Shown one piece after another: positions 1 to 64,000 of a DNA stretch of 64,000 bases. Both the position numbers and the translations under genes were made by a program. A model generated the notes under the pieces. That model was not told the origin of the DNA, did not search any database, and saw nothing but the letters and a program-made list of their open reading frames with translations. Numbering within the stretch: position 1 is the first letter of the stretch; every line of letters starts with the position of its first letter. The DNA comes from a virus: positions 112,804 through 176,803 of the IMG/VR virus record IMGVR_UViG_3300009285_003054; one strand, written 5' to 3'.

Positions 1-65
1 TGTCCGCTGATATTAGCTTGTGCGCTCTTTAGAGGAACCAGATAAGGTGCAAGCAACGGCTTTGG

Positions 66-1310
66 TTAGTACACCACCGTTATACAAAAGTCAAACTGCT
101 CTGAAGCGGAGATACCCTGTGGTGGAATAGTAATTCGCATTTGGTGGTGGTTACTTACATTAGGTTCGGACGTGCACCAATGCACCAATGCAGTATGCAG
201 TATCCCTACTATTTCACCAGGATGGAACGTTCGTTTAAACAGTGTTTTGTAGGAGGTAGTCGTAGGGTATACAGTATAACACACAAGAGGATTTGCAGCT
301 GACAGTAACTCAAGCATAGTGAATCGAAAACTCACACCTTTTGGGTACGCCCCTCTAATAACAGAATCCTTGTGATCGAGAAAAATCTCCTTTATTATTC
401 GAGCTATGTCATCTAAACTACAGGCGGATTCTGATTCCCCAGACTCTAGCTGGGTATGTACAGGCTGCTTCACACTTGGTATTGGTAGTCGGGTAGTGTC
501 TCTACCAATTTCTACAGAAATCTCATGCTTGTTATCGATATCTGAAAAGGTCGTGGTTCTGCTAGGCAAAAGCACATCGGTGTGCAAATCACATATACAT
601 GGAGGAAATACTAATTTGCCAATGTGTCCGTTCAGTATTTTCTTCAAATCAGTTTGCGGGTCAAGATACTGTGCTAGCTTACCTCCGATTACACTTCCCC
701 AGAGATCCCTAGACAGATGTACTACCACTTCTGATGGGTTATCCTGCGTCCCGGATATATACTGGATTAGATTTGCACATTCAATAAAAACTTGGCTAGT
801 CAATCGATTTCTCTTGATTACACGCCCTGACTCGTGTGTGCGACATGTTCCCGGAGGATCCTCTCTTTGAACTGACTCCACACCATCTACAGTAGTATGT
901 GCTATATTATGTGCGGATCCTAAGCTATCCGCTAATACAGATAACACAGCTTGCATCTGCATTGCTTTGGTTGAGTAATTTGGATTCTCTACAATATTTG
1001 GATTCTCTACAATATAGGGATCCAGGATTGACACGACTGCAATCCCCATATAGACCCATTTCAACCGCACATCCTGGGGAAGTTGTTTCCACTCGGGACA
1101 ATCCTCACCGAGGAAATTCTTCCCCCGATTGACTCCCGCTGAATTATAGATGGCATATAGCATTTGTCCGACATCGCTGTCATCGGACCCTCCGGAATCG
1201 TATCCGGTTGCGTAACAGCATTTTGGAAGGTGCTGCGCATTCTGTGTAGTTTGTCCGACTAGTGATTCATTCAATTTGGCCATGACAGATTTCCTTTTCG
1301 ACTCCCCCAT
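66..1310 (-). CDS. Hypothetical multidomain protein (414 aa)
   Basis: Long ORF co-oriented with neighbours. No catalytic motif. The central segment (LSRDLWG...YLDPQT...GHIGKL) resembles a motif of large-phage capsid proteins (see findings). Confidence 0.6.
   Translation of the reverse strand: MGESKRKSVMAKLNESLVGQTTQNAQHLPKCCYATGYDSGGSDDSDVGQMLYAIYNSAGVNRGKNFLGEDCPEWKQLPQDVRLKWVYMGIAVVSILDPYIVENPNIVENPNYSTKAMQMQAVLSVLADSLGSAHNIAHTTVDGVESVQREDPPGTCRTHESGRVIKRNRLTSQVFIECANLIQYISGTQDNPSEVVVHLSRDLWGSVIGGKLAQYLDPQTDLKKILNGHIGKLVFPPCICDLHTDVLLPSRTTTFSDIDNKHEISVEIGRDTTRLPIPSVKQPVHTQLESGESESACSLDDIARIIKEIFLDHKDSVIRGAYPKGVSFRFTMLELLSAANPLVCYTVYPTTTSYKTLFKRTFHPGEIVGILHTALVHWCTSEPNVSNHHQMRITIPPQGISASEQFDFCITVVY
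978..1015. repeat. 18-bp tandem duplication (ATTTGGATTCTCTACAAT x2), encodes IVENPN x2
   Basis: Read directly: 978-995 and 996-1013 are identical; the duplication is in frame. Confidence 0.9.
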
Positions 1311-1325
1311 TTCAGTCCATCGGAT

Positions 1326-1946
1326 TCAACGCAAGTAACCTAGCTGGTGTAATTCTTTACGTCGATTATTTGGTATGGTTCTCGGACCAAAGAAGCATGC
1401 GGCAAAAATCTCAGCAGCATACTCGTCTACATTGACCAACGACCGTCGAGACGGGATGAACGAGTTGTACCACTTTTGACCATGAGCCTGCCATACGGTT
1501 ATAAGAGATACAGTAGCCACACGTTCCATGGCCTGCCTGTACAAGTTTTCGAAGACACTGAATTTACTTGATGTCAAGACGTGAGACGCAACAATATGCC
1601 CAATTTCGTGTACCAAGACACGCTCGTCAACCGCACCCATTGCCACAAACGGACGATCATGACGAGAAAACGCGGACCATTCTCCGCGATGAGCATTGTC
1701 GTCGGTTCGTGTGAAACCTATCTGAAAAGTAATCTTCGGAAGCTTTAGCCGCATTCTTGATGTGATTGCCTGTAGTGTTTGATCAATCAGGTTCACTGCC
1801 AACCAAAACTCCGCCGGAGTAAAATCACCCAATCCACTGGCCGGCATGAATGCTCTAAAGGTAGATTTATCGATTTGGCAATCCTGTGTGACGTTGGTAT
1901 AGGATGTTCCAATTGTAGCACTACGCATGTACATACTCCATCTCAA
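1326..1946 (-). CDS. Zincin-like metallopeptidase domain protein
   Basis: HExxH motif (VLVHEIGHIV) plus downstream DEYAAEIFA providing a third-ligand Glu. Confidence 0.65.
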   Translation of the reverse strand: MRWSMYMRSATIGTSYTNVTQDCQIDKSTFRAFMPASGLGDFTPAEFWLAVNLIDQTLQAITSRMRLKLPKITFQIGFTRTDDNAHRGEWSAFSRHDRPFVAMGAVDERVLVHEIGHIVASHVLTSSKFSVFENLYRQAMERVATVSLITVWQAHGQKWYNSFIPSRRSLVNVDEYAAEIFAACFFGPRTIPNNRRKELHQLGYLR

Positions 1947-1973
1947 ATGAATGACTGAATGAGCATTGCCGCG

Positions 1974-2843
1974 TTAGCCTGGTAGGGAGTATATGCCCCG
2001 CATCCCAGCCAACCACCCTTCCGATTTTCGCCCGTCGGACCACAAGATCCCAATATATACATCCCCTTGTCTCTCTGGAGTTTTCTCTTCAGGATCCTGA
2101 TCGGAATCTGGGTTTTCCAACAATGGTCCGGTATATGTCACCACACCATGTTGACCTCGATCATCCACCACAGGTGCATTCGAGTGTAGTCTTTCACCCA
2201 AATCCGCTATAGGGACCCACCCACCCTCGGATACATCATCCATAAGCGCATGTGTGGGACACATTTGATGTTGGTATCTTCCTGAACGATTGTTAGTACT
2301 CCCGTAGAATGTCTGATCCCCACGGCTCTCGAAGTAGGTAATCTGAACGAGTCGTTGGCCTGGGTATATTATGGTAGGCTCTACTACTACAATCTCGAGA
2401 GTCCACCTCCCACAGAACCCGTTGTCACCCCTACCTGCAGTTACGTGGGTAAAAATCCCGAGTCGGCCAGTAGAAGATCTGCCGTCGAGGTAGGGTATAA
2501 GTCCCCACGATTCGGTGTACTCTCGTGTAACCCCGAGATAAAGTGTCGCAGGTCGAAGGATCCAGCAATCTTCTCTTGTTACTGGGTGTAGTATTAGCGG
2601 AACCACTTTTGTTACAGGTGGCCTTTTGGAGTCGATCACACCAGCTAATCTACCCCCGAATGCATCAGACGTTAATGCAATCTTTCTATTACCCTCATTG
2701 ACGATATCCCCTGAGTACATCCGCAGCTCATCTCCAAGGTGAAGGTCCACGGAATTGGAGTTGACACAGGCTGGATCGAACGGGTTGATTACAATCGTTC
2801 CTTTGGTAATCTGGTTTTTGATTTCCGCACCGGTGAGAATCAT
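1974..2843 (-). CDS. dcd: dCTP deaminase with C-terminal extension of about 90 aa
   Basis: MILT..EI start, NSVDLHLG, GRSSTGRLG, TAGRGDNGFCGRWTLEI, YPGQRLVQITY and GRYQHQ motifs. Confidence 0.92.
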   Translation of the reverse strand: MILTGAEIKNQITKGTIVINPFDPACVNSNSVDLHLGDELRMYSGDIVNEGNRKIALTSDAFGGRLAGVIDSKRPPVTKVVPLILHPVTREDCWILRPATLYLGVTREYTESWGLIPYLDGRSSTGRLGIFTHVTAGRGDNGFCGRWTLEIVVVEPTIIYPGQRLVQITYFESRGDQTFYGSTNNRSGRYQHQMCPTHALMDDVSEGGWVPIADLGERLHSNAPVVDDRGQHGVVTYTGPLLENPDSDQDPEEKTPERQGDVYIGILWSDGRKSEGWLAGMRGIYSLPG

Positions 2844-3391
2844 TTTCCACCCTTTGAATCCGTGAATGTCTCGGTACGGTTATTCGGAGAGTACCCTATA
2901 CCCTCTGGCAAGTATGCGACGACTTCCGAATGGTTGACAACCGTATACCGCGACCATATACCCATGATTTCCTTTGATACCAGCAAAGTTAGCCCCGAAA
3001 AACACAGCCCCATTTTCGCCGCCATGGCCATGGCCGAATAGTTGGTGTTGGAAATCATCGTGCTGACGGGCCAGTGCACTACTACCTGCTCCAGAAGCAT
3101 AGTCGCCACCCTTTGTCTTTGGTACTCGGGGTGGACAATCAATGATTCTATCCATATATGCATCTCCATCCCCGCATAGGGATGCATCATGGTAAGCCTA
3201 CCCAACCCAAATGAGGTAAGTCGGTAGCATAGGTAACCCACGAGCACGCCTGAATCATGTTGGGATACACATACTGACCCAGAGATCACGGACAACGCCA
3301 TGTCGAAAGGGTTCGACATGGGTCTCCCCCAGACTAGCGTCTCTAAGTTGATAATGCCGTCAAGATCAGATGTGGTTGCGAATCTAATCAT
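2840..3391 (-). CDS. GNAT family N-acetyltransferase (RimI-like)
   Basis: MIRFATTSDLDGIINLE start; motif A IESLIVHPEYQRQRVATMLL; N..A...KMG motif B. Overlaps dcd by 4 nt (ATGA). Confidence 0.85.
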   Translation of the reverse strand: MIRFATTSDLDGIINLETLVWGRPMSNPFDMALSVISGSVCVSQHDSGVLVGYLCYRLTSFGLGRLTMMHPYAGMEMHIWIESLIVHPEYQRQRVATMLLEQVVVHWPVSTMISNTNYSAMAMAAKMGLCFSGLTLLVSKEIMGIWSRYTVVNHSEVVAYLPEGIGYSPNNRTETFTDSKGGK

Positions 3392-3401
3392 GATTGATCT
3401 C

Positions 3402-4379
3402 CTATGTGGGGAATGTATACCCTACCTTGCTGGCTAGCAGAATTAACCGCTCCTCACTTATTCCATACAGGTGATCTCGATCGTAGGTGATATCTTTGAT
3501 TCGAGATTTGATGCTTCCTCGGGACAGCAACCGAACATGCTCGGGGTTGAAATGGTGCTCCACAGCTACCCGCGCCGCATCATTCAATGTCTCACCGTAG
3601 CAGATCGGGAGGATCTGCTGGATTGGATCCTTCGATTCGGCATGCACATCTGCAGGCAATTCTTCCACTAGTCGCGCCGTCTCTGCATTGATGTACTGTT
3701 GATCCATCTCGTTCTCATAGAGTACTACCATCATTAGTCTCTGAAGGATCCCGGGGAGAATATCTTCACTCACTCGATTCCTATATGTTATGGGAAAACA
3801 ATTGACAACAATTTCAGGAATCTTCTCCATTCGTCCAAGGACACTCTCTTGGGATACTTCAGACACTGTACAGAGATCCCCAAGCTTGGATAATACCCAA
3901 GACGTTGCACCAGCAAGAGAAAGTTCCGCCAGCAAAGACACGAAGTGGGGGGCAGTACTCATTAGTACTGTTTTCAACTCTATAGCCGCCTTGACAAACG
4001 AGAGTCTTGCCTTTTCTTGAGAAGGAAAAGGCATCAGTATCGAAGAAAGGAGGAACTCGAAATCAGGAGGGTGTATTTTGAATACTATTGTATGCTCACG
4101 AACGACTATGTGGATAATATACCGCATTAACATATAGAACCGCTGCCACGTATTGGTCATGCGGAACAATCGATACCATGCTGCTGTGTTCTCACATCTG
4201 GCCAACTCAGAACAAAATTCCAAGTCTACGTCAACCCTAACCTCACCAGTCCGGAAAATTCGACAAGTATCACGTGCGTAACGGGTGGTAAACCCATATT
4301 GCTTGCGCAGAGAATACTCGGAAATCCGTATAACTCTTGGGTCTAGTAACAAATCTCCAATGCTCACCTTTTTTGACAT
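3402..4379 (-). CDS. Hypothetical protein (325 aa)
   Basis: Long ORF whose start overlaps the upstream stop (TAATG). No recognisable motif. Confidence 0.6.
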   Translation of the reverse strand: MSKKVSIGDLLLDPRVIRISEYSLRKQYGFTTRYARDTCRIFRTGEVRVDVDLEFCSELARCENTAAWYRLFRMTNTWQRFYMLMRYIIHIVVREHTIVFKIHPPDFEFLLSSILMPFPSQEKARLSFVKAAIELKTVLMSTAPHFVSLLAELSLAGATSWVLSKLGDLCTVSEVSQESVLGRMEKIPEIVVNCFPITYRNRVSEDILPGILQRLMMVVLYENEMDQQYINAETARLVEELPADVHAESKDPIQQILPICYGETLNDAARVAVEHHFNPEHVRLLSRGSIKSRIKDITYDRDHLYGISEERLILLASKVGYTFPT

Positions 4380-5341
4380 TACGACAACTCCTTTTTAAGT
4401 AGGGTATCTCCGCGAGCAAAGGATCCATCTGGAGAAAGGATCTTTCGATCTAGTGACACCACAACACCTTTGTGGAACATTCCCAATTTCGGAAGGACAC
4501 ACTCTCTACAAAGATCAAACTTTCGCATTTGAACTGGAAGGAACTTGGATTCCCCAGTGGTCAGATCTCGATACCTGTCCCAAAATTCAACCCCCACACC
4601 CTCGCAAGCAGGACAATCTGGCCGAGCAATAGTTTGAAGAAGACTTTCTCTCCAGATTGGTTGTGCTCCTCGAATGGTGGAGTATATTAGATCATCCGAC
4701 AACTCAAAAGTGAACGTAGTCAGTTTGTCACATGCTGTCGGGGTATAATTGAGATAATATCCCCACCACGAGGGGATAAGGAAGTTCCAGAGGTAGATGA
4801 ATACATTAGCCGTGTCATGGAGCATTTGATTTATGCGGACATCCCCCAACCTCTGGAGCATACTTCGAGCACCTATTGGGGCATTAATAACCGCTGAGCG
4901 GGGGTTCCCGGGTTCTAACCAAGTAGGCCATAGTCGGCATAACAGTGGGCGCTCTGTCGGGGGTAGTTGGCAGTGATGCGTAGTCTTGCAGGTAAATCCG
5001 GTTTCGGGCATCTCATCTATTACAGGTTGGCAGGATGTCTCTTCCCGATGGTGTGGGCAGGTTGCCCCAAGGGTTCCGTCGGGAATGTCATCTTTACCCG
5101 CTAGCATCCGATATGCCTCCTCCCCGGGGAACACTTGTACCGGGGTTTGGTCATTGACTGGAAGACCCAGCTGGGATGTCGCCCAACAAACGCTCTGCAA
5201 GATCACCGAAGGGCACTTGGTGTAGAGTTGATCAAATACAATAAACCGGTACTGCTCCAATGCTGGGGGCAGTGCCAGTGTATCAAATATCCCCTGACCG
5301 AGTTGCTTGGATGATATGAGCATCGATTTGTTCCTTTCCAA
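4379..5341 (-). CDS. YkgJ-like Cys-cluster (Fe-S/Zn) protein with C-terminal CxxC...CxxC zinc ribbon
   Basis: TCPHH...CQL...ERPLLCRLWP matches the YkgJ C-terminal RPxxCRx[FY]P signature; CPAC and CREC follow. The start may be at 5323. Confidence 0.6.
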   Translation of the reverse strand: MERNKSMLISSKQLGQGIFDTLALPPALEQYRFIVFDQLYTKCPSVILQSVCWATSQLGLPVNDQTPVQVFPGEEAYRMLAGKDDIPDGTLGATCPHHREETSCQPVIDEMPETGFTCKTTHHCQLPPTERPLLCRLWPTWLEPGNPRSAVINAPIGARSMLQRLGDVRINQMLHDTANVFIYLWNFLIPSWWGYYLNYTPTACDKLTTFTFELSDDLIYSTIRGAQPIWRESLLQTIARPDCPACEGVGVEFWDRYRDLTTGESKFLPVQMRKFDLCRECVLPKLGMFHKGVVVSLDRKILSPDGSFARGDTLLKKELS

Positions 5342-6650
5342 AGATATCCACCATTAACTCATACAACCGTCTTTCCTCAGTAATCCAGGGTAAGCCTGCG
5401 CCTCTAAGAAGAGACGACCATGCCCATTCAAGATACTCTTGAGTATCCCATTCGGAAGGGAGCATTTCCCGTTCATCGGGGTACATGTCTGATGCCATCA
5501 GCGGATCACCATCGGGATCTTCCGATTTTACTACCAATCCTATCCGACCAGCATTCTCTACCGCACAGATAGCCAAGTGTGCATACGTGCGGAGAGGGAT
5601 TTTAGGTAGAGAGTTTCGATTCTCCCACATACCAAGCCCTACCCCAAATGATGGTACAGTGTGGGTTGCCCACCGACGTTTGTATTCATGTCTGTTGTCG
5701 AAATCTCCTGAGTAATCTTCGCCGTAATGATCTGCTCCGATGATTACGTCTGGGACGTGCAGCACGGATGATCCTTCTTGGATCAACGCAAGCATGGCAA
5801 AATTCCCGACCTCTTCCTCGCGAAGGCTCACGTCATAAATTGTTGACCTCGACATCCACCCACCTACACCCAAGTGGAAAAGCACATCAACTCCGACTAA
5901 ATTGTCACCCCGAAAGATCCCATATATTCGGAGTTGTCTCTGAGAATCTGGCTGCTGCGCGATCTCCCGCAGGATGCCAATGTCATAAGTGTGTGATCCA
6001 GGGACGTTGCCGTACCACTCCCACCACTGTTGATAGAGCCATCCGAATTTCTCTGTCTTGGTAATAGTACTGCCGTCCTGCAGTACATAGGCATATCCAA
6101 GTGCCTTAGTATTTGTCAACATCCGTCGAGTGTTCTTTCTAAATTTACTCGACGGATGTTGACTAATGTAATCTTCCGCACTTGATGTCATAATCGCGTG
6201 GTTTATCACCCCGGAGGTAAACCCTGGGAGACTACGGAGATTGCTACCCATGCTGGTGACATCACACATATTTACCAAATCGAGAACATATCCCTCTTCT
6301 TGTGCAATTTCAAACGCACGGGAGATACAGTGAAGATCCGGGGCGAACCAATCCCATCGCTTCAATTCAGGATATGGGACACCATATCCCCCGTTAATGG
6401 AGAAGTCACTCCACTCTCCGATCTCATTCTGGTAGAGAGGCATCGAAAAGATGCATCTTCCATCAAGAACCACATCAAAAAGACGATAAGGGGTGGCGAG
6501 TGTCCTCGGGTTGTCATCCAGGCATTGTTGGTATAACTCAGTCCATGTCCGCTGGTACATCCCAGCCAACTCTTGGTTCCAGATGAGATCTTGATGGAAT
6601 CGAGCACACCAGGGATGCTCTACTGGGTGTATGATTACTTCAGCAGCCAT
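5283..6650 (-). CDS. Fem/CelD-BcsL-like double-GNAT acyl or aminoacyl transferase
   Basis: EDYISQHPSSKFRKNTRR helix, LRIYGIFRGDNLVGVDVLF strand pair, YDVSLREEEVGNFAMLALIQE and EYKRRWA match the Acetyltransf_6 / FemAB pattern. Confidence 0.8.
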   Translation of the reverse strand: MAAEVIIHPVEHPWCARFHQDLIWNQELAGMYQRTWTELYQQCLDDNPRTLATPYRLFDVVLDGRCIFSMPLYQNEIGEWSDFSINGGYGVPYPELKRWDWFAPDLHCISRAFEIAQEEGYVLDLVNMCDVTSMGSNLRSLPGFTSGVINHAIMTSSAEDYISQHPSSKFRKNTRRMLTNTKALGYAYVLQDGSTITKTEKFGWLYQQWWEWYGNVPGSHTYDIGILREIAQQPDSQRQLRIYGIFRGDNLVGVDVLFHLGVGGWMSRSTIYDVSLREEEVGNFAMLALIQEGSSVLHVPDVIIGADHYGEDYSGDFDNRHEYKRRWATHTVPSFGVGLGMWENRNSLPKIPLRTYAHLAICAVENAGRIGLVVKSEDPDGDPLMASDMYPDEREMLPSEWDTQEYLEWAWSSLLRGAGLPWITEERRLYELMVDIFGKEQIDAHIIQATRSGDI

Positions 6651-6652
6651 GA

Positions 6653-8605
6653 TTAGTCCTTACCAAATTGATCCATGTCGACGTTGGTGATCTCACTACG
6701 GTCTGGGACACCGTAGTGGGGATCACTGTTCACACCACAACACATCATATCGTAGTGGGAATATGTGTACTTGTAATATGTTCCGATATCTTTATCGTTC
6801 CACACACCGTCTTCCACATCCTCCCCGCCATGACTGTACGCCAGGACGCCGTATTTGTGAAGTGCCACCGCGGCACTCCAGCAGAAGAACCTCCCCGGTT
6901 GATATTTCTTACGATCGGTCAGCGTGTTATGTGCGAACCAAAGTCGCTCCCACAGTTTTCCGTACAGCCGGATGAATATGTCTACTCCAAACAGTTCCCC
7001 ATCTGGTGCGTAGACCGGGAAGCATAGCATATTATCTTGCTCCCTACCCAAGTCCCTGCAGTATTGAGCCGAGTGTCCAAGCAGTCGGAAGTTCAGCTCA
7101 AACCATGGGTTTCCAATGGTCGGGATAGGATCCTCGAATAGGTCGAACCACTTACGAATACTGGCGTATGCTTCCACGGGAAGCATACGCCAGGGTAGAG
7201 GATCCCCGTAGTACCAGCCCATCTCATCGTGAACCTTCTTTGCGTTCCGCCACTTCCACGCTTTCTTGGATGGGTATGAGTTTGCAAACTCCTCGAAAGA
7301 AGGAAACGTCCGCGTGATGGGGGTTGAAAAGTTCTTGAAAATGTAGGGGGTTGTTCCGAATCGAGCAATCAGATCCTGATGAGGCAGTAGATGAATTCCA
7401 ATATTGAAAAATGTCCCACAAACATTGTAGGATGGATCATCCCGATCATCGAACTCCACGTTCCATGTCTGTTTGTCCCGCAACTGTCGGAGGATATCTA
7501 CCCCATCGATCAGAGAGTCTACATCCGGCGCAAACCATTGCCACATCCTGCTTGACGAGGGTGTAGGTTGGCACGACACCAATGATGGTCCCCTCGCCAG
7601 GAGTTCATGTTTGTAGTGCGGATAAGCTAGCAGCAACTTGGATCCACGATACACTTCGAGGAAGGTATGGTACCCCATGTCAAGAACAGCCTGCACTCCA
7701 CTAGGGGTATACATTGGGTGTGTTTGAAAGGGAAGTTTCCCCCCAATGTAATCGACTGTCCTAATTCGGATGTCGCCCCAATCCTGGAACAGATAACGCG
7801 GAACTCGATGTCTAACAGTTACGGAACATATTCTTCGTAGTGGATCGCTGTAGACTTTCCCTGGTTCTGTTACCTCAGTCTGCCAAAATAGGTGGAGGTT
7901 GTCCTTGATTGTGTCCCGCCAAATCTCAGAAGAAAAGACGTTGCTGTGTGGATCAGGTGGACCGTGTGGCTCCAGTATCGTTTCTGGGTCGTAGTGGTTT
8001 AGGAATTCGGTTTCTTTCTGGAGACTGGGAACTGCTAGCTCAAGATAGATTAACTTGTCGACTACCTGCATTATTCGATAGACTGCTGCCCCCATGTCAT
8101 CGAGACTCAAATGTTGCAGTGTCAAAAATGAGCATACCACATCATACCGTACAGGAAATCCGGCGGCTTTCAGTCTCTCCGACGAGATGTCCGACGCCGA
8201 ACACAGCATCAGATGTGTTCCAGGGCACGCAGTTCGGATAATATACTCACTCACATCCAACCCAAACACAGATGCATGATACCCGTGTTCGAGGAAGACA
8301 TCTTCTACCGCCTTCCCAAAATAACCTCGAGCGCATCCTACGTCCAGAATGGTCATTCCGTCACGAATAACATCCACATTCTCTAGGATATGGAAGAATC
8401 GCTCGGCCATCGCATCCCATGTCTGGTCTCCCTCATCATCTTCAAGATAACCCTGGTAATCCTCGTTGTACCCCTTGAGCACCCCACCCGGATCGTCAAA
8501 GTACGTCTGATCGAACACAGCGGGGGACGCTGTCTTACCTCCGTCAATTTCCTCATCTTCCTCTTCCTCTTCCTCTTCGATAATATCTTCGTTAGGGTCA
8601 CCCAT
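6653..8605 (-). CDS. Class I SAM methyltransferase fused to a Fem/CelD-like GNAT domain, with acidic N-tail
   Basis: ILDVGCARGYFG, GLDVSEY and YDVVCSFLTLQHL (methyltransferase). C-half SFEEFANSYPSKKAWKWR, GVDIF, KYQPGRF and YYKYTY parallel the downstream GNAT. Confidence 0.8.
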   Translation of the reverse strand: MGDPNEDIIEEEEEEEDEEIDGGKTASPAVFDQTYFDDPGGVLKGYNEDYQGYLEDDEGDQTWDAMAERFFHILENVDVIRDGMTILDVGCARGYFGKAVEDVFLEHGYHASVFGLDVSEYIIRTACPGTHLMLCSASDISSERLKAAGFPVRYDVVCSFLTLQHLSLDDMGAAVYRIMQVVDKLIYLELAVPSLQKETEFLNHYDPETILEPHGPPDPHSNVFSSEIWRDTIKDNLHLFWQTEVTEPGKVYSDPLRRICSVTVRHRVPRYLFQDWGDIRIRTVDYIGGKLPFQTHPMYTPSGVQAVLDMGYHTFLEVYRGSKLLLAYPHYKHELLARGPSLVSCQPTPSSSRMWQWFAPDVDSLIDGVDILRQLRDKQTWNVEFDDRDDPSYNVCGTFFNIGIHLLPHQDLIARFGTTPYIFKNFSTPITRTFPSFEEFANSYPSKKAWKWRNAKKVHDEMGWYYGDPLPWRMLPVEAYASIRKWFDLFEDPIPTIGNPWFELNFRLLGHSAQYCRDLGREQDNMLCFPVYAPDGELFGVDIFIRLYGKLWERLWFAHNTLTDRKKYQPGRFFCWSAAVALHKYGVLAYSHGGEDVEDGVWNDKDIGTYYKYTYSHYDMMCCGVNSDPHYGVPDRSEITNVDMDQFGKD

Positions 8606-11600
8606 CTGATTTTCTCCCGCTGTGCTGTTGTTTTCTGAGATACCTAATATAGCGCATCGCCCCTTTCGGATACTTGCCCCACTTCTCTTTATGTTCCAAT
8701 GCCACCCTCATTAGGATTACTTCGAGCATAGGAATAGAGAAGTCCCATTCGTGAAGATCACCCCACCTAATGCCGATCCCAAAGTCACATTCCATCGGAG
8801 CCACGAACTTCACCCCGAAGTGTTTAACCATGTGTCGCATTGCCCACTTCGATAAACATAGCTCCATAACCCGGACGGCGCGTGGCACATCCTCGAACGG
8901 TACTTCCATATAGATAGCGTCATGAACGGTGTTGACCAGTTTCCAGCGCCCTTGCAGCTTGTTGCGCAGGATATAACGCTGGAGGATACCAATAGCTATC
9001 AAGCAGGCATCCGATGCTACCCCTTGAATCGGGGAGTTCTTAGCCTGCTTCTCAGCATGGGACTGAACCCACTCAGGTGCATTTTCCCAGATAGCTGGGT
9101 TGAACCGTCGTCGTCGCCCCAGAATGGACTCGACATAACCATTCTTGCGTGCATCATCCGGCCAGGTTTGCAATCTGCGGGCAAATCGCACGTACTTAGA
9201 ATCAAAAGCATTACAAAGCCGTTTCGTTGCAGCTACATCTTTTTTGATCTGGGATGCAATCGATTTGATCCCTCGACCATACATGTACCCAAAGACAATT
9301 GTCTTTGTCTCGGTGCGGAGGTTTTTAGTAACATCGTGGATGTCTACCCCAAAAAACTCCGATGCCGTCATCCGGTGGATGTCGCCTTTAAGGGATGCCT
9401 CAACCCGAAGGAATAACACATGCTTAAGAGCTTCCCCACCCTCGAGAGCAATCTCCTGGATCCGTATGGCCTCGGAATTCAGTGGTACGGACTTTTTCTT
9501 TTTCCCCCGGTCACACCATTTGGCTTTCTTCTCGAGGGTAAGGTATTCTCGATACAGGGTATGTGTCTTTGGGTCAAGGTGATTGACAACCTTTCGATAG
9601 GCATCCCGTGCAGCCCGGCCTTGATAGAAGAGCTTCCCGAGTACCTTATCCTCTGATTCGTTAGCCCCCATGCGGACCTCGTTCGCCATGAGGTCCGCTC
9701 CTACTAACACCCTATCGCGGGGGCTAATCAGGATGTTTTTAGCCGCTTTCTTGGGGGGTGTATTTGCTCTCGGAAAGTTTGCCATGTTGGGGTTGGAGTG
9801 TGCCAACCGAGCGGTCACTGTTGATGTCAACCCAAAGGTTCCGCGTACTCGACCATCTGTGCGCATATCGGGGTCCCCGGTGTCCGGGTGTACCCATTTG
9901 TATATAGCGTTAACAAACGTTGACACGAGAACGTGCAAGCCGTTCCAGTCTTTGACAATAGCCGCCTCGTTCAGTGGATTCCCGTCTTCGTCCCACTCGC
10001 CATATACCTCATAAAATGATGCATTGACTTGGGGGAGTTTGCCCTTCTCTGTAAACGATACGGGCTCCAGCCCCATCTCATCAAAGAACAGCATCCGCAG
10101 GTGGGCATCTTTAGTTAGGGACATCACCCAGGGAACTCCACCCCAGAGTGAGTGGATATTGCTTGACTCCTGTTTCCATATCCGTTTGTTTACCACTTGA
10201 GCCGGTCTGGATTTTTTAAGCTTGTCCACCAGACCGTACATTGATTTAAGTAAGACGCTTCTCTTTGGGTCGAGGAGCCTACGCAGCTCATCAATATCGG
10301 CAAGAAACCCATTCTGTTCCATCGCCACGATACCCAGGTAGGCATCTGAGTAAAGAAAGTAAACCAAGCGAAGGAGTTTCTCCCGGTAACCCTGCCCTTC
10401 CGCCTCAATCAGTAGTTCCTGGAACAGTCGCCATAGTCCCCATGCGTCTTTCCCACCATACTTCCGCAGACGATCCAGCGTCCAGTTGACTACATTCCAA
10501 CGGTCTGCTTTATCATCGCCATCGTAGGCATACTCGTCCCCCAAATACATCCGAGTGAGCAATGAGAGAGATAACCCTCGTTCTCTGTCTGGGTAGTAAT
10601 ACTCCTTCGGATCTCGGGATCCTGCTATCCGATTCTCATCCAGCAAGTATGCCACTTGCATGGAGTCGACCACTGGGTTATTAGTGACATCCACCCCTAA
10701 CTCTCGGTGAATTTGATGCAAGTCGAACACTGCTTTATGCATCAACCAAATCCAGCGATTGACCTTGCGTGTTTTGCCACCCAGTTTGACAGTCGCAGCA
10801 GTAAATACCTTGCGTAGGAGTGCGGATATCTTCGGAAAATCGTCTGTGAAGAACGGGGTCTGTGGATGCTTGAGCGGGATGACATACGCTGTTTCCCCAT
10901 CCCACGAGAATTGGATAGATACCATGTCATTGTCGTAGACTCGATGGAGGTTGCGGTCCTCCGTATCACACGCAACCACACTTCCCCGAGGAAGTGTAAG
11001 GATTTGTTTAACTATCTTGCGTACCCCCGCTACCGTTTCTACAAGAACACTTTTTCCCTCTCGGATGTCTTTGAAACTCTCCGATGCGGCAGCTCTTCCG
11101 GAGAGCTGAATCGCTTTTCGGATATCCTTGACAAACTCCCTCCCAGCATCAGTGGCAAGTCCACCCTGCCGCTGAACATACGAGGGGTGGTATGCAAAGA
11201 GGTAGGTTACCCCCGCTTGGTGTTTTACTTGCCCTCTTATGCGGGTTATCCCATCAGCTTGCGGGAAGTGTTCCTGCACTGCGGTATTCCCAAGCAAAAC
11301 AACCACCTTAGGGTGGTATTTTTTGAGATTTTCCCGGAAGTAATGTGCACAAGCCGTCTGCTCCTCCGCAGTGGGTGCACGGTCCATACCCTGCTTATCA
11401 ATCGGGCGACATTTCACCCCGTTATCAAACCCACACCCTTCTAATCCGCCATTGGTTTGGTGTAGCACATCTCGAAGTAGCGCCCCTGACTTACCCCTTG
11501 GGTTGAATGGTATGCCATCCTCGTCCTCAGTCTTACCCGGAGCATCTCCCTTGAAAAGCACGTCAAGACTCCCGCTTACGGAGGGGTGAAACTCCAGCGG

Positions 11601-11696
11601 AACACACGAAGTGGTGATATGATCAGCATGGTATAGAGGACAATTTAGACACACGGATTGCCGTTGCCTTCGGCAGAATTCTGCGGAAGTTGGCAT
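8598..11696 (-). CDS. polA: Family A DNA polymerase with N-terminal family-4 uracil-DNA glycosylase domain and 3'-5' exonuclease (SPO1-like architecture)
   Basis: UDG: CLNCPL, GDAPGKTED..GIPF, KCRP, YHPSY. Exo: DTE, HKAVFD, YGGKDA. Pol: TARLAHSNPNMANFP, DLMANEVR (A), RTETKTIVFGYMYG (B), NSPIQG, VHDAIY (C). Confidence 0.95.
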   Translation of the reverse strand: MPTSAEFCRRQRQSVCLNCPLYHADHITTSCVPLEFHPSVSGSLDVLFKGDAPGKTEDEDGIPFNPRGKSGALLRDVLHQTNGGLEGCGFDNGVKCRPIDKQGMDRAPTAEEQTACAHYFRENLKKYHPKVVVLLGNTAVQEHFPQADGITRIRGQVKHQAGVTYLFAYHPSYVQRQGGLATDAGREFVKDIRKAIQLSGRAAASESFKDIREGKSVLVETVAGVRKIVKQILTLPRGSVVACDTEDRNLHRVYDNDMVSIQFSWDGETAYVIPLKHPQTPFFTDDFPKISALLRKVFTAATVKLGGKTRKVNRWIWLMHKAVFDLHQIHRELGVDVTNNPVVDSMQVAYLLDENRIAGSRDPKEYYYPDRERGLSLSLLTRMYLGDEYAYDGDDKADRWNVVNWTLDRLRKYGGKDAWGLWRLFQELLIEAEGQGYREKLLRLVYFLYSDAYLGIVAMEQNGFLADIDELRRLLDPKRSVLLKSMYGLVDKLKKSRPAQVVNKRIWKQESSNIHSLWGGVPWVMSLTKDAHLRMLFFDEMGLEPVSFTEKGKLPQVNASFYEVYGEWDEDGNPLNEAAIVKDWNGLHVLVSTFVNAIYKWVHPDTGDPDMRTDGRVRGTFGLTSTVTARLAHSNPNMANFPRANTPPKKAAKNILISPRDRVLVGADLMANEVRMGANESEDKVLGKLFYQGRAARDAYRKVVNHLDPKTHTLYREYLTLEKKAKWCDRGKKKKSVPLNSEAIRIQEIALEGGEALKHVLFLRVEASLKGDIHRMTASEFFGVDIHDVTKNLRTETKTIVFGYMYGRGIKSIASQIKKDVAATKRLCNAFDSKYVRFARRLQTWPDDARKNGYVESILGRRRRFNPAIWENAPEWVQSHAEKQAKNSPIQGVASDACLIAIGILQRYILRNKLQGRWKLVNTVHDAIYMEVPFEDVPRAVRVMELCLSKWAMRHMVKHFGVKFVAPMECDFGIGIRWGDLHEWDFSIPMLEVILMRVALEHKEKWGKYPKGAMRYIRYLRKQQHSGRKSDG

Positions 11697-11761
11697 GTTG
11701 CTACCTCAATGAAATGATTTGGTATTACCTTGTAGTCTTTAGGCAGGGTAGGGTAAGGGAG

Positions 11762-12154
11762 TTAGTCGGGTTGGGGGATTTCAAAGTGTTGTAGCAATGC
11801 CTGTAGGGTAAGTGATCCAATACGTTTGATCACTTGTTCTCTCTGCGGAGTACGTATTGCCAGCCACTTGGCTTGCAACTCTACGAAGGGTTCGACCAGG
11901 CAACCCTGTGATCGGATGGCAGAGAAAAGCTCAAATCTCCGAGAACCCAAAGTTACGGTAAGCATTCCCTGAGTAAACTCTAGGGGGAGCCGAACGCCAT
12001 TCTCTGCTATCAACAGACATACTCCTAGTGGAGTGCTTGGTCGGATTGATCCCACTGCTTCAGGCATCGGAGCATTTCCTAAAATGGCGTCTCTCCGGAG
12101 AGATCCAAGTTTGTCTCTTACAATGGGTAGTCTACTCTTCCCGCAGCATGCCAT
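11762..12154 (-). CDS. Hypothetical protein (MACCGK N-terminus)
   Basis: ORF fills the gap between polA and queE in operon orientation. Confidence 0.55.
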   Translation of the reverse strand: MACCGKSRLPIVRDKLGSLRRDAILGNAPMPEAVGSIRPSTPLGVCLLIAENGVRLPLEFTQGMLTVTLGSRRFELFSAIRSQGCLVEPFVELQAKWLAIRTPQREQVIKRIGSLTLQALLQHFEIPQPD

Positions 12155-12326
12155 CAGAAACCCCCGTCTTCCTCACGGAATCAACAAACTCTTCTCTGTG
12201 CTCAATCTGGAGCGTCAATTTTGGTTTAGTCCGGATACCCATAGTCACATCTGACACTGTGGCTTGAGCCAACACTACCTGTCGAGGTTGTATTGATACA
12301 CATCGAGTTTTTCTATAGTTGGACAC
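12132..12326 (-). CDS. Small hypothetical protein
   Basis: 64-aa ORF with GTG start 2 nt after the queE stop. Confidence 0.4.
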   Translation of the reverse strand: MSNYRKTRCVSIQPRQVVLAQATVSDVTMGIRTKPKLTLQIEHREEFVDSVRKTGVSDGMLREE

Positions 12327-12328
12327 AG

Positions 12329-13045
12329 CTACCGCCCTCTTTCGCCATCCCAGATTAATGTGTGAAGCCGAGTGGATAAGTTGAACCCGGAGTGTAGAAT
12401 CTTGTCTAAAATACCCTCTAGTGAGAAGCTCTGAAGTCTCTGAATAAGACCCTCTCGATTCCTACACTCTGGCATGATCCAAACGTTACCTGGTTGAATT
12501 TTATAGTCACTAACAATGCGTGATACAATGTGGAACTCTAATTCCGAAGATATTACAAATTTGAATCGGAGTGAGTCAGCCGGTACACGACTAGTCCATT
12601 CCCGGAAGTCGATCCCAGTGGACCCTGAATCGGCGGAAGCTAACTTTGGGGATACGGTAAATTTGACGTAATCCGGTATCTCCCAAGATGGGTAGATTTC
12701 ACCATTGGTTTCGATCTCGACCCGAAACCAATTTAAGATGATGGCCAGTAGATCCAAATCCTCTGACACATGTATCATGGGCTCACCCCCCGTGAGTACA
12801 AATAGTCTTCTTTGCAGATAGTCTTTCGTAAATCCTGGATCCAGGGTCATCTCTTTTGCGGTCATCATAGTAATCTTTGTCGGATCGAGCACACCTTTCT
12901 TCCATGCGTACTCTGTGTCACACCACCGACAGTGTAGGTTACACCCGGCCATCCGAACGAATCTGGCCGGGGAGCCAATCGACGGACCCTCCCCCTGGAA
13001 TGAGTCGAACATTTCAACGACTGGGTATTTTTTCTGATCGATCAT
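12329..13045 (-). CDS. queE: 7-carboxy-7-deazaguanine synthase (radical SAM)
   Basis: EMFDSFQGEG, FVRMAGCNLHCRWCDT (CxxxCxxC), LTGGEP, IETNG, VSPKL and RLHTLIW. Start set at MIDQKK, which has a GGAGG RBS. Confidence 0.93.
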   Translation of the reverse strand: MIDQKKYPVVEMFDSFQGEGPSIGSPARFVRMAGCNLHCRWCDTEYAWKKGVLDPTKITMMTAKEMTLDPGFTKDYLQRRLFVLTGGEPMIHVSEDLDLLAIILNWFRVEIETNGEIYPSWEIPDYVKFTVSPKLASADSGSTGIDFREWTSRVPADSLRFKFVISSELEFHIVSRIVSDYKIQPGNVWIMPECRNREGLIQRLQSFSLEGILDKILHSGFNLSTRLHTLIWDGERGR

Positions 13046-13544
13046 CGGTACCTCCACTGGACTGCCCCAACCCATATACCACCCCTTTAGTGTGCGGAGA
13101 TATCCAGTAATCTCCACCTAAATCGACCACAATAGCGTACACACCCTCGGAGGCAAATAACACTTTTTTCATATCCAATTGGAGGATATAATCGACATCT
13201 TTGGCGGAGACATCCCCGATTCCGTGTGTGGGATCTACAATAAGGACTCCGCCATCCGGAGATTTTCTTGTAGAAAAAAAACCTGGAACTAGCTTTCGGA
13301 TACTGCCGGGCAGCACCCTATGGATAGGCTGGAGCTTGAAGCAACCACGATTAGTTCCGGGGAATGTCTCTGCAGTTATGATTACTCGCCAGAATTCCCC
13401 TGCTACAGGGGAATCTTCTCCGGCTAACGGCAGCCACTCTGTCTCGATTAGACCTTTTTTCCCCAACGTTGATGACACTATGGGTAGCCCCCGTCGAGAT
13501 CCTGGAGGAGGATCTCGACGGTGCAACTTCACTACGGTTTGCAT
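13014..13544 (-). CDS. Hypothetical protein
   Basis: ORF 13014..13598; the likely start MQTVVK at 13544 has an AGGAG RBS. Confidence 0.6.
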   Translation of the reverse strand: MQTVVKLHRRDPPPGSRRGLPIVSSTLGKKGLIETEWLPLAGEDSPVAGEFWRVIITAETFPGTNRGCFKLQPIHRVLPGSIRKLVPGFFSTRKSPDGGVLIVDPTHGIGDVSAKDVDYILQLDMKKVLFASEGVYAIVVDLGGDYWISPHTKGVVYGLGQSSGGTDDRSEKIPSR

Positions 13545-13587
13545 TATGACTCCTAGAGGCTGTTGAGATATAAAGATCCGAAAAGGG

Positions 13588-14559
13588 TTAAGGGGCAAAA
13601 GGTATTGGCCCGGAGTATACCGCTACCCCACGAAGGGACACTGTTGACATAGGATTTATGCTGAATGTCACACGGATCTGCCACTCTGTACCCAGTGCTT
13701 CCGGTGACCCAAGAAAGAGATTATCTGGCACGAGGATTTGTTGATTACCATCCACAAGTATGGCTCCGATGATGGTGGTGAGTAGTGTTTCCACGCCATC
13801 GACTACTATAGAAACCGTGGCGGAAGTCGAAATATGCGCTAGCGACAATCCCCTAAGTAGCACGTATTTCGGGCGGTAAACTGCAGGCCCTTGTGGCTCC
13901 AGATATATTGCCGTAGTGTGTGCCACCGCACCATGATTATTGGTCCACGTAGTCAAAAGTCGCTCAGTGCCATCCAATCCGTGCGTCGCCGTGACATTGA
14001 CATCTAAAACCAGTAGGCATCCAGGACTATCGAGCAAAGGTGCTCTCGTCTCAAGGGAGAGCATGGTCGCCTCTATGGGATCAATTCTAGCAGTCACGGA
14101 CGTGTTGAGGATGCGCATCTTAGGGGCTTCGTGGAGCATGTAACTCTCAAAATCTATACTTCCACCTGGATATCGAATCCACCCCAACACCACCCCTGGA
14201 TTTGGAAGATCCCCAGACTCCCCAAATATCGGATTCCCAAACCCATCATCTAACTCTATTAGCTCGTAAGTAGATCCACGACCCCCTGCCTGCACGTCAA
14301 ATGTATGATATTGTGCCACAGTGAATATGGTGGCGGATCCTTGAGGTGTGAGAAGTATGGTTCGGGTAGCAGAGTTGACAATTACCACACCATCTGTGGT
14401 AATGACCGAACCACTCCCAATTTGGATGCGCGAGTGATCCACCGAAACTGAGAGTACATTCCCCTCGAGCACACCAGTCTCAAATAGCCTAGTTTGTAGA
14501 CTATTTTGTGCTTCGGCCTGGATGAACCGACCGAAGTCATGATATCGTGTCTCACTCAT
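13588..14559 (-). CDS. Putative virion structural protein (tail/baseplate)
   Basis: Beta-rich, T/V/G-rich protein at the end of the structural module; translationally coupled to the upstream gene. Confidence 0.5.
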   Translation of the reverse strand: MSETRYHDFGRFIQAEAQNSLQTRLFETGVLEGNVLSVSVDHSRIQIGSGSVITTDGVVIVNSATRTILLTPQGSATIFTVAQYHTFDVQAGGRGSTYELIELDDGFGNPIFGESGDLPNPGVVLGWIRYPGGSIDFESYMLHEAPKMRILNTSVTARIDPIEATMLSLETRAPLLDSPGCLLVLDVNVTATHGLDGTERLLTTWTNNHGAVAHTTAIYLEPQGPAVYRPKYVLLRGLSLAHISTSATVSIVVDGVETLLTTIIGAILVDGNQQILVPDNLFLGSPEALGTEWQIRVTFSINPMSTVSLRGVAVYSGPIPFAP

Positions 14560-17500
14560 TATATCACATCCTTGCCAATAAAGTTATGTATGTCCGTCTG
14601 CTTTATTACCAACTCCACGCGGAACAGATAAAACACATCTAAACCGTTGAGATGACTAATACGCAATCGATTGTGCTGCGTCGGAGTTACCACCTGGTTG
14701 AACACGTAGTCTTGTCTACTCCTATTACAAAGTAGATTAGCCGTCCACGTCACGTCCACGTCCGGACCATCAACATAGTCATCCGGGGAGAGAACATCTG
14801 CTGATCCCAGAGTACATCGCACTTCTACTGTCACGGCTGGCCCCCCACTAACCAGTCCTACAAGAGATACTTTGACTATAGTGCAGGTACTCCGGATAAA
14901 AGGATCGATATCAATACTCCAGTACCAGTCGACATCTGTAGAGAAAGCCACTGGTCCAGTATAAACCATACCAATGGCGAAACCAGCTATGTTACCTGGT
15001 GCTATGTCCAGGCGATAAGCAATCACTGCCGCACCATGTCCTGCCGAAATAGCCAGATCTTTCTCCAAATCATTGATCGGGACAATGACCCTGACATTCA
15101 CTGTAGTAGGAAAGATGTAGACAGGTGATGATATTTGTGCCGCTGCTGCAACACTGTCTGCTAGTACAGTCAAAGTAGATACCGAACTAGATATTAATGC
15201 GTCGAACTGACCTTGGCCTGTAGCAGACAAATCGTCAGTGAAAATCTGATTGGTTACCTGTATATCCCCATCTACCTGCAACGTGCCTTGGTAGCCCCCG
15301 TTAAACCACCAGTCCCCGTTTACATTGATGTAAAACACCTCAGAGGGTGCGAGATCTCCCAGCCCATCCCACCCATAGACAGCAATCTGCTTATTACCAA
15401 GTCCAGCACCTAGTTTGTCGTCTGCATGAGCCTCGGAGTACAACTTAGGTGTTACATTCGCGCCAATCTCCGGCGTAATGTGGATACTTTTATGCTCACC
15501 ATCATCGGGTGATACAGGATCAACCCAATGTTCAACCTCCATTGCGTTCCAAAGATCACCCAATCCCCGGATATCTAAGTCCGTATCCCCCACGACACAG
15601 ATATAACCACGCCACCTTGCCACCATACGAAGCTGGACTTTATGTACCATGTCGGTTGTCTGGAATCCAGGTGTGTCGTCTGGCATGAACGCAAAAAACA
15701 CTATAGCAGTCCCGTCATACTTCCCATGTACAAGGCTGCTTGCTACAAACGAATTCCAATTGCTCCATGTGTCTGGGAGGTCAATAGTAGCATACCTATA
15801 CTGGACCGCTACACCACCCCCCACATTAAAGTGTTCCGCATCACCCAGTAGTGTGACTTGTATGTATTGAGTAGTATTCGGGGTCTTCATCGCCCTCGAA
15901 TAATACCACGAGTCCAGTGCTCTACGATCAGCAGATGTCATGGTTGGATCATCAGTGTCTTTCTGCACCCGTAGACTCATGCGTTGAGTCAGAATCAAAT
16001 CACTATTATGCAAATCGTCCGAATCATCCCCACATAACACCAAAACATTGCTAGGCTCTGCACTCTGAATTGTATAGCCACCTAGCAGAGATCCGGAAAC
16101 CTGTTTCCATAGCGGAATATCTACGTGGTTAAGTGTAGGCACTACCTCTCTCATATCGAGCATATCATTTGCTCGATACCCATTCCAGAAGAACGACGCA
16201 ACATATAGGGATCGATCAATGTTGCTGGCTTGATTGGAGAAATCCGGAACTGCGTCTACTACTACAGCAGAGAACGGTCCATCATTAGCACGTGCGGTTA
16301 TCCGTACCTCAGTAACACTTGCAAATGTTGCTATTGCTGTCTCTGCCTGAGTAGGATCCTCCACACCCGATCCTGCGGGATTATCTGACCATGTGGAGTC
16401 AAATGTTACTGATTCTACAAGGCTAGCCCCGTTAATATCCGTTCCGGTGATTTGCAGAGTTACCCCCAACAGCGAGCCAGGTGTAGATCCAGACAACCAC
16501 ACCCTGATTTTCGAGGGTCCTAGTAGAGTCATGTCGACATCCACCACATCGCTGGCAAAGTCATCTAACCGCGTGAAGGGTACTACTATCTGCGGGATGT
16601 GGACTAATCCCGCTGTGGGGTCGTAGACCACCCACACGCGGCGGGGAATAGGCCCCAGTGTGTCAAGCGTTAACAGGGATGACACTGAGGAAAACGCCAA
16701 GCCTTCCGTAATGACAGCTTCCCCGGCGACAGGGGTTCCAAATGTGAATGTGGTAGCAGTAGCAAAATCTACCGGAGGTTCAATGGCGGGGGTATTGGCG
16801 TACTTCACTTCATAATCGACAGCACCCGCCGGGGCTATATTATATACTACTTGGTCAACAACAGGCGGGTTACTCCATATAGCCGTCCCGGTGTCTGTCA
16901 CCGAAGTGAAATCCGGAAGTGCCACGACAACCGCAAGGATAGCTACTGCAATGCTATCGGTGGTGCTTACTCCATCCTGGTACACCACTGTGAGCACCTT
17001 GGTCGCCGCATCGTATGTCACCGTTTCGGCACCACCGCTGCTAACATCTACCTCGATAACATTGTCAGCCAGTCCGCTAACAGCAGTTTTCACCACAATG
17101 GTGTCGGTTCCAGGACCAACAATGATAATGTTCCGGTACTCCTCATTCTCAATGAAAATAATGTTGGTGCGATCTACCAGCTGCAGCGGGAGAAGAGTTG
17201 CGGCTGCAGTACCGGCATAAACATCTTGCAACTCCGCGCTACCCAGCACAATCGGGTATCCCAGTAACTGCACGTAGAGCGCATTGACATATCCGGTCAC
17301 ACCTCCGGAGGAATCCAAAACCCAACGAGATCGCGGGATCGTTTCCGTACAGAGAGTGCCCAACACGCAGGATCTATTGGTAGGTCGACTAACCACCAAT
17401 CCTCTCCCGATGAGTACATCATACAGGGAGAGATCTCCGACTACTTGGAAGTCATTGACAGTCATCCCATGGGGGTTACTGTCTGAAGTAGTTCCAGAAC

Positions 17501-18146
17501 CAACCCTTTTCCGGTGGTACATATCTACTGAGCTGAACCAGGGTCGATTTGTGGTGAGGATATCCTGAGACATGTCTACTACTGTCAGGTTAGCAGAACC
17601 ACTAGTCGCCTGGATAGTAACCAGTGCCAACGCCACTACTCGAGATAAAGTTGTGGAACCCAATGCTTGATACGCCGCCAGTGTGGTTACATGTACCAAG
17701 TTGGTATCGGTCTCTCTTTCTCGCTTGGCATTGATCGCGGTTACCCTACTGCGTACCGGGCGTAGATCGGACTCCACATTTTGGTATTCTAGATATACCA
17801 CATTTTGACCACCAGCATCGGTGGACACCAAGTCAACGACAACTGTGGTAGTGACTTCCATCCGAAGACCCAGATCACAGACCGCCTGCCCGGGGTGAAC
17901 ATCTACCCGTAATGGGTTGAGACTGTTGACAGTGACAATGAGGGGTGCTGTAGGGTCCAACCCGTCTTCCAAAGCGGGATTATCCTCTGCAACAATCCCT
18001 GGGGATTCAGAATCGAGATTCCCAGCCATTACAAGCTTAGTCCTCTCCAATAGCTCACCCTCAACAATTCCGTCAAGGTATTCGAGCAGATCAGATGTCT
18101 GTGGAACCCTACGATTGATACCGGGAATGCGTGTGTGAATAGTCAT
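14559..18146 (-). CDS. Large virion structural protein (tail fibre/baseplate-like, 1195 aa)
   Basis: Beta-rich composition. N-terminal VDVHPGQAVC...NVVYLEY...ALALVT module is typical of fibre/baseplate proteins. Context supports this. Confidence 0.6.
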   Translation of the reverse strand: MTIHTRIPGINRRVPQTSDLLEYLDGIVEGELLERTKLVMAGNLDSESPGIVAEDNPALEDGLDPTAPLIVTVNSLNPLRVDVHPGQAVCDLGLRMEVTTTVVVDLVSTDAGGQNVVYLEYQNVESDLRPVRSRVTAINAKRERETDTNLVHVTTLAAYQALGSTTLSRVVALALVTIQATSGSANLTVVDMSQDILTTNRPWFSSVDMYHRKRVGSGTTSDSNPHGMTVNDFQVVGDLSLYDVLIGRGLVVSRPTNRSCVLGTLCTETIPRSRWVLDSSGGVTGYVNALYVQLLGYPIVLGSAELQDVYAGTAAATLLPLQLVDRTNIIFIENEEYRNIIIVGPGTDTIVVKTAVSGLADNVIEVDVSSGGAETVTYDAATKVLTVVYQDGVSTTDSIAVAILAVVVALPDFTSVTDTGTAIWSNPPVVDQVVYNIAPAGAVDYEVKYANTPAIEPPVDFATATTFTFGTPVAGEAVITEGLAFSSVSSLLTLDTLGPIPRRVWVVYDPTAGLVHIPQIVVPFTRLDDFASDVVDVDMTLLGPSKIRVWLSGSTPGSLLGVTLQITGTDINGASLVESVTFDSTWSDNPAGSGVEDPTQAETAIATFASVTEVRITARANDGPFSAVVVDAVPDFSNQASNIDRSLYVASFFWNGYRANDMLDMREVVPTLNHVDIPLWKQVSGSLLGGYTIQSAEPSNVLVLCGDDSDDLHNSDLILTQRMSLRVQKDTDDPTMTSADRRALDSWYYSRAMKTPNTTQYIQVTLLGDAEHFNVGGGVAVQYRYATIDLPDTWSNWNSFVASSLVHGKYDGTAIVFFAFMPDDTPGFQTTDMVHKVQLRMVARWRGYICVVGDTDLDIRGLGDLWNAMEVEHWVDPVSPDDGEHKSIHITPEIGANVTPKLYSEAHADDKLGAGLGNKQIAVYGWDGLGDLAPSEVFYINVNGDWWFNGGYQGTLQVDGDIQVTNQIFTDDLSATGQGQFDALISSSVSTLTVLADSVAAAAQISSPVYIFPTTVNVRVIVPINDLEKDLAISAGHGAAVIAYRLDIAPGNIAGFAIGMVYTGPVAFSTDVDWYWSIDIDPFIRSTCTIVKVSLVGLVSGGPAVTVEVRCTLGSADVLSPDDYVDGPDVDVTWTANLLCNRSRQDYVFNQVVTPTQHNRLRISHLNGLDVFYLFRVELVIKQTDIHNFIGKDVI

Positions 18147-18155
18147 CTTATCCTC

Positions 18156-19004
18156 TTAGTGAGAACCCCCACTGGCCCCACCCAATTCTGGTTCAATCAG
18201 TTTGACCTTCTTCCGCTGCCTGTATACATCACGGGGCAAGGGAGGGCCTTGCACAGATTCCAGTCTTTGGATTAATCCAATACGCTCAGGTCGGGACATT
18301 TCAGGGAATTCCCCCTCAAGTGCCTTGGCCAAGTATGCCTTCCATTGCTCCGACTCTTCTGCCATCCGTTTAGTAAACCCCCGGAGGATTCCTTCAAACT
18401 TCTGGCGCATTCGACTATACTGTGGGGATGCACCGTCTGATCGTGATCCAGATTGGATACCAAACAGATCCGGGGGAAGTCGGTATCTCCGCGCTATTCG
18501 GTGAATGCTGTTGTCAAACCAGCCCTGTGTCTGATCTTGCTGGGTCCGTTTTCCGTAATTGACGTTGCGTTCCAATTGTGCTATTAATCCGACAGCCAAG
18601 GCGACTGGATATGTCGGGATACGGTATTGTTGCCCACACACCAACCGCTTACCTTGTTTGGTGAGCATTGTGTAGAGGGGGTCTACTGTCCCTTGCTGTA
18701 AACGATAGAACCGGTGGTTGTTAGCCAACAGTTCTATTGATCCGTCTGCATTAACCTGGCGTAGAGCGCATACCACCGAATGTGCATCACGTAACAAGTT
18801 CAATCGATGAAGGGTGATAGCTGTCAACCCGTACACATCCTGCCGGGGTGTTTCCGGATTGGTTTCCAGCATACTTACCACAATGCGCTCGACTCGTTGT
18901 GGTATAGTTTCCCCATCGACTGACTTATCTTTGTTGATAATCCGGAGCAGCGTCCGAACCTCATAGGATCTTGGAATGGACGGGGAGAATGTGAACGATG
19001 CCAT
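18156..19004 (-). CDS. Hypothetical basic protein
   Basis: 282-aa R/K-rich ORF in the operon. Confidence 0.55.
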   Translation of the reverse strand: MASFTFSPSIPRSYEVRTLLRIINKDKSVDGETIPQRVERIVVSMLETNPETPRQDVYGLTAITLHRLNLLRDAHSVVCALRQVNADGSIELLANNHRFYRLQQGTVDPLYTMLTKQGKRLVCGQQYRIPTYPVALAVGLIAQLERNVNYGKRTQQDQTQGWFDNSIHRIARRYRLPPDLFGIQSGSRSDGASPQYSRMRQKFEGILRGFTKRMAEESEQWKAYLAKALEGEFPEMSRPERIGLIQRLESVQGPPLPRDVYRQRKKVKLIEPELGGASGGSH

Positions 19005-19008
19005 GTTA

Positions 19009-20457
19009 TTACACCATAGCTACCCCGGAATCAAATCGCTGCACAAGTTGCAGATGATCCCTTCCGAAGAAAATTGGTTTGACCAACAACCCCGATGACC
19101 CCCAAACATAATCCCCATGTACCCGACCCACAATGGTGTAGCGGACCCAAGAGGATTTTCCTCCAGCCTGAGACCAATCCCGTAAGACAACCCCAGTTGC
19201 CCCGGAGTCCTGATACGCACCTAAGTCTATTCGGTCACAGAGGTACCCAGGAGGTGATGCAATTATCTCTGAGTGGACACTTGCAGAATTACATACGAAG
19301 TCTTTGAAGTATACGCGAAGGCTTGCATCATAGGTATAGCCGGTCGGGGGTGTTGGTGTAGCACTTGGGGGATCTTTCAAATGAAAGCCTATTCTAATCG
19401 ACACATCACCACCCAAGGCCAGAAAGGCCGCCCGCCAGGTGACATCCTGAAACGCGGGCCGGACCTCTTTACTGATCAAGAAGTCACCCTCTGTGTCGAA
19501 TATACCTTGTACCAATCGACTAGCGCCTTGATAGAAATCCAAAGTTCCGTGGATCAAATCAAAGAACAGAAATGCTGAAGACTCCAGTGCAACACGCCAA
19601 TGTGGAGTATTTTTTGAGATAACAGCCAGGGCATCCAGTGTCATGTACCCCGAGGATACAGTTTCCATTGCCAAAGTAGTGGTCACGGGATCAACCCCAT
19701 CATGCATTCGACCCTCAAGAATATCCCAAAGGAAGGGTCCCACACTTCCGCCAAACACGTTTGGCTGTGTGGGTAGCGGGATGAGATCAGATAAGAATGC
19801 TGGAAATGCTCGGAGATAGATGGTTTCACCCAGTGCGACATCACGGGTAAGAGGTGGCGACAATCCCAATGTATACAGATAGGGGGAACTGGTCTCTACA
19901 GCCGAGGGTATTCCTGTGACTGTGTAGGCTACCACACTCCCGGTTATTCCCTGATCGGCTAGTAACTCGATAGAGTCCCCCAACACAATCCGGAATACTG
20001 AGCTTACGGCCAAAGTTACACCACCCACACTAGCTGCCAGCGTGGTCGTGACAGGAACGGAATGCAAATACAGTGAAGTGTCGATGGGGTAGCCTAATGC
20101 TAACACCCCGGTCGAGCTGGCTAGTTCCACCGACTGCTTGCCATCGGAGTGTGTAACTACATCGGATACAAAGTGACTTTCTCTGCCGAGGAAGGATACA
20201 ATGGATCCCACCGGCATGTTCTGGATTGGTTCTATCACATATATTGATGCATCCCCCTGCTTGACTGCTTGACTGATAGCCATGGTATTGTGAGGAGTCA
20301 ATACTGAAAACGTCCCACCCAACCGGCGGGCAAAACGGGTCACCCCGTGGAGAGACATATCAACAGGAATGGCATATCCTCGAGGGACAAGAGTGGCTGT
20401 CTGGTGTAGCGGTACATTGTTGGTGATAAGGTTTGCAATTCGAGATAGTTTAGACAT
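19009..20457 (-). CDS. Putative virion structural protein
   Basis: 482 aa, beta-rich, with a repeated T(M/L)A...G...(I/L).V segment. Confidence 0.5.
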   Translation of the reverse strand: MSKLSRIANLITNNVPLHQTATLVPRGYAIPVDMSLHGVTRFARRLGGTFSVLTPHNTMAISQAVKQGDASIYVIEPIQNMPVGSIVSFLGRESHFVSDVVTHSDGKQSVELASSTGVLALGYPIDTSLYLHSVPVTTTLAASVGGVTLAVSSVFRIVLGDSIELLADQGITGSVVAYTVTGIPSAVETSSPYLYTLGLSPPLTRDVALGETIYLRAFPAFLSDLIPLPTQPNVFGGSVGPFLWDILEGRMHDGVDPVTTTLAMETVSSGYMTLDALAVISKNTPHWRVALESSAFLFFDLIHGTLDFYQGASRLVQGIFDTEGDFLISKEVRPAFQDVTWRAAFLALGGDVSIRIGFHLKDPPSATPTPPTGYTYDASLRVYFKDFVCNSASVHSEIIASPPGYLCDRIDLGAYQDSGATGVVLRDWSQAGGKSSWVRYTIVGRVHGDYVWGSSGLLVKPIFFGRDHLQLVQRFDSGVAMV

Positions 20458-20466
20458 ATTATCATC

Positions 20467-20847
20467 TCACACCTTATCGTCAGAAACGATTACTTCATCT
20501 GTGGTGGAATCGTGTTGCGCCAACAAGACATATGTGTTGATAGTTGCTTCGGCTGCTAACAGAATATGATCGACAAGGGTAGAAACCAAAGCCCCCGCAA
20601 ATGCGAAGAGGATCAGGTATTTCGGAGGGATGAGAAGACCACATCCTAGAAGAATACTCACCCAAAACCCGGTGCAGAATGCACACTGAAGCATTCGCTT
20701 CAGTAAGTTCAATCGAGACAGAATCTTTCGGATGAATTCTGCTGCATCCGATTGGACTAGGAAGTGAGTGATGCCAGCACATGCCAAGAGGGACCAAAGG
20801 TTAATTTCAAACACGAAAGACTCCCGAAATACTGGGTGTACACACAC
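20467..20847 (-). CDS. DUF1360-like small membrane protein
   Basis: Hydrophobic helices and MLQCAFCTGFWVS (L.CxxCxxxW) signature. Confidence 0.6.
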   Translation of the reverse strand: MCVHPVFRESFVFEINLWSLLACAGITHFLVQSDAAEFIRKILSRLNLLKRMLQCAFCTGFWVSILLGCGLLIPPKYLILFAFAGALVSTLVDHILLAAEATINTYVLLAQHDSTTDEVIVSDDKV

Positions 20848-20858
20848 GTAGCATCATT

Positions 20859-23432
20859 TTATCCACCTGCTGCGAAGTCAACGGGTGGTTTCCCACCATA
20901 AGCCGATTTCCAACGATCTTCAAAGTCCTCGGAATCCCCCAATCGCAGACCCTTTGTGTGCAATGCTTTGAGTATCTTGACTGCTTGGGTCCGATCTTTA
21001 ATAGGACACCAATATCCAGATCCCTCGTACTCCCAACGATGTTTGCGGAAGATCCGGTCAGCGTTCTTATTGTTTCCCCTCTGAGTACAGATCATCACAC
21101 GGTTGTTATCCACATCGTGAGAGACATGTACCGAGAAGCCCATATCCTGCGGCTGTTTTCTCCTCTCACCCTTCTGCTCTTTGAGGATCTCTGGAAATAG
21201 CTTTCGGGGGAGACGTTGAGACCCAATCACCCTCTTTGCATCTCCTTCGTTGAGGATCTCAATTTTCCCCGCTTTCAGGAGATCCAACATTCTCAATCCC
21301 CGTGCCTTATCGGAGAAGTGATACTTCCACAGCCCGGGATGCCACACAAATCCAGACTGCACCAGCCAGGGGGTATCCGCCTCGTCTCCATCCAATGCCA
21401 GGAAATCAATTCCGTCCCATCCCAGGATGTAGATATCCTTGATCACAGTGACATCAGCCGAGACAGTATCCCCAGTGTCAATTTCTACTTCATCGTGCCC
21501 GGGATCCGCATCCGCCGCTACTTGAGGAAGATAATCATCAATCTTTTCGAGCAGTTCATCGGGATTAATGAACGTCCCTACTGGTTTGTTGTTGACCAGC
21601 AGGACCGCCTGTTTGTACTCATCCCCCCCGAAGAAGTCATCCCCCTTTGGTTTCTCCAGCTTGACCACAATGGGGTTGCCCCCATCCACGACCCGCTTGT
21701 AACGTACCCGATTCTCCTGCTGCATTTCCAGCAGGTTTATCAGAGTATCGTGCCATTCGTCTACGGTGTAGTATACCGTATCTCCCACGGGCGCATCAAC
21801 ATCAGCTACCGGTTTCTCATCGGCAAAGGAGATCCCTTCCAGAAGATCAAAATCCCGCTCGTCTTCAGGAGACGCACCGCCGGTAGCTCCAGTGTTGATG
21901 TGCGCGAAGTGTTGAATCAACTTCGCAGCATCTACCATACTGATTGCAGTATCGACAGTGATATCCCAGTTAGCCCCATCCTTCTTGAACCGGAGCCAGC
22001 TCTTCCCAAACCCCGCTTTCAAACGATCTTGCTTCTTGGTTAACTCTCCCCCGAGAGCCAGCAGGAACTGTGCCAGCTCGTCGTCGTCAAGCCAGTTGTC
22101 AACCGTAACATCCCAGAGGTAGTCTGGTTTACGTCCAGTTCGTTTGAGTGTAAACTCAATGTCGTTAGGGAGACCCACATCAATGATCTTCCCACCAGAC
22201 TTGACGTTAACCCGACTGGCCACGTCATCCAGTGCGTCCTCGGGATCCTTTTGAGTTTTTGCTGTCTCATCGGAACCACCAGACTCCTGAGGGTCTTCCA
22301 TACCTATTGCGGGAACAGCGTCATTCTTTGAGGGAATTTCCGAGGTAGTTTTGGTGCTATCTGGTCGCTTATCATGCGGTGCTGGGGTGCTTGACGGTTG
22401 GACGGCTGTCCCCGGAGGAAGCATAGGAACATCCTCGCCAGAGTCGGGGGATACTGGGATCAATTTGGAAAGCCTTACCAGTATTGATTTTTGCTTTCGT
22501 ACAATCTCTGTCAAGGCATCAATATCATCGGCTGCCGCCGCAATGTCATCCTCTGAAGGGAGCTCAATATCCCGTAGAATCTCTACTGCCATTTCATCGT
22601 CTACGCTCTCAAGCATCCCTTGGATACGATCCGCCATATCGTGTACTTCTGCTAACAATCTCGAATGTGTAGGATCTTCAGGTTCGTCGGCTGGGGGGGA
22701 TACATCGTCATCCCCAAACGTCCACCCCAATCCCCGTGCTCTCCTTTCCAGAGTAGCCCAATTTGCCTTCGGGTTGTTGGCTAAGTCAAGAAATGCCTTC
22801 TGTGCAGAATCAGGACCCTGTGCAGAAGGTGGCAGGATCTGAAGATCTAGTGCAAGATCAGCGAACCTTGGTTCAAACTCTGTATCTGTTGCCAATTCTT
22901 CGACCAATGCTTGCAACCTAGTCCCGTCTGAAGCCAGTGCGCCCTTGATATCGTGTTTCCAATCATACACTTCCGAAAAATCAACCTTGTGGCCTTGCGC
23001 GCTGATCCATTGTTGTATAAGATCCCAAGTTTTTGGCGATAGATTTCCCGGTGCGTTGAACGCTTCAGTACGCCGTTGTGTTACCATAGGCAACACACTC
23101 CGAGTGCGAGCAATTGATTCACTCGCAGCGTAACGATCATCCAAAAAATCGGTATCTTTAGGGTACCATACCAATGTCATGTAAGTACCCACTTGAGCCG
23201 ACTTGATCTGGTAGGGATTAACAGGAAGCGCAGCCTCTTTGGCGTAGAGTACATAAATCCCTTGCGGGATACCGTCTGCACGCACTGCCACACGGGGGAT
23301 CCAGGTTGAGTCCAAACCCCGCTTAAACACTGGATCATCATTGTACGTTTCTGGCCACTGGGTCTGTACTGCGGCCCGAATTTGATCCAAAAAATTTCGT
23401 GTTCGTGAGAACCGTTGTAGCGCAGTCGTCAT
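20859..23432 (-). CDS. Large acidic multidomain hypothetical protein (857 aa) with internal repeats
   Basis: Duplicated WDVTVD/WDITVD module and two C-terminal repeats (LVQSGFVW / IFRKHRWEY). Confidence 0.65.
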   Translation of the reverse strand: MTTALQRFSRTRNFLDQIRAAVQTQWPETYNDDPVFKRGLDSTWIPRVAVRADGIPQGIYVLYAKEAALPVNPYQIKSAQVGTYMTLVWYPKDTDFLDDRYAASESIARTRSVLPMVTQRRTEAFNAPGNLSPKTWDLIQQWISAQGHKVDFSEVYDWKHDIKGALASDGTRLQALVEELATDTEFEPRFADLALDLQILPPSAQGPDSAQKAFLDLANNPKANWATLERRARGLGWTFGDDDVSPPADEPEDPTHSRLLAEVHDMADRIQGMLESVDDEMAVEILRDIELPSEDDIAAAADDIDALTEIVRKQKSILVRLSKLIPVSPDSGEDVPMLPPGTAVQPSSTPAPHDKRPDSTKTTSEIPSKNDAVPAIGMEDPQESGGSDETAKTQKDPEDALDDVASRVNVKSGGKIIDVGLPNDIEFTLKRTGRKPDYLWDVTVDNWLDDDELAQFLLALGGELTKKQDRLKAGFGKSWLRFKKDGANWDITVDTAISMVDAAKLIQHFAHINTGATGGASPEDERDFDLLEGISFADEKPVADVDAPVGDTVYYTVDEWHDTLINLLEMQQENRVRYKRVVDGGNPIVVKLEKPKGDDFFGGDEYKQAVLLVNNKPVGTFINPDELLEKIDDYLPQVAADADPGHDEVEIDTGDTVSADVTVIKDIYILGWDGIDFLALDGDEADTPWLVQSGFVWHPGLWKYHFSDKARGLRMLDLLKAGKIEILNEGDAKRVIGSQRLPRKLFPEILKEQKGERRKQPQDMGFSVHVSHDVDNNRVMICTQRGNNKNADRIFRKHRWEYEGSGYWCPIKDRTQAVKILKALHTKGLRLGDSEDFEDRWKSAYGGKPPVDFAAGG

Positions 23433-23438
23433 GGGAGG

Positions 23439-23849
23439 TTACCCCTTTATTACCAAGGATTGGAGCAATCGCTCCGCACGGGTAGCTAACTTTATGGATC
23501 GATTGGGGTTGTTTAGGAATCCTACCGATCCTTCGCGGAAGTGCTCAACAACTTTTTGTAGCGCATGCTCAATCTTTTGCGGATCAGCCTGCGCAAGGAC
23601 TAGTACCGAAGTATGGCGGATGCGGGAGAATGATTTCCCTGGAGGGATAGATAATGCGGAGGCTACCACCTCAAGTGGAAGATCCCGATGGGTTATAGCG
23701 GAAATCCGATATCTGCGATCCCCACAGAGAACACACCTGGTACGCTCCATGTGTTGCTCTGCCCCGCATCCTTGACATACGTATGCGTATCCTTGGGCAG
23801 CGGAGTCCAGAATCTGATTAACTCGAGCCATGCGAAGGTCGATCAACAT
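23439..23849 (-). CDS. Zinc-ribbon protein
   Basis: YVCQGCG...RCVLCG. Confidence 0.6.
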   Translation of the reverse strand: MLIDLRMARVNQILDSAAQGYAYVCQGCGAEQHMERTRCVLCGDRRYRISAITHRDLPLEVVASALSIPPGKSFSRIRHTSVLVLAQADPQKIEHALQKVVEHFREGSVGFLNNPNRSIKLATRAERLLQSLVIKG

Positions 23850-23853
23850 AGTG

Positions 23854-24411
23854 TCACTCAGTCAATGCCAGATACGTCCGAATGGCCTTCGCAATTTTCT
23901 TTTCCCGGGACGACCCTATCGTAGGGATCTCCCCCAGTGTTCTGTCGGCGTTCCGTCGCAGTAGGCTCGCCAAGGTCTCCCCTTGTGTGATCAGCAGGGT
24001 CGAAAGATCAGGAGGCAGCTCCAGGGCAGCAATATCCCCCGGTGCTTCTACGAGAACAGCCGATTTGGGATCAGAGACTGCAACTTCCTGCTCAAAGACA
24101 GGTCCCCCCGATATTTCTTCTGAACCCAACTGCCCGGCATCATCAATATCCTCCGGAACAACCTCTTCTACTGTACAATCGAGTACGATATCTGACTGTA
24201 CAATCGGGGTTGGGACCGAGGGTACTGGTTGTACCTCTTGCATAGCCTTCGCAGAGACTTTGTTAAGGGGTTCTCGATCGAGTGTGTACATGCGCCTGTT
24301 CGATTGAATTGTGTGGATTGTCATATTCCTACCCTTTTGCTGAGAGGTTGTGAGATGGTGTACGGGACAGGAAAACCGATCCCGTCTGCAGATGCAGCGT
24401 GCAGCGTTCAT
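23854..24411 (-). CDS. Hypothetical protein with C-terminal helix-hairpin-helix
   Basis: TLGEIPTIGSSREKKI matches the HhH motif. The start may be the internal MTIHTIQ. Confidence 0.55.
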   Translation of the reverse strand: MNAARCICRRDRFSCPVHHLTTSQQKGRNMTIHTIQSNRRMYTLDREPLNKVSAKAMQEVQPVPSVPTPIVQSDIVLDCTVEEVVPEDIDDAGQLGSEEISGGPVFEQEVAVSDPKSAVLVEAPGDIAALELPPDLSTLLITQGETLASLLRRNADRTLGEIPTIGSSREKKIAKAIRTYLALTE

Positions 24412-24422
24412 AGGTAGCGCCC

Positions 24423-25721
24423 CTATGTCAAACGTTTCTGGAATTCTCTTCGTAGAAGAGTAGCCAAGGCGGCAGTAGCCACATCTACCCCAAAGAGATC
24501 CATGAACTGATCTTTTCTTCGTTTGGTAACGCTACCCAATGTTGGGAGTGACATATCAACCAAGAGATCGACATCGTTTTTTGACGGTGCCTCTCCAAAT
24601 TTCGTCATTGTGTCAGTGGCAATATCACCCAAACTCGGTTTGATCAACCCTTTGTGCCCCCGCCACCACCCAGCCGCATCCGCTACATCCGACTGTAAAC
24701 TAGCCACCTTCACCAGCTCCGGACTCCCATCACTCTGGATGACGATATCCACCGCCTTCGGGGTCGTAGCATCCTCGGGACCACCTACCTGGATCACTTC
24801 TCTCCTAGTAGCACCTGGCGGACCTTTCTCAAGCACTTCATGTTCCCGTTTACGCCTTCGCTGGCTAGAGATCCCCTCAATGTAGTGTGCGGCTCTGTGG
24901 TATTTTTCCTCGGGTTGACGCTGCAGCACCCCTACAGCCTGCTTGATTTCACCTTGGATATCGGATTGTACACTGGATGCTATCTCGAAGTAAGCGGCGT
25001 TGTCTTGGATACCGACGCCGCTAAAGGAATTCCCTTCGGACCTCTCTGGGGTGTACAGTTCTACTGTAGACACGAAGGTAACATCTACCCCTATATTGCA
25101 GTCGTCTATCTCACACATCGGAGTAGGCAGCACCCGAGCTCGCAAGTTAATATGTGGGAACACCCGAGTAAGGCTGAGAATAGACTGCGCCACCGCCGGA
25201 GCATGTTGCAGAATAGGGCGAGGAATCTCTTGGGATTTGTCCAGCGCATCTGCTAGATAATCATGCGCAATTCGTACTACTGCACGAGATACATTCATGC
25301 GCAATACAGAATCGGACTCAATTTGTCGGAGAAGTGTAGGCTTGGGTAGTTTACTCCGCCCCTCTCCGGATACCGCGTCATGGATCCGAAATGACACCCT
25401 CAACTGGCATCGGGTAACGGAGTCCGCATAAGAGATTGCTACCTTGAAGTCATCCAACCCAGATGGCTCAGGCATACTCCAACGAAGTCCTGCGGTAGAG
25501 AATACACGAGTGTCTAGGTCCCTGACGGGGGCTACGTTCTGTGTGAGTACATTAGCAATCCGAAGCACTATTGAGTGCGGGATGTGTGGAAACTTCCCCA
25601 CTGTCCCATGCACTCCATCTCGCAACAAAGATTTACAGACTGCGCGGACACCATCCCCACGTAGTCTGGTGTATTTAGCTATCTCTCGAGCTGTTTCGAG
25701 AGAGACTTCGATTTTACTCAT
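24423..25721 (-). CDS. Hypothetical protein (432 aa)
   Basis: Long ORF with GGAGGGG RBS. Confidence 0.6.
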   Translation of the reverse strand: MSKIEVSLETAREIAKYTRLRGDGVRAVCKSLLRDGVHGTVGKFPHIPHSIVLRIANVLTQNVAPVRDLDTRVFSTAGLRWSMPEPSGLDDFKVAISYADSVTRCQLRVSFRIHDAVSGEGRSKLPKPTLLRQIESDSVLRMNVSRAVVRIAHDYLADALDKSQEIPRPILQHAPAVAQSILSLTRVFPHINLRARVLPTPMCEIDDCNIGVDVTFVSTVELYTPERSEGNSFSGVGIQDNAAYFEIASSVQSDIQGEIKQAVGVLQRQPEEKYHRAAHYIEGISSQRRRKREHEVLEKGPPGATRREVIQVGGPEDATTPKAVDIVIQSDGSPELVKVASLQSDVADAAGWWRGHKGLIKPSLGDIATDTMTKFGEAPSKNDVDLLVDMSLPTLGSVTKRRKDQFMDLFGVDVATAALATLLRREFQKRLT

Positions 25722-25773
25722 TACCCCTCCATGACATCCAGCAAACCTTATGCATTGTGTACTAGAACTGTAC

Positions 25774-26223
25774 TTAGAACTGTACCACTAATCTCCAGAT
25801 CAGGACATCCGATGTGGTTTTGGCGATCATTGGTCGATGACTTACTGCGAAGAGTACCCGGGTGCCAACCTCTGGTGGATTTAGGGGAGAGTCTAGGATA
25901 GTTGCGTATATCCCCCACTCGCTGACAGTAATGATTGCTTCACTTGCGGAGATACGACAAGTAGAAGCGGATGCTGAATCATTAGCATATTGAACTAGAT
26001 CAATTGGTTCGGGATCTGCCACCAACATCGGGTATGTATCTGGACCAATTATTTCCACCAGCAGCGGATCGATTGCGATCACAGTAGTTGGATCCAGCGG
26101 ATCATGTCCCCCAGAACCTACCCGGAAGTGCGTGAGTTTCCACGCCAGGCCTTCCATAATACCCCGCGCCAGCAACTCTAGGCCACCATTGGTAGCTTGC
26201 GCAATTACACTTCCAATTGGCAT
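25774..26223 (-). CDS. Tail collar/fibre-associated protein (DUF3751-like), paralog of 30659..31093
   Basis: T..G......F.VG.GG, EWGIYA and LFAV....IAKT pattern. Shares GHDPLDP with the paralog. Start set at MPIGS. Confidence 0.6.
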   Translation of the reverse strand: MPIGSVIAQATNGGLELLARGIMEGLAWKLTHFRVGSGGHDPLDPTTVIAIDPLLVEIIGPDTYPMLVADPEPIDLVQYANDSASASTCRISASEAIITVSEWGIYATILDSPLNPPEVGTRVLFAVSHRPMIAKTTSDVLIWRLVVQF

Positions 26224-26230
26224 GATATCC

Positions 26231-29200
26231 TCACTTGGAAAGGAGCGGGCGTCCAATCAGATAGTAAGCCTCAAACACACCTCCAATTTGCGGAGCGTAG
26301 ATGTCACGAGGACGGATACCTGAGAGCGATTTTGGTGCACCAGATACCTGGAGTATTGGTGTACCACTATTGCCAATTACCATGTAGTGCCCGCCGTAGT
26401 AGTTTCCGAACCAAGACGATTCAGACCGCAGCCGGAAAGGAATACCTGGATGGAGGTATGTTGGTGGGTTCGGTAGCAACTCCCAACCCACGACACCCTG
26501 CAGTATTTCAGTAGACAGCAACCCTTCCAAATTTCCAAAAGGAAGGTATGCCACACCATCAGCCACAAACCTACGGGTTGAAGAATCTGCCCCGTCATAC
26601 TCCCAGAGGGTTACTGCAACTCCTCGAGTTGCATCCGCAAATGATGCGCTATCCATTGCGGCCTCGTGACTAGCGTAGTCTCTATACTCTATTACAGCAC
26701 CATGTACAGGCCTGTGGGCCCCACCTATCTGCTCGCCGGAGAAGCTATCATCCATCATTACCAATGCACCGCCGGACGCATAGTCAGCACTACCTAGTGG
26801 AATTTCTCTCCCCGTAAGTTCCCATTCAGCTATGACTACACCGAACCAATTATACACACCCCCACCGGTAGCATAGAGATCTCCCGCGATGTTCCAATTA
26901 GGCCAAGGAAGATGATCCAGCATCCCATCGTAGCCAATCTGGAGTGTCTTCAGAATTGACCGTAGGAAGTATGGTTTACCGGAAACTTCTGCTCTCATCC
27001 GAGAGCGCCAAAACGATGTACCTGATGATGCCAATGCTTTTGCACGACCAGCAAACTGGAATCTAGCGCCGGTATAGTCATATGCCTGCTGCATATTGTT
27101 AGCTTCACTCATTGTCTCTGGGTGAATATACTGTGGCAGTCTTCCGAAGGTAGAGAGAAAAGTCTTTCCAGTACAGATAACCTCGCCCTGAAGGATGCCT
27201 TTTAGATAAGCAACCTTATCAACCACGCAATCCTTAGCGGACATTCCCTGGTACGGGGTGTTTTCATACCACACCAGGATGTCCTCTGCCGCTGCAGCTG
27301 GAGGAGTAATGGTTACGAATACCGCACGATAATCCTTACCCGCACTTTGATAGCCACCCGTCAGTGCCGACAATCGACCACCATCTACCCCTTCGTACAC
27401 CTCCATGGTGTACTGATCATATGGGATTACATCCCACGGGTCTGCTGTAGCTGTGTCTCTCCACAGCAAACATACGAAGCGCAAGAAATGTGCATTAGTG
27501 GATCCGGACAAATATGCACCAGCTGTGATTTGTCCGGTCCAATCGTGTGTGTAAAACTTATAGAAACCCGTAATACAACGACTACCGCGGGTTACCTCTA
27601 CCCATCTGTCAGCGTCTGCGGTATCATACGCAACCATTACATGTACATCGTGCGCAACTATAGGTGCACCGAAGGTAATTTCCAAGGTTTGGTTGTCATC
27701 ACTAATGGTCACGCCGTATGTGTAACTTGCTCGAGTTACACCTATCACAGTAACTCCCAAAAACCCCAGGAAATAGGCTGCCCCCGATTCAGGTACCGCT
27801 GCTTCCAGATCTGCGTGTACCAATGTCAGTACAGCACCGCTGAATGCCGATACTGTGATATCGGCTACCATTGGGTTAACCCCTAGCACATTCCCGACAC
27901 CTAGAGGACCCCAAGTACCACAGAACATTCGATTAGGCACCCGAGTCAAACCACCGTTGTCTGTGTGTTGGATGTCGGTATCAGACCTCCGATGGATCAT
28001 CCAGTAGTAAAAATGCACTAGTGTATTGTCCGGAGTGGTCAAATCCAATTCCATATCAATGGGGTACCCATCACCGTCAACAGCATTTATTACAACATTA
28101 GCGGTTGTACACGACACAATAGCCGTGTCCAAATTGTCCCACTGATATGGGTGTGCTGGTGGGCCTGCCGCACTGTATAGAAGGAAATGTGGACCGTCAG
28201 TTGGGGATGTTGTGTCCGCGACGTAAATAGACATCCCAACTGGGGCTTGGATACGCATGTGTCCAGGGATACCGATGGCCCAAGTGTGTACGCCATCTGT
28301 GAAGTTACCGGTTGGATCAAATGCTAACCCAAATGGGCGAACTTCTTCTGCTTCACTCCAGCAATGACGCCACCCGTCGGGGTCAGCTGTCAGTTTGGAG
28401 TATCCCAGTACAGCCAGAGACGCAATAGCGTCTCCTATAGTAAGTCGATTCCCAGCTACATCAGCGTGTACTGGGTGTCGAGCCATCAACGTATCCAATT
28501 GTCCTAGCATCAATGATCTTGCAGTAGCTTCCATCCGGTTGCGGATGTCTGCTTCCCCCAATCCGACTCGGTGGAATAACGGGGTAATTGACCAAGCAAT
28601 ATCATCATGTGCGTAGCCATCCGGACGACTCCCTGCCAGTCCTCCATTCGGATTTGCTGCTGCGTCAAAAGCTAGAGAGTTGAACCGTGAGATCAGGCAT
28701 ATTGGTATGGCATATTCTGTTCCGAAGAGGATGACTCTTGGATCAAACGTCCCCGGGACGTACTCCCACAAACCCAAGTCCCCAGAGGTTGCACTGTAAC
28801 CAGCAGCCGCCATTGCTTCGGGGGTGTCTTCCACCAATGAAACCGACCCAACATCTATTAGCTTTATGTCCGCATAGATTTCGCGGACATACCCAGCAGA
28901 ATACGGCATTGTATGATACTCGCCGAGTGCAATGATCTCCCTATTAGTTGGTGGGACACTCATATCGGGACATGCCACAAAAGAGACTTGCAGCACTACG
29001 CAGGACCGATAACCCCCCGCTGCCGGACTGGCGTTCAGAGTCACCTCCGACGAGGCTTGAGGGATCACTAGTCGATAACCCCGGACGTTGACTACAATAT
29101 CCCTATCAAACCCCATCACCAACCCACCTTTCGATTCAAAGGTGGTATCAGTCAACAACCCCGAAGGGAGGGTTTGGGTTTCCTTAGACAGGGCCACTCG

Positions 29201-30652
29201 AGTGGCCCTGTCAGCGTCTCTCCCTGCAGGTCCTAGGTTAGCTACGGGGTATATTGGAAAGACCCAGCGCGATCCGGTAGTGCTGTATAGCTGGATGCCG
29301 TCACCTACCCCAGGGTTCTCCGTCGATCTTCGATAGACTACGCACAGTGGCATTCCCCAGGCTACGCCATCGTATGATCCAGTATGTGCGCTTAGCCACA
29401 AGCGGGTATCCGCTTGTGCTGTTGAGTAACCCCATGCTACTCCGTCACTGTTCATTGGGGTAGCGGCCATGGCCGCTGGATCATAGATATCAGCCATTTC
29501 TGCCAGAGATACATCATCTACTGTACGAATACTCACAAAGTTGGCAACATAGTGACCATCCGGAGTTACTTCTACCGAAGTAATGTCAAAACTTGTATCG
29601 GCGTGCGATGCACTGTTGGTCAAAGTCTCCAATGCGAGAGAAATTTGACTCCCAGTAAGGGTACCCCCTCCGGCTCCTGAGTATCCCCATGACTCAGGGG
29701 ATACGATCTCTCTACGATAGCACTCCAAGTAGACCAGATCATAGCGGGTTCCTATACCCGGCTTGGCTGCAAGATCTACGTCCAGCATCCTCGTGCGAAT
29801 GTAATGCCCATTCACTAAACACCGAATCTCACCTAGTCCGAGACGTGTACCTGTGGAAGGGTGTGCATGAATACTGAGTAGGAGATCCTCCCCGTAAGCA
29901 AAATCAGTAGCTGTGTCACCTGCAATAATCCCGGAGCCATGCAGCGCCCTTCGGAGATCGCGATCATTCTCTGATTCAGCATAGTGACTGTTAAGCGCTG
30001 CTACACCCCAAGCACACCACCAGATCGTCCCGTTCCAGATATAAGCCGATAGGCTGCTTCGGACAAGGATGCAATCCCCTACCTTCAAGTCCGGAACTGT
30101 TGCCAACGGAAGATCAGCATACGTACTGACTGATGGGCGCCAATTTGAATCAAATAGACCCTCTACACGGTGTCTTTCTGCATAGGAGAAGTCAGCAAGA
30201 ACTGCTTCGATTGCCCCCGGGGCTGTCTGTACTGTCCCCACAATCAGCAGGCTGTCTTTGTATGCCGAAGCAGTATAGCCGCTGTCTGAGAAGACGCCGA
30301 ATTCGTAGATTTCCCCGCCCATCACTGCAACATACTGGATTCGGAGAGTAATGTAATACTTGACCCCTGCTGTGATTGTGAGAGTCCAAGGACCATCCGA
30401 CCCATCGCTCTTCACCAATAGACCGTCCGCGCCCAAAGCAACCCACCCAATCCCTAACCCAGATATCACCCGTACCTGTAGGAGCCCCGGTACTGGCTCC
30501 AGATAGGGCGCAGATTGCTCATTTCGTCGCCCTGGGAGGGAAAGGTCATTCCATGCAGTAACAAACCCTTTTCGGAACAGATCCTCTCGAGTCTTTAGGA
30601 TGTTTCCGGTAGCATCTACTGCATTATTTCTATACGGTATGTACGCTTCCAT
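26231..30652 (-). CDS. Large tail fibre/baseplate protein (1473 aa)
   Basis: Two copies of a V.G......P..G.R.D.V.L...P(L/I)C...R module; beta-rich; flanked by collar-like paralogs. Confidence 0.65.
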   Translation of the reverse strand: MEAYIPYRNNAVDATGNILKTREDLFRKGFVTAWNDLSLPGRRNEQSAPYLEPVPGLLQVRVISGLGIGWVALGADGLLVKSDGSDGPWTLTITAGVKYYITLRIQYVAVMGGEIYEFGVFSDSGYTASAYKDSLLIVGTVQTAPGAIEAVLADFSYAERHRVEGLFDSNWRPSVSTYADLPLATVPDLKVGDCILVRSSLSAYIWNGTIWWCAWGVAALNSHYAESENDRDLRRALHGSGIIAGDTATDFAYGEDLLLSIHAHPSTGTRLGLGEIRCLVNGHYIRTRMLDVDLAAKPGIGTRYDLVYLECYRREIVSPESWGYSGAGGGTLTGSQISLALETLTNSASHADTSFDITSVEVTPDGHYVANFVSIRTVDDVSLAEMADIYDPAAMAATPMNSDGVAWGYSTAQADTRLWLSAHTGSYDGVAWGMPLCVVYRRSTENPGVGDGIQLYSTTGSRWVFPIYPVANLGPAGRDADRATRVALSKETQTLPSGLLTDTTFESKGGLVMGFDRDIVVNVRGYRLVIPQASSEVTLNASPAAGGYRSCVVLQVSFVACPDMSVPPTNREIIALGEYHTMPYSAGYVREIYADIKLIDVGSVSLVEDTPEAMAAAGYSATSGDLGLWEYVPGTFDPRVILFGTEYAIPICLISRFNSLAFDAAANPNGGLAGSRPDGYAHDDIAWSITPLFHRVGLGEADIRNRMEATARSLMLGQLDTLMARHPVHADVAGNRLTIGDAIASLAVLGYSKLTADPDGWRHCWSEAEEVRPFGLAFDPTGNFTDGVHTWAIGIPGHMRIQAPVGMSIYVADTTSPTDGPHFLLYSAAGPPAHPYQWDNLDTAIVSCTTANVVINAVDGDGYPIDMELDLTTPDNTLVHFYYWMIHRRSDTDIQHTDNGGLTRVPNRMFCGTWGPLGVGNVLGVNPMVADITVSAFSGAVLTLVHADLEAAVPESGAAYFLGFLGVTVIGVTRASYTYGVTISDDNQTLEITFGAPIVAHDVHVMVAYDTADADRWVEVTRGSRCITGFYKFYTHDWTGQITAGAYLSGSTNAHFLRFVCLLWRDTATADPWDVIPYDQYTMEVYEGVDGGRLSALTGGYQSAGKDYRAVFVTITPPAAAAEDILVWYENTPYQGMSAKDCVVDKVAYLKGILQGEVICTGKTFLSTFGRLPQYIHPETMSEANNMQQAYDYTGARFQFAGRAKALASSGTSFWRSRMRAEVSGKPYFLRSILKTLQIGYDGMLDHLPWPNWNIAGDLYATGGGVYNWFGVVIAEWELTGREIPLGSADYASGGALVMMDDSFSGEQIGGAHRPVHGAVIEYRDYASHEAAMDSASFADATRGVAVTLWEYDGADSSTRRFVADGVAYLPFGNLEGLLSTEILQGVVGWELLPNPPTYLHPGIPFRLRSESSWFGNYYGGHYMVIGNSGTPILQVSGAPKSLSGIRPRDIYAPQIGGVFEAYYLIGRPLLSK

Positions 30653-30658
30653 ATATCC

Positions 30659-31093
30659 TCAGAGCTGAATTCCGACGGTGAATGTATATCTATCGTTTGA
30701 TGTCTTGACGTTCAAGGGTGTGTTTGCTACAGCATAGAGGAAATGATCTCCAATCTCATCAATTGGATCATCCCCATTGAACACAATCTCGGCTATCAAG
30801 CCGAGGCTAGAGACAGATGCGCCTACAGCCTCGGAGAATTCAAGAATACATGTCCAATATGGACATGTGGTAGTGAGATACCCGGACCCATCAACCGACT
30901 CTTCACCAAAGACCTGCCCCGGTATTTCAGTCAACGTTGGGTCTGGTGTCAGTGCAACCAACGGATCGAGCGGGTCATGACCTTCGCTACCAAGCACGAA
31001 TCCAACTACTTTGAAGCTCTTTCCGGTTATGGTTTGCTGCGCATGGCGCGCCTGTGCTGTATCGGTAATCACTGCAGTAACTTCAGTACCCAT
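30659..31093 (-). CDS. Tail collar/fibre-associated protein, paralog of 25774..26223
   Basis: AVITDTA...GFVLGSEGHDPLDP...LYAVANTPLNVKT. Confidence 0.6.
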   Translation of the reverse strand: MGTEVTAVITDTAQARHAQQTITGKSFKVVGFVLGSEGHDPLDPLVALTPDPTLTEIPGQVFGEESVDGSGYLTTTCPYWTCILEFSEAVGASVSSLGLIAEIVFNGDDPIDEIGDHFLYAVANTPLNVKTSNDRYTFTVGIQL

Positions 31094-31101
31094 AACTTCC
31101 C

Positions 31102-32031
31102 CTATATAAGAATAGCAGCAGCATCCACATTAGTAGTGACCGAAGGACCAATTAGGATGTATTTTTCCACACCTGCCTCTCTAGCAATGGTCCGATACTG
31201 TCCTGATGCATAACCCATTTCGCGTGCCTCACCTATTGGTGCAAATGTGGTCCCATGCTGATAAGTAGCTGTTCGATACAGCCGCTCACCTGTAGCGGTC
31301 GTATCATAAACCTTCCCAGCCGACGTATTCGCAATTGCAGATGGGACCACCGGCCATATGTTCGATGTTCCAGGTTGAATAACATACGAGTGGAAGTTCC
31401 CCACACCCGTGTGGTGACCTAACCAGGCTGTGTGGATGTTAGACCACGCTGACGTGATTGCAGTTGAACCTGATGTTTGGTACCCACATAGACAGAACGT
31501 CGCACCCTCACCATTCGCTTGGATTGGTGTGCGCATCCACGCACCCACCCTACCCCCATACCACGCCGGCACTGAGGTTTTGATTATAAACCACAGATCG
31601 TCATCACTTTCACAGAGTAATAACTCTGTGAAAGTCCCAATGTTAGCGAATCTAGAGAAGGGAATAGCCCGTGTTGCCCCCCAGAGTGCGGGGGTTGCAG
31701 TGGCCCAAGTAGCCCCAACAAAGACAGCCCCGGGATCTGGGGTATAACCTATGTGAAGAGCATTTGCTAGGAATGTGTCCGGTGCCTGCATAAGTGGCGT
31801 ACCGGCTGCTTTTCCGGCAAAGGCCGCCCTTTGATCGGGGAATGATCCACCATTGGCAGATATCTCAACCACCTCACGAGCCCCTACGCCACCAACGGTC
31901 GATTCAATCGACCACTTAGTAAGCAATCCTGCCCCAGTGTGGAATGCGTCCATTAGATCAAGAAAAGTCCCCGCCCCCCCTACCGCCTGTATAATAGGGG
32001 ACGTACCATAATGAAGTGTAGTTGCGCCCAT
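31102..32031 (-). CDS. Putative virion structural protein
   Basis: A/G/T-rich protein within the tail module. Confidence 0.5.
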   Translation of the reverse strand: MGATTLHYGTSPIIQAVGGAGTFLDLMDAFHTGAGLLTKWSIESTVGGVGAREVVEISANGGSFPDQRAAFAGKAAGTPLMQAPDTFLANALHIGYTPDPGAVFVGATWATATPALWGATRAIPFSRFANIGTFTELLLCESDDDLWFIIKTSVPAWYGGRVGAWMRTPIQANGEGATFCLCGYQTSGSTAITSAWSNIHTAWLGHHTGVGNFHSYVIQPGTSNIWPVVPSAIANTSAGKVYDTTATGERLYRTATYQHGTTFAPIGEAREMGYASGQYRTIAREAGVEKYILIGPSVTTNVDAAAILI

Positions 32032-32041
32032 CGGTTACCTC

Positions 32042-32842
32042 TCAGAAGCCAGTAATCGTTACGGGGCTCACTACTACCAGTAAGTCCCCGATAAATTCAG
32101 CAACATTGGAGAAAAACGTGATCCAAGCATCATCTACGAAAAACAACCCCCCCGAACACTCAAAAGGGACATAAGCCACACCCCCAATCCCATCCGACTC
32201 GACGACGTATTGCCCCGCAGGGAGTGTGGTTGGTAGTCCGATTGAAATGGTAGCGCCAAGAGTAGACACGCTGGCCTCATCCACCACAGCGTCGATAGTC
32301 ACGGTAGGGCTTATTCCGTTGACTGTTGTGGTGGTGGCACTTGCGGGTACGGTGAACAGGATGTCAACCCCTACAAGTGTGGCTTCTCCTACCAGAGTGT
32401 CAGCACCTGCTGCGGCATTTCGATATAGGAAGATGCGAATGAGCCTCCCTGCAGCGTAAGCAGCTACACCTGTCAAGACGAGATCGGCAATCTCAGTCTC
32501 ACCTGCCACACCTGGTGTGGTACTGACCACCTGGTCTGGCCCGTCTGCGAAGACCTCGTCCCAAACCTCACCCGAACCTCCGGTCTCCATGTAGGTTGCT
32601 TCCCAAGCAACATCGCCTACTATTTGGGGTGACAGCCACCGTAGACGTAGTGTAATGCCACCACCCACGTATACTTCTGGAAGAGCAACAGCAAGGAATA
32701 ACCCGTCATTGACATCATCCGAGAATTGTGCCACCGGATAGTCAAAATTAGTTCCTTGTACCATTCCCAACGTTGCTGCATCGTAAGGTGCACTAGGGAT
32801 AGTCAGTGCAGACACCGGAATAGAGTATGTAATAACCGGCAT
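32042..32842 (-). CDS. Putative virion structural protein (beta-sandwich)
   Basis: LPEVYVGGGITLRLRW...GDVAW...IRIFLYRNAA..ADTLVGEA is a module common in fibre proteins. Confidence 0.55.
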   Translation of the reverse strand: MPVITYSIPVSALTIPSAPYDAATLGMVQGTNFDYPVAQFSDDVNDGLFLAVALPEVYVGGGITLRLRWLSPQIVGDVAWEATYMETGGSGEVWDEVFADGPDQVVSTTPGVAGETEIADLVLTGVAAYAAGRLIRIFLYRNAAAGADTLVGEATLVGVDILFTVPASATTTTVNGISPTVTIDAVVDEASVSTLGATISIGLPTTLPAGQYVVESDGIGGVAYVPFECSGGLFFVDDAWITFFSNVAEFIGDLLVVVSPVTITGF

Positions 32843-32857
32843 AAACTCCCCTTTTGG

Positions 32858-34204
32858 TTAGGGCATCCATATAGGAGCAAAGAAAGGACCGCCTATGGTG
32901 AAGATGTCTAGCGTCATTGTCCCTACGAATGTAATGGTGATCTCCGAAGGTGTGGCTGTAAGCATCAAAGCCACTACTGGGGGTCCAGTATCAATTGGAC
33001 AATCTCCCAGATCGGCAATATCAAATGGGACTGTTTCGTCACCACTCCCAGTAATAGCTGCGAGTTGTGTACCCATCCAGCCATCACCTGTTGGGTCCTC
33101 TATGTCTACCCAATCAGGATCTGTGATGGTCTCTTCCATCGTCCTCTCGGAGCAATCGAAATACACTGTCCCGAGAGCGTAGCATGCCTCTACTATGTGG
33201 GCGACAGAAAACTGCCACGCACAGATAACAAACCCTGTTTCCTTGTCCTTGCTAACCCACGGCCGGATGCGCGAGAAACAGCCTGACGTGAGTATAATAT
33301 CCTCTACGGAAGATCCCGAGTCTCCTTCAAAATTCTGCAAAACCTGATTGTCCCCGTCGGGTAGCGAGGTTGTAGGATCAACCCTCTGAAAGACAATTCG
33401 AGATGCGGTGAATTCCTGAATTTGCCAGAGATTCGGCATATTCTCCAGGTATTTCCCCGCTGCTACGAAAAGTGCGGTACTAACATCTAATGTCCAGACA
33501 TCAAAGTCACATCCAGCAAAGTCCTCTGCCCAGAGATACCGCGGGGATACCTGATCAAAGATACTCTGATCAGTCACTATTGGAGTTATTACCGGATTGT
33601 TCCCGGTTATCGCAGCAGCCAATCTCCGTACACCACCACCCTGTGTAGCATGTGATACCCCATCAATTACCATTCGCATGGCTAATCTGTGAGTAGCATT
33701 ACTTCGGGGAAGGAGGTTAACATACTCACGGAACCATCTCTCTATCAATACAGATCCGGTAGGCGAAAGTAGTGCCTGTTCCCGTAGTGTCAATCTTTGG
33801 ACAATATGGGTATCTAGATCAGATGCTTGCACAAACAATGCAGTGGCGTAGCGAGCCACGCCAACCCACATGTCAGTACTGCCTATGGATGACTCAGCTA
33901 CTATCCGATTGACACCCGGTGAGAGAGGTAGTCGGATTTGTTCCACATTGTGTCTGGGAATATACGGGATGACAGTAGGTGGGGATCCAGCAGGACTCTG
34001 CGAATCTGGATCTGTAGATCGAGTGATTGTAATCTTGACGTTCACCCCCACAGTGCTAACCGTAAGAATAAACGCACTGCCCCGGAAGTCGTATGGTAGC
34101 AAAGTGGCTACTACTGATCCCAAGTAGATTCGATTTGGCCACACGGCTGCTCTGATATCCGTATATGTCTCAATTTGTAGTGCAGCCGGCTCTAGGATCA
34201 GCAT
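32858..34204 (-). CDS. Putative baseplate wedge protein
   Basis: HATQGGGVRRLAAAITG resembles the 'GT..GI...l' motif of P2 gpI-like proteins; lies downstream of the J-like gene. Confidence 0.45.
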   Translation of the reverse strand: MLILEPAALQIETYTDIRAAVWPNRIYLGSVVATLLPYDFRGSAFILTVSTVGVNVKITITRSTDPDSQSPAGSPPTVIPYIPRHNVEQIRLPLSPGVNRIVAESSIGSTDMWVGVARYATALFVQASDLDTHIVQRLTLREQALLSPTGSVLIERWFREYVNLLPRSNATHRLAMRMVIDGVSHATQGGGVRRLAAAITGNNPVITPIVTDQSIFDQVSPRYLWAEDFAGCDFDVWTLDVSTALFVAAGKYLENMPNLWQIQEFTASRIVFQRVDPTTSLPDGDNQVLQNFEGDSGSSVEDIILTSGCFSRIRPWVSKDKETGFVICAWQFSVAHIVEACYALGTVYFDCSERTMEETITDPDWVDIEDPTGDGWMGTQLAAITGSGDETVPFDIADLGDCPIDTGPPVVALMLTATPSEITITFVGTMTLDIFTIGGPFFAPIWMP

Positions 34205-34216
34205 TACAAAGCAACC

Positions 34217-34423
34217 TTACTTCCGTAGATTAGGTGGGAATTTCTCTGTGTCTAACCGAGCATCCTCTTCTGCCGGAAGAGCATCCTCTTCGCTACCGGC
34301 AACTACATCTCCAGTTCGGATAGACGGACGGGACGCTACAACACGTGTTCTGTGTGTATTAGCCAGTGGGTTGAATGGGTTGTTGGGGTTGTTAGGGTTT
34401 GTGTAATCCGGTTTCATAATCAT
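34217..34423 (-). CDS. Small hypothetical protein (NP repeats)
   Basis: 68-aa ORF with ATGA overlap to the J-like gene. Confidence 0.5.
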   Translation of the reverse strand: MIMKPDYTNPNNPNNPFNPLANTHRTRVVASRPSIRTGDVVAGSEEDALPAEEDARLDTEKFPPNLRK

Positions 34424-35826
34424 CTCCGATATGCAAGGTTAATTGAGATCAGTGAATCATCAATTTCAATTATCTCATTATCCTGCAGTGCAATAGTCTC
34501 CACATCCAGGACCCCCCTTTCGGACAGATGAAAAACACTCATGGTCGGGGTTGTTCGCAGTCCGATTACCTCGGATACTAGATTGGCTAGGAACTCTGCA
34601 GGACTATATGTCTGACCGAATACTGAATCCTCAAACCATGTGTGAATTTGAGCAAGGACATTGGTTTGGAGACTAAACAAGTTGAACCCGGAATCAGCCT
34701 CTGCACTAATCTCGATTGTGGGGTTGACCCGTACCGCTCGACGCACCAAAATATCTGTCTCAAAAAGACCGGTGTCTACACCTGCATAATCCTCCGCTAT
34801 GTCCCCCGTAAGAGAGTCCCACGTGTATTTGATGCTCACTAGGCTACCACCAGATAGTGGAGAAGCAAATTCCACATGCGATGTGTCATTAGACGAGCCT
34901 AGTGTAGCTGGGTCGTCGTCTATGACCAACTCATATGCGACAGCAAGTCCATTAACAGTCGCGGATTCTACAGATTGAATTGGTAGATTATCGGGTTGCA
35001 ACGTGATTTCACCCCCTAATGCAGTGTACTCGTATACAGCAGACACCAACACTTCCCCGGAATAGTAGATGTCGATCCCAGGTTTGGTGGTTGCCCTCCG
35101 GAAAAGCAGATAGTCTGCCGAGGTAATCACCTTTACACTCAATGCACTGTCAAATGCCGCCATAACAGCAGCAGAAATCCCACCTACTGTCCCCATATCC
35201 TGTCCGATTAGTTTGGCTTGTCCCTGTGCTATCAGCGCACTTGTCCCTCCTGGATCCACACCTTTGTCGATTTTACTTCTATTTTCGACGAAGTCCACCC
35301 CTGTAATAGTAGACAATACCCTAGTCACGCGATAAGCTGGGACGTTATATGCCACCCCGACAGCAACCGCTTGAATTGGGGTTAGTACTTCATATGTGCG
35401 TTTGGTTGGGTTGTAGTAATTATCGGGATAACGTCCGTCAATTACTACGGCTTGGGTAGTCTGGTAAACGTAGTCAAGCGTAGTGCTTCCAACCCGCGTT
35501 CCCTGGGGGATTGTGATAGTTTGGTTAGCCCGTGGACGACTGCGCGAGCCAAAGTAGACATATCCTTCAGATGCCTTACCTTGGGATGCCCCCGCACCAA
35601 CTGAAGCTGCCATACGCTCTAGCTCAGTAGTTGTGGCCACTGCGGTGAAGTCAGCAGAAGCCAAGCGGTCTGTTCGATCTTGGCGTGCTTCAATATCCGC
35701 CATAACCACAGACTGCGGTCTAATAAATAGATCCCGGATTGGGCCTTTCTCTGTATCCGCCGTGGGATCTATTTCAAAATAGGCATCTTGTAGATCCGCT
35801 GTGATTGTTGCTGCATCTCGAGCCAC
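34420..35826 (-). CDS. Baseplate J-like (wedge) protein
   Basis: GPIRDLFI.P, ASEGYVYF, ITIPQGTRV, PIQAVAVGVAYNV and V.N....GVD motifs. Confidence 0.85.
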   Translation of the reverse strand: MARDAATITADLQDAYFEIDPTADTEKGPIRDLFIRPQSVVMADIEARQDRTDRLASADFTAVATTTELERMAASVGAGASQGKASEGYVYFGSRSRPRANQTITIPQGTRVGSTTLDYVYQTTQAVVIDGRYPDNYYNPTKRTYEVLTPIQAVAVGVAYNVPAYRVTRVLSTITGVDFVENRSKIDKGVDPGGTSALIAQGQAKLIGQDMGTVGGISAAVMAAFDSALSVKVITSADYLLFRRATTKPGIDIYYSGEVLVSAVYEYTALGGEITLQPDNLPIQSVESATVNGLAVAYELVIDDDPATLGSSNDTSHVEFASPLSGGSLVSIKYTWDSLTGDIAEDYAGVDTGLFETDILVRRAVRVNPTIEISAEADSGFNLFSLQTNVLAQIHTWFEDSVFGQTYSPAEFLANLVSEVIGLRTTPTMSVFHLSERGVLDVETIALQDNEIIEIDDSLISINLAYRR

Positions 35827-36261
35827 TTATCCCACCCCCTCTACGAACTGATGCTGATTGGTAATGATGAAAGCCTTGGCTACTTCCACTGGATCTACTC
35901 GACCCATCACCAAGTCAACACGATACATTAGCCCACTTCCTTGCTGCTCCACTATGACCCTTCGTACACTGGATACCTTTTCTGTGTCATCCAATGCAAA
36001 CTGTAAGGCATCCTGACTTCTGCGTAGGCGGGAAATCGCCGCACCCACATCCCGTCGCAGTAGACCGGGTGCTGCCAGCGTCTCTATCACTAAGGGACCA
36101 GACGTAAGGAATTCAAACCCGTAGTCATCTTCGGGATCATAGGGGTGCGAGAGCACATGCACAACATCTTGCGCGCCCTTGTCCAAACCCCGACACATTT
36201 GGGGTTGACCATTGGACCCATCTACCCAATCCCCATCTTTGAATGCTAGTGTTCTACTCAT
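35827..36261 (-). CDS. Baseplate wedge subunit (gp25/GPW-like)
   Basis: DGDWV...G.P....GLDKGAQD...DYG pattern immediately upstream of the J-like gene. Start set at MSRTLAF. Confidence 0.65.
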   Translation of the reverse strand: MSRTLAFKDGDWVDGSNGQPQMCRGLDKGAQDVVHVLSHPYDPEDDYGFEFLTSGPLVIETLAAPGLLRRDVGAAISRLRRSQDALQFALDDTEKVSSVRRVIVEQQGSGLMYRVDLVMGRVDPVEVAKAFIITNQHQFVEGVG

Positions 36262-36781
36262 AGCTACGAAACACCTCGGGCCAGGATGCCTTCTGGCGAT
36301 CTGTTTGCGAGTTGTTCTCACCCCAAGTGTACACAGTCTCGATAAGGGATGCCAGCTGCTTCCGATGAAAATGGTGATCTCGGGATTCCAACAACGCACC
36401 ATATCCGGTCTGGATGTCCTTTTGTACCTTAGCCAGCTCCGAAACATTCTGAGTTAACGCACTGTTCTTTCTGAAAGTGTCATAGTCACCAATCCGGCTA
36501 TCATAGTCTTGCAACATGACTTCGGAGTCTGCGATCTCTGCTGCGCAAGCAGTGAGGAGGATACTTCGGAAGTCCGCTGACTCCCCTTCCGAATCCTGTA
36601 TTCGTCCCAGGATTTCTTCTCGAAAGTAGGGGTCTACTGTGATTGCAAAGTCCTGCAACCCGTCAGAGATGGGGACCGATTCGCCAACCTGAGCGTCGTA
36701 GTATTTTGGTCTGTCATTAACGGGTAGACGCAACGCAGCCAGGCGTTGCTGTGCGTCTTGTGTACTCACGGAATCCTCCAT
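36254..36781 (-). CDS. Hypothetical helical protein
   Basis: 175-aa ORF in the baseplate operon. Confidence 0.55.
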   Translation of the reverse strand: MEDSVSTQDAQQRLAALRLPVNDRPKYYDAQVGESVPISDGLQDFAITVDPYFREEILGRIQDSEGESADFRSILLTACAAEIADSEVMLQDYDSRIGDYDTFRKNSALTQNVSELAKVQKDIQTGYGALLESRDHHFHRKQLASLIETVYTWGENNSQTDRQKASWPEVFRSYE

Positions 36782-36805
36782 CTTCTAGGGTAACCTGAGT
36801 CTTGT

Positions 36806-38437
36806 CTACGGTGGGAAGCTACGGAAGAGTTGCGCGGTCAGCGCTTGAGTAAGCTGAATCGTGGTCGAGTTGGGTGCGGTTACCCTGCGCTGTTGTATTT
36901 CATTGGCCACCGATACGAGTGTCTGACTCAGTGCCCCTAGATCAGCGGCGACCATGTCTAGGACCTGCTGAAGCGTAGTGAGAACATCAGACAGATCGGA
37001 TAAGGCAGCTAGGATTGCACCGTCCTCGTCATAGCCACCACCATCACCGCTAAGATCCATCCCCGTGGTTTTCTCCGCAATCCCATCGAAATCGATGAGT
37101 TGGGTAACGGCTACACTCACCCCCGAAACTAATGAGTAGATCAGACTGAATGTAAGATCCATTTGTGCGCAAGCAATCCCGAAATTGTCTGCAAGGGTAT
37201 CCTCAACTATCTCCATGGTATCCGGGTCAAGTGTGGTCATGTAAGGCCATGCTGCTGGATTGGATCTCCCATAATTATCCCCCAATAAGAACGCCCGGAT
37301 ATTCTCACAAACAGCGACGATTGCACCTAATGCCGGGGTAGCAATTCCGGCCAAGGCATCCCATGTGTCAAATATCTCGGAAAGCCCAGTTGTAAGTACG
37401 GAGAGAATAGCTTGTGATCCAGCATTCTCTGTTGATGCCTTGGCCGCCAGGGCAGTAATGTATGCCTGGGTAGGGAAGCTTCGGGACGGGGAAATAGCAG
37501 CTAGCAGTGCGACGCTCGGAGGAAGGTACAGATCCATCCCGGAGATAGCTAATTCCTGCGACGTTGGTGCATCAGTAATTTGTTGCGCTAACGCTCGTGC
37601 CAATTCCCCTGGGTATGGGAAAGACTGATATACACCGGACACCTCGGTCAAAGCGTCGTCTGCCCGGGTCTGTTGGGAGTCAATCAGCACTTTGTTTATG
37701 CTTGATGATTCCGCCAATAATGTTCTCATGTCGGAATCGGTGTACCCCATTGTTCGAAGTTTACTACAGAAATCGAGACGTGGGATCACTACTGTGGTAA
37801 CATTCCTGGTACTGACCCCTCGGAGGAGGTAGTAGACTACATCTCCCGGGAATCCAGACTGGGTGAGTGTAATTTTGGCGTGCGCGTTGGGTTCAACAAA
37901 CCACACGAACGTAATAGCTAAATCCGAGAAAGCAACTCCAGAAGATTGCATTACTGCTAGTGGGGATTGACCCGTAAGAATTACTCCGTTCAATGCGACG
38001 TAATATTCAAATCCACGAGGTGATGCATTCCCCAGGGTGGCTTCCATTGTCGAAAGCCCAATAGCACTGTAGAGTTTCCTATAAGGGTTCACGCTCACCG
38101 CACGTGTGTGCTGGGTGCATACATACATACCGTGAATGCAGGCTATTCCTGTACGTGTAAGCAACCAGTATGCGCGACTGTTTTGGTCACTCGGATACTC
38201 TGGAAGACCCACTGCCGTGCGGAATGCGGCAATTGTAGGAAGACCATATGTGCGGATAAGGGTAAGAAGTTCGGAGTTGACTGTAGCGACTGCGGACATC
38301 TGCCCCAAGTAAGTATTTACTGCAGCAATCGATCCTCTTAGCGCTTCGTGTGTGGTATGCGTGTTTGCCTGGATAGCGTCTACTACCGAGTCCAAATCCG
38401 ATTCGATGCCACATACTCGATAAGTAATCCCTGCCAT
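36806..38437 (-). CDS. Hypothetical baseplate-associated protein (543 aa) with helical/amphipathic C-half
   Basis: Long ORF; context. Confidence 0.55.
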   Translation of the reverse strand: MAGITYRVCGIESDLDSVVDAIQANTHTTHEALRGSIAAVNTYLGQMSAVATVNSELLTLIRTYGLPTIAAFRTAVGLPEYPSDQNSRAYWLLTRTGIACIHGMYVCTQHTRAVSVNPYRKLYSAIGLSTMEATLGNASPRGFEYYVALNGVILTGQSPLAVMQSSGVAFSDLAITFVWFVEPNAHAKITLTQSGFPGDVVYYLLRGVSTRNVTTVVIPRLDFCSKLRTMGYTDSDMRTLLAESSSINKVLIDSQQTRADDALTEVSGVYQSFPYPGELARALAQQITDAPTSQELAISGMDLYLPPSVALLAAISPSRSFPTQAYITALAAKASTENAGSQAILSVLTTGLSEIFDTWDALAGIATPALGAIVAVCENIRAFLLGDNYGRSNPAAWPYMTTLDPDTMEIVEDTLADNFGIACAQMDLTFSLIYSLVSGVSVAVTQLIDFDGIAEKTTGMDLSGDGGGYDEDGAILAALSDLSDVLTTLQQVLDMVAADLGALSQTLVSVANEIQQRRVTAPNSTTIQLTQALTAQLFRSFPP

Positions 38438-38442
38438 AGAGG

Positions 38443-38802
38443 CTATTCCTTTTCGGATGTCATTTCTCTAATCCGATTTTCTATTCGGATTAGATCCGGA
38501 CCTAAAATATCATCTGCACGCACATGATGGGTAAGAGATCCGTTAGGGGTCAGTGCCTCCTTCCGGAAACTTTTGATCCCATCCCAAATATCGCGGGGAA
38601 TCTCTACTTTCTGAGCCATTGATGTTACTACTTCTCGAAGAAAGAATCGAATCCCTTCCGGAGTGGCAGAGAGCATCTTGGCCATCCGGGCACGCGGGAT
38701 TGTTATCCGATGAGCTTCCGTCTCACCAGTGGGTCCCATAATGTCTATGTCGAGAGAAAGATCCCCCGATTGTAACCAGCAGAAGTAGTCACTCATGGGC
38801 AA
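38443..38802 (-). CDS. Hypothetical protein
   Basis: 119-aa ORF coupled to the upstream gene. Confidence 0.55.
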   Translation of the reverse strand: MPMSDYFCWLQSGDLSLDIDIMGPTGETEAHRITIPRARMAKMLSATPEGIRFFLREVVTSMAQKVEIPRDIWDGIKSFRKEALTPNGSLTHHVRADDILGPDLIRIENRIREMTSEKE

Positions 38803-39614
38803 CTCGGTATGATAGCAGTGAATGCTGTGAGCACTGTTTGTAATGTTTCCAAAGTGGTTAAGATCACGTCACAGCTATCCTGTGACCCAACTACCGGAAG
38901 TTGAATCAATGGCATCAGTTCCGAACCCGCAATGTCATTAGCAATCTGGATAAACGTGTTGACGACTGCTAGCAATGCCGTGAGTGCAGTAAGCCCCCCA
39001 AGGATGCCCCCACGTTGTGCATCCAGGTTGGCTTGTGCAGCAGTCAGTAACGATTGACATCCCTTCATTTGCGACTCCGGCAGACTACTTAGTAGTGCCG
39101 TGAGGTTAGAGATACGAGTTTGCGCATCACAAAGGGAGTGTACGTTAACAATCACACACTCCACAATGTGCAGAAGAAAATTGACAATCGAGATAATCAT
39201 CCCCGGCCATGCGAAGGGTGGGTATACCGCACAGACCAAAGCGGCTACTGCAGAGATCAGCGCTGCCATAGCATCCATAACCGGTTGTGGGGAGAGTGAC
39301 ATAATCGATTCTGGAACTGCTGCGATGGCATCTTTGACCGCCATCAGTACATCCACGATCATGAATATGGGCTGGATACTCCCTAGCAATGCATTCAACG
39401 GCCCTAGTATCTTCTCCATCCACGCCCGACAATCCGGGAAGTCTGTGTCAATGACACTGCACAGACTCACACCCCAAGGAAGATCAATACAGATATTGAA
39501 AGGTGGGCCGGAAAGAGTACCAATTGAGGCTACAGCAGTTGCGGGGAGATCTAATGCCGCCTCTTCCAGGTATGCTGCCCGCGCAGCTACTTTTTCTGCT
39601 GGGGTGAGTCCCAT
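38793..39614 (-). CDS. Hydrophobic all-helical protein next to the baseplate spike
   Basis: Long apolar helices, several Cys, few basic residues; GAGGT RBS. Confidence 0.6.
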   Translation of the reverse strand: MGLTPAEKVAARAAYLEEAALDLPATAVASIGTLSGPPFNICIDLPWGVSLCSVIDTDFPDCRAWMEKILGPLNALLGSIQPIFMIVDVLMAVKDAIAAVPESIMSLSPQPVMDAMAALISAVAALVCAVYPPFAWPGMIISIVNFLLHIVECVIVNVHSLCDAQTRISNLTALLSSLPESQMKGCQSLLTAAQANLDAQRGGILGGLTALTALLAVVNTFIQIANDIAGSELMPLIQLPVVGSQDSCDVILTTLETLQTVLTAFTAIIPSCP

Positions 39615-39622
39615 ATACTACC

Positions 39623-40705
39623 TCAAATCGGGGTGGGGAGATCTTGTACTATTCGGCCCTTGATAGTCACATTAGGGGCGGTGATGGTAATCGCACCAGA
39701 TGAAGAAAGATTCAAGGTAAGTCCCCCGACAATGGAGAGAACCCCTCTGGCGGAGAGAGTCATGTTCCCCGAAGATGCGATGTCAATATTCGTTTTTGCA
39801 CTGAGTTGAATCTTCCTCCCAGTGGTTATCCGAAAGGTCCCTTTCGGAATATCAGTCGCCCAGCCAATGTCCGCGGATGTGGGCAACTTCCACCACACAT
39901 TTCCCGCCTCGTCAATCTGGTGGGACACTGCACCAGAACCTGTGGTGTTGTACCACTTACTTAATGCCCGGAGGGGGTTTCCTACCGGGGAGGTAATGTC
40001 CACTCCATCCGTATCAATGACGTGTCCCTCCTGATGATGTACCAGGGTGCCCGGAGATCCCTCGAAGTTAAGAGATCGAACATACTCACGAGCGTAGTCA
40101 CCGTCCCGTTTAATGTATGTACGCTTGGTGTGGTCATCTCCCTTGCGCCATACTATCCCGAAACGCTCTTCTGCTACCAAAGGAGACTCGTGAGCATAAT
40201 CATGCAGTAACCTTCGGTGAATTGGTGCCCGGAACCCCACCTCTAACTCGTCTTGTGCAAGCCACCCTGTGATAATGCCGCCACGTAGACGAAGTGCACC
40301 TTGTTTCGTCCAGTAGGTTTGGGCAAAGCCGGAACTGCTAACTTCTGCCTCCCCTAAGTTCATAGGGCGATAGTGCCCCACGCCCCGAAGGTATGCGTCT
40401 ACCTTGGTAGCCGACTTTGATCCAGAATAATAAAGTACCTCCGGTGCAGCAGTGTCAGCACGTTGTGTTAGTACAGCAGAGGATCCCTCCTCCGGCATGA
40501 ATCGAATCCATGCCCGAATACCCATAGCTGGGTGAGTCAGCTGGATAGCTCGGCCACCACCAAAATCGGTAGCTATCGCACCTTCTGTAACTCCGGAAAT
40601 GGCTGATAAGTGAGCTTGTGCCGGACGTGCCTGCCCATCACCAGCCTCCGTAGGCCTTTGCCTACTTCGATCCATTTGGAGTATCCAAGGTTCTTTAACC
40701 GACAT
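39623..40705 (-). CDS. Baseplate central spike (gpV/gp5-like)
   Basis: N-terminal OB-like segment (IRFMPEEGSSAVL) and C-terminal 8-residue beta-helix repeats (IQLSAKTNIDIASSGNMTLSARG...ITAPNVTIKG). Confidence 0.7.
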   Translation of the reverse strand: MSVKEPWILQMDRSRQRPTEAGDGQARPAQAHLSAISGVTEGAIATDFGGGRAIQLTHPAMGIRAWIRFMPEEGSSAVLTQRADTAAPEVLYYSGSKSATKVDAYLRGVGHYRPMNLGEAEVSSSGFAQTYWTKQGALRLRGGIITGWLAQDELEVGFRAPIHRRLLHDYAHESPLVAEERFGIVWRKGDDHTKRTYIKRDGDYAREYVRSLNFEGSPGTLVHHQEGHVIDTDGVDITSPVGNPLRALSKWYNTTGSGAVSHQIDEAGNVWWKLPTSADIGWATDIPKGTFRITTGRKIQLSAKTNIDIASSGNMTLSARGVLSIVGGLTLNLSSSGAITITAPNVTIKGRIVQDLPTPI

Positions 40706-40709
40706 CGAA

Positions 40710-43634
40710 TCAACCTTCCCCTGTCGAGAAATGATTTAGAAACCCAACACTGGCGGCGATGCTATCAAACACTGCGCCGAACCCGACGAAATCATTTCGG
40801 TAGAGATGGGTGGGCTTCAGACATACCTTCCACCCTTTCTTCTTGGCTAAGTCCACACTAGTCGCCGCCGAGCCTGGACCAGATGCGGAGATTATTGGGT
40901 ACCCAGTCCCTACCTTAGCCCCAGCTATGATTACAACGTGTGTTGCGGATGTATTGGGATTTCTCCCGGAGTTATAGAATGCTAGCTCCCCCGGAACAGG
41001 CTCACGATCGATTGTTGCGGGGAATAGATCCCTCAACGCCCCCGCCCCATAGTCTTGCTTAGGTCCGAGGATCCCCACAGCTCGATAACAATCCACCACC
41101 AAACCAGCACAATCCACACCTGGATAGCCCGGCGCGCTTTTGTCATTGGGTCCATTGCCTCCCCACACATAAGGTGTTGCACGGGCAACATGATATTGTG
41201 CCCGTGCCAATATCTCTTCTTGCGCCAATTGAGCCGTTCCTTTGGTTGTCGGGGTGTCACCACCCCACCATAACCCCAGTGTTTTTCCGAGCTCACCTAC
41301 CTTGTTGTAGTCATCCCCGACACCGGGGGATCCATCGCTGTATGTAATGATGATATCAAAATCTGGGGATGGGTTGGACCCGTGAAGATATGGATCAATT
41401 GACTCGTGCCGATCCCCAGGATTGTATGTGCAGATCAATGCAACACTAAACCCGAACGACTCTTCTGCAGTAGCGCGGAGTTGTCTCCATAGCTCACGTG
41501 CACGTTCGGTCAAAAACATCTCATCTGATTCGCATGCGTCAGCAACAAGGTTAAGCCCACCCTCACCTGTCTGAATGGTTTGCATAACCGAGCTGATGTT
41601 TGGTCTTCCCTGCACATTCTCATCGGGACAACTGGAGTTGATTGGCTTGGTTGCATTCCCCGCAGGGGAATAAGATTCAAGCACCTGAATCCCCCTAGTA
41701 GGGTTCATCAGCGGTCCCGAACCGTTGTATGAGAGGGGTAAATTTTTGGATCCCGTGATAAGCACGAATTGCCCGGTTTCATCCCGCCTACGGACATACT
41801 TGAATGTTGCAGCTGAACTGGGTGTACCGTGCTCCGGTTGAAGCGCATAGTTGTCGCTAATGGAAGAGATCCAGCCCATGCGCTCCATTTCTCCCGTAAT
41901 TCGCATCGGTCTGTTAGGGACAAGCAATGGTCGGAAGATAAACGTGGATGAGAGAGTGTCTGCCTCTGCGAGTTTGCGCTGGAAGTATAGGATAGCAAAC
42001 TGTCGCAATCTACATATATCTGTGACATAAGGGAAGCTAACAGGCTCCTCGCGTACACCAAACCGAGAGGCAAGCACTGGCGCGTAGAGTGTCACCCTAG
42101 TGTTAGTCAGTGACATACCATCACCCCTAAGTAATGCGTCTGCAAAGAGATCGCTACTCCCAGACAACGCACCCGGGTCATAGGAGCCAGTAGCCTGGAC
42201 GAGGGTTGGTACTTCGGGTTGGTCATCCTCTACATTGACATTCTTCCCCTCACCGTCATGACGAACTGTAAATGCATCTTCCCATTTCCCGAACTGGGAT
42301 GGATCTAAGTCATACATTGGAAACTCTACTACTAGATCCCCGCATCCAGATGTAAACCAATGATAGTCGAGCTTTTCTAGGTAATCCTCGATAATGGTTT
42401 TCCTGGACGACCAGGATCTACTACTTGAACCAGAATCAAATGTATACTCGGTGAGAGTAGCCATCCCAGATCCTTCGGGAGGGAGCAGCATATAGAGCTG
42501 TGCGGCATGAGGTGCAGTATCCCCACCCCAAGTGCATCGACTACCGTGGGATTGAACCTGCGCGTCAGTCCAAGGATTCCCGGAGTTTTCGATCCCAAAC
42601 AGTGTCAATCGATGCCAAAGCTCTAGGATTTTCTTATCATCACCCCCGGTACCATCCTCCCGTGGCCAACGTACAGCACCAAGATCACTCCTAAACCGTC
42701 CTATAGCTTTAACGTCAAAATAATCGTCTGTTTCCGACTTTACCCCAGCCAACCTGCGGGATACCCCTGTTGCTCCGGTACTAGGCTCCTGTTGAGTTTC
42801 GGTAACGCTAGTCCCACCAAAGTATGAGAAAAGACGCTGCAAATAATCAATACTGGCGGAAGCTTTTCCGTTACCCGGCTCTACCTTGTGCTTGGGTACA
42901 ATCCCGCCAACAATGAGCATTCGTACTGTTTCCTCCAATGACATATTAGCCAGTGGTGTAGACAAGTTGGTGGGTAACTGTAGATCAGAAAGTAGGCCAT
43001 TCACAATTACTGGGTCGAATGCGTTGAGTGTCTGCTCTGCACTGCCACCCCGCCCAACCCCATCGGATGAGACTGCGGTTACCTCATTGGTAATAAGGTA
43101 ATTCATCTGCACTCTCATATATGCCATCAGAGCTCGAATGTCATAGCAAGACACCGAGATTGCAGACTTCCCGCTCTCCCAGTCACGATCCACTGGTTTG
43201 TTGCTGATATATCCTTTGAATCGTGGGATCCAACGAACAATCTGCGTATACGGCCACCTGACAGCTACGAACACTGGATCCAATGCATGCAGAATAGTAG
43301 ACCCCGCTACTAATGGCCACCTTCTCTGTCCTGTGAATGTATCACGGGCATTGATCAATGCGTCATTCTTTTCCAGGTACATCGCATGTTTGATCTGCTC
43401 ACCATATTCCCCAGGATGTCCACCAAGTTTCCACTCCCCCCGAATGTTTTCGTCAGTGAGAATAAATCCATTATTGGCATTGGAGAGTGAGAACGATACC
43501 GAATTATACCCACCACGACCACAGAGGGTGCAAGACACAGCACCATTCAGCCGATCAGTGACATCTATACCAGCAATCCATATACGTACACCGTGGTGTA
43601 GTGTACGGGTTGGGTCGTCTCGAAAAATAGCCAT
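40710..43634 (-). CDS. Baseplate hub protein fused to peptidoglycan peptidase domains (M15-like and NlpC/P60)
   Basis: Hub: FKGYIS...ISVSCYD, RFGVRE, FRPLLVPNRP. NlpC/P60: PYVWGG, GVDCAGLV, PGELAFY, HVVI. M15-like: LHG...DFDI, LGLWWGGD, NHFS. Confidence 0.8.
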   Translation of the reverse strand: MAIFRDDPTRTLHHGVRIWIAGIDVTDRLNGAVSCTLCGRGGYNSVSFSLSNANNGFILTDENIRGEWKLGGHPGEYGEQIKHAMYLEKNDALINARDTFTGQRRWPLVAGSTILHALDPVFVAVRWPYTQIVRWIPRFKGYISNKPVDRDWESGKSAISVSCYDIRALMAYMRVQMNYLITNEVTAVSSDGVGRGGSAEQTLNAFDPVIVNGLLSDLQLPTNLSTPLANMSLEETVRMLIVGGIVPKHKVEPGNGKASASIDYLQRLFSYFGGTSVTETQQEPSTGATGVSRRLAGVKSETDDYFDVKAIGRFRSDLGAVRWPREDGTGGDDKKILELWHRLTLFGIENSGNPWTDAQVQSHGSRCTWGGDTAPHAAQLYMLLPPEGSGMATLTEYTFDSGSSSRSWSSRKTIIEDYLEKLDYHWFTSGCGDLVVEFPMYDLDPSQFGKWEDAFTVRHDGEGKNVNVEDDQPEVPTLVQATGSYDPGALSGSSDLFADALLRGDGMSLTNTRVTLYAPVLASRFGVREEPVSFPYVTDICRLRQFAILYFQRKLAEADTLSSTFIFRPLLVPNRPMRITGEMERMGWISSISDNYALQPEHGTPSSAATFKYVRRRDETGQFVLITGSKNLPLSYNGSGPLMNPTRGIQVLESYSPAGNATKPINSSCPDENVQGRPNISSVMQTIQTGEGGLNLVADACESDEMFLTERARELWRQLRATAEESFGFSVALICTYNPGDRHESIDPYLHGSNPSPDFDIIITYSDGSPGVGDDYNKVGELGKTLGLWWGGDTPTTKGTAQLAQEEILARAQYHVARATPYVWGGNGPNDKSAPGYPGVDCAGLVVDCYRAVGILGPKQDYGAGALRDLFPATIDREPVPGELAFYNSGRNPNTSATHVVIIAGAKVGTGYPIISASGPGSAATSVDLAKKKGWKVCLKPTHLYRNDFVGFGAVFDSIAASVGFLNHFSTGEG

Positions 43635-43662
43635 AATAGAAATAACCTCCTACCCCTAGAAA

Positions 43663-44214
43663 CTACTCGGGTTGAGGTTGATCCGCTTTGGTTGATGAGA
43701 TTACATCCGAAGTATGTAGGATTGCTGAGAGCACCCGGAGCAATAGGGATGTTTCGGGCTTCACTAGGATACTTAGCATCGATGAGATCACAGGATCCAC
43801 GTGATAGCGGGACGAAACTCCAATAATAGGTATTCTGGCCAGAGTAGCTAGCTGCAACACGGAGAGAATACTTTGATCAGGGTGTTCTAAATAAAGCATG
43901 ACAGCCGAGCAACGCTGCAAGCACCAATATTGTAAGACTGCCTCTCGGGGACCGTCTAATGGAAGTTCCCCTTCGGGGAGATGCAACGCATTTTGAAGAT
44001 CAGCCCAGCTTAGTCGAGCCTCCTCTACGGGCATTTCTGGCCACATGGGCATGCATAACTGTATGGCCGCAGACACCAGTGGTTGTTGCTGGATGATATT
44101 TCGCCCATGTATGAAATAGTGTACTCCTAGCGATGATAGAGCTAGACAATCTGCATTTGTATAGATAACATGCTCTATATTAATAGCCGAAACCATTATT
44201 TTGTTGTACCCCAC
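43663..44214 (-). CDS. Hypothetical protein, possible degenerate nucleoside 2-deoxyribosyltransferase-like fold
   Basis: LQRCSAVMLYLEHPDQSILSVLQLATLARIPIIGV follows the NDT-like layout but lacks the GT..E catalytic residues. Confidence 0.35.
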   Translation of the reverse strand: MGYNKIMVSAINIEHVIYTNADCLALSSLGVHYFIHGRNIIQQQPLVSAAIQLCMPMWPEMPVEEARLSWADLQNALHLPEGELPLDGPREAVLQYWCLQRCSAVMLYLEHPDQSILSVLQLATLARIPIIGVSSRYHVDPVISSMLSILVKPETSLLLRVLSAILHTSDVISSTKADQPQPE

Positions 44215-44714
44215 TTAGGAAATAGAAAGTCTATTTCGTGTCGAAGTATGGCATCTTCGTATCCAGATAATCCGTATATTTGGATCATCCCTTTGAGCAC
44301 AGCCAACCTTGAAAGATTGCGATTATACAATAAGATTGCCCGATGACCCCTATCATCCGGATCCCCCCGAGAATGGTTCTGGAGCTGTGTTTCAAAATCG
44401 GAAAGGGATTGAGTAGTGGCGCGTTCTAATTGGAATACCCGGGAGAACATGTCCAAGTGCTCGCGATAAGCACTTGGATCGGGATCATGTGGAACTGTCA
44501 TCAGCGAGGGTGTTGACTCCTTTTGATCATCACACTTTCTTTTTCTCGATGATGGGGTGGCTGCGCTCCAAGGTCCCGACCAGCAGTCTGGATTGCGACA
44601 GACAACTGTGTCGCTTGGTTGTCTCTCTCGTGAACCGATCCAATTTAGCCACCAATCTACTACTCTGCCACAGGTGGGGCAGCGACGACCCACAGTGGTA
44701 ATCTTGTGACACAC
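44196..44714 (-). CDS. Zinc-finger hypothetical protein
   Basis: CPTCG...CRNPDC. Confidence 0.5.
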   Translation of the reverse strand: MCHKITTVGRRCPTCGRVVDWWLNWIGSRERQPSDTVVCRNPDCWSGPWSAATPSSRKRKCDDQKESTPSLMTVPHDPDPSAYREHLDMFSRVFQLERATTQSLSDFETQLQNHSRGDPDDRGHRAILLYNRNLSRLAVLKGMIQIYGLSGYEDAILRHEIDFLFPKWGTTK

Positions 44715-45487
44715 TAGCCATCCCCTCTCCGGGGGATATATGACCCGTTAGATACCTTTCCAGATGTCACGGGAAGAGTCCCACCAGTGTGGAGAATGGA
44801 TTGGATTTCGAGAAGTGTGGCATGGGATGTTTGACAGTTTTTGAGGACCAACTCACAAATACTTAACACCGAACCAACCTGCGCATGGCGCAGCTCAATC
44901 TCATGCAGAATTTCATTAAGAGTAACTGTTCTGATGTCTGCCGGTTTTAGCAAGCGTAGTTCTCGATACTTACGAACAAGCAGTGATTCCGCCCGTTGCC
45001 AGATCACCCCGATGTCCGATTTATTTTCCTCCGCTTGTGCTGCTATGATCAGCGTCCGATCGCGCAAGCGTTGGACACGTTCATACAACAAAATCAGTCC
45101 AGATATAGACTGCTCTGCTTTAGGATGTTTCTTTGAGAGGAAATCGAACGCATCAGTTACGAGGACATACCCCCTCTTGCCTTTGCGTAATGCACCAAAT
45201 ATCCCATCTTCTGCCAAAGATCTTGCATCTGTAACTAGTGATGGTAGATGGGCGTATGTCGTGAATGCTGCTTTGTTCAATGCAGCTATCTCTGGATCCC
45301 CTCGATACCGTTGGGGAAGCAGTGCCATCTCAAAATTGATGCACGCCATCTTTTTCGGAGTAACCTGGTAGATCTCACAACAATTTCCCCGGATCTTGCT
45401 GTTATACGAATGCAAGTATTCACACTCCCCACATCTTCGTGGGGAATCCTCCAGTAGTGCAGGTCGATTACTTTTCAAAGTCGTCAT
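44714..45487 (-). CDS. Cys-motif plus coiled-coil protein (possibly a UvsY-like recombination mediator)
   Basis: N-terminal CGEC...CC...C..F and long C-terminal helices. UvsY-likeness is only a guess from architecture. Confidence 0.4.
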   Translation of the reverse strand: MTTLKSNRPALLEDSPRRCGECEYLHSYNSKIRGNCCEIYQVTPKKMACINFEMALLPQRYRGDPEIAALNKAAFTTYAHLPSLVTDARSLAEDGIFGALRKGKRGYVLVTDAFDFLSKKHPKAEQSISGLILLYERVQRLRDRTLIIAAQAEENKSDIGVIWQRAESLLVRKYRELRLLKPADIRTVTLNEILHEIELRHAQVGSVLSICELVLKNCQTSHATLLEIQSILHTGGTLPVTSGKVSNGSYIPRRGDG

Positions 45488-45819
45488 GCCCGGGCATTCC
45501 CTGATGATATGTACAGCTTGGGGATAAGTGCAGATACAGCCAAAAATTGGGTGACTTTCTCCTTCTGTGGATCATATGCAAATGTGGATACGGAGTCTTC
45601 TCTCATCATATCCATTACTCCTTTTAAAGAAGACTCCGTACCAATTTCAAATACTTGAACTTCGTCATCCACGAGGGAAAAATCGGTTAAGAAATCCCGA
45701 GCCTTGTCTGCACTTGAGAAGACTACACTAAAACGGAATTTACTTATTAAATCACTAGTTAGCACCAACGGTCGAAGATAATCCATGATGGTGTACAGCG
45801 GCAGGGAGAGTAATGACAT
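45484..45819 (-). CDS. Hypothetical protein
   Basis: 111-aa ORF with ATGA overlap. Confidence 0.5.
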   Translation of the reverse strand: MSLLSLPLYTIMDYLRPLVLTSDLISKFRFSVVFSSADKARDFLTDFSLVDDEVQVFEIGTESSLKGVMDMMREDSVSTFAYDPQKEKVTQFLAVSALIPKLYISSGNARA

Positions 45820-45830
45820 TTCATAATCTC

Positions 45831-46739
45831 CTAAGCGGTTAGCCGCGCAATGTGACGAATAAACTCATCACGTGCACCTAAATCATTGTCCATGAATGCA
45901 CCTCGCAATGCGGTGCTCGAGGTGCGTGATGACTCCATCCTAACACCACGAGCGCAGATACACGTATGCATAGCATCCGCAATTACTGCACTTCCATCAG
46001 ATTTTATCCGAAGTTTTGACCAAATGTCATCTGTGTTGTCATCGGAGCTATTGCTATAGAGAATGTCCGCGATCATCTCCGGCACTGACTCGTGTAGGAT
46101 GGGTTGAGACCCCACGGCTACCGCCACTCGCACAAGTTTAGACAAACCAAGCAACTCGGTTGTCTTCCCACTATCTAGCGGCAGATATGCCATATGGATG
46201 ACATATCTGATGGGGAGCAGGTGGTGGGGGCACATCCCCCACACGACGTTGTTGGCGGATATGACCATGGAGCCAACCACCTCGAAAGTACTGGATGCCA
46301 TCCCCGCCTCCCGGTACCCCGGGAATCTTTTGCTCAATTGGTACAGCGTTTCCTGCTCGAGCAACCATCGTGGAGGGTGGCTGTCGAACAGAGCCTCGGA
46401 GCATCGTCGTGCGGAATCTGTAAAGTTGGCACGATCCCTATCAGAATCGTAACCAAACTCATTCATCAGCACATCCACGATACCCTGGTAGTGGGGGATT
46501 AGAGCGTCTACTATTTGTCGCCTTCGACTTGATCTCCGCATCCCTATCAGAAGACACGCCAACTCCGCTGAGTCCATGTCCGAAGATTCGTCCTCCACCA
46601 TTCCGGCCAACAGAGCCCGAAGATCCGCTGGGCTCTTGTTGGGTATCTCCTGTGCGAGTATCTCTGCAGCATGGCGTTCACTTCCGGGGGACAGCATAGG
46701 CGCCCCAGAGGGATCCCGAAGTACTTTTATCTTAGTCAT
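45831..46739 (-). CDS. folE: GTP cyclohydrolase I (FolE) with N-terminal extension
   Basis: MCPHHLLP, HMAYLP, LGLSKLVR, Q.ILHE, HTCICARGV and ALRGAF...RDEF motifs. Confidence 0.93.
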   Translation of the reverse strand: MTKIKVLRDPSGAPMLSPGSERHAAEILAQEIPNKSPADLRALLAGMVEDESSDMDSAELACLLIGMRRSSRRRQIVDALIPHYQGIVDVLMNEFGYDSDRDRANFTDSARRCSEALFDSHPPRWLLEQETLYQLSKRFPGYREAGMASSTFEVVGSMVISANNVVWGMCPHHLLPIRYVIHMAYLPLDSGKTTELLGLSKLVRVAVAVGSQPILHESVPEMIADILYSNSSDDNTDDIWSKLRIKSDGSAVIADAMHTCICARGVRMESSRTSSTALRGAFMDNDLGARDEFIRHIARLTA

Positions 46740-46741
46740 TA

Positions 46742-47188
46742 CTAACTCGTCTCTATAGGGTGGGGGGATGGGATTGTCCCAAACCGAATGTCACTCTTCC
46801 GCTCCGAGAGGGGGGGATTTCTCCCTACCAGGTGATAATCGGAGTGATTCTTCCCAAACTTGTATAGGAACACATACCCAGAGTATAACGTCCGAAACAT
46901 TCGGCCTGTGGGGTACTTACGCCCTGGTCTACGATAGAAAACAGAGAAGTACCACGTCCCAGCAAGGGAGCAGTATTTTGGGTGTTTTCTCTCTCGAAAT
47001 TCCAGGCGATACCCTACCAGAGTGTGCCGAGTAGGGTGGTTTAACTCGTAGAACTTGATGTACTTGTCACAGAATACCAAACTGGACAGTTCGGATCCGG
47101 AAAGCATGTGCAGGGTGCTTTTCTCAACGTCCCTGTCTACATAGACTACAACGGAGTTTCCATGGCGGGCAAACCTAGTAATCAACAT
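46742..47188 (-). CDS. Hypothetical basic protein
   Basis: 148-aa ORF ending 2 nt before the folE start. Confidence 0.5.
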   Translation of the reverse strand: MLITRFARHGNSVVVYVDRDVEKSTLHMLSGSELSSLVFCDKYIKFYELNHPTRHTLVGYRLEFRERKHPKYCSLAGTWYFSVFYRRPGRKYPTGRMFRTLYSGYVFLYKFGKNHSDYHLVGRNPPLSERKSDIRFGTIPSPHPIETS

Positions 47189-47223
47189 GTATAGGATGTT
47201 CCAAGTAGAGGATGGTTAATCGA

Positions 47224-48468
47224 TTAACGATCGACCGTCCCGAAGTAGTGGTGAGTGTGTGTTCTCCCCGAAGCCACCTGTCTAATCATTTTTTCCCAAA
47301 CTGTATATACCACCTTGCTTGGGTGGACCAGCGACATTGATTCTACAATGAATGTACCCTTAACTGCTACTTCCCCAGAACCGGTGCTGGATACCGGTTT
47401 GATCGTGATAGATCCCTGTGCGACGCTCCCCGAAACTTGCAGATGCACATTACCCTTTTTCAAGGTAACCACTACATGTCCCGCGTTCTCATCGGACCCG
47501 GATGAGAGCTTTGTTCGGGGTCCTCCTTGCACCGATAGCACATCGGTGAAATGTTGCATGTGCTTCTCGGTGTCCAGGGTCAGTGTGAATAGTGGGGGTT
47601 TGTCTTTGTACTCCTTGGTAAAATCCCGGGTAGGATCTCCCAAGGTATTCTCTACTGACGGAGTAACACTGATGCAGGTAGCGGTCTGCAGTAGAATTTG
47701 TTCGGGGGTAACCCGAAGTCCAATCGACCCAGTGCGTTCCTCTCCGGTACACTTCTGAAGAAATGCGAAGAGATGCCCAGAACTGAAACTGGACATCGGC
47801 ATATCCTCAGATGCCGGGCAGGTTTCGCAGACTACTGCCGCGCGTTGTCGATCAAAGACTACCACGCGCAGTTCGTGCGTCGCAGGTTTTTTGTCACTGG
47901 ATTTCTTCCTCGGAAGTTCCTGCTCATTGAGCTTCCCTTTCCTCCGGGATGACAGCGTATTCACTTCTAAGATGATCAGTACATCCTCTTGCTCCTCGAG
48001 AACATTGGCATTGAAGAGTGCTGTTGTCACCACACGATGAACAGCTCCAAAAGGGATGTGTAGAGATGGATCCGTCAACTCAGGAATCTCAATTGCATCC
48101 AAGTCCCCAATGGTTACGAAGGTACCCCGAATGTTCCCCTTATACTTCACATTCCGATTCTCGGGGTCATACTCCATCCGTACATATTCTGATCCATACG
48201 ACAGCCATGGAATTGCAATATTGGTAGTGAAGTACCCAGCCGTCTCTATCTCCGCGAGACACTTCACCATCACGTAAGATCCATGTTTCCCCGCTTGGAT
48301 CACCAAGTAATCCGGGTAGAGATCCGTCCGGAATGCCACTGTTTGATCCTGGATGGGTATTCCATCCACCCGGAGCAAAGAGTTGACCCTATCAAGGGCG
48401 GTGTTGAGTGCATTTACCTTAACTTTGAATGCACATCCTGGGTGGATCTTCTTTTCTTTTTTGCGCAT
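47224..48468 (-). CDS. Probable DNA polymerase sliding clamp (beta-clamp-like)
   Basis: FKVKVNALNTALDRV start, LRVVVFDRQRAA (aligns to the DnaN lvatDghRla), three-domain length, position among replisome genes. Confidence 0.6.
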   Translation of the reverse strand: MRKKEKKIHPGCAFKVKVNALNTALDRVNSLLRVDGIPIQDQTVAFRTDLYPDYLVIQAGKHGSYVMVKCLAEIETAGYFTTNIAIPWLSYGSEYVRMEYDPENRNVKYKGNIRGTFVTIGDLDAIEIPELTDPSLHIPFGAVHRVVTTALFNANVLEEQEDVLIILEVNTLSSRRKGKLNEQELPRKKSSDKKPATHELRVVVFDRQRAAVVCETCPASEDMPMSSFSSGHLFAFLQKCTGEERTGSIGLRVTPEQILLQTATCISVTPSVENTLGDPTRDFTKEYKDKPPLFTLTLDTEKHMQHFTDVLSVQGGPRTKLSSGSDENAGHVVVTLKKGNVHLQVSGSVAQGSITIKPVSSTGSGEVAVKGTFIVESMSLVHPSKVVYTVWEKMIRQVASGRTHTHHYFGTVDR

Positions 48469-48471
48469 GCT

Positions 48472-49527
48472 TCACCTTGTTGCGGGGAAACGGGTTATGT
48501 CTTCTGCAAGAGAGTAGCACCCGTAATGCTTGAGCAGGATGTCCCGGAGCACGGACTGTGCGTGGTGGTTACGCTTCGGCCAGATACGAATCCTGCTGAG
48601 CTGAATGAGTGCATGGTTTCTCTTTATAGCGGCCATTCCTTGGGATATCTTCGCTCTTTCGGATTTTGAGAGAGAATTGGGCTCTCTAGCTATCGCTTGG
48701 ATGAGACTTTGTACCGATCCATCGCATCCGGAGAATGATTTGGATGCATCCTTATCAATAACCCACCACATAGCCCGGGCCAGAGCCTCCTTCCGAATTC
48801 TAGGTATTCCCGGAATGTGATCAGATGTGTCACCAGTTACCGCTTTGAACAATGGCACATTCACGGGGAGTACGGGGAAATGAACATGCAGATGAGAGCC
48901 CACTTCTGAAGGAGTCCGGACCCACCCATCCTTGTTTGTGGACGGGGTCCATAGTGTTACGGGGTCCACCAAGGAAAGAAGATCTCGATCGGATGTCATT
49001 ACTTGGATGGTGGCTCTAGTATGGCGTTTCTCCCGATCTTCTCGCTTCCTAAACCAATACAAAAAGGCCGAGATTACATCATCAGCTTCTTCGTCGGGAT
49101 GATAGAGGACATACCCCGGTAAAATAGATACGACCCGAGTGATGTCAGGCATAGGATCCCCATCCCGTCTCGAATCCTCTCTACCTCCTTTGTACTCGGT
49201 ATAGGACCGATACTTACGTTCCGGGTAACCGTCTAGTGCATACACCACCGATGTGGGTATAGTGGGGTGTTGTTTCAAAAAACTGATAATCGTGCGGACA
49301 AAGCCCAGAACATGTCCTGACTTGCGCCCGTTGTAAATCATCTTAGACAACGAAGGGGTGTGCCAACTACGCCACCCGATATTGTTGGAGTCTACGATAA
49401 TAACACGTCGCGCTCGGGACAAACCCACTAAATTAAAGTCAGGCAATCGGATGATATCCACAGGAAACCCACTAGGATGCACAGTTGTCAAAGAGCCCCG
49501 TTTGTGCGTGGTCCAACTCTTTCCCAA
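48472..49527 (-). CDS. 5'-3' exonuclease / flap endonuclease (PolI N-terminal or T4 RNase H family)
   Basis: IIVDSNN, ALDG, YKGGR, EADDVI, TSDRDL and GDTSDHIPGIPRI motifs. Confidence 0.92.
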   Translation of the reverse strand: MGKSWTTHKRGSLTTVHPSGFPVDIIRLPDFNLVGLSRARRVIIVDSNNIGWRSWHTPSLSKMIYNGRKSGHVLGFVRTIISFLKQHPTIPTSVVYALDGYPERKYRSYTEYKGGREDSRRDGDPMPDITRVVSILPGYVLYHPDEEADDVISAFLYWFRKREDREKRHTRATIQVMTSDRDLLSLVDPVTLWTPSTNKDGWVRTPSEVGSHLHVHFPVLPVNVPLFKAVTGDTSDHIPGIPRIRKEALARAMWWVIDKDASKSFSGCDGSVQSLIQAIAREPNSLSKSERAKISQGMAAIKRNHALIQLSRIRIWPKRNHHAQSVLRDILLKHYGCYSLAEDITRFPATR

Positions 49528-49840
49528 TCAACGTCATGTCGATAGGGACTTTGTTTTTTCCACGGATCGCAGCCAGCCATGACTCCAACCCCGAGGCTAT
49601 TGTTTTTTTGCAGCCGTAAGCCTGAGCCAGGTCGCACTCCGGAACCGCGACCGTAATTTGTATACCGTAGCTGGCCCGCAGTCTAGTGGTTTCCGGACGC
49701 TCCACCTGGTACACTCGGGAAATCACGTCCACTTCATTCCCATGATCTACTACCAATGAGAATGCAGGGCTTAGAATGTCTCGAATGCGACTGGCCAAAA
49801 CACACACCAGTTCGAGCGGCATATCAGTATTCGATCTCAC
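49472..49840 (-). CDS. Hypothetical protein
   Basis: 122-aa ORF with GTG start and GAGGAG RBS. Confidence 0.5.
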   Translation of the reverse strand: MRSNTDMPLELVCVLASRIRDILSPAFSLVVDHGNEVDVISRVYQVERPETTRLRASYGIQITVAVPECDLAQAYGCKKTIASGLESWLAAIRGKNKVPIDMTLIGKELDHAQTGLFDNCAS

Positions 49841-49853
49841 TTGTTACTCCTCA

Positions 49854-51341
49854 TCAGAGTGAAGTTAGTTCCGGCATAACCCCTTTTCCCGAGTTGACTT
49901 TGCTTCGTAACATCTTGACGTTATTACCCTGAGGCTTGCCATTCCCTTCCCTCAAAACTTTGTTACTATTTCCTGTTTTTTCTTTAAGGGTGTGCATCTC
50001 TCTAGTATGTGCAGAAGATCTCCGTTTGGTGGACATCATGTCCTTTCGGATAGAATCCTTTTCCATCACACCCCCGTCTTGAATACGCATGTGTTGGAAG
50101 TCCAAAAGCAACTGAATGTCGTATAGACGACTGTTCCTGGCTTTATCCTGGTGGGCTATGACATTCCCCCGCTCGCGTGATGCATCGTCCAATCGCCACC
50201 AAATCAAATTGTTGGCGTGCTCAGCCATCGCTCGACTATACTTCAGACGGTTGTCATCGTTGAGTTGCGCCATGACCAGCATGGCGCAATTGAGATAACG
50301 CTTACCAGCGATGATTTTCAGTATCTTTGCCGTCTCACCAAGTTGAATTCTCTCCTCATTGGATGTCCCATGAGGAGGCATAAGCAACCCGATGTAGTCG
50401 ATTATGACAACATCATATGCATAGCCACGAATCTCTGCTAGAAGTTGCCATGGGTCAATATACCCAGGATGGTACGTTGAAAATCGACACTTGTGTTTTA
50501 CCCCGTGTGCAATAAAACGCTTGCGTGCCCGTTGTAGTTCATCCTTTTGATACGGGGTAAGCTTCCTTCTTCTAATGGCATCGTGTTCTACCCCACTGAT
50601 ATTGGAATGAATCCGATCCCAAGCTTCACCCTCGTCCATTTCCAGCGATACCCAGAGAACATTGTATCCAGCTAGGTACATGTTGATGCCCACTTGCATC
50701 CCGAACACAGACTTTCCACCTCCGTAATTGGATGCGAAGAACACTAGATTGGTACGACCAAATCCGCCAGTGTTGGTGTCAAAACTCTCAAATCCCGTAG
50801 GGATCAACTCCATGGACTCATTATCGTCAAGGACAGACTGGAAAAGCCCACCCTCGTTGCTAGCCCCTACGTGGAAGATCATCGATCCAGTCGATGATCT
50901 CACACTCATCAAGTAACTTTCGATCTTGGATGCCAACCCAGCATGGTTGGGGTTATCTCGGCTGATCTCTTCAGCGGAGTCTTTCGCCAACATATAGAAT
51001 ATGCGCTGTTGTCGATAGGTATCAAGCCTCTCTACTGTGTGCGCAATATCACTTAGGCGAGAAAGACGGGATGGGTGTCGAGCCTGCTTTGGAGAAAGAC
51101 CCGACTTGATAAACAATCGCGCGGGTGTACTAAGTGCAGGATCTTCGGCTATAATCCTCGCAGATGGGATATCTCGATTAGCCTGAATATAGCCATGGAT
51201 TCGATCATATATCTCTGCTGCCGGGCGATGCCCAAAATGCTCCCTTCTTGTTGCTGAGAGCATTTGATTTCGTATGCTCCCACGACCATCCAGGATCGTT
51301 GCAAGCGCACGCAGTTCCAACCGGGGACTTACTCTTTTCAC
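49854..51341 (-). CDS. dnaB: Replicative DnaB-like helicase
   Basis: IPTGFESFD..TGG, ASNYGGGKS (Walker A), SLEM, IIDYIGL, AQLN and KARN motifs. Confidence 0.92.
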   Translation of the reverse strand: MKRVSPRLELRALATILDGRGSIRNQMLSATRREHFGHRPAAEIYDRIHGYIQANRDIPSARIIAEDPALSTPARLFIKSGLSPKQARHPSRLSRLSDIAHTVERLDTYRQQRIFYMLAKDSAEEISRDNPNHAGLASKIESYLMSVRSSTGSMIFHVGASNEGGLFQSVLDDNESMELIPTGFESFDTNTGGFGRTNLVFFASNYGGGKSVFGMQVGINMYLAGYNVLWVSLEMDEGEAWDRIHSNISGVEHDAIRRRKLTPYQKDELQRARKRFIAHGVKHKCRFSTYHPGYIDPWQLLAEIRGYAYDVVIIDYIGLLMPPHGTSNEERIQLGETAKILKIIAGKRYLNCAMLVMAQLNDDNRLKYSRAMAEHANNLIWWRLDDASRERGNVIAHQDKARNSRLYDIQLLLDFQHMRIQDGGVMEKDSIRKDMMSTKRRSSAHTREMHTLKEKTGNSNKVLREGNGKPQGNNVKMLRSKVNSGKGVMPELTSL

Positions 51342-51973
51342 CGAGACTCCCGCTTAGCAGAGAAACCACCCCGGGTATGTAAAATAACATCTGGTCGATA
51401 ATGCACGCGGTCGACCATAAAGTCAAAAGGATCTGTTCCCGCTATAATTACTATGCGTGTAGCCTCTGAAAAACGGGATAGCAGATCGCGTAGTAAGACT
51501 ACTCGGCTATCACATGCACAAAGAGGTATGATGTTGTAGAGAAGTACGATTGGTGCAGCGTCTGCAATGCGCCACCAATCCCTACCGATGTTATTCCCCG
51601 AATGGTCTGTCTCATCCAGACTGGGAACACGCCCCAGATCGATTACTTTCGCTGGCTTAGCAGGCAGAGTCAAGTAATGTCGAATGAGGTTCACCCCTAG
51701 ATGGAGTGCGACATCATCGGTCTCCGATGACCCAATGGCAACCACCCCGGAGGAAAGGAGTGTGTCTGCCCGTTCTAATAGTCTAGTGTAGACATCGAGT
51801 TGGCGCTCTGGTGTTATCCGAATCTTATGATCACCCGCCGGAATCGTGATTCCTAAGAAAGGTGGGAGTTTTACGAGGGGTTTCCAGTATTGTGAAGGGA
51901 TTCCTGCAAGAAGGAGCAAACGCTCATCAATAGATGCACGCTTCCATTGGGGACCTCGATATGTAAGGGACAT
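51338..51973 (-). CDS. DnaC/IstB-like helicase loader with degenerate P-loop
   Basis: LAGIPSQYW N-motif; LRDLLSRF...TRIVII; directly upstream of dnaB. The Walker A position reads GSSETDD. Confidence 0.5.
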   Translation of the reverse strand: MSLTYRGPQWKRASIDERLLLLAGIPSQYWKPLVKLPPFLGITIPAGDHKIRITPERQLDVYTRLLERADTLLSSGVVAIGSSETDDVALHLGVNLIRHYLTLPAKPAKVIDLGRVPSLDETDHSGNNIGRDWWRIADAAPIVLLYNIIPLCACDSRVVLLRDLLSRFSEATRIVIIAGTDPFDFMVDRVHYRPDVILHTRGGFSAKRESR

Positions 51974-52059
51974 ATCACAAACTTTCGGTGGGATAAGGAT
52001 TCTGTGGTTACTGGTTGCTCTTTATCCTCAGTCATAGTAGTGTGATCCAGAGCGCGGTC

Positions 52060-53673
52060 CTACACATAATCTTTCTTTCTCACTATGTAGGAAGGTTCTT
52101 TTGGGCCATAGTTTGAACCTTTTCGTGAAGATGCAACGTTCTCATCGCCACCATACATCTGAATCTTCAGTTCCCATGATCGATTGAGGAACCCGGCAAT
52201 GCGTGAGTCTTCCGGGTATGCTGTATCGTGATATATGACAATTTTTACTGGCCAGTGCTTGGCGTCGAGCATCGATCCCCCGCACTTAGAGCAGACATCC
52301 TTCCCGTCGGAAGATGTGCGCTTGCAGCTCTGGCACATCCGATAATCGCGCAGTACCCGCCCACGGCGCTGCTTGAGTGTTTGCACGTTGGTTGTAGGAG
52401 ATAGATCGTGTACACAATCTATTCCCGGCATATCGGTGTTCATTCCCACCGATCGATCTGTAGCTATAAGCACATCATACTCTCGGGAACCAACTGCCAG
52501 GATCTTTTGCTGCTGCTTACAGTCACCCCCCATAAGTATCTCAGAAACTATCTCGCGAGTCTTTTGCTTTCCATCACCAATGATAGGTACCCGCTCGGAT
52601 TTGAGCATAGACTGGAGCTGAAGGGCCTGTGCCCTCCGGTCTACTAGTACCAGTACCTTGTACCCACTGATCACATCGTCTAGAACCCCATCAACCACCA
52701 AGGAGTTCCGCGCACGTCTACGTGATAGCTGAGTACAAAGCGATCCATACCATTGCGCACCGTAGATGTACCGGGAGTTAACTTGTTCCCCTGTCTCTAC
52801 AGGAACCACTTCAGCGGTCTTTTGACATCCCAGGAATACTCCCTGCGTGACTACCGGACCACAGTAGTCGTAGGTCAGCTTATGTCTCCTGTCCCGGCGC
52901 ACCTCGTCTGCGGATAGCCCCATCCGCCAACGAGGTGCGAACGCTGTGAATACCTTGCTGGTCTCCAGTGCAGGAAGCATCACCGCTTCGTCGAAGATAA
53001 CCATCCCAAATGCGTGTCGAAGTATTCTCCGCATTGCCTTCCCCCTATGCGACATGAAAGCATTAGGGGTGGCTACACTGAAAGGGAACACATCGTCAAC
53101 AGACTTGATCTTACCTGCCTGTAGTATCCCGGCTAGTGGTTTGTATCCTCGGGATTCAAGCACCTTTGCGTTGGTGTGGGCGTATACCTCTCTTATCCAG
53201 TTTTCACACCAATTCGTTCGTGCGGTAATCACGAGGACCCTTTGATTGAGTCGGACTGCGACATAGATCCCGTAAAAGCATTTTCCCCAAGAAGTTGGAG
53301 CCAACACCAAGCCATACCCATCCGCTAGTTGATACTCAAGCAGACAAGTCTCTTGATTGTATCGCGGGGTGCTGGTCATTTTAATCCCTCGGGGGAGAGG
53401 GACCGACGCACGACAATCCTTCCATGTTACTTCGGGGAGTTTTGCTTTGATCAGTGCCAAACGTCCACTGTGAATGCGAATGGTCTTCCCTCGTCTCCGG
53501 AAGTTCTCTACTGTGACGGATATCGGACGCTCCTCAAACTGGGTTTCCCCATCGGAGTCAATCACCTCGACGGTCTCGATGTCTCGGAATCGATAGGTGA
53601 ACTCCCGAAGGAGTTTGGGGGGTACTGCCGATGCGGGGAGGTACACTCCGTTAGAAATCTTCCCTTTTATCAC
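52060..53673 (-). CDS. Superfamily 2 helicase (UvsW/RadD-like) with zinc-ribbon insertion
   Basis: PRYNQ (Q motif), APTSWGKC, FDEA, GLSA..RRD, QRRGRVLR and CQSC...CSKC. Confidence 0.85.
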   Translation of the reverse strand: MIKGKISNGVYLPASAVPPKLLREFTYRFRDIETVEVIDSDGETQFEERPISVTVENFRRRGKTIRIHSGRLALIKAKLPEVTWKDCRASVPLPRGIKMTSTPRYNQETCLLEYQLADGYGLVLAPTSWGKCFYGIYVAVRLNQRVLVITARTNWCENWIREVYAHTNAKVLESRGYKPLAGILQAGKIKSVDDVFPFSVATPNAFMSHRGKAMRRILRHAFGMVIFDEAVMLPALETSKVFTAFAPRWRMGLSADEVRRDRRHKLTYDYCGPVVTQGVFLGCQKTAEVVPVETGEQVNSRYIYGAQWYGSLCTQLSRRRARNSLVVDGVLDDVISGYKVLVLVDRRAQALQLQSMLKSERVPIIGDGKQKTREIVSEILMGGDCKQQQKILAVGSREYDVLIATDRSVGMNTDMPGIDCVHDLSPTTNVQTLKQRRGRVLRDYRMCQSCKRTSSDGKDVCSKCGGSMLDAKHWPVKIVIYHDTAYPEDSRIAGFLNRSWELKIQMYGGDENVASSRKGSNYGPKEPSYIVRKKDYV

Positions 53674-53677
53674 TACG

Positions 53678-54706
53678 TTACTCCCTAAAGATCGACATCA
53701 ATTGCCGCTGTAACCGTTTCCCATCATCCACGGACAACCCCGAGCCGGCCTTCTCTCGAAAGAATCCTCGCTGCACTGCGATTACTGCACCACCCAGGGC
53801 AACCCCCGAACTGATCAAGATGTCTACCTGATCCTTAAGATCTTCCCACATCGGACCCCAAGGCTCGTCCTGTATACGAGCAGGTGTCTCCCCTACTTCC
53901 CCCGTAGGGTCTTCCGGGGTATCTTCGGGAAGATCCTCGTCCCACTCCCGGAAACATCGAGATGCCACATGGATCTGGATCTTCGACAGTCCCGGTCTTT
54001 GTTCTTTTCCTCTCGGATCAGAACGTTGCTCCTGCGACCCAATTCGGTCAACTTCTCTACCTTTCCCCAGGCATAACTCCGCCTCACCAGCAAACATTGT
54101 CTCATCTGGAGCAGAAGATTCGTAAGGATCTGAAAACTGCTCTAGCTCTATGCTTTCATCTTCGGAAGAGGTAAGATTGACTGGCAACACATCCCACCGA
54201 CCTACCCCCGGGCCTACGGGATTCCATTGTACCAACAACCCATAATTAGGTGCAGGTCGAATGAGGAAGGCTGCTGGTTCCGAGTGTTTGTCCAGATCCA
54301 GCAGCTTCACTAGGTTACCGTCACTCCGTAGGTTCCAGTTGTTCCGGATATTGAACTGCATGTCCTGGTCGAAATAGCGGCAGTACCTACTCTTCGGGGA
54401 TCTAGGTCTCTGTGCTGTGTCTGTGAGAGATAACTCGGAACATGGCCTTCCCTTATGTGGCCTCGGGAGATCTATCCACCGAGTGCAATCCCCACAGGTA
54501 GCCACTAGGCGGCAAACATACTCTGAGCAGAGGTAGTCCGGGGGGGTACCTAGTTTCTTTCGATACCCAATCGGGACTACTCGGTCATGTTTGCATGTCC
54601 GATTTCTTCGAGGTGTAATCCACCAGAGGCAATTCTGGCATTGTGGTTCTGGGCGGGAGATTGATCCAGGCATGTTTCTACTCAAACAATTCGGAGGATT
54701 TGTCAT
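53678..54706 (-). CDS. Hypothetical protein with two Cys4 motifs
   Basis: CQNC..C..C.EY and CGDC..C..C.YF. Confidence 0.55.
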   Translation of the reverse strand: MTNPPNCLSRNMPGSISRPEPQCQNCLWWITPRRNRTCKHDRVVPIGYRKKLGTPPDYLCSEYVCRLVATCGDCTRWIDLPRPHKGRPCSELSLTDTAQRPRSPKSRYCRYFDQDMQFNIRNNWNLRSDGNLVKLLDLDKHSEPAAFLIRPAPNYGLLVQWNPVGPGVGRWDVLPVNLTSSEDESIELEQFSDPYESSAPDETMFAGEAELCLGKGREVDRIGSQEQRSDPRGKEQRPGLSKIQIHVASRCFREWDEDLPEDTPEDPTGEVGETPARIQDEPWGPMWEDLKDQVDILISSGVALGGAVIAVQRGFFREKAGSGLSVDDGKRLQRQLMSIFRE

Positions 54707-56330
54707 CTGCCGGGCGCAGGCGCTTGAAATTGGTGTGTCGAGACTTGATCCCCGGAGTGTCCTCTTGCCTCTCTACCTCCATGACCCTACCCTTCAGTCC
54801 CTCGCGGTCTGCCCAAAACTCTTTTCTTTGGTGCTCTTTGAATCCACCCCCAACCCGAATGAAGACACCGTCCTCGGTTTTGCAAAGGAACCCACCGAGC
54901 ATTCCCTTGTACATCCCATTCCCCTCGTAGGAATCCACAATCATCACATCAATGAACTCGAATGGTTTGATTCGGTACAGACCGGACTTTCTGCGGTCTG
55001 ACTCGTTATCCCCCGCATGATATGGGGCGTTTTGATCATAGATGATCGCACCCTCGTACCCAGCATCTCGGTACTTTTGATACTCGGCCAGAAGCCACCG
55101 CCGTACCGTAGCCGGTTTACGCACCGTAGTAGTAGACATGGGCACCAGCTGAATATTAGGAGCCGCCGCTTGCGTAGCAGGGAATAACAAGGGATTGAAC
55201 AGTTTCTTCCAACGATCCCCCCAAGCTGTCTTGCCCTCCCTGCGAAGAAATGTTGCGATTGGGATAATGTCAAATGCCCAAAATCTCATACTGGCACGCG
55301 CATGATCGGGATCATTCTTTTTGATTGCCTTAGCCGCTTCGGCCCAAGATTTTCCGGTAATATCTGTTGCCTCTCCATCTAAGATGCCGGATCGAAGTCC
55401 GGCATCTTGAATGATGGCCGCCGCCTGGGGCACCAGGAACGCAAGCTGGGGTTGCTCCAAGCCACTCCGACTGCGTACAACCCCACGCTCATTGCCCTCT
55501 TTTGATCGGGTAACCCAAATCTCCATTCGGAACCCGTCCAACTTAGGTCCTACGGAGAATTCCTCGGGGAGTGTATCCCCTCGGACAAATGCCTCCAGCG
55601 GAGCGTCCTTCTTGATAGTCTGACAGAGCTGCACCGCGTACATCGGAAACATCTGGGGCCACACCTTCCGGGCTGTGGTAACGCCAATGCGGATGCGTAG
55701 GTCTCGCATCAATACGCGATATGCCCACTTTCTGACATCCTTGGGCATCTTCTCCAAGATCCCCCTCATACGCTCTCGGATTTTGTTGTTTACGGCCGGG
55801 AGGGTATTGCATTTCATTAACAGGTCAATAAACTTTTGCCAGTGTCTTCCCCCTGAAGATCCCCCATCCATGTCTAAGTCCACTTCGAATGCCCCAGCAA
55901 ACCCAAACGACAGTCGCCAATCTAGTGTCAGTTGAAAGATCTTCTTCAGCACTGGGTTATCCCGTTCCTCGCGCAGCAATTCTATCTTGCTGTTGATTTC
56001 GTTCCCAAGACCTTCCACTTTGGTGAGGCATTTGATCGCTCGGGTGAGCACATACGAGAACACCTTGGGGCTGAAGTTGAGTTCCGACAACCAAAAAATC
56101 ATCTGAATTCTGTCGGACTCGGAATCGATACCGGCTGTACAGGCAACATCATGGATTTGCTCGGATATCATCCCATCGCGCACTAACGTGTCATACGGAC
56201 GGCACCCCCGCATATAATGTAACACCAACCCTGGTAAGTCATCACCCAATCCAATACGAATTCCTACCTTTTTCAGCCGCCGATCAAGTTGCTTTTGAAA
56301 TGTTGCTGCGCTTATCATTTTGATCTCCAA
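54678..56330 (-). CDS. ATP-dependent DNA ligase
   Basis: PKLDGFR (KxDG), SRSG, LDGE, FDII, GYEGAI, RIKP and an OB domain with VGGGF. Confidence 0.95.
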   Translation of the reverse strand: MEIKMISAATFQKQLDRRLKKVGIRIGLGDDLPGLVLHYMRGCRPYDTLVRDGMISEQIHDVACTAGIDSESDRIQMIFWLSELNFSPKVFSYVLTRAIKCLTKVEGLGNEINSKIELLREERDNPVLKKIFQLTLDWRLSFGFAGAFEVDLDMDGGSSGGRHWQKFIDLLMKCNTLPAVNNKIRERMRGILEKMPKDVRKWAYRVLMRDLRIRIGVTTARKVWPQMFPMYAVQLCQTIKKDAPLEAFVRGDTLPEEFSVGPKLDGFRMEIWVTRSKEGNERGVVRSRSGLEQPQLAFLVPQAAAIIQDAGLRSGILDGEATDITGKSWAEAAKAIKKNDPDHARASMRFWAFDIIPIATFLRREGKTAWGDRWKKLFNPLLFPATQAAAPNIQLVPMSTTTVRKPATVRRWLLAEYQKYRDAGYEGAIIYDQNAPYHAGDNESDRRKSGLYRIKPFEFIDVMIVDSYEGNGMYKGMLGGFLCKTEDGVFIRVGGGFKEHQRKEFWADREGLKGRVMEVERQEDTPGIKSRHTNFKRLRPADDKSSELFE

Positions 56331-56349
56331 ACGTTATTGTCTCTCTTGT

Positions 56350-57492
56350 CTAAGCTTTACTGGTTATGCATCTCTCCATCCGCCGCAGGATGGCCTGGAT
56401 CAGGTGAGATTTCCGAATGGATTGTGATCGGAACTCTGCCTTAATTTCCACACGCGCTTGGACGCTTTCTGGGATCATTTGTTGAAGTACATCGATGCCC
56501 AGCAATTGGGCTGCGAAGTATACATAGGGGTGGCAGGCTATTCGATCTGGTGCTATACGAAGCTTAGAGCTTCGTAGCCATGGCGGGGTAGGTACTATTC
56601 CCAGGATTCTGTATACCTCACTCTCTGTTCCCCCCTGGAGTACGTTCCCCCAGGGTGACCAGAGACCTCGTTCGTTGAGCACAAGGCCCTGTTGCTTGGC
56701 GCGGTAGCGGAGTGCCTTGTTATGCTCATCACCCCCGGTGAAGTAGCAGAGTGCAGACCCCCATTGCAACCGATTTGAGATAACCAGCAGATCTATACGG
56801 ATCCAACCTCGATCATCAAGGCGATAAAGGATACTACTCTTGCATCTTCCACGAACCAACGGTTCCCCTAGCTGCTGGAACGATTTGTGTATGCTGGCTG
56901 ACGGGCTACCCAGGCAAAGGAAATCCAAATCCCCTACAGTGTCCATTCGACGGCGGTAGGATCCTACGCAGCGCACGTCGGATCCGGGTGCAACCTGTTT
57001 AATCGTATTGCTAACTATGCTTACTGCGCGCTGTACGTGAATATCTGCCCGGGGCACGCGAGTATCTAAGAGACAAAATGCAACGCGGACAATCTTGTCC
57101 ATTTCGTGGTCTAATGTGTGTTTCTGGAATCGAGATAATAAGTCAGCGCGGGATCGAATGCCATATTTCAGGTAGAACCGATATGCACGACTATCCCCTA
57201 TTCCAGGGATAGTCGTCATAGTGAATACTGATTCGGGTGGGAACGCTCTCTCTATAAAACGCCACCTTCCCGAGAGAATACTCTCTATGTCGCGGCTTAC
57301 TATGCTGTTCCCATGGGATGCTGAGGTACCTCCGAGGATCTCATCTACTGATGCTTGATCGGGATTAGACATCCCCCTTGTGCGCTGGGCAGCTCGAATG
57401 TAGTACAGCCGGTTAGATGCTGGGATATCTCCGCACAAATACCGGTATCTCCCCAACTCCAGTATTATCTCGGGTATTGTTTTATTCGGCAT
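56350..57492 (-). CDS. polX: Family X DNA polymerase (no PHP domain)
   Basis: IPGIG (HhH), VGSYRR...GDLDFL, RIDL, YFTG..EHN..LR..A...GLVLNERGL and E.EVY..LG...PP.LR motifs. Confidence 0.92.
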   Translation of the reverse strand: MPNKTIPEIILELGRYRYLCGDIPASNRLYYIRAAQRTRGMSNPDQASVDEILGGTSASHGNSIVSRDIESILSGRWRFIERAFPPESVFTMTTIPGIGDSRAYRFYLKYGIRSRADLLSRFQKHTLDHEMDKIVRVAFCLLDTRVPRADIHVQRAVSIVSNTIKQVAPGSDVRCVGSYRRRMDTVGDLDFLCLGSPSASIHKSFQQLGEPLVRGRCKSSILYRLDDRGWIRIDLLVISNRLQWGSALCYFTGGDEHNKALRYRAKQQGLVLNERGLWSPWGNVLQGGTESEVYRILGIVPTPPWLRSSKLRIAPDRIACHPYVYFAAQLLGIDVLQQMIPESVQARVEIKAEFRSQSIRKSHLIQAILRRMERCITSKA

Positions 57493-57503
57493 AGTGTAGG
57501 TCC

Positions 57504-57542
57504 AAAAAAAAAGGACAGGAAAGTTTGATCCTCTCCTGCCCT
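57504..57542 (-). terminator. Rho-independent terminator downstream of acidic protein 1
   Basis: Minus strand AGGGCAGGAGAG-gatcaaa-CTTTCCTGTCCT forms a 12-bp stem (2 G-U pairs) followed by T8. Confidence 0.85.
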
Positions 57543-57571
57543 CTTTGACGCCAGTTGGTCATTCGCGGAAC

Positions 57572-58153
57572 CTACTTCTCCAGTACCGCCGCAAACTCTT
57601 GGCGCGCCAGCTCCAGCGCATGAAGCGCCTTGGTCATCTTGACCCATGCCGTCTTCATGGTGGAAAGGCCACCAACCTCCCCGACCTCCAGGGTGATCCC
57701 TTCTTCCTCAAGGGCTGCAGTGGCTTTCTTCAGCCCCTTCTTCGGGAGAAGCCACGCCTTGCTCTTCTTGTCGTAGGTGAATCCGGCGCTGGTGAGGATC
57801 TTCTTGTCAGGGATTTCATTTCCCGACACCTTCAGAGTCACTTTGTCATGGGGGACGACGATGAGACACTCTTCCTCTTCGTCTTCCTCTTCCTCTTCCT
57901 CTTCGTCTTCCTCTTCCTCTTCCTCTTCCTCTTCCTCTTCGTCTTCCTCCTCTTCGTCTTCCTCCTCTTCGTCTTCCTCCTCTTCGTCTTCGTCTTCGTC
58001 TTCGTCTTCCTCGTCCCAGTCCTCATCGTCGTCATCGTCGTCATCGTCTTCCTCTTTACCACCCTTCTTGGGTGTCGTCGAGGTGGATGACTTACCCTTT
58101 CCTACAGCCTTGGTATTGGCCTTGGTGTTGACCTTGCCTGTTGTCTTTGCCAT
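57572..58153 (-). CDS. Polyacidic protein 1 (basic N-tail, D/E tract of about 60 residues, HARP-like domain)
   Basis: AAGGAG RBS, own terminator, folded C-domain LTSAGFTYDKKSKAWLLP. Confidence 0.8.
   Translation of the reverse strand: MAKTTGKVNTKANTKAVGKGKSSTSTTPKKGGKEEDDDDDDDDEDWDEEDEDEDEDEEEEDEEEEDEEEEDEEEEEEEEEEEDEEEEEEEDEEEECLIVVPHDKVTLKVSGNEIPDKKILTSAGFTYDKKSKAWLLPKKGLKKATAALEEEGITLEVGEVGGLSTMKTAWVKMTKALHALELARQEFAAVLEK
57869..58054. repeat. (GAR/GAY)n low-complexity coding repeat (poly-Glu/Asp)
   Basis: CTCTTC/GTCTTC arrays on the plus strand. Confidence 0.9.
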
Positions 58154-58244
58154 TCTAGATTACTCCTTGTTCTTTCTCACCGCTACGCACACTGCCTACC
58201 AGTTTGCCTATTCAATCGGCGAGTCTTTTGATGATTACACCATA

Positions 58245-58270
58245 TAGTGCTAGGGCGCGCCCTAGCACTA
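58245..58270. promoter_or_regulatory. Perfect 26-bp palindrome TAGTGCTAGGGCGCGCCCTAGCACTA upstream of acidic protein 1
   Basis: Checked base by base. It runs into a TAGCAC x3 tandem at 58263-58280. The regulatory role is inferred. Confidence 0.55.
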
Positions 58271-58313
58271 GCACTAGCACACTGACACTTTACAGAAATA
58301 GATTATTCTCCTT

Positions 58314-59744
58314 TTATATAATCAAAATGTTAACCTTCCTCAAGATGTGCGGTGGAAGGTTCCCGAAATGTGTCTGCATAAGCTTCTCCGAGGAACCAAC
58401 CACGCCAGGACAGCAAACGATTAGGCTGGTCAGTCTCCGGATCAATGGTGGCAATATATTAGTCTCGATAGAAGATGCTACGGTGGGCCAAAAATCCAAA
58501 TCGGTGACCCAGATCACAACATTGGTATTTGACTTTTCCATCTGTGTAATCACTGGGTTCAATTCAGTACTTTTCCCAACTTTAATACCCGGTTGGGAAA
58601 GATCTAACTTAACCAGTGTGGATGCAAAACCATACATATTCTGTACTCGGAATCGGAGAGTTTTAGCAATTCCTAGTACGGTCCCCCAATAGGGTTTCAT
58701 GGATTGGGAAAAGTCCAGGTAGATATCCCCTTTCTCATACGTCGGGAATTCGACGTGCTCCCACTCAGACGGAAGGTACCCAAGTGCTAACCTTTGCGCA
58801 TCTCCGGAAGACACTCTCTGTGGGTGTGTCGAATCCATACGGGTTATGTCAAATCCACCACCCATTGCCCCAGATATGGTTGTGATTAATCCGGTATGAT
58901 CCCCTGTCGATTGTAAGTTAGCGATTCCTAAGAGTTGTTCCTCCATTGGAAGAAAGGTAACATCTGACGGAAGATGAAGAGATGCGAATGAGATATAAGA
59001 TGCATCTTTTGGTGCAGCGGGTAGTTGACTGGAATCCTTTCCCGTGCTTGGGCTGAATTCTAGTGAATCGGCTGAACCGTCGGGCGAGTATGTACTAAAT
59101 TTGAAACAAGCAGGGTCTGTAGTATTCTCCCGCCAAACTCGGATACACATCATAGCATCCAGAATGCCCTGTTGGTGGATCCTGCGGTATCCATAGGCTC
59201 CGGTATGCCATGATAGTACAGCTTGTGCCGGCTCTACAGCAAACACAGGGTCTGTCATCAGGTTTTCAAGTAGCCTAGAGTTGTTTTGCAGGACTAAGTG
59301 TACACCTGTGGTGTACACCCGGCCGGTAAGATCACTCCCTGTGATACAGGTAGCCAACGGGTTTATTACTGCGTCCTCTTCAAAACAAGTCACACTACTA
59401 GTGTCGACTATATGATTGAGCACTATGTGACCACGCTCGTGTAGGAGTACAAAGGCTAAGTCATTAACCGTTTTGATATGCTGGGTGAAAAACCCCGGAT
59501 TGAAACGCAGTTCCTTGTAACTCAACGAGACAGTCACGGTAGCAGTCTCAAAACAAAAACACACAGTCACTAGTCTGCGTAGTAATGGGATGCGTGTGCC
59601 GACCGCGTCTTCTAAACACAAGATAGTCTGTGTTATACACTGTGCAAGTAATCGAGATAACGTGGTGTAGTCTGGGTACGGTGTGACCAGAGATGTGTGG
59701 ATATCCTGGAGTAAAATGCATGCTTTGGGGGTAGGTAGAAACAT
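58314..59744 (-). CDS. Metallopeptidase-like (HExxH) plus VWA domain protein (DUF2201-like)
   Basis: LRFNPGFF...FVLLHERGH...DAVIN. MIDAS motif YLDFSQSM, then STELNPV and WVTDL. Confidence 0.75.
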   Translation of the reverse strand: MFLPTPKACILLQDIHTSLVTPYPDYTTLSRLLAQCITQTILCLEDAVGTRIPLLRRLVTVCFCFETATVTVSLSYKELRFNPGFFTQHIKTVNDLAFVLLHERGHIVLNHIVDTSSVTCFEEDAVINPLATCITGSDLTGRVYTTGVHLVLQNNSRLLENLMTDPVFAVEPAQAVLSWHTGAYGYRRIHQQGILDAMMCIRVWRENTTDPACFKFSTYSPDGSADSLEFSPSTGKDSSQLPAAPKDASYISFASLHLPSDVTFLPMEEQLLGIANLQSTGDHTGLITTISGAMGGGFDITRMDSTHPQRVSSGDAQRLALGYLPSEWEHVEFPTYEKGDIYLDFSQSMKPYWGTVLGIAKTLRFRVQNMYGFASTLVKLDLSQPGIKVGKSTELNPVITQMEKSNTNVVIWVTDLDFWPTVASSIETNILPPLIRRLTSLIVCCPGVVGSSEKLMQTHFGNLPPHILRKVNILII

Positions 59745-59811
59745 GAGTTATCTCGATTACTTTTAATGGGTGGATGTCTAAGCATTATCCACACTCTCGA
59801 GGCACATCCGC

Positions 59812-60040
59812 CTATTGTTTCAAAATCCTCACCAGCTCCGCATGAGCGGAGTCGGCTGCTGCACTCACGGTGCCGACGTGCGCGGCCATGCGTCCGTAAG
59901 TCTCAAACCCCAACACCTCGATCTCACGTTGGCATTGGGTAAGTTTCCTCGTCAGTGTCTTCAATTTTTGTGCCAACGCGAGATCTTCCTGGGGGCGCTC
60001 CCCCCACTCGACTTCTCGAGCCAGATCTTCGATCTGTTTC
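59812..60040 (-). CDS. Small coiled-coil hypothetical protein (75 aa)
   Basis: Start set at MKQIEDL (AAGGGG RBS). The longer ORF call to 60426 overlaps another gene. Confidence 0.55.
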
Positions 60041-60196
60041 ATTTCTACCCCTTTCTTATTCCGGTTCTTATTCCGGAGCTCATCCCGGGATAGAGCTGGG
60101 GTCACGGTTCTCGGGACCGTGACTATAACCCGCCGACGCAGCCTGAGATGCCGTCCGGTCCCGCTGCGTCGGGGGGAGGGGAGGGACGGAAAAAAA

Positions 60197-60514
60197 CTAC
60201 TCTGGCTCGGGCTCGATCGGAAGACCCAAGCGGATCCGCACACCGTTCCTGGCACACCGGACCTCTTCTGGTGTCGGTGGGCACCATATCGGCGCCTCCG
60301 CACACACGATGGCTGTGTAAAGCCCCCTGAGCCTGAGACTTCCAACCGGCTCGATCGGGGATCGATCTCCGATCGAGGAAAAATAAACTCGTTCGATGTC
60401 CTTCCCGTTGGGCCATCTGTACTCAAGGAACTTCCCTCCGGCAGTTTCCCCGTTCCGGAGGTCGGAGTGGTAGCGGCCCAACTCCGCCAAAAAAACCGGA
60501 TTGAATTCGTACAT
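60197..60514 (-). CDS. Hypothetical early protein (105 aa)
   Basis: AAGGAG RBS; lies downstream of the sigma70 promoter. Confidence 0.6.
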   Translation of the reverse strand: MYEFNPVFLAELGRYHSDLRNGETAGGKFLEYRWPNGKDIERVYFSSIGDRSPIEPVGSLRLRGLYTAIVCAEAPIWCPPTPEEVRCARNGVRIRLGLPIEPEPE

Positions 60515-60541
60515 CTCTTCTCCTTCGCCCCGTGGCGACTT

Positions 60542-61195
60542 TTAGTGGTGGTTCAGAATCATCATCATAGCTACTGCCAACCGAGTATTTCCCTGAAACC
60601 CCCGAGTACCAACCTCACCAGCCCAAAGCCCCTTGTGGTGGGCTTTGCTTAGTCGGGTAACCACACCCACACGTTGCCACTGATACATCAGGGTATACGA
60701 CGCGGGTGGTAACCGAATAAACTTGATCATCTTTAGGTCTACCTTCACACCAGGAACGCATTCAACCCCATCCGAAGCAACAGGTTGGTCACAATCAGGG
60801 GGATTTTGGACACATTCATGAGAAGCAGCCGGGTTGCTGGGGAGATCAGCATTGATGTGTTCATTCATGAACTTTTGCGCCCAGGCGGCGTATCTAGATG
60901 GACCAATACCAGCCCCATTGTCTTTGATAAACGCATTGTCTGCTTCTTGCAGACCCACCCCAGCCTTCTTAAAAGCAGGCGCCCATTCCTTATAGGTGGA
61001 TATCCACTCATCCAGGAACTGGATCCTACTGCATGCATCCCTACCGTGGGTCTCTTCGGAGAACCTACGGATATCAGCCATACTGTAGGTATCCCCCTTG
61101 TACATGACCCGGATGCGGTTCAGCTCACTAAGCAATGCATCCACCCTCATGAATGGTAGCATTACCTTTCGAGCAGTGTGTTTCTTTTTCCCCAT
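60542..61195 (-). CDS. Hypothetical early protein (217 aa)
   Basis: First gene after the consensus promoter; duplicated AAGGAG RBS. Confidence 0.7.
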   Translation of the reverse strand: MGKKKHTARKVMLPFMRVDALLSELNRIRVMYKGDTYSMADIRRFSEETHGRDACSRIQFLDEWISTYKEWAPAFKKAGVGLQEADNAFIKDNGAGIGPSRYAAWAQKFMNEHINADLPSNPAASHECVQNPPDCDQPVASDGVECVPGVKVDLKMIKFIRLPPASYTLMYQWQRVGVVTRLSKAHHKGLWAGEVGTRGFQGNTRLAVAMMMILNHH

Positions 61196-61219
61196 TTCGA
61201 TCTCCTTTTCGATCTCCTT
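61196..61219 (-). repeat. 12-bp tandem duplication of the ribosome-binding site (AAGGAGATCGAA x2)
   Basis: TTCGATCTCCTT at 61196-61207 and 61208-61219. Confidence 0.85.
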
Positions 61220-61297
61220 TGTGTTGCACAGGCAGTACTACGTCTAACTTTACAGGATCCCCATCGGGTTCTTCAAGTTAGCATAGCACATATCACT

Positions 61298-61326
61298 ATT
61301 ATATATGCGAAAAGGTAGAATGTCAA
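61298..61326 (-). promoter_or_regulatory. Perfect sigma70/sigmaA promoter TTGACA-N17-TATAAT (early promoter)
   Basis: Plus strand ATTATA at 61298-61303 and TGTCAA at 61321-61326; 17-nt spacer; T-rich upstream element. Confidence 0.9.
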
Positions 61327-61421
61327 AGAAAAACTAGAATTGGGTAGGATTTGGCGTTAGTTCAGGGTTTTTGGGTGTAGTAAGGTAGGATCAATGTGGA
61401 TCATAGACACCCGGTAAGATG

Positions 61422-62195
61422 CTACTCTGTCTCGAATCCGATCTTGTCTGGGTGTTCACACATGTATGCGAGTGCGTTCCGCACGTCATCCTCTTCAAAG
61501 AAGGATGTCAGACCGAAGAGACTCAGCGCCACGGCATCTGTCAGCTTCTTGAAGCACGGTCGGTTCGCCAACTTTGTCGGTTTGGTCACTTTGTCGGCGA
61601 CATCTTCGGTCTTCTTGGTACTCTTGGTTTTCTTCGGCTCTTCCACATCTGGAGCTTCCACGAAGCTGACTTCGTACCCAGCCTTGACCAGTGCCTTCTG
61701 AAGCTTGACCCGGTTTGGCTTCGTGGCGTCATCCATGAAGTACCCGTTGATGGCCTTGTTGCGGCTGAACGACAAGCCCACTGCCTTCAGCGCGTCTTTG
61801 TCATATTCCTGATCCTCACCCTCCTGGGTCGAAGATCGAACGATGAGCTTCCCAGACGCACCTTTTCCCGAGATAGTCACCTCCAGGGGTGTTGGGTCTG
61901 GTTCCTCTTCCTCTTCCTCTTCGTCTTCCTCTTCTTCCTCTTCTTCCTCTTCTTCCTTTTCTTCCTCTTCTTCCTCTTCTTCCTCTTCTTCCTCTTCTTC
62001 CTCTTCTTCCTCTTCGTCTTCGTCTTCCTCCTCTTCCTCTTCGACATCGTCCCACTCTTCCTCGTCGTCGAACTCCTCCTCATCCTCCGGATCCGGAGCA
62101 AGTTTCTTCGTCTTTGTCGAAGTTTTCTTTGGGGTATCAGTTCCGGAGATCTTCTTCTTGTTCTTCTTGTCTTCTTTTGCCATTACTTTTGCCAT
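61422..62195 (-). CDS. Polyacidic protein 2 (basic N-tail, E/D tract of about 60 residues, HARP-like domain)
   Basis: AAGGA RBS. KDALKAVGLSFSRNK...KALVKAGYEV parallels acidic protein 1. Confidence 0.8.
   Translation of the reverse strand: MAKVMAKEDKKNKKKISGTDTPKKTSTKTKKLAPDPEDEEEFDDEEEWDDVEEEEEEDEDEEEEEEEEEEEEEEEEEEEKEEEEEEEEEEDEEEEEEEPDPTPLEVTISGKGASGKLIVRSSTQEGEDQEYDKDALKAVGLSFSRNKAINGYFMDDATKPNRVKLQKALVKAGYEVSFVEAPDVEEPKKTKSTKKTEDVADKVTKPTKLANRPCFKKLTDAVALSLFGLTSFFEEDDVRNALAYMCEHPDKIGFETE
61902..62087. repeat. (GAA GAG GAA)n low-complexity coding repeat (poly-Glu)
   Basis: TCTTCCTCT 9-mer array. Confidence 0.9.
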
Positions 62196-62261
62196 TAGGC
62201 GGTTCCTTTCCTTCTGTGTTGATGTCTACAGGTAACGACTCCCTACTCTACCATGCCTACT

Positions 62262-62573
62262 TTACTGCTTCTTTGCCTTCCGGACGACTAATTTGGCCTT
62301 CCGGAACAACTGTCTAACCTTCTCATCTGCCTTGGGGCCAGTAAACCCAAGTATTCGGATGAACCCCACCACTTCCTCCTCATTCATACGACCCAGTGTC
62401 CGAGAGAATGTCTTTTCTTCCCCGGCTTTGTTGGTGGTTGTGACGCTTCTAGTCATTGCCAGCTTCGGTTCTCCTTTGTCGTAGGACGCAACGCCCACGT
62501 GGATGGGCATTGAGTCACTCATGATTTCCCCTACGCAGATCAACTCTTTATCCTTACCAGGATCAAAACCCAT
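62262..62573 (-). CDS. PC4/YdbC-like ssDNA-binding or transcription factor
   Basis: IHVGVASYDKGEPKLAMTR...LGRMNEEEV follows the PC4 strand-strand-helix pattern. Confidence 0.5.
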   Translation of the reverse strand: MGFDPGKDKELICVGEIMSDSMPIHVGVASYDKGEPKLAMTRSVTTTNKAGEEKTFSRTLGRMNEEEVVGFIRILGFTGPKADEKVRQLFRKAKLVVRKAKKQ

Positions 62574-62604
62574 TGTAGCCCCTCTCTAAGATTGATCCTA
62601 TTGA

Positions 62605-63141
62605 TTACTCGGCGTCATCTTCCTTCTCTTCAATAACTCTGATCCCAATGTCTACCAGATTGGACATTGGGATGAACCGAATCTTTTCGTACCCGTAACT
62701 GGCGTATGCCAGCCCCACACCAAGCGTGTCTACTGCCCCGATGAATGCGTTCGGGACAGTTTGCGTGCGTCCACCATCACTGAACCGAACCCGTGCTGGA
62801 AACCCTACCACATGCGACCAAACACCCCCACCTTCTGGGGTAGGCCATGGCATGTTTGGAAAATTCGACCCTGTGCCCTTGTCGAGACGGCGCTCTATGT
62901 ACAGAACGCAATTCCAAGACGCCATGATTGTTTCCTGACTTCCTCGCCATGTGCGAGAGAACGTAACACCAGCAGTGTCAACTCTCTCGCACATCCCTGA
63001 CAGTATCTCTCCTGCACGATCCCCATCCCTCAAAGCCATATCAACGGAACATCCTGCCAGGTGGCTGGTAGACACTGTGAAACCCGGTGGGATTTTGGTT
63101 GTGAGATCCGGATACCACTGGTTCTTCTTCTTTTCCTTCAT
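62605..63141 (-). CDS. Hypothetical protein
   Basis: 178-aa ORF with AAGGAG RBS. Confidence 0.6.
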   Translation of the reverse strand: MKEKKKNQWYPDLTTKIPPGFTVSTSHLAGCSVDMALRDGDRAGEILSGMCERVDTAGVTFSRTWRGSQETIMASWNCVLYIERRLDKGTGSNFPNMPWPTPEGGGVWSHVVGFPARVRFSDGGRTQTVPNAFIGAVDTLGVGLAYASYGYEKIRFIPMSNLVDIGIRVIEEKEDDAE

Positions 63142-63257
63142 TCTCTTCTCCTTTGATTGTATAGACAGAGATACCTAAACACCGCACCTACAGCCATTCT
63201 TTAGGGATTCAAGGTAAAAGGTATTCATCGGGGCAAGCAAGCTAGAAAAACTTCAAA

Positions 63258-63289
63258 TATTGTCGGAGGTGTGTGTATTGTCGGAGGTG
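63258..63289. repeat. 14-bp direct repeat TATTGTCGGAGGTG x2 (18-bp period), intergenic
   Basis: Copies at 63258-63271 and 63276-63289. Confidence 0.8.
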
Positions 63290-63315
63290 GGTGTGTGATG
63301 TGTGTACTGGTATCT

Positions 63316-63999
63316 CTAAGTCTCTTGTATTGGTGCGTAGGTATCCGATGATGCAATGTCAAAGCCCCATGCCACTGCAGCATGGGCCGTCGGGATGTCG
63401 TAGGGTACGCGCAGGGCGTACTCCCGGCCTGTCGATGGACACTTCACCAGTACAAAACGAGCTGGGTTAGCGTCGTCTCCAAGTTTGGTTGTTTCAACCA
63501 ATACCCCAAACTCTGATCGGTCAATTTCGTGGGCATCCAAATGCGCAAGATATCGCGGCATCCCGTACCGTTCAATTAGAACTCTCCTAATCTCTTGGTT
63601 GGGTTCATCCGTGATGATAGCTGGTGTAATACGCTCTGGAGACGTAATTATCCAGTCTGGCACCCTGACACCATGCCAGGCATAAACCCCCCATCCATCG
63701 GGATAACAAATAGCCATTTCGGACTCGTTATGGAGAGCACCCCGATCATCCAGATGGATAACAGATGGCCTATCGGTGTAGATACATGCGTGCTCAAACG
63801 GCCACCACCAACCACATACCCCTGCAACCTCTATGATTCCGGCTATTTCGGGTATGTTAACGACGGCTGAAAATACATCGTAAAAACTCAGCCATCCTGC
63901 GTCATGACTACCAAAACAAGCGACCCCGACTTGATCCCCGACTTGATCCCCGACTTGATCCCCGACTTGATCTCCGACTTGATCCCAGACTTGATTCCT
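63316..63999 (-). CDS. DUF6745-domain protein, 5' end outside the window
   Basis: The frame is open to the window edge: (DQVG)n-ACFGSHDAGWLSFYD...GWWWPFE...DRP...LH...YPDGWGVYAWHGVRVP...N.EIRRVLIERYG...VKCPSTGREYALRVP. Confidence 0.8.
   Translation of the reverse strand, partial: RNQVWDQVGDQVGDQVGDQVGDQVGVACFGSHDAGWLSFYDVFSAVVNIPEIAGIIEVAGVCGWWWPFEHACIYTDRPSVIHLDDRGALHNESEMAICYPDGWGVYAWHGVRVPDWIITSPERITPAIITDEPNQEIRRVLIERYGMPRYLAHLDAHEIDRSEFGVLVETTKLGDDANPARFVLVKCPSTGREYALRVPYDIPTAHAAVAWGFDIASSDTYAPIQET
63924..63995. repeat. 12-bp coding tandem repeat (CCCCGACTTGAT, six copies) encoding DQVG/DQVW
   Basis: Four exact and two variant copies; probably continues past the window edge. Confidence 0.9.
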
Positions 64000-64000
64000 G

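Follow-up and report, generated by a model that had tools for sequence, protein, structure and literature searches.

Fem-type double-GNAT enzymes beside 7-deazaguanine genes in a groundwater phage: candidate tailoring enzymes for an aminoacylated base in DNA

A run of phage genes that joins queE to a DNA polymerase, a methyltransferase and several GNAT-type enzymes raises the question of what these enzymes modify. The initial annotation read the run as a polymerase-coupled operon for DNA base hypermodification. ORF calls on the window (the whole stretch of 64,000 nucleotides analyzed) reproduced all ten ORFs, their shared direction, their order from queE to dcd and the overlaps first described, including the 8 nt between polA and the methyltransferase gene; folE was also located near 45.8 kb, as had been stated. 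The features are as follows.

12329..13045, minus strand: queE, radical SAM CDG synthase (PHROG 2076, E 2e-46)
12132..12326, minus strand: small ORF of 64 aa, a called gene with no assigned function
11762..12154, minus strand: conserved hypothetical protein of 130 aa (36% identity to the L012 and L016 counterparts)
8598..11696, minus strand: UDG-PolA, family A DNA polymerase with an N-terminal family-4-like UDG domain (PolA, UDG and exonuclease Pfam matches)
6653..8605, minus strand: MTase-GNAT fusion, class I SAM methyltransferase plus predicted Fem-type double-GNAT paralogue b
5283..6650, minus strand: predicted Fem-type double-GNAT paralogue a, 455 aa (Acetyltransf_6, E 1e-5)
4379..5341 (or ..5323), minus strand: Cys protein of possible YkgJ-like shape, with a zinc finger at the C-terminus (predicted-shape match)
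3402..4379, minus strand: conserved hypothetical protein of 325 aa (homologues in L012, L014, L016 and L018)
2840..3391, minus strand: single-domain RimI-type GNAT (Acetyltransf_1, E 8e-8)
1974..2843, minus strand: dcd, dCTP deaminase (Pfam DCD, E 3e-34)
45831..46739, minus strand: folE, GTP cyclohydrolase I, first step of preQ0 synthesis (Pfam, E 1e-21)

The block is tightly coupled, with spacings from polA to dcd of -8, +2, -41, -1, +10 and -4 nt. The initial annotation had proposed checking its conservation, and four related phage contigs (L012, L014, L016 and L018) share the gene order at 24-57% protein identity, so the block is not a product of chance. The position of queE is matched in L012, L016 and L018, and these three hold small Cys-containing ORFs where the 64-aa ORF lies. 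The 325-aa protein had no Pfam or PHROG match.

The phage genome (177 kb, from groundwater) is apparently complete, its circle being broken in a 12-bp repeat. It encodes the full preQ0 set (folE, queD, queE and queC). According to the initial annotation, a genome with neither dpdA nor another base-activating enzyme would have spoken against base modification; dpdA, queC and queD were all found outside the window.

C1:29413-31383: dpdA, TGT-fold transglycosylase, 656 aa (motif inspection)

The dpdA product keeps the TGT catalytic aspartates and the zinc site, and it aligns with the archaeal TGT 1iq8 and with the Motura and Peetri proteins. It is only 20-23% identical to its best cultured phage matches and falls below all HMM cut-offs; HMM searches of the genome for TGT and DpdA gave no match. 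Since dpdA was missed in this way, the other HMM-based absences carry an equal risk. A profile search for queF, which had also been suggested, detected none in the genome, nor were QueF-L, ArcS or GAT-QueC detected, although remote homologues could escape; the PF14489 and PF17884 profiles and the Motura GAT protein were the queries that had no match. The source of an amine is thus not visibly phage-encoded. A gene for a SpeE-like enzyme adjoins queC. Several six-base palindromes are strongly avoided in the genome, so any DNA protection would be at best partial. The avoidance was not sorted by any G-containing dinucleotide and therefore reveals no target motif. A promoter scan gave a result at chance level.

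The initial annotation had called the 455-aa protein a Fem-like GNAT, and its predicted model bears this out, with the fold of an aminoacyl-tRNA transferase. The model resembles Sba18/Sbb17, FemX and aaPGS (Foldseek E 2e-8 to 1e-5), with Sba18 and Sbb17 as the top matches, and VIA gave Z 14.7 and an rmsd of 3.9 over 266 residues; sequence identity to known aminoacyl-tRNA transferases is 9-14%. Peptides, lipids and amino sugars are also substrates of Fem-fold enzymes, and it is an amino sugar that the closest structure in the comparison acts on.

Pfam gave no match for the GNAT half of the fusion. Pairwise BLAST did not detect its paralogy with the 455-aa protein, but profile comparison did (hhalign 99.4%, E 1e-21), and through this paralogy the double-GNAT fold predicted for the 455-aa protein is extended to the fusion. 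The methyltransferase part of the fusion covers about aa 25-268 (Methyltransf_25, E 2e-5, below cut-off). A basic tRNA-binding helix and a conserved lysine have a role in FemX-type transferases (PMC12945691). In the 455-aa family Y323, K324 and W327 are invariant, K169, R171 and R175 are kept in the seven closest homologues, and the fusion holds a YK motif at 611-612. By their placement, K169, R171, R175 and K324 may correspond to the FemX-like basic helix and K305. From these motifs, both paralogues likely keep the catalytic lysine, and we predict from the model that the 455-aa protein is an aminoacyl-tRNA-dependent transferase and the core of the module.

The same genome has another Fem-type pair, placed between queC and queD; ESM Atlas was the only link between it and the first pair, and profile comparison found none. 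The tree suggests that the Fem pair was duplicated independently in two lineages (clade support 99/98). Neither the short Fem protein nor the second pair had a homologue in INPHARED, and GTDB genomes gave no relative of the short Fem family. Six queries run as word-based searches against IMG/VR also returned no relatives. We found no cultured phage relative with these genes.

The Fem family occurs near que/dpd genes in four arrangements. One is the window block (queE ... polA-fusion-Fem a ... dcd). L019 has dpdA-queC-MTase-speE-Fem-Fem, and L024 has dpdA-Fem b-queC-queC-Fem a, in which a free-standing homologue of the Fem part of the fusion (E 4e-11) lies between dpdA and queC. The fourth, shared by L020, L025 and L028, is queD-queE-folE...GNAT-Fem-Fem-MTase. 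Of the distinct loci, eight were long enough for a judgement, and all of these have a que/dpd gene no more than 6 kb upstream; four of the eight share one inherited layout. By the coordinates, regions no more than 6 kb from a que/dpd gene make up about 27% of this genome. Phage nucleic-acid metabolism genes cluster anyway.

The recurrent link agrees with the connection to deazaguanine genes first proposed, and it bears on a different reading: the enzymes would act on proteins, the host envelope, RNA or a diffusible metabolite, the phage DNA would carry ordinary preQ0 or preQ1, and the transferases would be nearby merely because accessory enzymes cluster. FemX and aaPGS, which match the 455-aa model well, act on peptidoglycan and lipid; both Fem proteins are acidic (pI about 4.9); a tmRNA encoded in the genome makes an RNA target for the TGT-like enzyme conceivable; and four of the long loci have a single inherited layout in common. 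Against this, L024 interleaves both paralogues with dpdA and two copies of queC, the gaps being -1 to 12 nt, the que/dpd link recurs in an unrelated lineage, and the nearest cultured relatives of the TGT-like protein sit in the que clusters of phages such as Motura. We consider this reading unlikely.

The initial annotation had also allowed for a sugar. A glycosyltransferase would add a GlcNAc-like sugar to a virion protein or to the deazaguanine itself, PIG-L would deacetylate it, and the Fem enzymes would aminoacylate the freed amine. The distant lineage (L020, L025 and L028) gives this idea some footing, as the module there has PIG-L, an HAD domain and a weak GT-B gene on its flanks and no dpdA is visible on the short contigs; L025 and L028 carry folE, PIG-L, the weak GT-B (E 0.011), an HAD-GNAT fusion, the Fem pair and the MTase. 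Sba18 and Sbb17 aminoacylate streptothrisamine, and an Acyl_transf_3 gene lies near the L016 locus. However, in L020 PIG-L and the GNATs have no GT in between, L019 and L024 show none, and the search for glycosyltransferases that had been recommended detected none, and no PIG-L, in the apparently complete genome (batch scans covered ORFs of at least 95 aa except three boundary ORFs, and a very remote GT could be missed). An amino-sugar acceptor is unlikely on this evidence.

The membership of the block also varies. In this block L012 lacks both the MTase fusion and dcd, L014 lacks dcd, and in L016 a RimI-type GNAT stands in the place of the MTase, fused to paralogue b; by gene content, the methyltransferase and dcd are variable members, and the five-enzyme set first described is not constant. 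The gene polA adjoins the Fem genes in one of the four arrangements, being absent from those of L019, L024, L020 and L025, so the term "polymerase-coupled" is unsupported; moreover, DpdA works after replication (PMC10516641). UDG-PolA is probably a syntenic neighbour outside the tailoring chemistry. Incorporation of a modified dNTP by the polymerase was considered and rejected, given that dpdA is present and the adjacency of polA is not conserved.

The initial annotation had also named a dUTP-derived pyrimidine as a possible target, which the block would tailor as in thymidine hypermodification, alongside a separate and simple deazaguanine system. The presence of dcd and the UDG-fused PolA in the block speaks for this option. 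The genome also holds a gene for HMUDK_hel (aGPT-Pplase1; E 2e-61) followed by a related MTase, the only domain of the 5hmU route found. Searches of the genome for a ThyA-type hydroxymethylase, ThyX, a P-loop 5hmU kinase and ADDT gave no match, whereas a thymidylate synthase homologue is reported in all members of the thymidine-hypermodification group. The Fem homologues track que/dpd genes and not dcd, which L012 and L014 lack in this block. These results weaken the pyrimidine option, which we regard as distinctly improbable.

Two further members could act on the product. The YkgJ family (DUF3109/YkgJ) is that of DpdM, the known dPreQ1 methylase (PMC10516641), a link that had been overlooked when the Cys protein was first described as a YkgJ-like metal-cluster protein. 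Its predicted shape does match a YkgJ cluster in ESM Atlas (TM 0.63 by target, 0.38 by query; model mean pLDDT 64), but it had no Pfam support for YkgJ, no clear match in PDB or BFVD, and an uninformative Atlas feature search. Its invariant residues are C43, C52, C95, C124, C135, C243, C246, C278 and C281. On visual inspection, the second DpdM site retains its four Cys (C52, C95, C124 and C135) and the first site is not kept. The CxxxCxxCC motif of DpdM is missing from all eight family members, for which reason DpdM was rejected as an identity, and there was no profile match to phiSM DpdM (CEPG_00054). The RimI-type GNAT is probably acyl-CoA dependent. Besides the L016 fusion, L021 and L025 have a GNAT of the same class ahead of the Fem pair; profile comparison did not recover orthology among the single-domain GNATs across lineages.

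Gene order and predicted folds lead us to propose, at a probability of about 0.5, that the block encodes tailoring enzymes for an aminoacylated 7-deazaguanine in DNA. Base hypermodification as first suggested is thus retained in its deazaguanine genes, Fem fold and recurrent neighbours, and loses its polymerase coupling and fixed enzyme set. FolE, QueD, QueE and QueC, all present here, would make preQ0 by the established pathway. An amine handle at position 7 could then come from preQ1 made by host QueF, or from a polyamine extension by the SpeE-like enzyme. The Fem paralogues, whose fold and motifs are described above, would transfer amino acids from charged host tRNA onto this amine, probably one after another in the manner of FemA and FemB. 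Capping of the product may then fall to the SAM methyltransferase and the RimI-type GNAT, and perhaps also to the YkgJ-like protein, in a step that would vary among relatives. Finally, the divergent DpdA would exchange the base into DNA after replication, as established for DpdA. The acidic pI of the Fem proteins leans weakly toward tailoring of the free base rather than of DNA. The likely purpose would be escape from nucleases and defences that recognize simple deazaguanines.

A more elaborate form of the proposal, which we rate as less likely than not, is a short peptide on the 7-deazaguanine: up to four Fem enzymes would act in sequence on an aminomethyl or polyamine arm with amino acids from charged tRNA, a methyl or acetyl cap would follow, and a specialized DpdA clade would insert the base. 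If true, it would be the first example both of a peptidyl purine in DNA and of a nucleobase as acceptor for Fem-fold enzymes. In the literature searched, mostly outside subscription papers, no pathway of this kind turned up that combines deazaguanine with FemAB, an acetyltransferase, or aminoacylated or glycyl groups, and no paper found describes the aminoacylated base. An aminoacylated or peptidyl deazaguanine, if real, would join DpdA base exchange to Mom-like tRNA-dependent transfer and would offer enzymes for placing amino-acid handles on DNA.

Several known systems resemble parts of this proposal. Thymidine hypermodification in M6, ViI and PaMx11 also joins an amino acid to a base, which accessory enzymes such as a GNAT go on to sculpt in variable combinations; it needs 5hmU, a P-loop kinase and aGPT-Pplase2 with free amino acids, none of which was detected here (PMC8989533). 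FemABX, aaPGS/MprF and Sba18/Sbb17/Orf11 share the double-GNAT fold and the tandem paralogues, and probably the basic helix and the lysine near the C-terminus, but none of the acceptors known for them (peptides, lipids and amino sugars) is a nucleobase (PMC12945691). Phage Mu Mom, a GNAT-superfamily enzyme, uses Gly-tRNA on phage DNA (PMC13219725). Mom is a single enzyme that acts on N6 of canonical adenine and no match to its family was seen, whereas here paralogous double-GNAT Fem-fold proteins are linked to deazaguanine genes.

There is also a likeness to the phage 7-deazaguanine systems, which share FolE, QueD, QueE, QueC and a TGT-fold DpdA (Hutinet 2019, PMC6884629; Cui 2023, PMC10516641). 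Phage DNA is known to carry eight deazaguanine derivatives, with methyl and formyl as the largest tailoring groups; DpdM (methyl) and DpdN (formyl, proposed) decorate the preQ1 amine at position 7, and DpdA2 of VH7D inserts host preQ1 (PMC10516641). A protein of possible YkgJ shape occurs here. This genome differs in having no detected QueF, ArcS or GAT-QueC, and its DpdA is set apart from known ones by the low identity given above. The tailoring enzymes described so far do not include Fem-type transferases, of which there are four here, a class I SAM methyltransferase, a RimI-type GNAT or a SpeE-like enzyme.

The initial annotation described ten ORFs at window positions 1974-13045 (queE, 64-aa, 130-aa, UDG-PolA, MTase fusion, 455-aa, Cys, 325-aa, GNAT, and dcd), and all of them were recovered on the minus strand with the same order and spacing. 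Its family labels also held; further work was needed on two, one for the Cys protein and one for the GNAT half of the MTase fusion. The GNAT half (Fem b) had no Pfam match and is a paralogue of the 455-aa double-GNAT protein (Fem a; hhalign 99.4%).

The same annotation named dpdA, queC, and queD as genes to look for in the rest of the genome. Outside the window were queC, queD, and a TGT-like ORF (whole-genome coordinates, C1):

C1:20891-21475, queD
C1:27195-28226, queC
C1:29413-31383, dpdA/TGT-like gene (656-aa ORF), whose catalytic and zinc motifs line up with those of archaeal TGT

The 656-aa ORF scored under the TGT and DpdA cut-offs in HMM searches; its best cultured matches, 20-23% identical, were phage TGT-like proteins, of which one is encoded within the Motura phage que cluster. 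Between queC and queD lie an SpeE-like aminopropyltransferase gene, a radical SAM/SPASM gene, and two paralogous ORFs that ESM Atlas groups with Acetyltransf_6, FemAB, and LPG synthase proteins, giving four Fem-type proteins in the genome. This single run (C1:20891-31383; L002:5892-16384) is probably the other half of the block's system. An RNA ligase-family gene adjoins queD (C1:20091-20924). QueF and ArcS were not detected in the genome.

The source contig (176,803 bp in IMG/VR, of which the window is the final 64 kb) was estimated by CheckV to be 57% complete. One 12-bp tandem repeat occurs at both contig ends, and its array crosses the junction (window about 63930-64000 and C1:1-210), which is the reason for the linear assembly; the array is possibly an origin or packaging element. 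Separate groundwater-metagenome assemblies measured 177,180 and 177,283 bp, and terminase, portal, capsid, helicase, and primase genes are present. We treated the genome as a complete circle broken inside the repeat, and genome-wide absences therefore carry weight within search sensitivity. No tRNA genes were found in the genome, which has a tmRNA gene (C1:65379-65790), two N6/N4 DNA methyltransferase-like genes (C1:19176-20069, by Pfam; C1:103896-104705, by eye), a gene for a 2H phosphoesterase, and an ORF that contains an intein.

For the 455-aa protein, the predicted structure (mean pLDDT 68) best matched the aminoacyl-tRNA-dependent synthases Sba18 and Sbb17, followed by FemX and aminoacyl-PG synthases, with acyl-CoA GNATs ranking below all of these. 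A basic helix mediates tRNA binding in FemX, which also relies on Lys305 (PMC12945691). Such a basic helix (K169, R171, R175) is conserved in the family of the 455-aa protein, as is a YK motif (Y323, K324), whose lysine, judging by its position, would be equivalent to FemX K305. The corresponding lysine was found by pattern in 20 of the 21 Fem-like sequences and by eye in the remaining one.

A full-library search gave 13 other matches, of which 11 were real homologues, and four gene arrangements were seen around the Fem genes. Arrangement (i) is that of the block itself; from queE through both small ORFs, polA, and Fem a to the genes for the Cys protein and the 325-aa ORF, it is retained in contigs L012, L016, and L018, and the L014 contig is truncated upstream. 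What lies between polA and Fem a varies: MTase-Fem b in this genome and L018, GNAT-unknown-Fem b in L016, and no such gene in L012. Arrangement (ii), in L019, has dpdA, queC, MTase, speE-like, a second-type Fem, and Fem a, with queD farther on; after queD come genes for an Orn/DAP/Arg decarboxylase-family protein, an Fpg glycosylase, and an Apyc1-like anti-Pycsar protein (L019:18058-21326). Arrangement (iii), in L024, reads dpdA, Fem b, queC, queC, Fem a, and neighbouring genes in it are spaced -1 to 12 nt apart. An incomplete gene after Fem a (L024:10975-11109), by eye like the Fem a N-terminus, may be a third Fem paralogue. Action of the Fem enzymes on a target other than DNA, which would match the known acceptors of the fold, is unlikely and at odds with this interleaving of Fem and dpdA/queC genes.

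Arrangements (i)-(iii) belong to one phage family and are not wholly independent. Arrangement (iv) comes from a distant lineage of phage-like appearance, for which GTDB genomes gave no match; it carries queD, queE, folE, PIG-L, a HAD-GNAT fusion, a pair of Fem paralogues, and a SAM MTase akin to that of the block. Its contigs are short, and dpdA is not visible on them. Its two Fem genes cluster together in the tree (support 99/98), which suggests a separate duplication. In L025, a SAM synthetase gene (metK) between queE and folE (L025:1459-2502) fits the module's SAM need. The enzyme set first noted in the block, a simple GNAT with a pair of Fem proteins and an MTase, recurs in lineage (iv). 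Lineage (iv), some of whose loci have a weak GT-B gene, and the Sba18 match would both suit an amino sugar as the acceptor, which we hold to be quite improbable: neither a glycosyltransferase nor PIG-L was detected in this genome. Across arrangements the constant partner of the Fem genes is the deazaguanine pathway; polA adjoins them in (i) only, and the coupling to the polymerase proposed at first was not borne out.

The Cys protein was likewise observed in arrangement (i) only. DpdM, a validated dPreQ1 methylase of the YkgJ family, has a CxxxCxxCC motif (PMC10516641). This motif is absent from the Cys protein and its paralogues in relatives, which gave no profile match to the DpdM of phage phiSM, and an assignment as DpdM was rejected; the protein is "YkgJ-like" in predicted shape only. 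By eye, four cysteines are spaced as in the second metal site of DpdM, and a zinc finger is present in addition. The protein may work as a DpdM-type tailoring enzyme. A second, distant paralogue of about 280 aa occurs in the relatives' block (L012:13284-14132, L016:13483-14316, L018:13547-14389) and is missing from this genome.

A stand-alone HMUDK_hel (aGPT-Pplase1) gene is followed by a SAM methyltransferase gene (C1:43976-45620; L003:8976-10620) whose L019 homologue directly follows queC. Together with dcd and UDG-PolA, the HMUDK_hel gene would fit a pyrimidine target, a very unlikely reading given that no hydroxymethylase was detected; no 5hmU pathway to go with this gene was found, and the genome searches detected no ThyA, ThyX, 5hmU kinase, or ADDT. 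Genes for a 5'-3' exonuclease, an ATP-dependent ligase, and PolX (window 48472-57492), taken with PolA and its UDG domain, supply most components of base-excision repair. A 193-aa protein (window 57572-58153) contains a long acidic stretch.

Several six-base palindromes are strongly avoided genome-wide (ACGCGT, 0 seen; CGTACG, CCTAGG, GACGTC, TTCGAA), so any protection of the DNA is incomplete. The avoidance is partly common to L012, L016, L018, L019, and L024 and points to host restriction systems.

The dpdA products of the three Fem-carrying phages have common motif changes, relative to those of phages Motura and Peetri, near the presumed substrate pocket, placed by reference to TGT structure; these would fit an altered substrate. 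From the genes, fold, motifs, and recurring linkage, we infer, at roughly even odds, a 7-deazaguanine in DNA that is aminoacylated by Fem enzymes and capped. Deazaguanines are inserted by DpdA post-replication, and VH7D DpdA2 takes host preQ1 (PMC10516641). Mom employs Gly-tRNA on DNA (PMC13219725). In the proposed pathway the 7-substituent would carry an amine to which the Fem enzymes attach an amino acid, with the MTase or GNAT capping the product. The amine is the weak point, since no QueF was detected in the phage; it could be supplied by host QueF or the phage SpeE-like enzyme. Our literature search found no paper tying Fem-type enzymes to deazaguanine DNA modification. The new evidence is that, in other phages, the block enzymes are linked to dpdA and to que genes, and an aminoacylated deazaguanine is a specific, testable prediction.
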